DNA of 33,888 nucleotides from Fimbriimonadales bacterium. GTDB lineage: Bacteria; Armatimonadota; Fimbriimonadia; Fimbriimonadales; JABRVX01. The notes below the pieces were generated by a model. The model saw only the letters and a program-made list of their open reading frames with translations, had not been told where the DNA came from and did not search any database. Each line of letters opens with the position of its first letter. The first letter of the stretch is position 1. Position numbers and translations under genes: made by a program. Below, piece by piece: positions 1 through 33,888 of this stretch. The stretch covers positions 1-33,888 of the forward strand of contig BTVI01000034.1 in assembly GCA_045862955.1 (NCBI GenBank). The letters are read 5' to 3'.

Positions 1-46
1 ACTGTGGCTCAGGGGGTCGCGGGTTCGAGACCCGTTCGCCGCCCCA
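1..46 (+). tRNA. tRNA-His(GUG), 3' half (5' part lies outside the window)
   Basis: Anticodon loop CTGTGGC at 2-8. T-arm GCGGG-TTCGAGA-CCCGT at 19-35. Acceptor 3' strand TCGCCGC, discriminator C (typical of bacterial tRNA-His) and encoded CCA ending at 46. Confidence 0.88.
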
Positions 47-56
47 GAACATTTCG

Positions 57-80
57 GAGAGCCGAATCTCGGCGGTTCTC
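57..80 (+). terminator. Possible hairpin terminator or processing stem after the tRNA
   Basis: GAGAGCCG ... CGGTTCTC pairs with one G-U, about 10 nt after the CCA. There is no clear U-tract. Confidence 0.3.
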
Positions 81-777
81 GAATCCAAAGGCATTCACTG
101 GTACGCAGCCCTGCACAAGACCCGGAGGGGATGATTCCGCACGCGCTCGGGGTGTCGGTAACTAACAATCCAGCGTCTCAGAAACGGGGTCCGTGCCTAT
201 TCGCGGGCTGCTCGGCTGGGTGGCTCCCTCTCTCAGAAGCGGAGTTGCGGGGCAGGTAGCCACGGGCTGTCTCTGTGGCCTGCGCCCAGGGCATGTGCGG
301 TGTTGGCGAGGCGGTGCGGACCTCTCACGCAGAAACCCACTGAATTCCACACGAGAATGCGTTTTCAGCGGCCTCTGGCCTTCCGCAGGTCGGGGGGGAC
401 AGGAAGCAGGGCAGGGTGGGCCGCCGTTAAGCCCGAGCCCGCGTACCTCCCCTAAGGGAGGTGAAACGGAAACTCCGATCCTGTCCCTAGTAGCTACGGG
501 CAAGCAGATGGCCGGGGACGACCTAGGACGGCGGAGAGGATGTAACAGACCTGCCATCCCCGCCTCCTCGGACTCACCCCACTAGTAGCTAACTCGCGCG
601 AAAGTGCGGCGTCCATACTCCCCGCTACCGGGTGTTCCGTCGGGTGAAGAGTAGGTGTCAGCATATCGGGACAAGTGTGGGGGCGGGCCAAGCGCGATAC
701 ACACGCTCGTATGATTTCTGCCCCAGCTATGGACTCAGTCACACGCGGCCTAGGGCCGTCGGATACGTGCACACAGG

Positions 778-1245
778 CTACGGACGCGCCCAGTAGCCGG
801 TAAGCGCAACCTCGACACGCAGGATGGGCTGGTTATGATGCTCCCCCTGAGTCACCATGTAGTCGCCAGGATACAGAACGAAGCCCGGGGAGTAATCCTG
901 CGAACCGCTAGCCAGGAACCAGAACCTCCCGTCGCCTCTTCGCTCCCAAAGAGTGAAGCTGCCGCCGTAGCCGAAGGCAACTAAGGTCACCACCGGCAAA
1001 CGTCCGGCGGCGTCCGGGTCGACTCGAAACGCGTACCCATATGCTGTCTTGCCCTCACCAGTAACGAACTGGCCGCCCGTCTCGGGTGTGATTCGGTAGC
1101 ACCACAGATCGGACTGGCGCAGGGGCATTCCTGGGTAGCCGACCACTGACTGCGCCGTCACCGGGCGGGAGACGAGCACGCCAACGGAGAACGAAAAGAG
1201 CAAACCCGCGAGGGCGAGAAGAAAAAGCGCGTTGCGCTTGCACAT
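778..1245 (-). CDS. Hypothetical secreted or membrane-anchored protein
   Basis: ORF 778..1266. Likely start is MCKRNALFLLALAGLLFSFSVGVLVSRPVTAQ (basic, hydrophobic, then VTA-Q), followed by an aromatic/beta-rich soluble region. No family recognised. Confidence 0.6.
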   Translation of the reverse strand: MCKRNALFLLALAGLLFSFSVGVLVSRPVTAQSVVGYPGMPLRQSDLWCYRITPETGGQFVTGEGKTAYGYAFRVDPDAAGRLPVVTLVAFGYGGSFTLWERRGDGRFWFLASGSQDYSPGFVLYPGDYMVTQGEHHNQPILRVEVALTGYWARP

Positions 1246-1927
1246 CTGCGTATCACCTCCGCCCATAGTATAACGCTCATTGCCGGTGATCGCCGCAGCC
1301 TAGCCGAAAGCATGACGTGGTGAACCGCCGGCGGTGGTGACGGGCTGTCTACAGGGCCAGCCTCGCAAAGGGCACGCGAGCAATCATTCCGCGAACGTCG
1401 CGCATGCCAACACGGGTGCACCAAGGTGCTCCTCGGTTTCACCTCGGAGTGACAGTGTGTGAGTGGCGGCGGCCACGCGAAGCTGTCTGCTAGACACTTC
1501 TCCTGCGCTAGGAGTCGAGCCTTCGGGCGGGAGACATCGCAGCTGAGCATCCGGGCACGACGCGTCGCTCCTCATTCGTGGGCCGCGCCGTCGCGGGCTG
1601 CATTCTGGGTCGCCACCTTCGCCGGCGCGACATGAAGTGGGAGTTGTAGGCTTTCATGCCTTCGAGCCTCGACATTGGGCTGTCGGCAGTCGCCAAGGCT
1701 GCGGGTGTTAGCCGTTGTTGCAGCCGAACCTGCCAGGCATCGGACGTCGAGGCCAGAACACTGGGTGGCCGCGGCGCAATCCTTAGGTTCCCCGTGTGCG
1801 GTCGCTGGGCGCTGTGCGTCGGGCGTGAGTCGAGGCATGAGGCGATCGTGACGGTCGTGCAGCCGGCTGGGCAGGGAGAGCGGCGGGTTTGGAGAAGCCG
1901 AGAGGTGACAGAGGGGGTGCAAGGCCA

Positions 1928-4900
1928 ATGAGTGCATTCATCGCTATCGCTTGGTTAGTCCTATCCGGCACCTGTCAGGCCGTTCCGGCGACGGATGTGC
2001 AGGACCTCGAGACGGGCTTCGCCCGCCCACCCGCCAGCGCGCGCCCGTGGGTGTATTGGTTCTGGCTCAACGGTAACATCACGCGCGAAGGGATAACCGC
2101 TGACCTGGAAGCCATGCGCAGAGTAGGTATCGGAGGTGTGTTGATCATGGAAGTGGATCAGGGCACACCTAGCGGTCCTATTGCGTTCGCCAGTCCGGAG
2201 TGGCGTGAACTCTTCCGCCACGTCGTAGCGGAAGCCGACCGGCTCGGGTTGCAAGTCAACATGAATAACGATGCGGGTTGGACCGGTAGTGGCGGGCCGT
2301 GGATAACCCCCGACCTCGCCATGCAGAAGGTGGTATGGACGGAGACGACCGCGCAGGGACCTAGCAAGCTCCAACATCCTTTGGCGGAGCCACCGCGGGT
2401 GGCGGGCTACTACCGTGACATCGCAGTGCTTGCCTTCCCCACACCGGGTGAGTACCGGATCGAAGGGATCGCGGGTAAGTCGGCGCTAGTTGGGCAGGAA
2501 GTCATCCCCCAAGTCACCTATCCCGTCTTACCTGCTAGCCAGACGGTCGACCCGCACATGGTCGTAGACCTAACATCGCACATGCAGCCGGACGGCAGCC
2601 TCGAGTGGGACGTTCCCGAGGGCAAATGGACCATCCTCCGCATGGGACACACTCCCACCGGAGCCATCAACCTTCCTGCACCCGCGGCCGCACAGGGCTT
2701 GGAGTGTGACAAGATGAGCAAGGTCGCGGTCGAAACGCACTTCGAGGCGCTGATGGGCACGCTCATCGCCGACGTCGGCCAGCTAGCGGGCAAGACACTG
2801 GTCTCCACACACATTGATAGTTGGGAGGTGGGATCGCAGAACTGGACGCCGCGTTTTCGCGAGGAGTTTCTTCGCCTACGAGGCTACGATCTTCTGCCAT
2901 ACCTACCCGTGATGGCGGGCATCGTGGTTGACAACTTGGAGGTGTCCGAACGCTTTCTGTGGGATATCAGGCAGACGGTCTCCGAGCTGATCGTCGAGAA
3001 CTACGCGGGTCATATGGCGAAGCTGGCGAACGAGCATGGCATGCGACTATCCATCGAAGCGTACGACGGCGATCCATGCGATGACATGGCCTATGCAGGG
3101 CGTGCCGACGAGCCGATGGCAGAGTTCTGGTCGTGGCCTAACAACTTCACGTCGTACAGTTGCACGCAGATGGCGTCTGCGGCGCACGTGTATGGCAAGC
3201 GCATTCTGGGGGCAGAGGCATTTACGGCAACCGACGGGGAGAGGTGGCTTCACCACCCAGCTTCCATCAAGGCGCTAGGCGATTGGGCTTTCTGCGAAGG
3301 CATCAATCGCTTCGTATTTCACCGCTACGCACTGCAGCCATGGCTGGACGTGCAGCCGGGCATGTCCATGGGGCCCTGGGGTTTGCACTACGAGCGGACC
3401 CAGACATGGTGGGAGCAGTCGGCGGCATGGCACCGCTACCTGGCAAGGTGTCAGTATCTACTACAGCAGGGATTGTTCGTTGCCGACGTCTGCTATCTCG
3501 CAGCGGAGCGCTCCCCGCAGCGGTTCGTAGTGCCTCGACTGCACGGCACGGAGCGCCCACCATACAACTTCGACGGATGCACGCCGGAGGTGGTGCTGGA
3601 GCGGATGCAGGTGCGTGATGGCCGCCTCGTGCTTCCGGATGGTATGAGCTATCGGCTGCTAGTACTGCCGGAAGTGCGCACCATGACGCCGCGGCTGCTT
3701 GCCAAGATAGGTGATCTAGTGCGAGCGGGAGCTACCATCGTAGGTGCGCCACCGGTGAAGTCCCCCAGTCTGTCGGGCTATCCGCGCTGCGATGACGAGG
3801 TGCGACGCCTTGCGGCCGAGATCTGGGGGGATTGCGACGGAGAGAAGGTCAAGGAGCGGCACTACGGGAAGGGCAAGGTAGTGTGGGGCTTAGCACCGGA
3901 GCAGGTGCTCGAACGCATGGGCGTGCCACCGGACTTTGCCTATCACACGCTGTCCGGACGCCAAACGCTGCGCTACATCCACCGATCGCTGGGAGACACG
4001 CACGTATACTTCGTCGCCAACAAGGCAGCACAGAAGGAAGATGCGGTGTGTACGTTCCGCGTTTCCGGGATGCGACCAGAACTATGGTGGCCGGAATCGG
4101 GGAGGATGGAGAGTCCAGTCGTGTACGATCAGAAGGGCGGCGTGACGCACCTTCCGATCCACCTAGATGCAGCGGAATCCGTGTTCGTGGTATTCCGGAA
4201 GGCACAGTCAGTCGAGCAGGACCGAATCGTCAGCGTGTCGCTCGATGGCGATGTGGTGTTGGATACGCGTGCTGAGCCTCGGCCTCGTCACGATACCGAC
4301 AATAACCGAAAGATCACGGACAGCTTCACGATGTCTGCGTGGGTGCGCCCCGATGCTCCTACCGGACTACCACAAGAGGCGAATTCCGGCGCCTCGGGCT
4401 TAGGCGTGGTGCGAAACGAGGTGCTGTACCCGCCCCCGGGGCACGAGGTGTATGCGGACGAGGGTCACGCCGGCGCAGGATTCTCGGTAGGCACGAACGG
4501 CGTGTGCGTGTACGAGCATAGTGCCAACTACTTCGCGCCAGTGTTAGTATATGCTCAGGCACTCTCCGACTGGGTTCACGTGGCAATCGTGTATCGCGAT
4601 GGGCATCCGAGCCTGTACTTGAACGGCAAACTGGTGCACACGGGTCTTGCCGGCAAGCATGTCGTGCATCCGGGAGTGGGGGTACAGCACACTCGAGAGG
4701 TGGAGCCGTTCCGGGGGGACGTAGGTGAGATCCAACAGTTCGATAGGCCTCTTTCAGGTGAGGAAATTGCGAAGCTGATGACTGAAACACCACTTCCAAA
4801 GCCACGGCCTAACATAGCGCCCATCGTGTTGAGACGTGGTAGAGGGGGTCAGATCGAAGCCGATGTATGGCAGCCTGGCAAGTACTCGCTGAGGACCGCC

Positions 4901-5518
4901 GATGGTAGGAAGCACACGCTGCAAGTAGGTGAGTTGCCGCAACCCCTGACGCTCGAAGGGCCTTGGGAGGTGCGATTCGATGCACGCGGAGGCGCACCAG
5001 AGTTTGTCACGTTCGAGAAGCTGATCTCTTGGAGCACTCACGAGAACGATGGCATTCGCTACTACTCTGGGCAGGCAACGTACCGCAAGACCTTCGAAAT
5101 ACCGCAGGAAGTACTGACACCCGGTACACGGCTGCAACTGGACCTGGGGCGCGTCGAGGTGATTGCAGACGTGCGCCTCAACGGCAGGCTCCTCGGCACC
5201 CTATGGAAACCGCCGTACCGGGTCGATGTGACGGACGTTGTGAGGCCGGGGGCAAACGAACTCGAAGTGCAGGTGGCCAACCTGTGGGTGAACCGCATGA
5301 TCGGCGACGAGAACCTGCCCGAAGACAGCCGACGCCACCCAGACGGTAGGCTGGTGGAGTGGCCGGCATGGCTGCTGGAAGGGAGGCCCAGCCCCACGGG
5401 CAGACACACGTTCAGCTCGTGGAAGCTGTGGCGCAAAGACGAACCGCTCCAACCCTCCGGTCTGCTAGGGCCGGCGGAGCTTAGGCCTTATGCACGTGTC
5501 CAGTTACCGGTTAGGTAG
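1928..5518 (+). CDS. Glycoside hydrolase family 106 (alpha-L-rhamnosidase-like), secreted, with an internal LamG/ConA-like domain and C-terminal GH2-type sugar-binding domain
   Basis: Motifs RPWVYWFWLNGNITREGITADLEAM, GWTGSGGPWI, HIDSWEVG, GAEAFTA and EGINRFVFH, plus C-terminal LDLGRV..IADVRLNG...PSGLLGP. Signal peptide MSAFIAIAWLVLSGTCQA starts at ATG 1928 after GAGGGG. Confidence 0.88.
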   Translation: MSAFIAIAWLVLSGTCQAVPATDVQDLETGFARPPASARPWVYWFWLNGNITREGITADLEAMRRVGIGGVLIMEVDQGTPSGPIAFASPEWRELFRHVVAEADRLGLQVNMNNDAGWTGSGGPWITPDLAMQKVVWTETTAQGPSKLQHPLAEPPRVAGYYRDIAVLAFPTPGEYRIEGIAGKSALVGQEVIPQVTYPVLPASQTVDPHMVVDLTSHMQPDGSLEWDVPEGKWTILRMGHTPTGAINLPAPAAAQGLECDKMSKVAVETHFEALMGTLIADVGQLAGKTLVSTHIDSWEVGSQNWTPRFREEFLRLRGYDLLPYLPVMAGIVVDNLEVSERFLWDIRQTVSELIVENYAGHMAKLANEHGMRLSIEAYDGDPCDDMAYAGRADEPMAEFWSWPNNFTSYSCTQMASAAHVYGKRILGAEAFTATDGERWLHHPASIKALGDWAFCEGINRFVFHRYALQPWLDVQPGMSMGPWGLHYERTQTWWEQSAAWHRYLARCQYLLQQGLFVADVCYLAAERSPQRFVVPRLHGTERPPYNFDGCTPEVVLERMQVRDGRLVLPDGMSYRLLVLPEVRTMTPRLLAKIGDLVRAGATIVGAPPVKSPSLSGYPRCDDEVRRLAAEIWGDCDGEKVKERHYGKGKVVWGLAPEQVLERMGVPPDFAYHTLSGRQTLRYIHRSLGDTHVYFVANKAAQKEDAVCTFRVSGMRPELWWPESGRMESPVVYDQKGGVTHLPIHLDAAESVFVVFRKAQSVEQDRIVSVSLDGDVVLDTRAEPRPRHDTDNNRKITDSFTMSAWVRPDAPTGLPQEANSGASGLGVVRNEVLYPPPGHEVYADEGHAGAGFSVGTNGVCVYEHSANYFAPVLVYAQALSDWVHVAIVYRDGHPSLYLNGKLVHTGLAGKHVVHPGVGVQHTREVEPFRGDVGEIQQFDRPLSGEEIAKLMTETPLPKPRPNIAPIVLRRGRGGQIEADVWQPGKYSLRTADGRKHTLQVGELPQPLTLEGPWEVRFDARGGAPEFVTFEKLISWSTHENDGIRYYSGQATYRKTFEIPQEVLTPGTRLQLDLGRVEVIADVRLNGRLLGTLWKPPYRVDVTDVVRPGANELEVQVANLWVNRMIGDENLPEDSRRHPDGRLVEWPAWLLEGRPSPTGRHTFSSWKLWRKDEPLQPSGLLGPAELRPYARVQLPVR

Positions 5519-5566
5519 ACGGCGTGATGTCTCTGCCAAACCGTTGCCCAGCAATGCCTGCTTGCC

Positions 5567-6445
5567 CTATTCGAGCGTGTCCCACATGCAAACCTGAGCA
5601 TCGCTGATCTTCTGGTCGGCGGCAGACACGCCTGCCATCAGCTCCTGCCTCGTGGTGGCCTTCACGTGACCATCCACGTAAGATGCCGTAAACGTCTGGC
5701 CGGGATGGAACGGATAGCAGTATCCATACGCCTGTGGGTGAGTGCGGCAGTAGCTGCTTGTTTCATCGCCACCACCCATCGTGTAGCACAGCCATCCACC
5801 CACACTGTCCTTGCTAGAAGGTAACGGCCCCCAAAACACACCGACGTGCGGGCGGACCGGTGCATCGGCCAGATAGCGCCCACCACCGGACGGCTTACCA
5901 CGCGCATCGCGCGACCACACAGTGTCCACAAACAACACGGTCATGGCAGGTGCAGCGACCTTCAATTGGGTAGTCGGCATCACTACCCTGCGGTCTCCTA
6001 ACATCGCTTCCGGGGACAGCCACACGTGGTTATAGCCCAAGTTCGTCCGGTATAGCGACGCCGTAAGGCGCATGTGTTTCCCGCCATCCTCAGGAATGGC
6101 CTCACCGGTGCGAGGATCGCGCTCGAGCTCCTCGCGCTTCCCAGCGGTGGGGTCGGAGGGACAGAAGAAAACGTCCAAGCTCTTGGAATACGCCATGATC
6201 GAGGCGGGCCAGGTAGTGTCGTAGCCGGTATCGGACGGCTTGCCCCAGTCCCGGGTGCTGATGCCGGCTTGGTCGGCTATTGCGAAAAAGTCGTCGTTAT
6301 CGTTGGCGTACATGATCATCGCCTTGATGGCCTGGTTGTGGTTGCTCATGCACTTCGACTGTCGTGCCCGCTCCTGGTCTTGCATCGCGCAGAGCCAGAG
6401 GGCCGCCCCTGCGAGCACGGCAGCAGCAAGAAGAACTTGTTTCAT
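5567..6445 (-). CDS. DUF1559 / H-X9-DG domain (prepilin-associated family) protein
   Basis: ERARQSKCMSN..Q...AMIMYANDND, FFCPSD, YNHVWL and C-terminal HPGQTFTASYVDGHVKA. RBS GGAGG upstream. Confidence 0.8.
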   Translation of the reverse strand: MKQVLLAAAVLAGAALWLCAMQDQERARQSKCMSNHNQAIKAMIMYANDNDDFFAIADQAGISTRDWGKPSDTGYDTTWPASIMAYSKSLDVFFCPSDPTAGKREELERDPRTGEAIPEDGGKHMRLTASLYRTNLGYNHVWLSPEAMLGDRRVVMPTTQLKVAAPAMTVLFVDTVWSRDARGKPSGGGRYLADAPVRPHVGVFWGPLPSSKDSVGGWLCYTMGGGDETSSYCRTHPQAYGYCYPFHPGQTFTASYVDGHVKATTRQELMAGVSAADQKISDAQVCMWDTLE

Positions 6446-6568
6446 CGTGTGCCTCCTACCTAACTACAGGGACGGGTCCTGTCGCTCGGAAAGTTCGCTG
6501 CCGCCTCCGAGGCGGCCTGCAGACGGGCGCCGAACCGATAGCCCAGTCGCGGAGTGCGGAAGTGCCCA

Positions 6569-6796
6569 ATGTTGCTATTCGCCGTCCTCGCCGCTTTCGC
6601 CTCCGGCGCTTCGCAGGCCGCCGGCGTGTCTGACGACAGGCAGGTGTTCGAGATGGTGATTCCACGCGACGCGAAGCTCGGCTTGGACCTGAAGAAAGGC
6701 GAGGTGATCGGGCTCATGGTGTATGTGGGATTGGAGAACGGTGCGACGCTAGCACTGTTCGAGCCTTGGGCCCTCTTCGACTGCGAGCTGCGATAG
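6569..6796 (+). CDS. Small exported protein, possibly an internally deleted remnant (CBM9/DOMON-like C-terminus)
   Basis: Signal peptide MLLFAVLAAFASGASQA is followed directly by FEMVIP..LGLDLKKGEVIGLMVYV. Codon usage looks typical. Confidence 0.4.
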   Translation: MLLFAVLAAFASGASQAAGVSDDRQVFEMVIPRDAKLGLDLKKGEVIGLMVYVGLENGATLALFEPWALFDCELR

Positions 6797-6804
6797 GACT
6801 CCGG

Positions 6805-7050
6805 CTACTCGGTGCCCTGGCTCTCATCGGCGCGAAGGGCTGCCTCGCGAACCGTCATGCAGAACGTGCGCTCGCCGTAACGCTCGTGGAAGTACTCGAT
6901 GAGTTTGCTGTCGCCCTCGATGATTGTCTGCTCGTCCAGACAGATACACCGGACCAGAATCTGGTCGCCGTTGGGCTCCTCGACGATGACCTCGACCCCT
7001 TCCGTCGGGTCGCCATCACCTATGGCAAAGGCTTTGATCTGACCGTCCAT
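6805..7050 (-). CDS. Hypothetical protein
   Basis: Protein-like acidic composition from MDGQIKAFAIGDGD onward (ORF 6805..7164). Convergent with the preceding small gene. Confidence 0.45.
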   Translation of the reverse strand: MDGQIKAFAIGDGDPTEGVEVIVEEPNGDQILVRCICLDEQTIIEGDSKLIEYFHERYGERTFCMTVREAALRADESQGTE

Positions 7051-7552
7051 GCTGCACGGGATTCGGTAAGCGCCGCTGCTGCCCTGCTTTCGGTATGGGT
7101 GTCTGCCCGGTCCGACAGAGAGAGCGGTGCTGCGCTTCGCGAACAGCCGAATGCAGATCGCCACAGCGCTCTTTGTTCATCGCTGCGCTCGAGTCTGCAC
7201 TTCCAGAACACTGCGGAGCTACACATCGCCGGGACGGCGAGAACCGCGTCGGTCCTGATGCCCCGGCGCGGTCCTCAGGTCTCAGGGATCCGGGGGGCTG
7301 GTGCGAGGGTGGACACGGGCCAGCGCATGAAGGCTCGGAACTCACGGGGCGCGGAGACCACACACCTACGGCAGCCGAACGCCGACGCAAGGCAGACCCC
7401 CTTCTGCAAAGCCTCCAGGGGAAACTTGCAGCCGACCCCGCTTGCTGTCCGCGACCTCTTCGGCTCTTTGCGGTCTTGGCGTGACGATGCAGGCTGCAAG
7501 CGCAGACCAAGCCGTGCTGAGCGCGAGAGAGGGCCTGAGGTATGCTCCCGGT

Positions 7553-8611
7553 ATGCTCGTCCATGCCAGCCTCGCCGCTTTCTGGCTAATCGCTTCGACG
7601 ATCTCGACCTGCGTCGACGTCGCTGCACAGGAGGGATCGAGGGTCCGCATCGTGGACCCTCCCGACCGCGGGTTCTTTTCGAAGATGCTGGACTATCAGG
7701 GCATACCGATCAGGGCGCACCATGACGTGGCAGACGAAGCGCTGCTGGTGGCTCATGCGCGACTGCGACGGATGCTCTCGCACACACCGACTGTAGTAGC
7801 TAATCTGCGTGCCGAGGGCGTGGAATTGCATATCATCGGCAAGGATCAGGTGACATCCGACCTCCCATATCTCCGCCACTACAAGGGAAAGCCGTTCGAT
7901 GGTGACCTCACGATTGACGAGCGCACGCGTGGCGTAGGTGGACAACTCGTCTCGTGCGGGGAGGAGAACCTGCTGCGCCTGCCCGGCGACCGATACGCAG
8001 GCCGTGATATCTGCGTGCACGAGTTCGCCCATGCCATTTATAGCTACGGCCTCGACGATGCGACACGCAACCGCATCGAGGAGCAGTATCACCGTTCGCT
8101 CCAGTCTGGCCTGTGGGTGTCGGCATATGCCGCCACGAACGTGCAGGAGTTCTTCGCAGAGCTGAGCATGTGGTACTTCGGCACGCGAGGAGATCACGGC
8201 AAGATGTCACCCCCACCCGAGGCGGGCCGCGAGGGACTGCTCCGATACGACCCCGAGGCGTTTCGGCTGCTGGACGACATCTACTCCGGCCGCGTCGAGG
8301 TCGGGCCGGTGAAGTTGGTAGAGTTGCGTCCGGTCGAACCGAGCCAGTGGTCGAAGCAGCGGTCATCGGACGGCACGGCCACTACCATTCGCTTTCGTAA
8401 CTGCACAGACGAAAAGCTCCATCTTCTGTGGGTTGATGGAGACGGAGGTCGAATGCCCTACGGGGAGTTGGAGCCCGGCGAGCAGCGGACGCACGCCACC
8501 TTCACCGGACACGTGTGGGTGTTGGTAGGGCCGGATGCGAGAGACGTAGCGATGTTCGTAGCAACGGCCGAGCCCGGGCTTGCCATCGTAACGAAGGCGA
8601 GAAGCAGGTAG
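7553..8611 (+). CDS. Secreted zinc metallopeptidase (anthrax lethal factor/PPEP-like) with C-terminal VHL beta domain
   Basis: HEFAH zinc motif plus YAATNVQEFFAE (compare LF YGRTNEAEFFAE). C-terminal TIRFRN...LLWVDGDG...YGELEPGE...TFTGHVW matches the VHL beta-domain pattern. Signal-like N-terminus from MLVHASLAAFWLIA; start uncertain. Confidence 0.72.
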   Translation: MLVHASLAAFWLIASTISTCVDVAAQEGSRVRIVDPPDRGFFSKMLDYQGIPIRAHHDVADEALLVAHARLRRMLSHTPTVVANLRAEGVELHIIGKDQVTSDLPYLRHYKGKPFDGDLTIDERTRGVGGQLVSCGEENLLRLPGDRYAGRDICVHEFAHAIYSYGLDDATRNRIEEQYHRSLQSGLWVSAYAATNVQEFFAELSMWYFGTRGDHGKMSPPPEAGREGLLRYDPEAFRLLDDIYSGRVEVGPVKLVELRPVEPSQWSKQRSSDGTATTIRFRNCTDEKLHLLWVDGDGGRMPYGELEPGEQRTHATFTGHVWVLVGPDARDVAMFVATAEPGLAIVTKARSR

Positions 8612-8618
8612 TCTCCGC

Positions 8619-9968
8619 CTACGGCTCGGCTACCGAGTTCGCTTCCTGCTTAACGTTCTTGCTATCCAGCACTTCCACGCTCTTCTCGTGTCGCGCGTCG
8701 AAGGAGTTGCCCGACACGGTGCTGTCAGCCACTCCCACTAGCCGCACGCCGGTTCGGTTGTTCGAAAAGGTGTTCTGTGTGATCGTATAGTCACGGCAGG
8801 CCGTCTTGCCCGCGATAGCATCCTGCCCCCACCACCCATTACCGGTTATGCAGTGGACCCCGATGCGGTTCGCATCGAATGTGTTACCCGTGATCGTATA
8901 GGTGTAAGAGTCGATCATCTCCGGCCAGCCAGGCCCGAAGTGCGACTCGCCGTCCGACCACAGCAGCACGCCGTCGCGGTTCGACGCTATCGTGTTGTTT
9001 TCGATGCGAGTGTTGTTTCCGTGTTCGATAGCGATGCCGGCTATACGGTTGCCACGGATCTCGTTGCCCTCGATGGTGTTCTTCCACGAGTACCCCAACC
9101 AGAACCCGAAGTTGGAGTTATTCGCCTTGTTGTTTCGGAACACATTGCCTTCGCAAAACGTGGACTCGAACGCGTTGTTAGGACTCAGCGAGCAATCGTT
9201 GTCCTCGAAGAGATTGTCGTTGCACGGGGCCTTCAGATCGGGCGCCCGAAACCCGGCCACGAACACACCGTCACCGCCGCCCCTGAAGTAGTTACGTATC
9301 ACCTTGTTACGGTTACTGTTCATGATCATCAGCAGTCCGGTGGCATCCGCGCCGGCATGATACGCCCTGGAACCGCGCTCCTGCACGCGGATGCAGAAGT
9401 CCGCCGTGTTGTTCTCTACTACGCTGTCATTCGTCTCGTACAAGCTGATGCCCCAACCGCTGTTGAAGGAGGCGTTGTTACGCAATAGGCTCATCTTCTC
9501 GCACCCGTACAGCAGGATTCCGTTCTGCTGATGCTGCAACTGATTGCGCGTTACCTTGCCGTTCTTCGCCTTCCATATCAGAATGGCGGCACCGTAGGCG
9601 TTCTCGGGGGGAGTCCAGATGTCGAGGAAGGTGCCGCCCGGTGGCAGCTCCGCGGTGCGATGGATCGAGCAGCCTTCGATGGTCAGATCGTCTGCATTCT
9701 TGGCGTAGATGCCCCAGCGGAAGCGCTCGATCTTCAGGTTCTTGATCGTGACGCCCTTCCGCCCTTCGATGCTGACACCCCTGCCCGTGTCGTCGTAGCC
9801 GATCAGAGTCGCGCCGTTGCCGTCTAACGTGACGCCGTCGGCTTCGATGCTGAGGCCCTGCTTGAGTAGGTAGGTGCCGGGTTCCAGCGTGGTGTCCTGG
9901 GTGACGACGAGCCCGTCGGTGGGGACGACTGCTGCGAGCGGAAGCATGGCGAGCGTTAGGCACAACAT
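8619..9968 (-). CDS. Secreted right-handed parallel beta-helix protein (NosD/pectate-lyase-like)
   Basis: Repeated Asn-rich units (I..N....N..GI), GVTLDGNGATLIG and an N-terminal signal peptide. Confidence 0.82.
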   Translation of the reverse strand: MLCLTLAMLPLAAVVPTDGLVVTQDTTLEPGTYLLKQGLSIEADGVTLDGNGATLIGYDDTGRGVSIEGRKGVTIKNLKIERFRWGIYAKNADDLTIEGCSIHRTAELPPGGTFLDIWTPPENAYGAAILIWKAKNGKVTRNQLQHQQNGILLYGCEKMSLLRNNASFNSGWGISLYETNDSVVENNTADFCIRVQERGSRAYHAGADATGLLMIMNSNRNKVIRNYFRGGGDGVFVAGFRAPDLKAPCNDNLFEDNDCSLSPNNAFESTFCEGNVFRNNKANNSNFGFWLGYSWKNTIEGNEIRGNRIAGIAIEHGNNTRIENNTIASNRDGVLLWSDGESHFGPGWPEMIDSYTYTITGNTFDANRIGVHCITGNGWWGQDAIAGKTACRDYTITQNTFSNNRTGVRLVGVADSTVSGNSFDARHEKSVEVLDSKNVKQEANSVAEP

Positions 9969-10036
9969 GCGGAACAGCCTACCCGAAATCCGGCTGCGGT
10001 GCCGCGCGAGCGGGTGTTAGCGGGTATCTTTTGCCT

Positions 10037-11329
10037 ATGCGCTGGGCGGTGTTCGGCCTCTGTCTTCTTGCTGCCGCCACGATTCTGGGCGGCTGTCTTC
10101 GTGAATCGGGGCAGGATGGCGGCAGGATCGTGCTCCGCATTGCCGACTGGGGCGGCGCGTCGGATGACGATGAGTTCAATCGCGTGAACCGTGAGGTGTA
10201 CGCTACGTTCGAGCGCATGCATCCGGGCGTCGAGCTGAAGATCGAGCACATTCCAGGTTCGCAGGAGTACGTCTTCAAGCTGCTAGCGCAGCACGTCGCG
10301 GGCACGGCACCGGACGTAGTGTTTCTAGATGCCTCCTCGTCCGCTGCTTTCATCAATAACGGCGTAGTGACGGATTTGACACCTCTGATCCGCGAAGACC
10401 CGGAGTTCGACCCCAGCATCTTCTTCCCCAACGTATACGACATCGCGCGAAGAGGGAATAAGGTGTACGCGTTGCCGGGGAACTTCACGCCTATGGTGGT
10501 GTACTACAACAAACGCGTGTTTCGCGAACGGGGCGTGCCCTATCCGGAGGAGGGTTGGACGTGGGACGATTTCCTGCGGACATGCCAGGCGTTGAGTGAT
10601 CCGGCCCGCGACCGCTATGGGTTCTACTTCGTCAATTGGATGCCGGGGTGGATCACTTGGATATGGCAAAACGGTGGAGACGTGCTAAGCCCGGAGGGCA
10701 CCCGCGCGACTGGCTACCTCAACGGTCCACGCACCGTGGAGGCCGTTCAGTTCTTCACCGATCTCGTGTCGAAGTACCGAGTAGCACCTACCATCTCGGA
10801 GAGCGCGGCGACGGGCACGAACCTGTTTCAGAGCGGCGAAGCCGCCATGGAGATCAGCGGCCACTGGGCGATCGTCGGCTACAAGGCAGCCGAGTCGGAG
10901 AAGTTCCGATTCGCTGACCTGGGAGTGGTAGGGCTGCCTCGTCATCGTCAACGCGTAACCGTTATGTACGAATCCGGTCCCGCCATCACGCGTCAGTGTA
11001 GGCACCCGAAGATGGCATGGGAGTTCATCAAGTATTTCAGCGGAGCCGAGGTGCAGGACAAGCTGTGTGGCAGCGGTCTCGCGATCGCTGCCGTGCGCGC
11101 CGTCGCGGAGGCTAGGCGCCATACCAGTCCTCTAGAGCCAGTGTTCCTGCGCGAGATTCGGTATGCGCGTGCGCCGTGGGGCGCAGAGGTCGAAGGTTAC
11201 GCATATGTGGAGGACGTAGGAAGGGATGCCATCGAACGAATCCTGATCGGCAAGGTGCCCGTGCAGAAGGCACTCGACGACGCGGCTCGCAAGATCGATC
11301 ACAAGCTTTTCGGGCTGGCAGGGCGCTGA
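10037..11329 (+). CDS. Sugar ABC transporter substrate-binding lipoprotein (CUT1 family)
   Basis: Lipobox ILGG-C, AGTAPDV, VYYNK.VF, WTWDDFL and FQSGEAAM.ISGHW. Confidence 0.92.
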   Translation: MRWAVFGLCLLAAATILGGCLRESGQDGGRIVLRIADWGGASDDDEFNRVNREVYATFERMHPGVELKIEHIPGSQEYVFKLLAQHVAGTAPDVVFLDASSSAAFINNGVVTDLTPLIREDPEFDPSIFFPNVYDIARRGNKVYALPGNFTPMVVYYNKRVFRERGVPYPEEGWTWDDFLRTCQALSDPARDRYGFYFVNWMPGWITWIWQNGGDVLSPEGTRATGYLNGPRTVEAVQFFTDLVSKYRVAPTISESAATGTNLFQSGEAAMEISGHWAIVGYKAAESEKFRFADLGVVGLPRHRQRVTVMYESGPAITRQCRHPKMAWEFIKYFSGAEVQDKLCGSGLAIAAVRAVAEARRHTSPLEPVFLREIRYARAPWGAEVEGYAYVEDVGRDAIERILIGKVPVQKALDDAARKIDHKLFGLAGR

Positions 11330-12213
11330 TGGGCGAGCGACCGAACTGGCGCGGGTACCTGTTTATTCTGCCCGCCTTCGCTCATCTAGCAGTGTTCGCT
11401 CTCATACCCATCGTATACGCCGCATTCCTCAGCCTGCACCGTTGGAACATCCTGAAGGAGGGAAAGCCGTACGTCGGGCTAGGGAACTACCTCTTCCTCT
11501 TCCGGGATGCCGAGTTCTGGAATGCCATGTGGAACTCCGCACGGTTCGCGCTGATGAGCGTACCTGCTGGTATGGTGGTAGCGTTGGTAGTGGCCATTCT
11601 GGTAAACCAGAAGCTGCGCGGCGTGACGCTCTTTCGTACCATCTTCTACGTTCCTGCCATCAGTTCCGGCGTCGCCATCTCGATGGTGTGGATATGGATC
11701 TACCTGCCGCGTAACGGCCTGATCAACTTCACCGCGCAGCTGCTCGGCTTCTCTGGGACTACCGATTTTCTGAACGACCCCACACTGGCCATGCCTGCGT
11801 TGGTTTTTATGAGTATCTGGGTAGGATTGGGTCCTAGGATGGTGCTGTTCCTCGCAGGCCTCGCAGCTATCCCCCAGTCGTTCTATGAGGCGGCGCAGGT
11901 GGACGGCGCCACGCGGTGGTCGTCGTTTCGATACGTGACCATACCGCTTCTCCTTCCTACCACATTCTTCGTGCTCGTAACGAGCACGATCTCCGCGCTG
12001 CAGGTGTTCACGCCCGTTTACATGATGACGAAGGGAGGACCACTCCAGACGACCGATGTAGTGGGCTACCACATCTACAACCAGGCATGGCGGCAATTCG
12101 AAATGGGGATGGCGAGCGCTCAGTCCTACATCCTCTTCGCACTCGTACTGGGCATCACGCTGCTGCAATTCAAGTTCCTGAGTAAGCGGCTCCAGGGGTT
12201 CAGCATCGAATGA
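11329..12213 (+). CDS. Sugar ABC transporter permease (MalF/UgpA-like)
   Basis: YVGLGNY, FRTIFYVP and EAA loop YEAAQVDGA. ATG overlaps the upstream TGA (TGATG). Confidence 0.93.
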   Translation: MGERPNWRGYLFILPAFAHLAVFALIPIVYAAFLSLHRWNILKEGKPYVGLGNYLFLFRDAEFWNAMWNSARFALMSVPAGMVVALVVAILVNQKLRGVTLFRTIFYVPAISSGVAISMVWIWIYLPRNGLINFTAQLLGFSGTTDFLNDPTLAMPALVFMSIWVGLGPRMVLFLAGLAAIPQSFYEAAQVDGATRWSSFRYVTIPLLLPTTFFVLVTSTISALQVFTPVYMMTKGGPLQTTDVVGYHIYNQAWRQFEMGMASAQSYILFALVLGITLLQFKFLSKRLQGFSIE

Positions 12214-13031
12214 GAGCGATGATCAGCTACGTTATCCTGATCCTCTTGGCGGTGGCACTGCTCGCACCGTTCGCGTGGATGGTAGTAGCATCGCTCCATC
12301 CATCCAAGGCAGCGCTGCCCTCGCCGGCCAATCTGATGCCTCCGGACGGCAAGTGGCACTTCGAGAACTACCTCAAAGTACTGACGATGCCGGACATCCC
12401 CTTCTGGCGTTTTCTGGCGAACACCTCGTTCGTTACCGTGGTAGTAGTCATCGGCCAGCTCTTCGTCAGCTCGCTCGCGGCCTATGGCTTCTCGCGCATG
12501 CACTTCTGGGGGCGGGACCTGCTCTTCTTTCTGTTCATCGCGACCATGATGATCCCCGGACAAGTGACCATGATCCCGGTGTTCATCCTCGTCCGAAACT
12601 TCGGCTGGCTGGACACCTATTGGGCACTCATCGTTCCGGGTTTGTCTAGTGCATTCGCGATCTTTCTGCTACGCCAGTTCTTTCTCGGCATACCGAAGGA
12701 ACTGAGCGAAGCCGCCCGCTTGGATGGCTGCGGAGATTTCGGCATCTACTGGCGAGTGGCGCTGCCACTCACCAAGCCCGCACTGGCGACCCTCGCGGCT
12801 TTCAGCTTCGTGGCAACATGGACCGACTTCTTCTGGCCCCTGCTGGTAACCAGCTCCATGGAGATGCGCACGCTCGAGGTGGGCCTGTCGGTGTTCAAAG
12901 ACTCGTTCGGCGGTACGAACTGGCCCCTGCAGATGACAGCTGCGGTGATCGTACTGATACCCGTGCTGATCGTGTTCCTGTTCACACAGCGGTTCTTCAC
13001 CCGCGGCATCGCGCTGACGGGAATGAAGTAG
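12210..13031 (+). CDS. Sugar ABC transporter permease (MalG/UgpE-like)
   Basis: FLLRQFFLGIPKELSEAARLDGC, WTDFFWPL and QRFFTRGIALTGMK. ATGA overlap with the upstream gene. Confidence 0.93.
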   Translation: MRAMISYVILILLAVALLAPFAWMVVASLHPSKAALPSPANLMPPDGKWHFENYLKVLTMPDIPFWRFLANTSFVTVVVVIGQLFVSSLAAYGFSRMHFWGRDLLFFLFIATMMIPGQVTMIPVFILVRNFGWLDTYWALIVPGLSSAFAIFLLRQFFLGIPKELSEAARLDGCGDFGIYWRVALPLTKPALATLAAFSFVATWTDFFWPLLVTSSMEMRTLEVGLSVFKDSFGGTNWPLQMTAAVIVLIPVLIVFLFTQRFFTRGIALTGMK

Positions 13032-13034
13032 CCT

Positions 13035-14168
13035 CTAGTGTCCCGGCGGCGGAGTCTCTAGCAGGCCCTTCAGTGTCATCAGGCCGATCATCAATATGAT
13101 CAGCATGCCAGCTACGATCACCCATTGCCTTCGCGCCGGGTGACGCGACTCCGAGCGGTCCAACCATGGTAGCAGGAACATGCCGACCGTGACCAAACCA
13201 GGCACTATCACGGTTGCCACCACTTCCCAACCAGACGGCATGATCTTCAGCAGCTCGTACAAACCGAGGAAGTACCACTCGGGCCGAGGCGAGAAGTCCG
13301 TGCCGGTCGGGTCGGCAATGGCTTCTAAGCCAGGCGGCAGCGCCAGGGCCAGCGCGATGACCGCTCCGACGCCGAACAGGAGCACCACGGCGTCTTTGAA
13401 TAGCTGCGTGGGATAGAAAGCCACGGGCTTGCCTTTCTGCGGCATGACGGGACCAGCGATGTGATGCCGACGCACCAGGTACAGGTGCAGGGCCACGAGG
13501 AAGACCAGCGCTGCCGGCAGCAGCATGATGTGGATCGCGTAGAAACGTGTCAGCGTCAGTGCACCGACTTCCGGACCACCGCGAATGAGATGTAGTAGCG
13601 ACTCTCCGATGAACGGAACAGTGGCCGCAATCCTGGTACCCACGACCGTGGCCCAGTACGCCTTTTGGTCCCAAGGCAGCAGATAGCCGGTGAACGAGAA
13701 TCCGAGGATCACGTTGAAGATAATCACGCCTACTACCCATGTTAGCTCGCGCGGCTTCTTGTACGATCCCCAGAAGAACACACGCAGGGTGTGCAGCACG
13801 GTTACGATCACGATCGCCGTCGAACCCCACACGTGCAGTCCCCGCACGAACGACCCGAAGGTGACGTTCTCTGTTATGTGCTTGACGCTCTGATGAGCGT
13901 GGTCCGGACTCGGGGAGTAGAACATCGCGAGTGCTACACCTGTTACGAACTGGAAAATCAACAGGGTCAGCAGCAGGTTGCCCAGCGTCTGCCACCATCC
14001 GACTCCGGGCGGCATGGGTTCGTCCAGGTTCTTCCGCACGAAGCCCCACCAGCCCAAGCGGAGGTCCAGCCAGTCCTTGAGGCCAGGCCGAGCTACGCGA
14101 AGCTCGGCTTCCGGTGTTAGATCCTCGGTGCGTGTTTCGACCGGTCGTTCCGGCGTCAAAGTTTTCAT
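13035..14168 (-). CDS. qcrB: Cytochrome b of a Rieske/cytb complex (b6 + subunit IV-like, unsplit)
   Basis: Heme His pairs in RGLHVWG...VLHTLR and AIHIMLLP...ALHLYL. Also SYKKPRELTW, TGYLLPWDQKAYWA, TLTRFYAIH and Qo motif PEWY. Confidence 0.93.
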   Translation of the reverse strand: MKTLTPERPVETRTEDLTPEAELRVARPGLKDWLDLRLGWWGFVRKNLDEPMPPGVGWWQTLGNLLLTLLIFQFVTGVALAMFYSPSPDHAHQSVKHITENVTFGSFVRGLHVWGSTAIVIVTVLHTLRVFFWGSYKKPRELTWVVGVIIFNVILGFSFTGYLLPWDQKAYWATVVGTRIAATVPFIGESLLHLIRGGPEVGALTLTRFYAIHIMLLPAALVFLVALHLYLVRRHHIAGPVMPQKGKPVAFYPTQLFKDAVVLLFGVGAVIALALALPPGLEAIADPTGTDFSPRPEWYFLGLYELLKIMPSGWEVVATVIVPGLVTVGMFLLPWLDRSESRHPARRQWVIVAGMLIILMIGLMTLKGLLETPPPGH

Positions 14169-14169
14169 G

Positions 14170-14679
14170 CTACGCCTCCCTATACACCCAGACTCGTCCG
14201 CCCTCCACTTTCACTCTTGCTCGCTCGAGCGGCTTGGGGGGTGGACCGGATACCACGTTGCCGGATGCGTCGAACACCCCGCCATGGCACGGGCAAAGGA
14301 AACGACTCTTCTCGGGCTGATACCTGACACGGCAGCCGAGATGTGTGCAGGCCGGGTCCAACGCAATCACCCCGTCCTCATTCCGCCGCAGGTACAGGGT
14401 GTACTTGCGGTCGGCCAGCATGAACCCGTCCTGAACGCGAACGCTGAACGTGACTTCCTTCATCTCGCCCGATGGTAGGTCGGCATCGTTGGCGATGGGA
14501 ATCCACTTCCCGCTACGTCGTTGGCGAAGGGGAGATGCCACGAAGCCTAGAACCGGGCCGAAGACGGCGAGTAGTAGTGCCCCATTGATGAGGCCCACTG
14601 CCCAACCCAGCAGCTTCCGCCGCTCGGGCTGTTCTACCTGTTGGCCTTCTCCGTTCTTGCTAAGGTCGGCTGCGCACAT
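14170..14679 (-). CDS. qcrA: Rieske [2Fe-2S] protein (QcrA/PetC-like) with Tat-type anchor
   Basis: CTHLGC and CPCHGG boxes, GPPPKPL, and N-terminal ERRKLL followed by a TM helix. Confidence 0.93.
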   Translation of the reverse strand: MCAADLSKNGEGQQVEQPERRKLLGWAVGLINGALLLAVFGPVLGFVASPLRQRRSGKWIPIANDADLPSGEMKEVTFSVRVQDGFMLADRKYTLYLRRNEDGVIALDPACTHLGCRVRYQPEKSRFLCPCHGGVFDASGNVVSGPPPKPLERARVKVEGGRVWVYREA

Positions 14680-14697
14680 AGTTCTGTCCTCTCAGTA

Positions 14698-15831
14698 TCA
14701 CGGGTAGTATCGTAGGCGTACTTTGGCCTTCGTGCCAGGCTCCAGCGTTCTCATCACGCCTTCGGCAATTCGAAGCGACTTGTGATGTCTGCCGGGTGAG
14801 GGTTCGCGAAGGAATGCCAGATCGCCGGATGCGGCCACGTTCTCAGTCAACCGAGTCAGTGCAATCATCAACGGCACGATCCAAGCGTGCATGAATCGTG
14901 TGTAGGGGGCGGTCAACACCAGCAAGGAAACCGAAGCCAGGTGATACAGATACACCGTCATCACCCAGTCGGCGATTCCAGCTCGCTTGATGACGACTGT
15001 CAGGAAGCCGCTCAGCACCGTGTGGAAGAGAAGGTTGACGAACAGGAAGTCGCGACCTTGCGTCAACCCGTTGTCAATGAACTCGTCGGAGCGGTACCGG
15101 TATTGCACGTAGAACATGCCTAACATCACCGATAGACCGGAGACGATGGGGAGGAGCTTCAGTGGATTGTAGAGTGGGAGAGTGCCGCGCGTCGGGTTGA
15201 AGATCGCCATCAGAATGTCTGCTGCCAGCAGTCCGAGGAAGCCGTAGAAGACTAGGCCGTGCATCACCCATCGGAAGCGGTTCCGTCGGTACAGCGAAGC
15301 CACGCAGAGGCCGTCGACGACGAGCGAGCGTAGTACGATCCAGGCGGAGCGCGCAACTCCCAATCGCCTGATGCCCGGCCACAAATACCCGATGGCAGCC
15401 AACCTGAGCCAGTATAGGGTGACGGGAATGGAGAGCAGAAAGGCCGCGCCGAACACTACGAAGAAGATGATGCCCACATTGCGTGTGCTGAGGAACTGAC
15501 CCACCTTATATGCGATAGGAATCAGCTCCGGGCGCCACGGTTTCTTGCGTAACTCATCGTATATTGCGCGAACCTCGGCATCGGACGCCTGTGCAGTCGT
15601 CGTCGCGGGCATCATACCCTTGCCTTCGCGCACGGTCTTGTGAAACTGTTCGTATGTCAGTTTCGTCTTGGCGATCGGTGGGCCGAGACCACCCATCGCC
15701 GATTGTCCGTGACATCCCATACAGTTCGACGTGGAGTAGTGGTCGCTCTCCGTGGCTCGCGGTAGCTGACCCCAGGCTGTCGTCGCCAACAGAATGGTTA
15801 GGAGCGCAACGCTACACGCTAACAGTCTCAT
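14698..15831 (-). CDS. Fusion of a periplasmic class I cytochrome c and a NarI (nitrate reductase gamma)-like membrane domain
   Basis: Sec signal (ATTAWG-Q), CMGCH heme motif and distal Met GKGMMP. About 5 TM helices follow, with RWVMHGL and HLASVSLLVLTAPYTRFMHAW (H-x17-H; compare NarI PFSRLIH). Confidence 0.8.
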   Translation of the reverse strand: MRLLACSVALLTILLATTAWGQLPRATESDHYSTSNCMGCHGQSAMGGLGPPIAKTKLTYEQFHKTVREGKGMMPATTTAQASDAEVRAIYDELRKKPWRPELIPIAYKVGQFLSTRNVGIIFFVVFGAAFLLSIPVTLYWLRLAAIGYLWPGIRRLGVARSAWIVLRSLVVDGLCVASLYRRNRFRWVMHGLVFYGFLGLLAADILMAIFNPTRGTLPLYNPLKLLPIVSGLSVMLGMFYVQYRYRSDEFIDNGLTQGRDFLFVNLLFHTVLSGFLTVVIKRAGIADWVMTVYLYHLASVSLLVLTAPYTRFMHAWIVPLMIALTRLTENVAASGDLAFLREPSPGRHHKSLRIAEGVMRTLEPGTKAKVRLRYYP

Positions 15832-16519
15832 GGCCCTCTCTCTCCTCCACGGTGATCGCCCCCTCCAGTCCCAACACGGATGGCATCTGGTCGGACATAG
15901 TGGCTAAGTAACAGCCTGCCGGTTCGGTACCTGCTTCGGGTAGCAGGTGGAATGGCTCCCTCTTGGTCGCATCCTTCTGCTCGGCGATGTAGCGTGATAT
16001 CTCGCTTTCTGGGTCCTCGAGGTCCCCGAAGATTCGCGCTTTCGTCGGGCAGGACACGACGCAAGCCGGTTCCAGGCCGATGTCTACACGGTGCGCGCAA
16101 TAGGTGCACTTGCGTGCCACGTTCTCATTGAGCCTCGGTCTCACGTACCGCGTCTCGTACGGCTCATCGTCCGGAAGGTACCAGCGGTCTTGCGAAGTCA
16201 GGTAGATGTTGCCATACGGACAGGCCGTGACGCATGCGCCTGTTCCGCGGCAGCGGTCTTGATCAATCAGCACGATGCCGTCCGGACGCCGGAAGATCGC
16301 CTTGTTCGGGCAGCTTTTGAGACACGGTGCGTTGTCGCAGTGGTTGCACAACACCGGTACGTACACGCGCTTGACGTTCGGAAACTCCCCCGCCTCGATG
16401 TTCAGCACGCGTGCGAAGAAAACGTCAACCGGAGTGCCGTTCTCCTGCTTGCACGCCATCGTGCACGTATCGCAGCCGATGCAGCGCGTCAGATCAATCA
16501 GCATGGCCATTCGTGCCAT
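15812..16519 (-). CDS. Four-cluster Fe-S beta subunit of the molybdoenzyme (DmsB-sized, with NarH-like [3Fe-4S] site)
   Basis: CIGCDTCTMAC, CNHCDNAPCLKSCP, CRGTGACVTACP and CTYC...CVVSCP..ARIFGD. ATG lies 1 nt after the alpha-subunit stop. Confidence 0.9.
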   Translation of the reverse strand: MARMAMLIDLTRCIGCDTCTMACKQENGTPVDVFFARVLNIEAGEFPNVKRVYVPVLCNHCDNAPCLKSCPNKAIFRRPDGIVLIDQDRCRGTGACVTACPYGNIYLTSQDRWYLPDDEPYETRYVRPRLNENVARKCTYCAHRVDIGLEPACVVSCPTKARIFGDLEDPESEISRYIAEQKDATKREPFHLLPEAGTEPAGCYLATMSDQMPSVLGLEGAITVEEREGHETVSV

Positions 16520-16520
16520 C

Positions 16521-18959
16521 TCAGTCGACCCTCCGAATGTCCACACGAGTGTCCTTCCAGTGTTGTCCCGGAGCGTACACCGCTGGCAGGTAGTAGTTCT
16601 CGTGAGTGGGTTTTACTTTTTGGTGGGTGTGCACACTGTGGTACTTGCCACCGCCGAGATAGCGGTCCCACCAGCCATGATCCACGCACAACACGCCTGG
16701 CTTGATGCCCTCGGTCACCAGCGCCCACAGCCTGTAGGACCCATAGTTGTTGAATATCTCTACCTGGTCGCCGTCACGTATGCCTTTCTTTGCGGCGTCG
16801 CGAGGGTTGATCTCTACCACTGCACCGCGATTCAGGTTCAGCAGAGCGGTATTGTTGCTATGGGTGGAGTGCACGCGCCACTTGGAGTGCGGAGTAACGA
16901 TAGCGAACGGCAAGCGCTGATCCTCCTCGGGCAGGTGCTCGAAGGACGGGCGGTAGATAGGTACCGTCTCACCCAACTTCTGGAAGACGTCCTCCTCCTT
17001 ATAGAACTCCATGCGGCCGGTCTTCAGAAACTCGCGTTGCGCCCCCTCCGGGAACGGATAGGCTCGCGGGGGGAACGGCTTGAACTCGTGGATCTGCTCA
17101 TCTAGGCCACACTCCGGGTCCGGCACCTTCAGCCGAACGGGTCCCTGCCTGAGCTGCTCGAGCGTGATCCCTTCGCACTCCTTGCCACCTTTTTCCAGTA
17201 GGATGCGAATTGCCTCGCTCTCGTCCGGCTCCATCATGGGCAGCAGGCTCGCATCCACCCTGCGTATCAATTCCCGCGCGATCCACAGCTCGGTGCGGCT
17301 CTGGTGCCTAGGAGGTATCACTTCTTGCTGAATCTGAAGATACGGGTGACAGCTAGTGCCTACCAGGTCCATCTTCTCCCAAAACGTAGGAGCAGGCAGC
17401 ACCACATCCGAATACTCGCAGGTAGGTGACATCGAAAAGTCGATGGTGACGAACAGCTCCAGGTTGTCAATCGCGCGCTTCATCGGCTCCGAGAACTCCG
17501 TAACCAGGGGGTTCCCGTGCGAGACGAACAGAGCCTTGAACCCATGTTGCGGAAACTTGATCTTCGGGTTGATCGTTCCCGTCGGTTTTCCTAGCACGAA
17601 GTAGTGCATCGGCACCATGTTCGGCCGCTTCCCCTCGGGAAACCAGTAGCCGCTCACGTCTATCCGGAAGTGATGCTGGCCGGAGTAGATGGACACCGAC
17701 TCTCCCGGCTTGCCGTGTGCGCCGGCCAAGGCGGATAGTAGCAAGATTGCGCGGATGGTCAGGTCCCCATGCAGGCGATGGTTGATGCCCATCCCGATGA
17801 TGATGGAACTCGGTCTTCGAGTAACATACTCACGCGCAACCTCGCGTATCGTGTCGGCAGGTATGTCGGTGATACGTGCTACGTTCTCGGGGGAGTACTC
17901 TTCTCGCATGATCACGTCTTCCAATAGCTGGTAGACCGGAGTCACACGCACCTTCTGGCCTTCCACCTCGACCTCGCGCGTGCCGGCGAGAGAGAGGCGC
18001 ACACCCTCGGGCAGCCGCAGCGTCTCCGATGGCAGCTTGAACAGCGCGTGGGTAGCTTCATCCCAGGCCATGAACTCCATGTCCGATCCCATCCCGACAT
18101 CGGAGGCCCGTAGGCGACGCCCGTTGTCCTCGCGGATGAGTGTCGGGCAATCGGTGAAGGTGCGCAGGAAGTCGCGATCAACGAGATCCTCTTGCATCAC
18201 CACTTGACACATGGAAAGCGCGAGGGCACCGTCCGTGCCGGGGTTGATGGGTAGCCACAGGTCGGCGCCCTTCGCGGTCTGACTGCACCGGGGGTCTATG
18301 CAGACGATCTTGCAGTCGTTGAGCTGTTTCGCGTATTGGGTCAGAAACTTCGCGTCGGGGATGCGGGTCTGAAAAACGTTGCTCGACCAGAGGATCGCGT
18401 ATTTCGCGTGTGCCCAGCTTTTCGTCTCGCACTCCACGCAGTCGATGCCGACCGTGTGCGTGAACCCCATCGAGATGTCGCCGTTGAAATCGTACGCGGT
18501 GGCAAAGGACATACCAAGGAGCGCAGCCATGCGAATCTGCGCGCCCTTCTGGACATAGCTGGTGCCGACGACCTGGTTGAAGAGCAGCATACTCTCCGGG
18601 CCGTAGTTGTCCCGGATGCGGATCATCCGTTCGGCGATGTAGTCGAGCGCCTCGTCCCACGTCGCGGTCTTCCATTTCCCCTCGCCGCGTTCACCGGTTC
18701 GAATGAGCGGAGTGCGGATGCGGTCGGGGCCGTAGATCAGGTGGGTCATCGCCTGACCGCGCAGGCAGCCTCGGGGGTTGTAGTCGGCGCAAGGGTAGTC
18801 GGCCGCGGGCTTCAGGTCGACGATGTCGTCGTTCACCACCGTGGCGAGCCAGCCGCACGCACCCGTACAGTTCGGGCTGTCCGTCGTGCGAACTACTCGC
18901 TCTTCTCCCTGCGGAGCCTCTTGCTTGGCTCTACCAGGTACCCGATACCGCGTTGCCAT
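16521..18959 (-). CDS. Mo-bisPGD oxidoreductase catalytic subunit, DMSO reductase family type II (NarG/NxrA/PcrA-related), no Tat signal; probably a nitrate reductase
   Basis: FS0 motif DSPNCTGAC...NPRGCLRG. Mo-ligand motif YDFNGD (compare NarG YDWYCD). Also YSDVVLPA, TGRMEFY, TPHSKWRVHS and NPRDAAKKGIRDGD. NarK and Moco genes nearby. Confidence 0.9.
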   Translation of the reverse strand: MATRYRVPGRAKQEAPQGEERVVRTTDSPNCTGACGWLATVVNDDIVDLKPAADYPCADYNPRGCLRGQAMTHLIYGPDRIRTPLIRTGERGEGKWKTATWDEALDYIAERMIRIRDNYGPESMLLFNQVVGTSYVQKGAQIRMAALLGMSFATAYDFNGDISMGFTHTVGIDCVECETKSWAHAKYAILWSSNVFQTRIPDAKFLTQYAKQLNDCKIVCIDPRCSQTAKGADLWLPINPGTDGALALSMCQVVMQEDLVDRDFLRTFTDCPTLIREDNGRRLRASDVGMGSDMEFMAWDEATHALFKLPSETLRLPEGVRLSLAGTREVEVEGQKVRVTPVYQLLEDVIMREEYSPENVARITDIPADTIREVAREYVTRRPSSIIIGMGINHRLHGDLTIRAILLLSALAGAHGKPGESVSIYSGQHHFRIDVSGYWFPEGKRPNMVPMHYFVLGKPTGTINPKIKFPQHGFKALFVSHGNPLVTEFSEPMKRAIDNLELFVTIDFSMSPTCEYSDVVLPAPTFWEKMDLVGTSCHPYLQIQQEVIPPRHQSRTELWIARELIRRVDASLLPMMEPDESEAIRILLEKGGKECEGITLEQLRQGPVRLKVPDPECGLDEQIHEFKPFPPRAYPFPEGAQREFLKTGRMEFYKEEDVFQKLGETVPIYRPSFEHLPEEDQRLPFAIVTPHSKWRVHSTHSNNTALLNLNRGAVVEINPRDAAKKGIRDGDQVEIFNNYGSYRLWALVTEGIKPGVLCVDHGWWDRYLGGGKYHSVHTHQKVKPTHENYYLPAVYAPGQHWKDTRVDIRRVD

Positions 18960-19031
18960 TTCCGCACCTCACAGCTTGCGCGCGATGATTGCGCCTACGC
19001 TGCGATTCTCATGCGGCAGGCAACCGGCCCG

Positions 19032-19049
19032 CTATGACCGCCGTCATAG
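19032..19049. promoter_or_regulatory. Crp/Fnr-type operator upstream of the molybdoenzyme operon
   Basis: Perfect palindrome CTATGAC-CGCC-GTCATAG. Confidence 0.8.
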
Positions 19050-19075
19050 GGGGGCAGGACGCTCGAAGAAAGCTG

Positions 19076-19402
19076 CTAACCCTCGCTAGACCGGGCGGCC
19101 AGAACTTCGTCTACCCAGCTGAGGCCGGCCATCATGTTCGGAAAGCCGACGGTGGTTGTGGCCTGAAGAGCGGCGTGTCGTATCTCTTCGGGGGTCGCGC
19201 CGGCTTCCAGGGCCCGACGCGTGTGGCTGCGGACCGCGCTCTCCATCCGCGCACCTACCGAGACGCCAATCTTCACCAGCTCGCGAGTCTTGGCATCCAG
19301 CGGGCCCGCATTCGCGACCGCCTCACCCAGCGCAGTGTATGCTGCTCCCACGTCGGGATAGTTCTTCAGGAACTCCGTGTATCGCTTCGGTAGCTTCTCC
19401 AT
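19076..19402 (-). CDS. Carboxymuconolactone decarboxylase (CMD/AhpD-like) family protein
   Basis: GPLDAKTRELV.IG, AVRSHTRRALEAGATPEEIRHA and TTVGFP. No CxxC. Confidence 0.88.
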   Translation of the reverse strand: MEKLPKRYTEFLKNYPDVGAAYTALGEAVANAGPLDAKTRELVKIGVSVGARMESAVRSHTRRALEAGATPEEIRHAALQATTTVGFPNMMAGLSWVDEVLAARSSEG

Positions 19403-19477
19403 GCCCTTAGGATACTCCCCTCAGGAAGTGGTCACGCAACCTAGGAGGATGGCACCGACCCGCCGAACGCTAGTCGC

Positions 19478-20065
19478 GTGGACATCGAAGCTGCGTTGCT
19501 TACCGGTGGAGCGAGCCGGCGCATGGGGCGCGACAAAGCGACGCTCGACGTGCGAGGCCGCCCGCTGGCCGAGGTCATTGCGTCCCGTATCCTGGCCGTC
19601 GGCATCCCCGTCACGGTGCTTGGGCCAAAGCCGCTTCCAGGTTGCACTCTGCAGCAGGACATTTCGCCACACGAGGGGCCGCTCGTTGCGCTGAGCCGAT
19701 TCCAGCCTCGCGCGGACTTCCTCTTCGTCTGTTCGTGCGATCTACCGCTCTTCGATGCTCGAATCATCGAGGTCCTATCGGACCTTGTTGGGAACCGGGA
19801 CGCCGCCATCCCGCTGAGCCAGGGCCGACCACAACCTCTCTGCGCCCTTTACCTAGCCCGAGCGCTCGCAGGGCTATCCGAGTGGGTGAGGCAGGGGAGC
19901 CGACGCGTGATGGAGTGGATCGAAGCACTGGACTACATCGGGGTTTCGGAGGAGCATCTGGAATCGCGAGGACTGTCGCGCCACTGCGTGCGCCATGCAA
20001 ATACTCCGCAAGAGCTAGAGCTTCTACTTAGCTTAGGAGTAGCTCGTCCAGAACCTGAGGCTTGA
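19478..20065 (+). CDS. mobA: Molybdenum cofactor guanylyltransferase
   Basis: LLTGGASRRMGRDKA, GPLVAL, CSCDLP, QPLCALY and ANTPQEL. Confidence 0.9.
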   Translation: MDIEAALLTGGASRRMGRDKATLDVRGRPLAEVIASRILAVGIPVTVLGPKPLPGCTLQQDISPHEGPLVALSRFQPRADFLFVCSCDLPLFDARIIEVLSDLVGNRDAAIPLSQGRPQPLCALYLARALAGLSEWVRQGSRRVMEWIEALDYIGVSEEHLESRGLSRHCVRHANTPQELELLLSLGVARPEPEA

Positions 20066-20765
20066 GGATCGTAATGACCTGGTGGTCGGTGCAGGCTACG
20101 CCCTCCTTCTGCCATCGACTCATCACTCGAATGGCGGTCTCGACCGTGGTTCCCGCCATCTCGGCTAGGTCGGCCCGGGTGAGTGGGACGGTCAGTCGCG
20201 TGCCCTCGGGGACCTTCTCGCCGTAAGACAGCATCAGGATGAGCAGCACCGCAGCGATTCGGTGCTCGACCTTGCCGGTAGACATGCGGGCCATCATGTC
20301 GTGTGCTTTGCGCAGCCGCGGGGCCAGCGAGCGGAGCACCTGGTCGCGCAGGCCGGTGCTCTCGCGGTACACCTCTAGCAGCGCGGGCACCGGGATCTTC
20401 AGGTACCAAACGTCGGTCACCGCGACCGCGCTGAGCGGATAGACCCTGCCTTCGATGGCACTAAGAATCCCTGCGGCTTGTCCGGGTCCGAGCAGCTCCA
20501 CAGCCACCTCGCTACCCTGCGGCGTGGTCCGCGTCATCTTGATGAAGCCCGTTCCGACCACTGCCGCGAAGTGTGATGGTCCGCCCGCTACCCAGATGAA
20601 CTCGCCCCGACCCGCATAGGCGACGTAGGAAGCATCGGCTAGTGTGCGCCGTTCTTCGGGCCTGAGCGCGTTGAACAGCGAGCAAGCTTCGATCACCGCT
20701 ACGTTGCTCGGGCGGTCGGGCAGCTGCTCGGTGTCGTGTCTTCCGGACTGTTGGCTCGCACCCAT
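20028..20765 (-). CDS. Crp/Fnr family transcriptional regulator (DNR/NnrR-like, no FNR Cys cluster)
   Basis: cNMP-type domain (V.TGFIKM....QGSEVAVELLGPG, YPLSAVA) and HTH LTRADLAEMAGTTVETAIRVMS. Start set at ATG 20765; the longer ORF overlaps narK. Confidence 0.9.
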   Translation of the reverse strand: MGASQQSGRHDTEQLPDRPSNVAVIEACSLFNALRPEERRTLADASYVAYAGRGEFIWVAGGPSHFAAVVGTGFIKMTRTTPQGSEVAVELLGPGQAAGILSAIEGRVYPLSAVAVTDVWYLKIPVPALLEVYRESTGLRDQVLRSLAPRLRKAHDMMARMSTGKVEHRIAAVLLILMLSYGEKVPEGTRLTVPLTRADLAEMAGTTVETAIRVMSRWQKEGVACTDHQVITILKPQVLDELLLS

Positions 20766-20833
20766 CTGTCTTGCCCCCAAGGCGAGTTGGGGCCACCCCT
20801 TGCGCCTCTCTTCATCGTGGGCTACGCGTCGTC

Positions 20834-22159
20834 TCACTCGGCTGCCGCGGGAGCGGGGCTCGGCTGAGCATCCGCCGCGTGGATCCCCACACTCGCCTCC
20901 GCACGCTTCAACGACCTCACGACGGCATGTAGCCATATCAGGCTCACTCCAGTAACCGCAAAGATTACCCAGAACATGGACTGCGGTGAGCCGCTCCAAC
21001 GCGCAAGGTAAGCAAATAGCGGTGGCATGATGAACCCGCCGAGGGCCGCGAGCGCCCCGACCAACCCGACCACGGCACCGACGTCAAGCGGATAGTACTC
21101 CGGGATGTACTTTATCGTGGACGCCTTGCCAATCCCTTGGGCGATGCCGATCACCAGCACCATCGCTGCGAACGGATAGAGTCCGAGGGGGAGGAACAGC
21201 ACCGCCGATGCTAGCAGGCACGACGTGAACACCACATAGGTCACCCTGCGAGGCCCGAAGCGGTCGGAGAGGTAGCCGCCGAACGGCCGCAGTAGGCTGG
21301 ACGCCAGAATGAACGGCGTGGTGAGCAGCGCTGCGGTCGAAAGGGGCAGCCCATACACGTCCACGTAGTACTTGGGCAGCCACACCGACATCGCGACATA
21401 CGCGCCGAACACGACCGTGTAATAGAGGCTAAAACGCCAGACTCGCATCTCGCGCAACGGTCGCAGCATGTCGCCGAGTGGCCGATTCGCCGAGGGACGT
21501 CTATCCGGGCGAGGCGCCAGCCACCACATGAGCGTAGCCATGATGGCGATGAGGACGCTGTAGAGGAACGGGATAAATCGCCACCCACCCGGAATCAGTC
21601 CGCCCAGTAGCGGCACCGGGACGAGCGCCATCAGGCCCGGACCAATGAACTTAGTGATAGAGGCTCCCACGTTGCCCGCGCCGAACAGACCCATCGCAAA
21701 TCCCTGCTTTTCTTTCGGGAACCATGCGGCACACCACGCAGAGCCGACGGCGAAGCTGTTCCCCGCGATACCCACGAGGAAGGCCCCAAGAAGCAGCTCC
21801 GGGTATGTATTGGCCTTGCCGACCACGAACGAGGCAATCCCCGCGAACAGGAACGTGCCGAGGAACACGACCTTGCCCCCGAGCCGGTCGGAGAGGACGC
21901 CGAGCGCGAGCCGCCACACCGCGCCATTGAGGATAGCCACCGCAGTTAGCCACGCCAGTTGCTCGTCGGATAGCCCCAGCTCCTTTCGGATGGGCACGCC
22001 CAACACGCCGAACATCGTCCAGGCACCGAAGAGCAGGGTGAAACCCGAGAAGGAAAGCCACAACACACGGTTCCGCCGGCGGACGACTTCGGGTGAGTCC
22101 GGCGCGGACGGCCGGCTGGCGAGGGTCAGCTGATCACGGGATAGATTCGACTCAGGCAT
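20834..22159 (-). CDS. narK: Nitrate/nitrite MFS transporter, NarK1-type
   Basis: WTMFGVLGVPIRKELGLS, nitrate signature GIAGNSFAVG..W...WFPKEKQGFAMG.FGAGN, and RPFGGYLSDRFG. Confidence 0.88.
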   Translation of the reverse strand: MPESNLSRDQLTLASRPSAPDSPEVVRRRNRVLWLSFSGFTLLFGAWTMFGVLGVPIRKELGLSDEQLAWLTAVAILNGAVWRLALGVLSDRLGGKVVFLGTFLFAGIASFVVGKANTYPELLLGAFLVGIAGNSFAVGSAWCAAWFPKEKQGFAMGLFGAGNVGASITKFIGPGLMALVPVPLLGGLIPGGWRFIPFLYSVLIAIMATLMWWLAPRPDRRPSANRPLGDMLRPLREMRVWRFSLYYTVVFGAYVAMSVWLPKYYVDVYGLPLSTAALLTTPFILASSLLRPFGGYLSDRFGPRRVTYVVFTSCLLASAVLFLPLGLYPFAAMVLVIGIAQGIGKASTIKYIPEYYPLDVGAVVGLVGALAALGGFIMPPLFAYLARWSGSPQSMFWVIFAVTGVSLIWLHAVVRSLKRAEASVGIHAADAQPSPAPAAAE

Positions 22160-22193
22160 GAACCCATTCTCCGCCCGAATTGGGGACCAGACC

Positions 22194-22209
22194 TATGACG
22201 GCGGTCATA
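22194..22209. promoter_or_regulatory. Crp/Fnr-type operator upstream of the NarK1-type gene
   Basis: TATGAC-GGCG-GTCATA. The 18-mer 22193-22210 matches the reverse complement of the 19032 site at 17 of 18 positions. Confidence 0.8.
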
Positions 22210-22225
22210 TCGGCCCCACAGTCTG

Positions 22226-23569
22226 CTAGCAGGGCTTTTCGGCCCCTCGTCTGGTGTAGAACCAGTAGTTCAGGAGCAGGTTCGCTGCGTAGAAGGCCGC
22301 AGCTCCGAGGAAGAACGCCTGCGCGGAACCGGTTCGCGCGATGATCCAGCCGAACAGGACCGAGAAAGCGAACGGCCCGTAAGCCGCCACCGCGGATGTC
22401 CAACCGATGACGCCGCCGGCTTGCCGAGGCGGAAAGATCATCGGCATCTGCTTGAACGTGGACGCGTTGCCCACCCCGCTAAAGAAAAACAGCCCCAGCA
22501 TCAGCCAGAGGAACTTCGGCCAGTTCTCCAGGGAAGTAGGGGCAGTATAAGGACTGACCGCCAACGCACACACGAGCAGCCCGACGGCGCTGAACATGGT
22601 GACCCTCGCACCACCCAATCGGTCGCTCACGGGCCCGAAGAGGGCGCGCACCAGAGCCCCGACCAAGGGACCGAGGAATGCATACTTCAGAGGATCGGGA
22701 CCTCCCGGAAAGCCACCGTAGAGCTTCTTGATAAGCAGCGGGAAGGACGCCGCGTACCCGCTGAACGACCCGAAGGTCATGATGTAGAGCGACGTCATGA
22801 TCCACGTGTGCTTATCGCGAAAGATATCGAGTTGCTCGCGGAAGGACGCCCTGACCGGAACCCGTCGCAGTCCGAACCACGCCGCGATGGAGCACACCAC
22901 GATGAACGGAATCCATACGAAGGCCGCGTTCTGAAGCCAGATCTGTGACTCTTGGCCTTTGGCGGAGAAAGTCTGCGAAGACCCGACGAGACCGACGCCG
23001 ATGACCGCAGGGATGACGAACTGTGCGAGGCTAACGCCGAAATTGCCGATACCTGCCTGAATGCCGAGCGCCGTGCCCTGAAGTCGCTTGGGGAAGAACA
23101 ACGAGGTGCTGGGCATGAACGAGCTGAAGTTGCCGCCCCCCAGCCCCGCGAGGATACCGAGCAGCATGAAAGTGCCGTAGCTGGTGTCGGGGTTCATCAC
23201 CGCGAGCCCCCAGCCTATCGCGGGAATCAACAGCAGGAGCGTGGACACCGTGATGGTGTTGCGGGTCCCGAAGATGGGGATCAGGAACGTGTGCACGATC
23301 CGCAGCGTTCCGCCCGCAAGCCCGGGCATCGCGTTCAGCCAGAAGAGCTGCTGCGTGTCGAACCGATAACCGATCCCGGTCAGTTTCACCACGATGGCGC
23401 TGACCATGAACCACGTGGAGAACGAGAAGATCAGGGAGGCGGTGGTGATCCAAAGCGTGCGCCAGGCAAGACGGCTGCCGCCGGACTCCCAGCAAGCGGC
23501 ATCTTCCGGGTTCCAGGGGGTTGTACCTGTGGCGGTCCGAGGCTCTGCGACTATGGATTGTTGCGACAT
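22226..23569 (-). CDS. narK: Nitrate/nitrite MFS transporter, NarK2-type
   Basis: WNPEDAACWE..G..LAWRTLWI, GGGNFSSFMPSTSLFFPKRLQGTALG, YIMTFGSFSG and GVGNASTF. ATG 23569 with RBS AAGGAG. Confidence 0.92.
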   Translation of the reverse strand: MSQQSIVAEPRTATGTTPWNPEDAACWESGGSRLAWRTLWITTASLIFSFSTWFMVSAIVVKLTGIGYRFDTQQLFWLNAMPGLAGGTLRIVHTFLIPIFGTRNTITVSTLLLLIPAIGWGLAVMNPDTSYGTFMLLGILAGLGGGNFSSFMPSTSLFFPKRLQGTALGIQAGIGNFGVSLAQFVIPAVIGVGLVGSSQTFSAKGQESQIWLQNAAFVWIPFIVVCSIAAWFGLRRVPVRASFREQLDIFRDKHTWIMTSLYIMTFGSFSGYAASFPLLIKKLYGGFPGGPDPLKYAFLGPLVGALVRALFGPVSDRLGGARVTMFSAVGLLVCALAVSPYTAPTSLENWPKFLWLMLGLFFFSGVGNASTFKQMPMIFPPRQAGGVIGWTSAVAAYGPFAFSVLFGWIIARTGSAQAFFLGAAAFYAANLLLNYWFYTRRGAEKPC

Positions 23570-23617
23570 GGCGACTCCTTCGTGGCACCAGCATCGGCGA
23601 TGGGTGGGGATGATGGG

Positions 23618-23633
23618 TATGATACTCGTCATA
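23618..23633. promoter_or_regulatory. Crp/Fnr-type operator (narK2 side of the divergent promoter)
   Basis: TATGAT-ACTC-GTCATA. Confidence 0.72.
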
Positions 23634-23672
23634 TCGGGGGAGGAATTGTCCCCGCCGCGCCGTCTGGCGGGC

Positions 23673-23688
23673 TATGATCGGGGTCATG
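23673..23688. promoter_or_regulatory. Crp/Fnr-type operator (moaA side of the divergent promoter)
   Basis: TATGAT-CGGG-GTCATG. Confidence 0.68.
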
Positions 23689-23722
23689 TCTGGCGGTTAT
23701 GCGATTGAAGGAGAATCAGTTC

Positions 23723-24754
23723 ATGCCTGGCGGCGACGAACTAGCATCTAGCGGGAGAAACATCGCTGAGCGGTCACCACTGACCGACCGCTTTGGGCGA
23801 GTGCACTCCTATCTGCGCATCTCCGTCACGGACCGGTGCAACTTCCGCTGCGTCTACTGCATGCCGCCTGAAGGTATCGAGTGGCGTTGTCGCGAGGAAC
23901 TCCTGACGTTCGAAGAGATCGTCCGCCTGGCTCGTGTCTTTGTCCGCCTGGGCGTGGACAAGGTACGCCTCACCGGCGGCGAGCCGACGGTGAGGCGCGG
24001 CATCGAGAGCCTGCTCTCGGCCTTAGCAGGGTTGCCTGGCCTGCATACGCTAGCGATGACCACCAACGGATTCCGTTTGCGGGAACAGGCTCGGATCTAT
24101 CGTGAGGCGGGGCTGACGAACATCAACGTCAGCCTCGATTCACTGCGACGTGACCGGTTTGAGCAGATTACGCGGCGTGACGCGCTGGATGACGTTCTCG
24201 CCGGCCTGGATGCTGCGCTGTCTGTGGGTTTCCGGAAGGTAAAAATCAACACCGTGGTTATGGCTGGCGTGAACGACGACGAATTGCTCGACTTCGTAGA
24301 TCTGGCGCGTGACCGGCCACTCCACGTACGCTTCATCGAGTTCATGCCCTTCCATAACAACGGGTGGTCGGTGGGCGGTGTGTTCCCGCTGGCCCGCATG
24401 CGCGAGGTGATCGGGGGCAGATACTCTCTGGAGCCAGTGCGCGCCGAGCCGAACGCAGTCGCTCGTGAGTGGCGAATCCCAGGTTTCGAGGGCACCATCG
24501 GCTTCATCGCTTCGATGACGGAAAGCTTCTGCTCGGAATGCAATCGGATACGCTTGACCGCGGACGGGCAGATCAAGTCATGCCTCTTCTCGCCAGCGGA
24601 GAGCAACCTGAGAGACGTGCTGCGGACAGGCGCAAGCGACGATGAACTGGAGGCGCGCATTCGAACGGCACTGTGGCTGAAGCCCAAAGAGCACCCGCCG
24701 ATGGAAGTGCTTGCCGCGCAGGAGAACCGCAGCATGATCGAGATCGGGGGCTGA
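23723..24754 (+). CDS. moaA: GTP 3',8-cyclase
   Basis: YLRISVTDRCNFRCVYCMP, RLTGGEP, RFIEFMP, FCSECNRIR...C and C-terminal IGG. RBS AAGGAG before ATG 23723. Confidence 0.97.
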   Translation: MPGGDELASSGRNIAERSPLTDRFGRVHSYLRISVTDRCNFRCVYCMPPEGIEWRCREELLTFEEIVRLARVFVRLGVDKVRLTGGEPTVRRGIESLLSALAGLPGLHTLAMTTNGFRLREQARIYREAGLTNINVSLDSLRRDRFEQITRRDALDDVLAGLDAALSVGFRKVKINTVVMAGVNDDELLDFVDLARDRPLHVRFIEFMPFHNNGWSVGGVFPLARMREVIGGRYSLEPVRAEPNAVAREWRIPGFEGTIGFIASMTESFCSECNRIRLTADGQIKSCLFSPAESNLRDVLRTGASDDELEARIRTALWLKPKEHPPMEVLAAQENRSMIEIGG

Positions 24755-24758
24755 CGCT

Positions 24759-25982
24759 TTGATCACCTATGAGGAGGCGCTACGCCTACTGGCGGAACAC
24801 ATTCGTCCCCTCGGCACCGAGACGGTGGCCCTAGATCGGCTGTTGGGGCACGTGCTGGCACAAGACGTAACGGCTAAGTGTGACATGCCGCGCTTCGACA
24901 ACTCCGCGGTAGACGGCTACGCGCTGAGTGCGGAGGACTTCGCGACGATGCAGCGAGGAGAGGTGACTCTGGATCTCGCCGGCACAGTGCGCGCGGGAGA
25001 AGCCACTTGCTCGCTTCGCCCAGGTGAGACGGTGCAGGTGTTCACCGGCGCCCCAATCCCCGAAGGCACCGCGGCAGTCGTGATGCAGGAAGACGCCCAG
25101 CAGAGCGAAGGACGCATCCGGCTGACCGGGCACGTACGCGAGGGGCAGCACGTACGGCGACGGGGCGAGGAGTTTCGAGAAGGAGACGTGGTGGTGCCTT
25201 CGGGTCGCCGTGCGACGCCAGCGGTAGTGGGTGCCGTCGCGTCGGCTGGCCGGCACTCAGTGATGGTGAATCGCCGACCCCGCGTCGGAGTGCTGGTCAC
25301 TGGCAACGAACTGGTGCTACCAGGTGAGACGCTGAGGGACGGGGCAATCTACGATTCCAACACGCCGCTCCTTCTCTCGCTGTTACGCTCGGTGGGCATC
25401 CAGGATGCGTTGCCCATGCGCTGCGGAGACGATCGGAACGCCACGCGAGCAGCTCTCGAGAAGCTGCTGGCAGAGTGCGACGCGGTCATCACGTCCGGCG
25501 GTGTATCCGTGGGTGCCTACGACGTGGTGCGATTGGCACTGGCCGCACTAGGTGTGCAAGAAGTGTTCTGGCGTGTCGCCATCAAGCCCGGAAAGCCGGT
25601 GTACTTCGGTGTGGCAACGAGTGATAGTCCGAAGTATGTCTTCGGTCTGCCTGGGAACCCCCTGTCTGTTGCTGCTACCTTTCTAACGCTAGTAGTCCCG
25701 GCGCTGGGAGCCCTCGAAAGTGGTGTCGTTCGCAACCCCTTCACGCTACACGCGCGGCTTGCAGTACCTGTGCAGAAGAAGGCTGGGCGTCTGGAGTTCG
25801 TGCCATGCATGCTCCGTGGCGATCGGTTACTGACCGCGCAACCGATTGCCGAGCGCGGCTCTCACATGCTGGGTGGTTTTGCACGTGCGAATGCGTTGTT
25901 CCTGTTTCCACTCGACTGCGACACGCTGCAGGAGGCCGATGAGGTGGTAGTCTCGATGCTGCCATGGGGGGTGATCGAGTGA
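24759..25982 (+). CDS. moeA: Molybdopterin molybdotransferase
   Basis: PRFDNSAVDGYA, TGAPIPEG..AVVMQE, TGNEL, SGGVSVG and KPGKP...GLPGNP. Confidence 0.96.
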   Translation: MITYEEALRLLAEHIRPLGTETVALDRLLGHVLAQDVTAKCDMPRFDNSAVDGYALSAEDFATMQRGEVTLDLAGTVRAGEATCSLRPGETVQVFTGAPIPEGTAAVVMQEDAQQSEGRIRLTGHVREGQHVRRRGEEFREGDVVVPSGRRATPAVVGAVASAGRHSVMVNRRPRVGVLVTGNELVLPGETLRDGAIYDSNTPLLLSLLRSVGIQDALPMRCGDDRNATRAALEKLLAECDAVITSGGVSVGAYDVVRLALAALGVQEVFWRVAIKPGKPVYFGVATSDSPKYVFGLPGNPLSVAATFLTLVVPALGALESGVVRNPFTLHARLAVPVQKKAGRLEFVPCMLRGDRLLTAQPIAERGSHMLGGFARANALFLFPLDCDTLQEADEVVVSMLPWGVIE

Positions 25983-26224
25983 CCAAGCGCGTACGCGTGC
26001 GCTACTTCGCGCTGCTGCGGGAGGAGCGCGGTAGAGACGTGGACGAACTGGATACCAGTGCGCACACTGCTAGACAGCTGTACGAAGCGCTGCAGGCGAA
26101 GTTCGGTTTCAGCCTGCCGATGCGCCTGGTCGGAGTCGCAGTGAACGGCAGTCTGGTTACGATGGAGAGGGCGATCAGAGACGGTGACGAGGTGGTGTTC
26201 CTGCCACCGGTGGCGGGTGGATAG
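25979..26224 (+). CDS. moaD: Molybdopterin synthase sulfur carrier
   Basis: VRVRYFALLRE, VAVNG and DGDEVVFLPPVAGG (C-terminal GG). GTGA overlap with moeA. Confidence 0.93.
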   Translation: MTKRVRVRYFALLREERGRDVDELDTSAHTARQLYEALQAKFGFSLPMRLVGVAVNGSLVTMERAIRDGDEVVFLPPVAGG

Positions 26225-26225
26225 C

Positions 26226-27896
26226 ATGTTTCGTATCACTAGCGACGTCATCGCAGAGGATGCGCCGCGGGACCCGGCAGCCGGCGCCTACGTCGTGTTC
26301 GAAGGACGCGTACGAGACACGAACGAAGGTCGCCGCGTGCTCGCCGTCGAGTATGAGGCGCACGAGGAGCTCGCTGTCACCGAGGGCGAGTCGGTGCTTT
26401 CGGAGGCCCGCGAGCGCTACGGACTGCAAGACGCGAGGTGCGTGCACCGCGTTGGCCGGTTGAACGTGGGAGATACCGCCGTGTGGGTGTGTGCGGTGTC
26501 GGGCCATCGCTCGCAGGCATTCGCCGCTTGTCGCTACATCATAGACGAAGTGAAGCGCCGAGTGCCTATCTGGAAAAAAGAACACTACGCAGAGGGCGGG
26601 TCAGAATGGCTCCGCGGAGCGCCGTTAGGCGCCGGGGCCGTGAGCGAAGAAGCATACTACTCCCGGCAGACGCTTCTCCCCCAGCTTGCAGGTGGAGGGC
26701 AACAGCGGCTGCGGGATGCGCGCGTGCTAGTTGTTGGTGCCGGTGGATTGGGGTGCGCTGCCTTGCCCTACCTGGTAGCTGCCGGCGTGGGACAGGTGTC
26801 GGTATGCGATTCCGACCCCGTGGACGTGAGCAACCTGCACCGACAGGTGCTCTTCTCGGCAAACGACATCGGACGGCGGAAGGCGGAAGTGGCAGCCGAG
26901 AGACTGCGTTCGCTCAACCCCTTCGTTTCGGTCGCCGCGTACCCGTACAGACTTGCTGCGGAGAACGTCGAGGCGCTTGTTAGTGATCATGACGTCGTGC
27001 TGGACTGCACCGACAACTTCGAGACCAAGTTCCTCCTGAACGACGCATGCGTCGCACTCGGCACGCCGCTGGTCCAGGCCAGCATCTACCAGATGGAAGG
27101 GCAGATTCAGCTCATTGCCCCTGGTAGCGGCTGTCTGCGTTGTCAGTGGCCCGAGACGCCTCCCTCGGGCTGTGTGGGATCATGTGCTGAGGTAGGCGTC
27201 CTGGGGGTGCTCCCAGGACTCTTCGGAGTGCTGCAAGCTACCGAGACGATCAAGCTGATTACCGGCATCGGCGAGTGCCTGACGCGTACTCTGCTACTAG
27301 TGGACCTGCGGACATATCAGGTGACACGATTGGAGCGTCCACCTAATCCATCCTGCCCAGCGTGTGGCCCTCGCTCCAGCGCAGCACGATACCCTGCATC
27401 ACGAGCCGCCGAATCCTCGCGAGGTGCAGTGGGCATCTCCTTGGCCACTCCCTCCCCTTGGAGCGAAGCGGAAGGGGGAGGGCTGGGGAGGGGGTCGGAC
27501 TCCCCGGAACCCACACCACACACGCCCCAACACACCTCACTACTCACACCACCCTCCCATTCCTCACCGTCCGCAGTGGTGAGAGACGAGCGGGCTGAAG
27601 AGCCGTCGCCTACTTGGATGGTTCGCGCGGACTGCCCCGAACTCGGCTCGATGGTCGTGATTGACCTGCGAGAGCTCGATGAAGAACGGGAGCCGGTCCC
27701 GCTCGTGGACGCACATGCTCTGCACATCCCCATGAGCCGCTTTTCGCGCGAACTTCCTGGGCTCGATCCTGCGAAGCACTACGTGCTTGTGTGTGCTCAC
27801 GGCAACCGCGCCTCGCGCCTGGCCCGCCACCTCCACTCCCAGGGCCTCACCAACTTCTTGGCTTTGGACCCGAGGGCATATTCGCGAAGCGGCTGA
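26226..27896 (+). CDS. MoaE-MoeB-rhodanese fusion (molybdopterin synthase catalytic subunit + adenylyltransferase + sulfurtransferase)
   Basis: MoaE: GAYVVFEGRVR, HRVGRL, HRSQAF, KRRVPIWKKE. MoeB: YSRQ, VGAGGLG, SNLHRQ, DCTDNF, CLRC, CPAC. Rhodanese: IDLRE..E, CAHGNRA. Confidence 0.9.
   Translation: MFRITSDVIAEDAPRDPAAGAYVVFEGRVRDTNEGRRVLAVEYEAHEELAVTEGESVLSEARERYGLQDARCVHRVGRLNVGDTAVWVCAVSGHRSQAFAACRYIIDEVKRRVPIWKKEHYAEGGSEWLRGAPLGAGAVSEEAYYSRQTLLPQLAGGGQQRLRDARVLVVGAGGLGCAALPYLVAAGVGQVSVCDSDPVDVSNLHRQVLFSANDIGRRKAEVAAERLRSLNPFVSVAAYPYRLAAENVEALVSDHDVVLDCTDNFETKFLLNDACVALGTPLVQASIYQMEGQIQLIAPGSGCLRCQWPETPPSGCVGSCAEVGVLGVLPGLFGVLQATETIKLITGIGECLTRTLLLVDLRTYQVTRLERPPNPSCPACGPRSSAARYPASRAAESSRGAVGISLATPSPWSEAEGGGLGRGSDSPEPTPHTPQHTSLLTPPSHSSPSAVVRDERAEEPSPTWMVRADCPELGSMVVIDLRELDEEREPVPLVDAHALHIPMSRFSRELPGLDPAKHYVLVCAHGNRASRLARHLHSQGLTNFLALDPRAYSRSG
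27448..27496. repeat. REP-like palindromic element inserted in frame in the MoeB-rhodanese linker
   Basis: CCCTCCCCTT-(loop GGAGCGAAGCGG)-AAGGGGGAGGG followed by CTGGGGAGGGGG. Translates as PSPWSEAEGGGLGRG. Confidence 0.6.
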
Positions 27897-27972
27897 TTGT
27901 GGTATGGTGGGCTTGAGAGGTCATGACTGCAACTGCCCCGAAGTTGGCAATTGCGTTCCCAGGAGCTCTGGC

Positions 27973-28473
27973 TTGTCCAGCAGACGGCACCTAAGGAGCG
28001 AGACAGACTCGATTGGGCAGGAGGCGGTTGCAGCAGTCACCGCGTGGCATGAGCGCCAGTGTCCACCGTGGGAGGTGACGGACGTACAGCGGCACGCGGC
28101 GTACAAGAAGATCGACGTGGATCTGCCCGTCAAGGCTCAAGGCAATGAGTATTCGATCGAGGTGAAGGGTGATCGGTGGGATAGCACGGGCAACCTGTTT
28201 CACGAGACCGTCAGCAATGCTGAGCTCAGGGCCCCAGGTTGTTTCTCATAAACGAAGGCCGACTTCGTCTATTACTACTTCTTTCGGACCCGTCATCTGT
28301 ATATACTACCTATGCCCGAAACGCGCGTCTGGTTCAGGCGGCACGAAGAGGAGTTCGAAGAGCGACGAACCCAGACTAGCCTCGGATCGTCAGCCTTCAG
28401 CACCATCGGCAGGCTGGTGCCGATCTGGCGTGTCATGGCCGAGGCCCACGGAGTCAGAAGGGAGGCTCTCTAG
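27973..28473 (+). pseudogene. PD-(D/E)xK nuclease-like gene interrupted by an in-frame TAA at 28249-28251
   Basis: TTG start after AGGAG. Sequence reads IDVDL...IEVKGD...TGNLFHET.SN...PGCFS*. The same frame continues TKADFVYYYF...LYILPM...GRLVPI to TAG 28471-28473, 3 nt before the next ATG. Confidence 0.7.
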
Positions 28474-28476
28474 TCT

Positions 28477-29832
28477 ATGAGGAGCCCAAGAGACCTCATC
28501 ATTCACATCGCCTCGCAGCTGGCCTCCAAGCGCCCAGAAGATCCTCAAGGTATCGCCGATGTAGAAGCGGCGCGAGTGGTACTCGCTAGCGTCAACCGGT
28601 ACTTCTACCAGACGAGCTCCGGTCTCGGCGCGACTGACGTCTTGGATGGAGAGCGGATCCAGTACTTCTCGGAATTTCACAGGTGGTGGGAGGCGAATCA
28701 TGCCGCTGTTCTCGCTATTCGGATCGATCGCGCGCAGGCGGCCGCAGCAGCGGACGCGTTGCACAAGGCCGTTGTGGAACACGGTGCCGAGATACTGGGC
28801 CTCACCCATCAACCACACGGATTGCCCCCGGAGGCTGTAGCTCAAGTCAGGTTCTTCACGGCGAACCAGGACTGGCGGGAGTCACCATCGGATCCCTACG
28901 GCAAGTACGTCGAGGACCCGAACTGGTTCTTGGCGGAGTCGATCAGGGAGGATCCGGTAGGATTCGTATCTCATCTCGGGCTCACCCGTCTGTCGCAAAC
29001 AGACAAGCGCGTCGACTATGCGAGGAACGCCGCGGAGTATCTCCTAGCCAACCGCGTCACTGCCTACAACCTACCTAGCCTGTTCGGTGATGATGCAGTG
29101 GAACTCCGCAACGGGCTCGCCGAAGCCAGGGGAACGGGCTATGGCATGAAGAAGGCCAATATGCTCGTGCGCGACCTCGTGGAGATGGATGTCTGGCCGC
29201 ATCTGCGCAACTTCGAAGGCATCGACGTTGCGAGCGATGTCAACACGGTGAAAGTCGCGCTGAGAACTCGCGTCCTTCAGCCGGGGATTCAGCTGCTATC
29301 GAGCTTTCTGGATATCTTCTGCTACCAGTATGGTCACGTGGACAGAATGAGCGCTCAGGCATGGCGGGCCGTCTGGGAAGCCTGGCAAGACTCCCACCCC
29401 GAGACCTGCCCGCGATCTCCGTGCAAGTTGGACTTCTTGCTCTACAGGATCGGCCAGGAATATTGTAGGGACATGCTTTGCCGCTACGAATGCGAGGCGG
29501 GATGCACCTTCTGCCACTTCGGCGGAGCCCTCAAGCACTGCCGTTCATGCGCACGAGGTGGTCGGCGTAGCAGAGTGCAAGTGACGGCTCGCTTACTCCC
29601 CTGCCAAGTGGATCCTTCCGAGCTTCCGAGGGAGTCGGGCATTCTGCTCCTTCAAGAAGGCAACCTCCTGCGGCGGTTCAATGGGGTATGCCCGTTCGAG
29701 CCCATCTGTGAGCCAAAGGCCCACGGCTTTGTCGCGCTCGACCCGCCCAAATCAATCTCGATCAAGGGACAGACGGGCTGGACGAGTTCCTATGCAGACG
29801 TCGAACGTGGCGGCGGCGGTATGATGGGTTAA
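28477..29832 (+). CDS. Uncharacterised HhH-GPD/EndoIII-fold protein with Cys-rich C-terminus
   Basis: HhH-like GTGYGMKKANMLVRDL, downstream DVASDVNTVKVALR, LDFLLYRIGQEYC, CxxC pairs and CPFEPIC. Confidence 0.62.
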   Translation: MRSPRDLIIHIASQLASKRPEDPQGIADVEAARVVLASVNRYFYQTSSGLGATDVLDGERIQYFSEFHRWWEANHAAVLAIRIDRAQAAAAADALHKAVVEHGAEILGLTHQPHGLPPEAVAQVRFFTANQDWRESPSDPYGKYVEDPNWFLAESIREDPVGFVSHLGLTRLSQTDKRVDYARNAAEYLLANRVTAYNLPSLFGDDAVELRNGLAEARGTGYGMKKANMLVRDLVEMDVWPHLRNFEGIDVASDVNTVKVALRTRVLQPGIQLLSSFLDIFCYQYGHVDRMSAQAWRAVWEAWQDSHPETCPRSPCKLDFLLYRIGQEYCRDMLCRYECEAGCTFCHFGGALKHCRSCARGGRRSRVQVTARLLPCQVDPSELPRESGILLLQEGNLLRRFNGVCPFEPICEPKAHGFVALDPPKSISIKGQTGWTSSYADVERGGGGMMG

Positions 29833-29842
29833 TCGAAAGCGA

Positions 29843-30748
29843 GTGGAAGACACGGTGAACCTAGGCGACCCCTCGACCCATGTGCCATGCTCCCCTGGGC
29901 AGATCGATCCGGCGGGACCGTCGGCTCCTGCTCGTGCACCGACGACGGTCCAACTTCCATCACCCGGCACCACGCCCTACTGGGAAGCCAAGACAGTCCG
30001 GCTGTTTCTCGGGGACAGCCTCAGTCTGCTGAGTGGCTTCCCGCCAGAGACATTCGATCTTATCTTCGCAGATCCTCCGTACTTCCTTTCTTCTGGTGGC
30101 ACTACTTGCCACGCCGGTCGTATGGTCAGCGTTGACAAGGGCGCATGGGACAAACCGCCCCCGCCGGAGCAGATTCACGAGTTTAACGTTGAGTGGCTGA
30201 GGCTGTGCAAGCGCGTGCTCAAGCCGGACGGCACCATCTGGGTGTCAGGCACCCTTCACAATATCTACAGCGTCGGGTATGCGATGCAGACTTTGGGACT
30301 AAGGATCCTCAATGACATCGCGTGGTTCAAGGTCAATCCGCCACCCAACCTCGGATGCCGCTGCTTCGCCCATGCAACGGAGACGATTCTGTGGGCTTCC
30401 AAGGGCAAGAGGGCGAAACACACGTTCAACTATGAAGAGATGAAGAGAGCCAACGGCAATAGGCAGATGCAGTCGCTGTGGCACATTCCCCCACCCGGTC
30501 CCGGGGAGAAGCGATACGGCAAGCATCCCACGCAGAAGCCTGAGGCGCTACTTAGCCGCATAATCGCTGCATCAAGCTTGCCCGGGGGCTTCGTGTTGGA
30601 CCCGTTCTGCGGAAGTGGAACTACCGGCGTCGCCTGTGTAAGACTTGGGAGAGTGTTTGTGGGGATCGAACTCGAGCGAGACTACATTGACGTCGCCAAA
30701 CAGCGCATCAGTGACGAAGTGGCGCAGTGCGTATTGTCCTTCGACTAG
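29843..30748 (+). CDS. Beta-class N6-adenine/N4-cytosine DNA methyltransferase, DpnA (M2.DpnII)-like
   Basis: DLIFADPPYFLSSGG...VSVDKGAWD, KHPTQKPE and VLDPFCGSGTTG, with motif IV before motif I. Confidence 0.9.
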   Translation: MEDTVNLGDPSTHVPCSPGQIDPAGPSAPARAPTTVQLPSPGTTPYWEAKTVRLFLGDSLSLLSGFPPETFDLIFADPPYFLSSGGTTCHAGRMVSVDKGAWDKPPPPEQIHEFNVEWLRLCKRVLKPDGTIWVSGTLHNIYSVGYAMQTLGLRILNDIAWFKVNPPPNLGCRCFAHATETILWASKGKRAKHTFNYEEMKRANGNRQMQSLWHIPPPGPGEKRYGKHPTQKPEALLSRIIAASSLPGGFVLDPFCGSGTTGVACVRLGRVFVGIELERDYIDVAKQRISDEVAQCVLSFD

Positions 30749-30757
30749 TATCGCGCC

Positions 30758-31906
30758 CTAGCCTCTTCCGTCCAGCAGCAGATCCACCAGATCCGGGATG
30801 CCTTCGCCAGTGGACGCGACGGTCTTCACCACTTTCGCATCCCGCGATATCTCCTGCCGAATCTGAGCTACCAGCACATCTGCCCCTGGCAGATCCGACT
30901 TGTTCACCACGAAGATGTTAGCAATCTCGGTGATGCCGGCCTTCTGAAGCTGAAGGTCATCGCCCGCGCCGGGCATCATCACTAGCACCACGGTGGCCGA
31001 CACCTTCCGAACTTCCACGTCGTTCTGCCCGGCACCCACCGTCTCCACGAACAGCGCATCCATGCCGCAAAGGTCCATCGCGCGCAGCATCGCGCCGGTG
31101 GTAGGTGCTAATCCACCCATCGCACCACGGCTCGCGGAGGATCGCACGAACACATTGGGATCATCGGCAATCCCGGCCATGCGCGCACGATCGCCTAACA
31201 CCGCACCTCCAGTTAGCGGGCTTGCCGGGTCTACCGCCACCACTCCGATTCGCAACCCTCGTCGCCGAATCTCTCGCAGCACTTGTCCTATCAGTGTGCT
31301 CTTGCCAACCCCCGGCGCACCAGTTACACCAATGCATGCCGCGCGGGTCGGTCCAGAGCCTAGGATCCGCTCCACTTCCTCTGGGGACGCGTCCGACTCG
31401 ATCCAGGACAGCAACCTACCCAGGGCCGAGAGGTTGCCGTGCTTCGTCTGTTCCACCCACTCTTCGGGACTGCCACTCTCGGGCAGCCGAGCGGGCCGGC
31501 CGTTGCGTACGCCGAGGGCCTTCACCTGCTCGATGATCGAGTCCAGTGACACTTCCGGCCCGAAGATTGCAGCTACGCCGCAGTCCAGTAAGGGCTGCAC
31601 GTCGTGCGGCGGGATGATGCCACCTACCACCACGGGAACATGTCCCCTATCACGTGCCCGCATCTCTTCGAACACCATCGGGACCAGGGTGTTATGCGCG
31701 GCGCTGTGCAAGCTGAGGCCCAGAACGTCGGCATCTTCTTCCATCGCGGCCTTCGCAGCTGCAGCCGGGGTCTGCCAGAGGCCGGTATACACGACCTCGA
31801 TTCCCGCCTCGCGAAGAGCACGGTTGAGTACCTTTACGCCGCGGTCATGCCCGTCGAGTCCGACCTTCGCTAATACCATCCGAATCGGCTTCGTCGCGAC
31901 TACCAT
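30758..31906 (-). CDS. Fusion of a cobalamin-binding mutase small subunit and a MeaB/ArgK GTPase chaperone
   Basis: AKVGLDGHDRG, GLSLHSAAH and VGGIIP, then GAPGVGKST, AVDPASPLTGGAVLGDRARM, VETVGAGQ and NKSD. Confidence 0.92.
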   Translation of the reverse strand: MVVATKPIRMVLAKVGLDGHDRGVKVLNRALREAGIEVVYTGLWQTPAAAAKAAMEEDADVLGLSLHSAAHNTLVPMVFEEMRARDRGHVPVVVGGIIPPHDVQPLLDCGVAAIFGPEVSLDSIIEQVKALGVRNGRPARLPESGSPEEWVEQTKHGNLSALGRLLSWIESDASPEEVERILGSGPTRAACIGVTGAPGVGKSTLIGQVLREIRRRGLRIGVVAVDPASPLTGGAVLGDRARMAGIADDPNVFVRSSASRGAMGGLAPTTGAMLRAMDLCGMDALFVETVGAGQNDVEVRKVSATVVLVMMPGAGDDLQLQKAGITEIANIFVVNKSDLPGADVLVAQIRQEISRDAKVVKTVASTGEGIPDLVDLLLDGRG

Positions 31907-33504
31907 AGTGGGCCTCCGTCGTAGCGGCCGAACACGTCTTCCATCGCACGCGCCATCTCCCCCACCGTCGGGTATGCCTTGCAGCCTTCGATAAGCGCAG
32001 GCATCACGTTCTCCCCGGCGCGAGCGGCTTCGCGTATACGCTGCAGAGCCGCTTCCACGGCAGATGGATCGCGCTCGGCCTTGACCTTTCGTAGTCGCTC
32101 TACCTGCTCGTCTTCCGCCGCCTGCTCTATCTTGAGTATCTCGATAGGTGGTCCCGGGTCCTCTTCGAACGCGTTCACACCTACCACGATTCGATCGTGA
32201 GCGTTCACGCGCTGGCTGTCCCGATAAGCCGCGTCGGCAATCTCCCGCCGCACGTACCCGGACTCGATGGCGCGCAGAATGCCACCCATCTCGTCAATCC
32301 TGCGTATGTACTCCCACGCCTCTTCTTCGATGTCCTTGGTCAACCTCTCGACGAAATAGCTACCACCGAGCGGGTCGACGGTGTTGGTCACCCCGGTCTC
32401 GTACGCTAACACCTGCTGTGTTCGTAGGGCCAGCGTTACCGCGTTCTCGGTGGGCAGGCCGAGCGTCTCGTCCATGCTGTTCGTGTGTAGGGACTGACAC
32501 CCACCCAGCACCGCTGCCATCGCCTGATAGGCCGTGCGCATCAGATTCACGTAGGGCTGCTTGTTGTACAGACTGCAACCAGCGGTCTGCGCGTGGAAGC
32601 GAAGCCACATACTACGCGGATTGGTCGACCCGAACCGATCCCTAACGAGATGTGCCCACAGCCTTCGCGCGGCCCGGTACTTGGCAATCTCTTCGAAGAA
32701 GTCGTTGTGCGCGTTGAAGAAGAAGCTGAGGCGCGGAAGGAACTTGTCCTTGTCCAGTCCCCGCTTGATGCTCTCCTCGGCATAGGTGATACCATCGTAG
32801 ATGGTGAATGCCAGCTCCTGCGCCGCTGTCGAGCCCGCCTCTCGAATGTGGTAGCCACTGATACTGACAGGGTTGTATTGCGGCATCTCGTGCGCGCAGA
32901 ACTCGATGGTGTCGATCACCAACCTCAGCGAAGGCGCCGGGGGGTAGATGAACTCGTTCTGTGCGTGAAACTCCTTCAGGATGTCGTTCTGGCAGGTGCC
33001 GCGCAGGTTGTCCCTCGAAACGCCCTGCTTGTCTGCGGTGGCGATGTAGAAGGCTAGCACGATGGCTGCCGGAGCGTTGATTGTCATCGAAACGCTGGCC
33101 TTGCCGAGGTCTATGCCGTCGAAAAGGATTTCGAAGTCGGCCAGAGTGTCCACGGCCACGCCGCAGCGCCCCACCTCACCGCGCGAGAGCGGATCGTCAC
33201 TGTCCCTCCCCATCAGCGTGGGCAAGTCGAACGCCGTCGAGAGCCCGGTCTGCCCTTGCCGGATGAGAAACTTGAACCGCTCGTTCGTTTGGTGTGGTGT
33301 GCCGAAGCCCGCGAACTGCCGCATCGTCCACAGCTTCCCGCGGTACATGTCGGCGTGAACTCCGCGCGTGAACGGGAAGCACCCCGGCTCGCCGATGTCG
33401 CGGTCGTGGTCTATGTCGGCAATATCTTTCGGGCCGTACACTCGCTGCACGGGTCGCCCCGAGATCGTCAGGAACTTGCTGGTATCGGAAACTTCGGTCG
33501 CCAT
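31900..33504 (-). CDS. Acyl-CoA mutase large (substrate-binding) subunit, isobutyryl-CoA mutase-like
   Basis: PFTRGVH..MY, WTMRQFAGF, AFDLPT, QNDILKEFHAQ, ISISGYH-like VSISGYHIREAG, HAQTAG and SLHTNSMDE. ATG 33504 with RBS GAGGGG. Confidence 0.93.
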   Translation of the reverse strand: MATEVSDTSKFLTISGRPVQRVYGPKDIADIDHDRDIGEPGCFPFTRGVHADMYRGKLWTMRQFAGFGTPHQTNERFKFLIRQGQTGLSTAFDLPTLMGRDSDDPLSRGEVGRCGVAVDTLADFEILFDGIDLGKASVSMTINAPAAIVLAFYIATADKQGVSRDNLRGTCQNDILKEFHAQNEFIYPPAPSLRLVIDTIEFCAHEMPQYNPVSISGYHIREAGSTAAQELAFTIYDGITYAEESIKRGLDKDKFLPRLSFFFNAHNDFFEEIAKYRAARRLWAHLVRDRFGSTNPRSMWLRFHAQTAGCSLYNKQPYVNLMRTAYQAMAAVLGGCQSLHTNSMDETLGLPTENAVTLALRTQQVLAYETGVTNTVDPLGGSYFVERLTKDIEEEAWEYIRRIDEMGGILRAIESGYVRREIADAAYRDSQRVNAHDRIVVGVNAFEEDPGPPIEILKIEQAAEDEQVERLRKVKAERDPSAVEAALQRIREAARAGENVMPALIEGCKAYPTVGEMARAMEDVFGRYDGGPLW

Positions 33505-33671
33505 TGCACCCCTCGTAAGCACCGTTGCATCTTTGCAGTGTCTCTTGGGTCGCCCGGCAGTGGTGTGCTGCGCGCGCTCCCAGCCTATTATGCTGCATCG
33601 GGGAGCACGGAGTGCCCGCACCACGCGGTTGAAGACCGTTCGGGGAGCTCGATAGCCGGCGCTCTCGCCAT

Positions 33672-33710
33672 CTCTCCGCCCGCCATCGGGTGGAGAGGCC
33701 GGACGGGGGC
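33672..33710. repeat. Intergenic palindrome of REP-like architecture
   Basis: CTCTCCGCCCG-CCAT-CGGGTGGAGAG (11-bp stem with one G-U) followed by GCCGGACGGGGG. Confidence 0.4.
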
Positions 33711-33888
33711 CATCACCGGCGTCCATCGTACGGCGGATCGACGCACGGGGACGTCCTCCATCGTCTGATCGGCGAGCCTACGGCGGACCACCGAGCGACC
33801 TTCAGCCGCGATGTCGAGACCGCGCCGCGCGTCGCCGGGAACTAAGGGCGCGAGCGCGGTCGTGCGGGCAACGGCCGCGCGGTGTTTA

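Follow-up and report, generated by a model that had tools for sequence, protein, structure and literature searches.

A cytochrome bc complex feeding a cytoplasmic nitrate reductase has been proposed for Streptomyces coelicolor, whose Nar1 enzyme, on the account given in PMC7931247, requires the bcc-aa3 supercomplex. There, electrons are proposed to run from menaquinol through bcc (with a Q-cycle) and a membrane heme c to heme bD of NarI, with QcrC as the donor, and on to cytoplasmic nitrate reduction, a route that its authors judged energetically feasible; NarGHI is canonical, bcc-aa3 is a general complex encoded apart, and the link comes from genetics and co-purification (PMC7931247). In Thermus thermophilus, as described in PMC7694296, the periplasmic cytochrome c NarC is physically tied to NarI, in an enzyme that faces the cytoplasm; its proposed task is to take electrons outward while complex III is repressed. 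NarC of Thermus is a polypeptide of its own, with two hemes and an anchor at the C-terminus; NarG, NarH and NarJ are canonical, and no bc genes lie within 15 kb of NarCGHJI (L066). In the haloarchaeal nar operon, the genes of pNar, a type II Mo enzyme with its Fe-S subunit, are accompanied by NarB/NarC, a Rieske protein and a cytochrome b. In Haloferax (L065), the latter two lie upstream of narG (order Rieske-cyt b-NarG-NarH), NarG has the Tat motif SRRTFLEG and faces outward, and the other partners are a heme b subunit that resembles EbdC and the chaperone TorD, with no NarI-like or heme c protein. A first-pass annotation of the locus described here had set it apart from the Thermus system by the separate cytochrome c and the lack of bc genes there, and from the haloarchaeal one by Tat export, and both contrasts hold.

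A conserved five-gene operon

The window, that is, the whole stretch of 33,888 nucleotides that was analysed, comes from an Armatimonadota (Fimbriimonadia) MAG of 97.55% completeness; the host is an uncultured bacterium of soil and wastewater. The operon comprises the following genes:

16521..18959, minus strand: A, Mo-bisMGD catalytic subunit, Tat-less, 812 aa, type-II-like DMSO reductase family (profiles, alignment, tree)
15812..16519, minus strand: B, Fe-S subunit without signal peptide, 235 aa from ATG 16519 (PF13247, Cys pattern)
14698..15831, minus strand: C, signal peptide or anchor, heme c and NarI/EtfD-like membrane domain, 377 aa (profiles, model, hhalign)
14170..14679, minus strand: Rieske [2Fe-2S] protein, 169 aa (PF00355, motifs)
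13035..14168, minus strand: cytochrome b, fused b6 and subunit IV type, 377 aa (PF00033, PF00032)

The intergenic gaps in the order A-B-C-Rieske-cyt b are 1, −20, 18 and 1 nt if gene B starts at ATG 16519 (its longest open reading frame opens at GTG 16546). All five reading frames were thus recovered with the layout and gaps first described, and the domains, signals and gene layout bear out the anatomy, cytoplasmic orientation and operon structure claimed then. These are genuine conserved genes and not chance open reading frames; the Mo subunit A has more than 100 relatives at 62–97% identity.

Of the 34 orthologous loci that could be evaluated, 31 keep the gene order; in the other three (L017, L028, L035), the genes after A are unrelated. 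Among 401 sampled genomes of the phylum, 20 hold an A orthologue, and in 19 of these 20 cytochrome b lies 2.5–3.5 kb downstream of A on the same strand. Conversely, 21 genomes have a cytochrome b orthologue of at least 66% identity, and all but one of them also have an orthologue of A, which adjoins cytochrome b in 19; the next-best cytochrome b after this clade has 54% identity. In one genome (G345), A and the operon-clade cytochrome b lie on separate contigs, and one locus (L058) retains Rieske and cytochrome b but has lost A, B and most of C. Synteny of the Rieske and cytochrome b genes in homologous clusters had been set in advance as one of the tests that could refute the earlier reading, and it did not do so (31/34 loci, 19/20 genomes). 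Another bc complex is present in at least 9 of the 20 genomes with A; since the cytochrome b clade accompanies A and other bc complexes coexist with it, the data fit a dedicated bc pair and not one of general use.

Membrane protein C and the Rieske/cytochrome b pair

Our preferred reading, to which we give an even chance, is that menaquinol is oxidised by Rieske/cytochrome b and that electrons pass through the fused heme c, b hemes and Fe-S clusters to Mo for nitrate reduction in the cytoplasm. The five genes would then encode one respiratory module, in which A-B would dock on the cytoplasmic face of C, and C would hold the b hemes and, N-terminally, a periplasmic heme c. Rieske/cytochrome b would work by a Q-cycle and reduce the heme c of C, from where electrons would cross the membrane inward. 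That a bc complex might supply heme bD of a Nar in the cytoplasm has been proposed before, for Streptomyces Nar1 (PMC7931247). In the window, the link would be made in the genes themselves, by a fused heme c, a dedicated bc pair devoid of heme c and a common operon. Fusions of B with C, and a cytochrome b clade that lacks the heme c of its relatives, lend the earlier reading further support.

Protein C opens with a signal peptide or anchor (residues 3-21), followed by a heme c domain of class I (C37-x2-C40-H41, M73/M74; PF13442, E = 4e-12), a membrane domain of five helices that resembles NarI/EtfD and in which H191, H270, H297 and H315 are conserved, and a conserved, basic, cytoplasmic tail. 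Unlike Thermus NarC, the heme c domain is mono-heme and N-terminal to the NarI-like domain; some relatives have two to five hemes. B and C form a single polypeptide in 14 of 35 loci, and the six fused proteins inspected have a signal-less Fe-S domain, then one TM helix, then CxxCH. Heme c is attached on the outer side only. Because a single TM helix separates the Fe-S domain from the outer heme c in these fusions, B is cytoplasmic and bound to C, and the topology of the complex is fixed.

The bc pair looks functional from its conserved motifs: the Rieske protein has an N-terminal anchor with RRK and the motifs CTHLGC...CPCHG, cytochrome b has the heme ligands H112, H126, H213 and H228 and the Qo motif PEWY, and the Rieske motifs, the four histidines and PEWY are invariant among relatives. 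Cytochrome b of the window contains zero cysteines, hence no heme c. By comparison, all three inspected sister-clade genes (51–54% identity) bear 1-2 C-terminal CxxCH motifs, and six of six inspected second bc loci in cluster-holding genomes have a fused or adjacent heme c. The operon's cytochrome b clade has thus, by sequence comparison, lost the heme c carried by its relatives. Besides C, no gene with CxxCH was found in the cluster, which bears out the reported absence of a separate cytochrome c1 gene, and 28 of 31 nar-linked loci have no CxxCH frame within 2.5 kb downstream of cytochrome b. By elimination, the heme c of C is the likely stand-in for cytochrome c1. Multimer modelling, suggested as a check with the first-pass annotation, weakly supports an association of cytochrome b, Rieske and C: ipSAE was 0.55 (best control 0.00), above a mark that 116 of 157 solved complexes clear, as against 2 of 215 mismatched pairs, although the passes at ipSAE ≤0.60 comprised 18 of the 157 solved complexes plus both mismatches. 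The runs shared at least 71% of contacts, with partner pLDDT of at least 72; they used alignments built for this analysis, and the model may remember solved bc complexes.

It is conceivable, though we find it doubtful, that A, B and C suffice on their own as a quinol:nitrate oxidoreductase, in the manner of NarGHI or Thermus NarCGHI, in which the NarI-like domain oxidises menaquinol directly, with heme c as a side branch to or from periplasmic partners and Rieske/cytochrome b as a complex III that shares it as c1. The fold of C is in keeping with this. Although its score against Pfam NarI PF02665 (20.8 bits) is below the cut-off (22.9), hhalign relates C to NarI (E = 2e-4; H297 = NarI H187, H315 = NarI H205), and the AF2 model of C (pLDDT 84.7) aligned by VIA-align with EtfD 9ojn_A (Z 12.2, 236 residues, rmsd 4.5) and NarI 1q16_C (Z 9.1, 185/224 residues, rmsd 5.6). 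To our knowledge, every characterised relative among NarI, DsrM, HdrE and EtfD reacts with quinones. Among 56 sequences, H191, H297 and H315 are invariant and H270 is kept in at least 90%; D205, N212 and R215, at the periplasmic face, are also invariant, and near-invariant K225 lies, in the hhalign alignment, two positions from the NarI Q-site residue K86, so C might itself oxidise quinol. Against this, the NarI Q-site ligand H66 is replaced by Leu201, and the distal heme may therefore be ligated by H270 or be absent. A precedent for the side branch is Thermus NarC, which binds NarI and is thought to pass electrons out to Nir and Nor (in the account of PMC7694296), and L058 indicates that Rieske and cytochrome b can occur without A and B. 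However, neither NirK or NirS nor a second heme-copper enzyme was found in the 97.55%-complete genome as an acceptor for such a branch, and NrfA, encoded elsewhere, has its own NrfH-like partner gene. The genome holds one cytochrome b and one COX1. Since an ACIII-like cluster adjoins the sole COX1-bearing oxidase, caa3, the Rieske/cytochrome b pair is not needed for O2 respiration, and a complex III role is further at odds with a cytochrome b clade found beside A in 19 of 21 genomes while at least 9 of 20 A-holders have another bc complex.

The catalytic subunits and the substrate

Subunit A matches PF00384 (E = 2.9e-54) and PF01568. Like E. coli NarG, it would carry an Asp-ligated Mo-bisMGD and an FS0 cluster: in an alignment with E. 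coli, Thermus and Haloferax NarG, D161 is equivalent to the Mo ligand D222, and N30, R67, H394, H691 and H697 correspond to the NarG active-site residues N52, R94, H546, H1092 and H1098. The FS0 motif is D27-x3-C31-x3-C35...C65, with Asp where E. coli has His49, and two NarG active-site residues are replaced (Y220 by N159, E581 by H429). A lacks both an RR motif and a hydrophobic stretch, with only 26 residues preceding the first cluster motif, and B opens directly at its first Cys motif, without a Tat or Sec signal. The Cys groups of B (4+4+3+4) follow a pattern of three [4Fe-4S] and one NarH-type [3Fe-4S] clusters, and its segment CRGTGACVTACP aligns with E. coli NarH C217-C227. The helix-V His pair of the NarI-fold subunit and the nearby NarK transporters are further likenesses to NarGHI, from which the operon differs in subunit length (A, 812 vs. 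1,247 aa; B, 235 vs. 512 aa), in the periplasmic heme c on the membrane subunit, in including Rieske and cytochrome b, and in lacking NarJ (no NarJ/TorD gene was found in the genome).

A scores 260 bits against the narG model (cut-off 1084), and in the phylogeny proposed as a check, a 14-row tree, the alpha clade falls outside the Nar clade. Judged by its sequence, A-B is a cytoplasmic enzyme and not a true NarG. The earlier label 'Nar-like' is too loose in view of the narG score, the position in the tree and the two replaced residues; B, moreover, does not have the size of NarH, and NarJ is missing. The nearest relatives of A (44–47% identity) and B outside Armatimonadota belong to uncharacterised A-B-NrfD enzymes of Dehalococcoidia and Acidimicrobiia, which differ in having an NrfD/PsrC-type membrane partner, a NarJ/TorD-like chaperone and Cys at the FS0 Asp position, and in lacking heme c, Rieske and cytochrome b.

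Next to the operon, the window contains:

19076..19402, minus strand: CMD/AhpD-family protein, 108 aa, just upstream of A
19478..20065, plus strand: MobA-like molybdenum cofactor guanylyltransferase
20028..20999, minus strand: Crp/Fnr-family regulator
20834..22159, minus strand: NarK-like MFS transporter a (TIGR00886, 216 bits, under the 311.7 cut-off)
22226..23632, minus strand: NarK-like MFS transporter b (TIGR00886, 303 bits, under the 311.7 cut-off; NarU 289 bits)
23699-24754, plus strand: MoaA, Moco biosynthesis
24759-25982, plus strand: MoeA, Moco biosynthesis
26184-27896, plus strand: MoaE-ThiF/MoeB fusion, Moco biosynthesis

The two NarK transporters noted earlier are indeed present, TIGR00886 being the best NCBIfam match for both, albeit below its cut-off. 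We infer nitrate as the most likely substrate of A-B; the transporters would import it and also export nitrite, which periplasmic NrfHA would reduce (DNRA).

With the same wiring, the Mo enzyme might act on an oxyanion or oxide other than nitrate (for example chlorate, perchlorate, selenate or an S- or N-oxide), which we consider unlikely. The closest solved structure to A by sequence is perchlorate reductase PcrA (4ydd, 385-386 bits, vs. 223 for NarG), with a common Asp ligand and cluster motifs, and the best NCBIfam model, TIGR03479, describes a non-Nar type II family (509 bits, under the 985 cut-off); the best plasmid relative sits beside chlorite dismutase, and the replaced NarG residues and the place of the alpha clade outside Nar point the same way. 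However, PcrAB and other type II enzymes linked to chlorite dismutase (Cld) are Tat-exported and periplasmic, with TorD, soluble or tetraheme partners and Cld alongside, whereas A has no Tat signal and has His at the PcrA gate residue W461, and no Cld family gene was found in the genome. Chlorite produced in the cytoplasm would presumably be toxic. A NarK-like gene accompanies the cluster in 21 of 42 related loci, as the two transporters do in the window, an Fnr-type regulator adjoins it as well, and NrfHA is available for nitrite removal. Far less probable still is the module in reverse, in which the Mo enzyme would oxidise nitrite, as Nitrobacter NXR does, or some other substrate in the cytoplasm, with electrons leaving through b hemes and heme c to the oxidase and Rieske/cytochrome b serving reverse electron flow: the topology permits both directions, and the pairing of a type II enzyme in the cytoplasm with a heme c in the periplasm resembles the Nitrobacter arrangement (as presented in PMC7694296), but Kuenenia NxrA matches A weakly (121 bits), the setting is that of a sugar-using heterotroph, and the Fnr-type regulator and NrfHA suggest anaerobic nitrate/nitrite reduction.

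For the preferred path from menaquinol through the bc pair to cytoplasmic nitrate, our own book-keeping would give about 4 charges per 2 electrons, compared to 2 for NarGHI; if true, this wiring could yield double the energy that the textbook enzyme gains from each nitrate.

The Crp/Fnr regulator probably starts further in than annotated, since alignments with relatives begin only at about residue 87. A search for FNR boxes (TTGAN6TCAA) gave no match. A GH106 rhamnosidase and a sugar ABC transporter are encoded in the surroundings of the operon. A homologue of the CMD/AhpD gene lies near A in 12 of 42 orthologous loci, and such a gene also occurs in a chlorite-dismutase-linked type II island.

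Organisation of the five-gene operon

Five genes on the minus strand of the window form the operon:

16521-18959, minus strand, A, molybdenum (Mo) subunit, 812 aa
15812-16519, minus strand, B, Fe-S subunit, start taken at ATG 16519 (longest ORF from GTG 16546)
14698-15831, minus strand, C, heme c plus membrane protein, 377 aa
14170-14679, minus strand, Rieske protein, 169 aa
13035-14168, minus strand, cytochrome b, 377 aa

With these starts, the spacings of 1, -20, 18 and 1 nt reported in the first-pass annotation are exact, and its observation of five genes is confirmed. As to its interpretation, the parts list, the topology and the linkage proved solid, whereas the substrate and the electron route are what we infer.

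A profile search of the window identified a CMD/AhpD-family gene on the same strand directly upstream of A (19076-19402), and a counterpart is found close to A in 12 of the 42 orthologous loci. Another CMD-family gene (L075:10966-11277) is located on an Alisedimentitalea plasmid, within a type II reductase island linked to chlorite dismutase, and the family may be an accessory common to Asp-ligated Mo reductases. Near the operon are genes for MobA, a Crp/Fnr-family regulator and two NarK-like MFS transporters, then MoaA, MoeA and a MoaE-ThiF fusion, the last being one 570-aa ORF (26184-27896) that joins MoaE, the large subunit of MPT synthase, to a ThiF/MoeB-type adenylyltransferase. The two nearby transporters had been called NarK; TIGR00886 is indeed the best family for both, but their scores (303.1 and 216.1 bits) are below its subfamily cut-off of 311.7. 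Within the sequence retrieved, 21 of the 42 orthologous loci include a NarK-like gene. The FNR box TTGAN6TCAA had 0 matches in the window vs. 0.31 expected by chance, too low an expectation for the result to be informative. The respiratory island is bracketed by a GH106 alpha-L-rhamnosidase of 1,209 aa with lectin-like and galactose-binding-like domains (1889-5518) and a sugar-type ABC transporter (10031-13031), a pair that fits a polysaccharide-degrading heterotroph.

The named close relatives of A (62-97% identity, more than 100 clusters) are Fimbriimonadia, Fimbriimonadales or Armatimonadetes MAGs, and the taxon labels of the 49 loci from species-representative genomes agree with this range; all 49 come from MAGs or bins, and none from a cultured host. 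Parts of the window occur in 6 sequencing runs, none containing half of its words, one of which is recorded as RNA (share 0.07); four runs yielded only short contigs (151-433 nt, depth 2-9), none across two genes, and DNA carry-over is possible.

Conservation and decay of the operon

An orthologue of A, defined by at least 60% identity, is held by 42 of the 49 loci, and 34 of the 42 have at least 4.3 kb of sequence downstream. B, C, Rieske and cytochrome b follow A in that order in 31 of these 34 loci; in the three exceptions (L017, L028 and L035), unrelated genes lie 3' of A and there are no runs of N. The first-pass annotation had made its proposal depend on the synteny of Rieske and cytochrome b in homologous clusters, and with this synteny kept in 31 of 34 loci the proposal is not refuted on this point.

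In an even sample of 401 genomes from the Armatimonadota phylum, we identified an A orthologue in 20, of which 19 have cytochrome b 2.5-3.5 kb downstream of A on the same strand. The cluster of the 20th genome (G345) is split over contig ends and looks decayed, with B frameshifted, C and Rieske missing, and cytochrome b interrupted (L062/L063). Cytochrome b orthologues with at least 66% identity occur in 21 genomes, namely the 20 A-bearing ones and G177, in which A and B are gone and only the last 51 codons of C are left, beside Rieske and cytochrome b (L058, G177:C1:550001-566000). Outside this group, the best cytochrome b of the phylum shares no more than 54% identity. This gap, together with the co-occurrence with A, indicates that the cytochrome b of the operon (hereafter nar-linked) belongs to a distinct clade that travels with A.

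A second small cluster lies beside the nar-like operon at L014:15332-18485 and L038:2396-5636, and also in L027, L037 and L042. Its Mo subunit is only distantly related to A (26-29% identity); identities are ~30% for its Fe-S subunit and 37-48% for its Rieske-domain protein. The cluster may represent an arsenite-oxidase-like enzyme or one of unknown kind.

The Mo subunit is a separate branch of the Asp-ligated group

A contains the molybdopterin oxidoreductase domains of Pfam, and its best NCBIfam model is TIGR03479 (type II DMSO-reductase alpha, of the Ser/Clr/Ddh/Pcr/Ebd type), which it matches with 509 bits, below the cut-off of 984.75; A also has no Tat motif and the cluster no EbdC-like heme b gamma gene, both features of that type. 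Against the narG model TIGR01580 it scores 260 bits vs. a cut-off of 1084, with a length of 812 aa vs. ~1,240 aa, so that A falls short of both subfamilies. In an alignment of 10 sequences (MAFFT), the Mo-ligand Asp is present (A D161 = NarG D222) in a conserved YDxxGD context. Compared with the NarG of E. coli, Thermus and Haloferax, A keeps N30 (= N52), R67 (= R94) and H394 (= H546), as well as H691 and H697 (= H1092 and H1098) and three FS0 cysteines, and differs in having D27 for His49, N159 for Y220 and H429 for E581; H429 also takes the place of the PcrA gate residue W461. The putative FS0 motif thus reads D27-x3-C31-x3-C35...C65 vs. the family pattern H/C-x3-C-x3-C...C, with Asp at the NarG His49 position in all four Armatimonadota rows of the alignment and Cys in three Chloroflexota/Actinomycetota relatives.

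Among solved structures, perchlorate reductase PcrA is closest to A (385-386 bits), followed by ethylbenzene dehydrogenase (245), NarG (223) and Kuenenia NxrA (121). The best plasmid-borne relative (32% identity) adjoins genes for chlorite dismutase, a TorD chaperone, a cytochrome c and a CMD-family protein. In a 14-row alpha tree, the Armatimonadota clade (99/100) lies outside the NarG clade of E. coli, Thermus and Haloferax (100/100), and the Armatimonadota, NarG and A-B-NrfD clades form an unresolved three-way split. The description of A as Nar-like is accordingly loose, and judged by its sequence A is a separate branch of the Asp-ligated group rather than a NarG.

The nearest outside relatives of A come from Dehalococcoidia and Acidimicrobiia (44-47% identity). 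There, the membrane partner of A-B is of the NrfD type, and a NarJ/TorD-like chaperone is also present; the difference in membrane partner indicates that the membrane module was swapped in Armatimonadota. Chaperones of the NarJ/TorD type (PF02613) had 0 matches in the window's own genome, which is 97.55% complete.

The Fe-S subunit and the cytoplasmic location of A-B

B is a four-group ferredoxin-like subunit whose best models (ArrB, TtrB and DsrO) all score below cut-off, and it is far from NarH (TIGR01660) both in score (83 bits vs. a cut-off of 524) and in length (235 aa vs. ~500 aa). Its third Cys group, CRGTGACVTACP, aligns with the [3Fe-4S] motif of NarH: C90-RGTGA-C96-VTA-C100-P of B corresponds to C217-RGWRM-C223-ITG-C227-P of E. 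coli NarH, in agreement with the FS4 pattern C-x2-X-x2-C-x3-C-P.

Only 26 residues precede the first cluster motif of A, and they contain neither a twin-arginine motif nor a hydrophobic stretch, whereas Haloferax NarG carries SRRTFLEG; the contrast drawn earlier between a Tat-less A and haloarchaeal Nar is therefore borne out. Likewise, B starts at its first Cys motif, and the TtrB, DsrO and NrfC profiles are matched only from position 35-40 on. In 14 of 35 loci B and C are joined in a single reading frame, and public records likewise contain annotated fusions of this kind. In the 6 fused proteins that we inspected, an N-terminal Fe-S domain without a signal is followed by one hydrophobic helix and then by CxxCH. 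Heme c is attached only at the outer face of the membrane; taken together with the order of domains in the fusions, this places B, and hence A, in the cytoplasm, and shows that B and C are part of one complex.

Protein C combines heme c with a NarI-like membrane domain

In C, a heme c domain (PF13442, E = 4e-12) precedes a membrane region, which matches QmoC and TcuB, both below cut-off. Against NarI (PF02665), C reaches 20.8 bits vs. a gathering threshold of 22.9 (E = 3.3e-4, residues 290-322 only) and is thus outside the Pfam family as defined. Based on the positive-inside pattern and an AF2 model (pLDDT 84.7), we give its predicted layout as periplasmic heme c, five transmembrane helices and, on the cytoplasmic side, an amphipathic segment and a C-terminal tail that is basic and conserved.

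Direct comparison of C with E. coli and Thermus NarI by BLASTP gave only E = 0.03-0.045, and hhalign of 56 C homologues with E. coli NarI gave E = 2e-4, pairing YLYH297...RFMH315AW of C with FRLH187...RLIH205IW of NarI. In structural comparison of the model by VIA-align, the best match was M. smegmatis EtfD, with Z = 12.2 and an rmsd of 4.5 over 236 residues; NarI ranked fourth, with Z = 9.1 and an rmsd of 5.6 over 185 of 224 residues. For helical bundles, these Z values are middling by the tool's own note. Foldseek on the same model returned nothing at E ≤ 0.001, its top two hits being EtfD (0.045) and NarI (0.049). With a helix-V His pair 18 residues apart in the PF(S/T)RxxHxW motif, C conforms to the five-helix fold of the NarI/DsrM/HdrE/EtfD type.

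Three His of C (H191, H297 and H315) do not vary across 56 sequences, and a fourth, H270, is kept in at least 90% of them. In NarI, both hemes obtain their second ligand from the helix-II pair H56 and H66. H191 has a placement similar to that of H56, and the position 10 residues on, equivalent to H66, is Leu201, so that the distal heme, if present, must use H270, which lies on another helix and is the only other conserved transmembrane His.

A C profile searched against 1.84 billion representatives had 1,916 matches at E ≤ 0.001, mostly to the heme c part, and 47 at E ≤ 1e-30; about ten clusters span both the heme c and the membrane parts. Variants of C have two, three or five heme c motifs; of the 10 distant relatives that were looked up, two are named, and the only one of these with a taxon is from a Bacillota MAG.

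The Rieske/cytochrome b pair and its probable heme c

The last two genes encode a Rieske-domain protein and a cytochrome b in which b6 and subunit IV are fused (Pfam/NCBIfam). CTHLGC...CPCHG of the Rieske protein is invariant in 33 sequences, and the four heme His and the PEWY Qo motif of cytochrome b are invariant in 31, so that both proteins of the window carry the motifs of cytochrome bc/b6f complexes. The window's cytochrome b has no cysteine at all and no heme c gene follows it, in line with the c1 gene having been noted as absent. In comparison, 3 of 3 inspected cytochromes b of the sister clade (51-54% identity) have one or two CxxCH fused C-terminally, and 6 of 6 inspected second bc loci in cluster-bearing genomes have heme c fused to or beside cytochrome b. 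The second bc complex of some Armatimonadota (L069:2476-6811 and L070:1-4125) has a cytochrome b fused to a 15-CxxCH domain, followed by an 11-heme cytochrome.

The heme c of C is the only one in the nar-linked operon, and the Rieske gene directly follows the gene for C. Elimination and gene position both make this heme c the likely c1 equivalent of the bc pair, and the pair probably feeds C. A three-chain prediction of cytochrome b, Rieske and C gave ipSAE values of 0.55, 0.55 and 0.54 vs. 0.00 for the best control, which lends weak support, as 116 of 157 solved complexes attain the ipSAE mark, against 2 of 215 mismatches, and at ≤0.60 only 18 solved complexes passed, as did both mismatches. 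The runs used custom alignments, with at least 71% of contacts in agreement and a partner pLDDT of at least 72, and the model may remember solved bc complexes.

Respiratory context and substrate

The window's own genome has one cytochrome b, one membrane-type Rieske and one COX1; a second Rieske match lies in a 105-aa frame elsewhere. Its caa3 oxidase adjoins an alternative complex III (ACIII)-like cluster directly upstream (L057, G000:C5:13611-26217), which encodes a pentaheme protein, a 1,018-aa ActB-like protein with a TIGR04519 domain (TAT-variant Mo-oxidoreductase) and two polytopic membrane proteins, the ActC-like one with a weak NrfD-family (DsrP) match and the other with no family match. 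The ACIII part is followed by an unannotated 388-aa ORF; the oxidase comprises COX1, a CoxB whose C terminus bears a heme c motif, and two small membrane ORFs (COX3/COX4 by position only), and a heme O synthase fusion is nearby. NirK and NirS were not found in this genome. With a single cytochrome b, ACIII beside caa3 and neither of these nitrite reductases, the bc pair has no other obvious client. We rejected a role of the pair as a general complex III because ACIII stands beside caa3 in the same genome, and because a further bc complex, equipped with a heme c of its own, occurs in at least 9 of the 20 genomes that carry the cluster.

Judged by gene neighbourhood and genome context, our best guess for the substrate of A is nitrate. 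This guess rests on the NarK-like transporters, Fnr-type regulator and Moco genes alongside, on a cytoplasmic active site, which needs anion import, and on the means of nitrite removal: the genome encodes NrfA (G000:C1:131433-133663; 4 CxxCH and 1 CxxCK, 526 bits to PF02335) with a tetraheme NrfH-like ORF upstream, which together would provide the end step of DNRA. The lack of a chlorite dismutase family gene points the same way, and (per)chlorate respiration was rejected since no Cld-family gene was found in the window's genome.

Proposed electron route and its precedents

In the textbook view, membrane-bound nitrate reductases oxidise quinol and yield 2 charges per 2 electrons. The chief rival to a bc-fed enzyme keeps to this scheme: the NarI-like domain of C would oxidise quinol directly, as its fold would allow; Leu201 at the H66 position and the cytochrome b clade travelling with A speak against it. 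The alternative that we propose, at somewhat under an even chance, is a hard-wired cytochrome c:nitrate oxidoreductase supercomplex, in which electrons would pass from a dedicated Q-cycle bc pair through the fused heme c and the NarI-like wire to the cytoplasmic Mo site. Menaquinol oxidation by the Q-cycle would release 4 H+ outside and take up 2 inside per 2 electrons (2 charges), the transfer of 2 electrons from periplasmic heme c to the cytoplasmic Mo site would contribute 2 further charges, and nitrate reduction would consume 2 H+ inside. The sum would be ~4 charges per 2 electrons vs. 2 for NarGHI, which the ~0.5 V between menaquinol and nitrate would make affordable; if so, a cytoplasm-facing enzyme on a Q-cycle bc complex doubles the NarGHI yield.

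A functional precedent for a bc-fed cytoplasmic Nar is already published. Nitrate reduction by Nar1 in S. coelicolor spores needs the bcc-aa3 supercomplex, and components co-purify; the authors of that study propose transfer from QcrC to heme bD of NarI and make the same energetic argument, and the support consists of indirect genetics and co-purification (PMC7931247). Other likenesses in the literature are Thermus NarC, a fourth subunit that binds NarI and is thought to send electrons outward (PMC7694296), the coupling of periplasmic Nap to Qcr in Campylobacter (PMC6195509), and haloarchaeal nar operons, which include Rieske and cytochrome b and encode an outward-facing enzyme (PMC4683180, citing earlier work). 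Rieske and cytochrome b are thus common to the operon of haloarchaeal pNar-NarBC and the present one, whereas the Tat signal is found in Haloferax NarG only.

In the literature outside subscription journals on Armatimonadota/Fimbriimonadia nitrate reductases and on Rieske/cytochrome b/NarI fusions, we found no description of the present arrangement. If the proposed route is correct, it would be the first case of such coupling encoded in one operon and by domain fusions, and would lend itself as a model for the bcc-dependent Nar of Streptomyces, which is disputed, the conserved operon and gene fusions making a cleaner system for structure and bioenergetics than Streptomyces spores. Fimbriimonadia are common in soils and wastewater, and the route would then change the modelling of energy yields of nitrate respiration and DNRA in both. 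Two MAG studies list nrfA alone, or no genes of the nitrogen cycle, for their Armatimonadota/Fimbriimonadales MAGs (bioRxiv 10.1101/2023.08.15.553441, PMC13055281), as would be expected if annotation misses the enzyme; if those MAGs carry the operon, nitrate reduction by Armatimonadota is under-counted.

Further observations in the genome

A second Mo enzyme (G000:C33:2962-6394) is Tat-exported, 857 aa long, contains RRMFLKTATAAAALGG and is accompanied by an Fe-S subunit with a Tat signal; it is probably a periplasmic reductase of the Psr/Ttr/Phs type. Upstream of a NuoG-like gene, an ORF at G000:C14:5151-5744 is made of tandem units of ~20 residues (SMTEQVGPRGLSIAECHNFF-like), and the same motif style occurs in small ORFs elsewhere (L028:15727-16017).

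Follow-up and report, generated by a model that had tools for sequence, protein, structure and literature searches.

An HhH-fold protein with a predicted Qng1-like pocket, linked to methylases of GATC systems, is a candidate guanine restriction glycosylase

A strain-variable three-gene cassette in the window, the 33,888-nucleotide stretch of Fimbriimonadales DNA analyzed here, encodes a 451-aa protein with the predicted fold of the HhH glycosylase superfamily, next to a DpnA-like methylase (Table 1). Its gene is patchy and mobile, and in related loci it is tightly linked with methylases of GATC systems. We propose tentatively, with confidence a little short of even, that the protein is a methylation-blocked guanine restriction glycosylase/lyase that acts in a GATC context as the partner of the neighboring methylase. 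The initial annotation had proposed an EndoIII-like restriction glycosylase; the HhH fold, the Lys/Asp dyad, and the methylase link stand, and the pocket, which is new here, appears to be of the guanine-reading Qng1/OGG2/Dag type.

Table 1. Positions of the cassette, its genes, and the predicted motifs in the window
Feature	Position	Strand	Details
Three-gene strain-variable cassette	27881..30756	.	moaE/moeB fusion gene on one side, convergent meaB-like gene on the other
Broken PD-(D/E)xK-like nuclease gene	27904..28473	+	IDVD...IEVKGD motif; true start uncertain
HhH-superfamily glycosylase-fold protein (P0001), Qng1/AGOG branch	28477..29832	+	451 aa; AF2, VIA-align, Foldseek
HhH motif and catalytic pair	29137..29238	+	K225 (29149), M229 (29161), D233 (29173), D254 (29236)
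D319-x3-Y323, pair predicted to read the guanine face and to stack	29431..29445	+	conservation; Qng1 D298/W302 counterpart
Predicted split 4Fe-4S motif and inserted zinc ribbon	29464..29709	+	C330, C376, C405, C411; C339, C343, C355, C358
DpnA-like beta-class amino-methyltransferase	29843..30748	+	301 aa, GTG start; DPPY ... DPFCGSG

The AF2 model of the 451-aa protein (pLDDT 88.3, pTM 0.88) is helical and HhH throughout its core. VIA-align matched it most closely to the queuosine-5'-phosphate N-glycosylase Qng1/QNG1 (DUF2419, PF10343; structures 7u07 and 7ugk; PMC9881137), with Z-scores of 19.1 and 18.3 over about 260 residues (rmsd 3.3 to 3.7), followed by AGOG (11.6) and EndoIII (11.2); Foldseek gave an E value of 1e-4 for Qng1. 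The top 21 VIA matches (Z 6.7 to 19.1) are HhH glycosylases or Qng1 without exception. AF2, Foldseek, and VIA-align thus agree with the HhH fold first annotated, but Qng1 and AGOG are structurally closer to the protein than EndoIII is. Identity with Qng1 is 14 to 15%, and the family has, beyond what Qng1 has, one more domain at the N terminus and a predicted zinc ribbon and Fe-S cluster. The substrate of Qng1 is a free nucleotide, handled in tRNA salvage, as described in PMC9881137, whereas the present family has restriction-modification neighbors. OGG2/AGOG, EndoIII, MutY, and Mig.MthI share the HhH fold (Z 9 to 12) and EndoIII-type Fe-S cysteines, and the TANQ of the family corresponds to TANS in OGG2 and SQNT in Nth; unlike these repair glycosylases, to which it has no sequence-level match, the family is patchy, mobile, tied to amino-methylases, and about 450 aa long.

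The protein is widespread, with 437 homologues. It gave no match in Pfam at an E value of 0.1, none in PADLOC, where a check against known systems had been advised, none in PHROGs, and one weak unrelated match in NCBIfam; PDB chains searched with the sequence and with the family alignment returned chance matches alone. PF10343 did not match the protein, gave 14 bits (cutoff, 25) for one distant member, and was not found in 151 genomes of the window's own phylum, and a search for AGOG in five genomes gave one weak match. None of 61 pattern matches in IMG/VR was confirmed as a relative, PLSDB and INPHARED searches gave no relative, and a structure search of BFVD returned nothing under an E value of 0.001. 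No fused form was seen among proteins of 864 to 2,465 aa, which is a weak test, and searches of the openly accessible literature listed no paper describing the family.

The motif with Lys is GYGMKKAN, at positions 29137 to 29160, and the Asp that follows, D254 in a VASD motif, lies 29 residues after K225, close to the spacing of about 28 first given. K225 aligns with the HhH catalytic Lys, and K225 and D254 align with the K and D of the Nth, OGG2, and Qng1 profiles. K225, K226 (position 29152), M229, and D254 are conserved in all 161 rows of the alignment, and K225, D254, and D233 are kept in 29 of 29 distant representatives. In both the protein and Qng1, the loop from K to D is long and contains a conserved Trp. 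The invariant catalytic pair distinguishes the family from END nucleases, in which, as described in PMC12191111, an EndoIII/Ogg-like domain used in antiphage defense against modified bases is an inactive sensor fused to a nuclease.

The Fe-S motif split by a Cys-rich insert, also part of the initial annotation, is supported by cysteine conservation: C330, C376, C405, and C411, together with C339, C(H)343, C355, and C358, are kept in 153 to 158 of the 161 rows. EndoIII/Nth has a compact C-x6-C-x2-C-x5-C motif, whereas here the cysteines are split by the zinc ribbon. Some distant members, P0140 among them, lack the insert and have a compact EndoIII-like four-Cys motif, so the ribbon is an insertion; relative P0158 matches Zn_ribbon families of Pfam below the cutoff. 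Judging from sequence, both sets of cysteines probably bind metal.

D319 is found in 159 of the 161 rows, the other two being gaps, and position 323 is Y or F in 159. A D-x3-W motif occurs in all 24 Qng1 and all 14 OGG2 rows listed and is absent in the Nth rows; EndoIII/Nth has H-x-ALI where the 451-aa protein has D-x3-Y. K225, M229, D233, and D254 align with K199, I203, D207, and D231 of Qng1, and the two sets are spaced alike, as are D319/Y323 and D298/W302. According to PMC9881137, D298 and W302 are guanine-face pocket residues and D298 discriminates against adenine. M229, D233, D319, and Y323 thus look to correspond to the guanine-reading pocket of Qng1, a correspondence new in this analysis and drawn from sequence and model; the excised base is therefore likely G, not A. 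Residue equivalence rests on motif spacing and structural Z-score: spacing and hhalign register agree, at Z 18 to 19, and the profile-profile (hhalign) probabilities are low (0.2% for Qng1, 9% for OGG2, 47% for Nth). A D319-x3-Y323 pocket of the Qng1/OGG2/Dag type points to G or 7-deaza-G as the excised base.

The cassette spans 2.9 kb with a GC content of 0.59. In the same-genus genome G386, homology ends at 27880 and restarts at 30755, with 235 unrelated bases in place, so that the whole cassette is missing as one block, and higher-depth contigs from run X6 part from the window at 27880 and 30757. Among 61 related genomes, two carry the glycosylase-fold gene, one of them the window's own. 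A scan for promoters and terminators at the locus found none. The gene upstream, described at first as a dead nuclease, is interrupted by an in-frame TAA at 28249 to 28251; contigs from three further studies (runs X6, X8, and X11) span this codon with no listed difference, so the stop is not an assembly slip. Two intact homologues of 180 to 188 aa share 40 to 42% identity with it. Its family matches are weak (NOV_C, E value of 0.018; its homologues match phrog_13596), and a single-sequence model of homologue P0227 was unusable (pLDDT 39); the nuclease label is a putative one that rests on the motif. Glycosylase and methylase, by contrast, are both intact in the window, which counts for the proposed restriction role.

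The methylase follows the glycosylase gene after 10 nt and belongs, as first annotated, to the DPPY beta class, with DPPY before DPFCGSG and a match to N6_N4_Mtase (PF01555; E value of 4e-57). It also matches PADLOC MTase_II (PDLC03371; E value of 4e-89), scores 408 bits with a DpnA-like profile built from neighbors of the relatives, and groups with the second methylase of Dam-DpnII cassettes; it is probably GATC specific. This specificity, at first a guess from likeness to DpnA, is now backed by the GATC-type neighbors of relatives, namely, Dam, DpnII, MutH-like nucleases, DpnI, and a DpnI-type winged helix.

A Dam, DpnA-like, or HPPY-type methylase adjoins the gene in 120 of 160 related loci, at a distance of no more than 3.6 kb (intact in 110, at a contig edge in 10), which answers the question of linkage that the initial annotation had raised; in 21 further loci the flanks are too short to judge. 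The gene thus travels with its methylase in the manner of Type II restriction-modification (in these 120 loci, and in its absence as a block from G386). The three methylase types are mutually unrelated, each is also found in Dam-DpnII cassettes, and all are amino-methylases (PF01555 or PF02086). DpnII is present in 30 of the 160 loci, each a DpnII-type cassette (Dam/DpnM, DpnA, and DpnII) with the same methylases plus the glycosylase gene, and a MutH-like nuclease is present in 21 (51 together); most are full length. Unlike a DpnII-type cassette, about half of the well-flanked loci lack a nuclease: of 61 with an intact methylase, 32 have none by the profiles used, and about 29 remain as clean methylase-glycosylase pairs after the neighbors are read. 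Many of the methylase-glycosylase-only loci are wedged among housekeeping genes, and they come from several phyla and from archaea.

Under the reading that we favor, the enzyme would flip guanine out of unmethylated GATC-context DNA and excise it, and it would probably nick the resulting abasic site, an AP-lyase activity suggested by the HhH Lys. We predict that the enzyme is blocked where the host has methylated the site. Loss of G on both GATC strands would leave lesions in a staggered arrangement, sufficient for a double-strand break. The partner genes suggest GATC as the site, and the pocket match to Qng1, OGG2, and Dag1 suggests G as the base; we know of no HhH enzyme that excises normal G efficiently, which counts against this reading. 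A Qng1-like pocket that took 7-deazaguanines too would still attack phage DNA with nuclease-blocking modified G, and this would explain the frequent retention of DpnII or MutH-like nucleases alongside.

The restriction glycosylases covered by one review (PMC10273834) are all adenine-removing members of the HALFPIPE-fold PabI family. As in our proposal, R.PabI and R.CcoLI are described (PMC10273834, PMC4357717, PMC7229829) as excising a base at a 4-bp site unless the cognate amino-methylase has marked it, with an AP-lyase step and with mobility of the gene together with its methylase; R.PabI removes A from GTAC and has the HALFPIPE fold, whereas the 451-aa model has a helical HhH core. If our reading is true, base-excision restriction would have arisen a second time, on the HhH repair fold, as a methylation-blocked enzyme that takes normal guanine out of a fixed sequence, and the enzyme might serve as a tool for making abasic sites at specific sequences. 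Many supposedly orphan methylases would then prove to have an overlooked partner, because the protein escapes PADLOC, Pfam, and PHROGs alike. We regard as unlikely the fuller version, in which this second, independently evolved family with an HhH/Qng1 fold excises G at unmethylated GATC sites, with any of three unrelated amino-methylases able to act as its guard, and takes 7-deazaguanines as well, so closing the preQ0/archaeosine escape of phages from GATC nucleases.

Some observations count against the favored reading. A DpnII or MutH-like nuclease alongside looks redundant, because the glycosylase would already restrict GATC. GATC depletion within the glycosylase gene is weaker at methylase-only loci (0.79) than at nuclease loci (0.50), and the values in flanking genes, which come without a cassette-free control, are 0.58 and 0.46; in the window's own genome GATC avoidance is 0.82, fourth of 16 palindromes. 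Overall, GATC avoidance does not discriminate between readings. In favor of the reading, 12 of the 18 informative loci that lack an intact methylase have a damaged copy of the gene, as against 3 of 105 that have one. The 12 are not independent, since a single insertion often accounts for both the damage and the methylase loss and since several loci are almost identical to one another. Copies truncated at the 5' end (L023, L024, and L209) show dN/dS of 0.04 to 0.08, so "damaged" may not mean dead. Full-length genes are kept in 6 of the 18, and 5 of these 6 form one Anaerolineales subclade (in a family tree built by a quick method) whose genes, intact and methylase free, are under purifying selection (dN/dS 0.04 to 0.12), which also counts against the favored reading. 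The best D12 methylase of genome G434 from this subclade is part of an EcoRV-type pair, and no HPPY-type methylase was found in the draft genomes G433 to G436.

The nucleases in 51 of the 160 loci and the intact methylase-free subclade make a serious rival, the main one although somewhat unlikely, of a Dag-like, modification-dependent defense glycosylase that removes derivatives of 7-deazaguanine (preQ0, archaeosine) from the DNA of phages and spares normal host DNA. It would travel with GATC systems because such phages evade GATC enzymes by modifying the G of GA, and methylase-only loci would be nuclease-loss remnants. The nearest structure, Qng1, is a 7-deazaguanine nucleotide hydrolase whose D207 D233 matches, and the gene is found with both DpnII-type and DpnI/winged-helix nucleases. 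Dag1 is described in a preprint (10.1101/2025.10.29.685425) as cleaving only G-modified DNA; Dags, which we compared with the family by description only, belong to the HhH superfamily, have a Lys and D-x3-W (K118, D184, and W188), and are mobile, bifunctional, and directed at guanine-type targets, as predicted here, but they are modification-dependent integron cassettes. Phage CAjan modifies G in GA and GGC, with EcoRV and HaeIII blocked and m6A ten-fold lower (PMC7544227), and phage 9g DNA resists BamHI (GGATCC) (PMC5567051); by analogy with BamHI and EcoRV, 7-deaza-G may block DpnII as well. Against this rival, no well-flanked locus has the gene alone, and each of the 18 methylase-less loci that are informative has a nuclease of HARE-HTH-like or PLD-wH type; the clean pairs, about 29 of 61, keep intact methylases, and the main text of the Dag preprint does not mention methyltransferases. 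If the rival is true, the family would be a widespread anti-7-deazaguanine layer within the GATC cassettes of bacteria and archaea.

A host repair partner like Mig or Vsr, which would remove a damaged or mispaired purine (8-oxoG, hypoxanthine, or mismatched G) arising at methylated GATC, is improbable. The pairing of an HhH enzyme with a methylase has a precedent in Mig.MthI, 1kea is among the structural matches (Z 9.4), and the D-x3-W pocket is common to the repair enzymes OGG2 and AGOG; but the partner methylases found are amino-methylases, which pose no m5C-to-T deamination problem, and the gene is patchy and mobile. Slightly less probable again is PabI-like chemistry on another fold, by which the unmethylated adenine of GATC would be excised and N6 methylation would block directly. 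Dam and DpnA do mark A, and MutY-type HhH enzymes, which excise A, are among the structural matches (Z 9 to 10). R.PabI removes unmethylated A from GTAC as described in PMC7229829, but D319 is kept in all rows that have no gap there, and the corresponding residue of Qng1 is the one reported to discriminate against adenine (PMC9881137). Least probable, and very much so, is a transglycosylase that would use a covalent Asp intermediate to exchange or decorate a base at GATC without destroying the DNA: Qng1 may react with retention, by way of a covalent intermediate at D231 (PMC9881137), and phage amino acid:DNA transferases show a weak likeness of fold (8z2m, Z 6.0; BFVD E values of 0.5 to 2), but no base-biosynthesis genes recur among the neighbors scanned, and the IMG/VR, INPHARED, and PLSDB searches gave no relative.

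Losses in related cassettes also speak for the favored reading. The L048 cassette contains DpnI and an incomplete Dam, and its glycosylase has lost the C terminus. Loss is reciprocal within one genus: in L065 DpnII is split and the glycosylase intact, whereas G442 has an intact DpnII and only a short remnant that resembles the glycosylase. This genus has the gene in one of eight genomes, a count that rules out the published Clostridium thermocellum transformation data (PMC6791906, PMC3536630) as a test of the family. G444 has a Dam-DpnII-HPPY cassette without the gene, and the glycosylase gene is an optional part of the DpnII-type cassette.

Searches of Pfam, PADLOC, and PHROGs returned no match for P0001, the glycosylase-fold protein, and NCBIfam gave a single weak and unrelated one; a literature search found no description of the P0001 family, for which 437 homologues were recovered among 7996 scored candidates, with 106 matches among 50%-identity representatives. 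An AlphaFold2 model (116-row alignment, pLDDT 88.3) was closest in Foldseek to the queuine salvage enzyme Qng1 (E about 1e-4), followed by MutY, Mig, OGG, and EndoIII. VIA-align gave Z scores of 19.1 and 18.3 for Qng1 (261 to 263 residues aligned, rmsd 3.3 to 3.7), 11.6 for AGOG, and 11.2 for EndoIII, and an ESM Atlas comparison agreed with the placement toward Qng1. From this ranking, P0001 belongs to the HhH superfamily, as the initial annotation had it, but to the Qng1/AGOG branch rather than the proposed EndoIII branch.

Conservation was assessed in 161 rows, P0001 and its matches from 160 loci. No row departs from K225, K226, M229, or D254; 159 of 161 rows have D319 (the other two are gaps), and 159 of 161 have Y or F at position 323. 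In 29 distant representatives of at least 320 residues, K225, D233, W240, and D254 are invariant and D319 occurs in 28, so the HhH lysine and downstream aspartate noticed initially are upheld in both sets. Profiles were built for Qng1 (25 loci), OGG2 (17), and Nth (7); hhalign placed K225 on the HhH lysine of each, at low probabilities (0.2%, 9%, and 47%, respectively), and aligned D319-x3-Y323 with the D-x3-W motif in Qng1 and OGG2, likewise at low probabilities (0.2% and 9%). Directly compared, KKANMFIRDM matches KRAQICVADL of Qng1. D-x3-W is present in 24/24 Qng1 and 14/14 OGG2 rows printed and in 0/6 Nth rows, and Dag1, a glycosylase that defends against G-modified phage DNA, is reported to require K118, D184, and W188 (10.1101/2025.10.29.685425). 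We infer that the P0001 pocket is of the guanine type. The predicted fold and putative pocket resemble those of Qng1, although P0001 is not a PF10343 member, and those of the Dags, which may be homologous.

Predicted Fe-S ligands are C330, C376, C405, and C411, given that distant members lacking the insert have their four cysteines in a compact motif, in keeping with the earlier suggestion of an Fe-S motif interrupted by a zinc-ribbon-like insert; C339-C358 is the putative ribbon. The C-terminal tail, PPKSISIKGxTGW...GGGG-x-x-(G/A/S) (29700-29832 in the window), is highly conserved up to the final residue; in Qng1, the C terminus is reported to complete the active site (PMC9881137). A distant subfamily (L140, at G420:C125; homologues P0179, P0180, P0186, and P0203) keeps the K, D, D-x3-F, and GGGG tail with altered QxDKR and KSISI motifs, and an HPPY methylase and PDDEXK_11 nuclease lie alongside at L140.

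Genes of the cassette in the window
Feature	Coordinates	Strand	Remarks
Nuclease-like frame, upstream of P0001	27904-28473	+	split by TAA at 28249-28251
P0001 glycosylase-fold ORF	28477-29832	+	451 aa
Amino-methyltransferase ORF	29843-30748	+	301 aa; begins 10 nt 3' of P0001 gene

The gene spacing first described was confirmed, as was the broken upstream nuclease-like frame: its stop codon shows no listed difference in covering contigs from runs X6, X8, and X11 (three studies apart from possible source runs). A moaE/moeB fusion and a convergent gene flank this block, a mobile cassette that varies between strains. In G386, a genome of the same genus, the flanking genes are adjacent and homology stops at 27880 and restarts at 30755; a higher-depth strain in X6 departs from the window at the same two places. 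The P0001 gene was found in 2 of 61 related genomes, the window's own included, the second match being of a distant subfamily. Apart from the cassette, the genome of the window carries a Dam-like gene (C31) and a CcrM-like one (C18), and nothing in it matched DpnII. Elsewhere in the window, 13035-26000 is an ordinary nitrate-reductase-like region (molybdopterin oxidoreductase, cytochrome b and c genes, two MFS transporters, molybdenum-cofactor genes), and 26184-27896 encodes a MoaE-ThiF-rhodanese fusion whose low-complexity Pro/Ser linker is shorter in G386.

Neighborhoods were examined at 160 loci, the 80 best from 103 in genomes and the 80 best from 268 in metagenomes; these sets overlap and contain near-duplicates. 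Partners were typed by Pfam and PADLOC searches with selected proteins (47 and 25) and then counted with purpose-built profiles. Linkage to methylases was borne out at 120/160 loci: 110 have an intact methylase no more than 3.6 kb away, and 10 have one that lies at the edge of a contig. Of the rest, 10 have a broken methylase (one a weak false match), 9 have flanks of 1.2 kb or more but no methylase, and 21 are too short to judge. The partners fall into three types that are not related to one another: Dam (PF02086), DpnA-like, and a permuted PF01555 type marked by an HPPY motif. Each of them is also found in Dam-DpnII cassettes. Nuclease partners among the 160 loci were DpnII (30), MutH-like (21), HARE-HTH-like (18, below the Pfam cutoff), and a PLD-DpnI_C fusion (3). 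Of the 61 loci that had an intact methylase and 1.5 kb of flank on either side, 32 lacked all four profiled types; inspection struck out L048 (DpnI), L192 (PDDEXK_11), and L051 (a gene judged nuclease-like by eye), after which about 29 of 61 have methylase and glycosylase only, many between housekeeping genes, although unrecognized nucleases like the window's could escape. Partner types are scattered on a quick tree of 81 rows (23 changes for the methylase-only label, 12 for DpnII).

Long HPPY-type methylases of ∼540 residues (L001:4143-5765, L012:4260-5834, L053:2049-3674, and similar) have a zinc-finger/HTH-like region at the N terminus and end in a second methylase-like domain that is degenerate. 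Stand-alone MutH-like genes (205 to 234 residues; L005/L165/L200, L015/L181, L042, L043, L047, L050, L069, L191) fill the DpnII slot of related cassettes, outside the usual MutH context. A family of 179 to 212 residues with no Pfam or PADLOC match recurs beside the cassette (L011:1524-2063, L034:8521-9159, L041:4303-4842), and GmrSD, a modification-dependent nuclease, lies between glycosylase and DpnA at L042:7310-8971, with a similar gap in L222.

Our tentative preference, held at a little under even confidence, is that P0001 flips out and excises the G of unmethylated GATC, D254 serving glycosidic cleavage and K225 lyase chemistry, and that host amino-methylation would block it; other readings do not easily account for the two-gene cassettes or for the exchange among three methylases. 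The logic would then be that of R.PabI, which has the HALFPIPE fold, for which P0001 tested negative. The main rival, a Dag-like enzyme acting on 7-deazaguanine DNA, seems unlikely but deserves weight: phage CAjan is reported to modify G in GA and GGC and so resist EcoRV and HaeIII (PMC7544227), phage 9g DNA to resist BamHI (PMC5567051), and a guanine-pocket enzyme would be a natural backup for GATC nucleases, fitting the 51 loci with a DpnII or MutH-like gene. Should both bases fit the pocket, the two readings could become one. A repair role fits less well and is improbable, adenine excision slightly more so, and transglycosylation very improbable. Among other systems, END nucleases are reported to contain a domain of this kind, but an inactive one (PMC12191111), and Brig3 is reported to target 5hmC.

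Whether the glycosylase needs the methylase was judged from 18 informative loci that lack an intact one. Every one of these has a HARE-HTH-like or PLD-wH nuclease in its place, and their glycosylase gene is truncated or split in 12 and full length in 6; with an intact methylase, it is damaged in 3 of 105 scorable loci. One of these three, L012, is identical to intact L168 except for the break; another, L048, has DpnI (9080-9880, minus strand) with an incomplete Dam on one side and an intact HPPY methylase on the other, an arrangement hinting that Gm6ATC in dsDNA is not what the HPPY type produces there. Since winged-helix PLD fusions are reported to be m6A dependent and toxic in Dam+ cells (PMC11037411), the methylase-less loci look like DpnI/DpnII-style cassette swaps. 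At L065, DpnII is split and the glycosylase intact; within its genus, G442 has an intact DpnII and a short glycosylase remnant, and G444 has a three-gene cassette without glycosylase. Dependence on the methylase is suggested and no more, because a single insertion often disrupts both genes together, full-length methylase-free copies (L020, L025, L187, L188, and L194, with a common S65P) have dN/dS of 0.04 to 0.12, and truncated copies L023, L024, and L209 have similarly low values. In G434, the best D12 methylase belongs to an EcoRV-type pair, and P0002 matches in G434 and G435 (47% identity) are about as close as the CcrM-like gene is.

At L016/L185, L023, L024, L026, L208, and L209, glycosylase residues 1 to ∼75 give way to a small Cys-rich ORF (GYCVEC...C..CW), which shares the glycosylase frame at L026 and L208 but not at the others and always lies behind a HARE-HTH-like or PLD-wH nuclease; this form may represent a separate variant, or else a product of swapping that is now decaying. 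L023 and L024 resemble a reported Anaerolineaceae locus with a methylase (predicted site CGATCG), PLD-wH, and two hypothetical proteins (PMC11037411).
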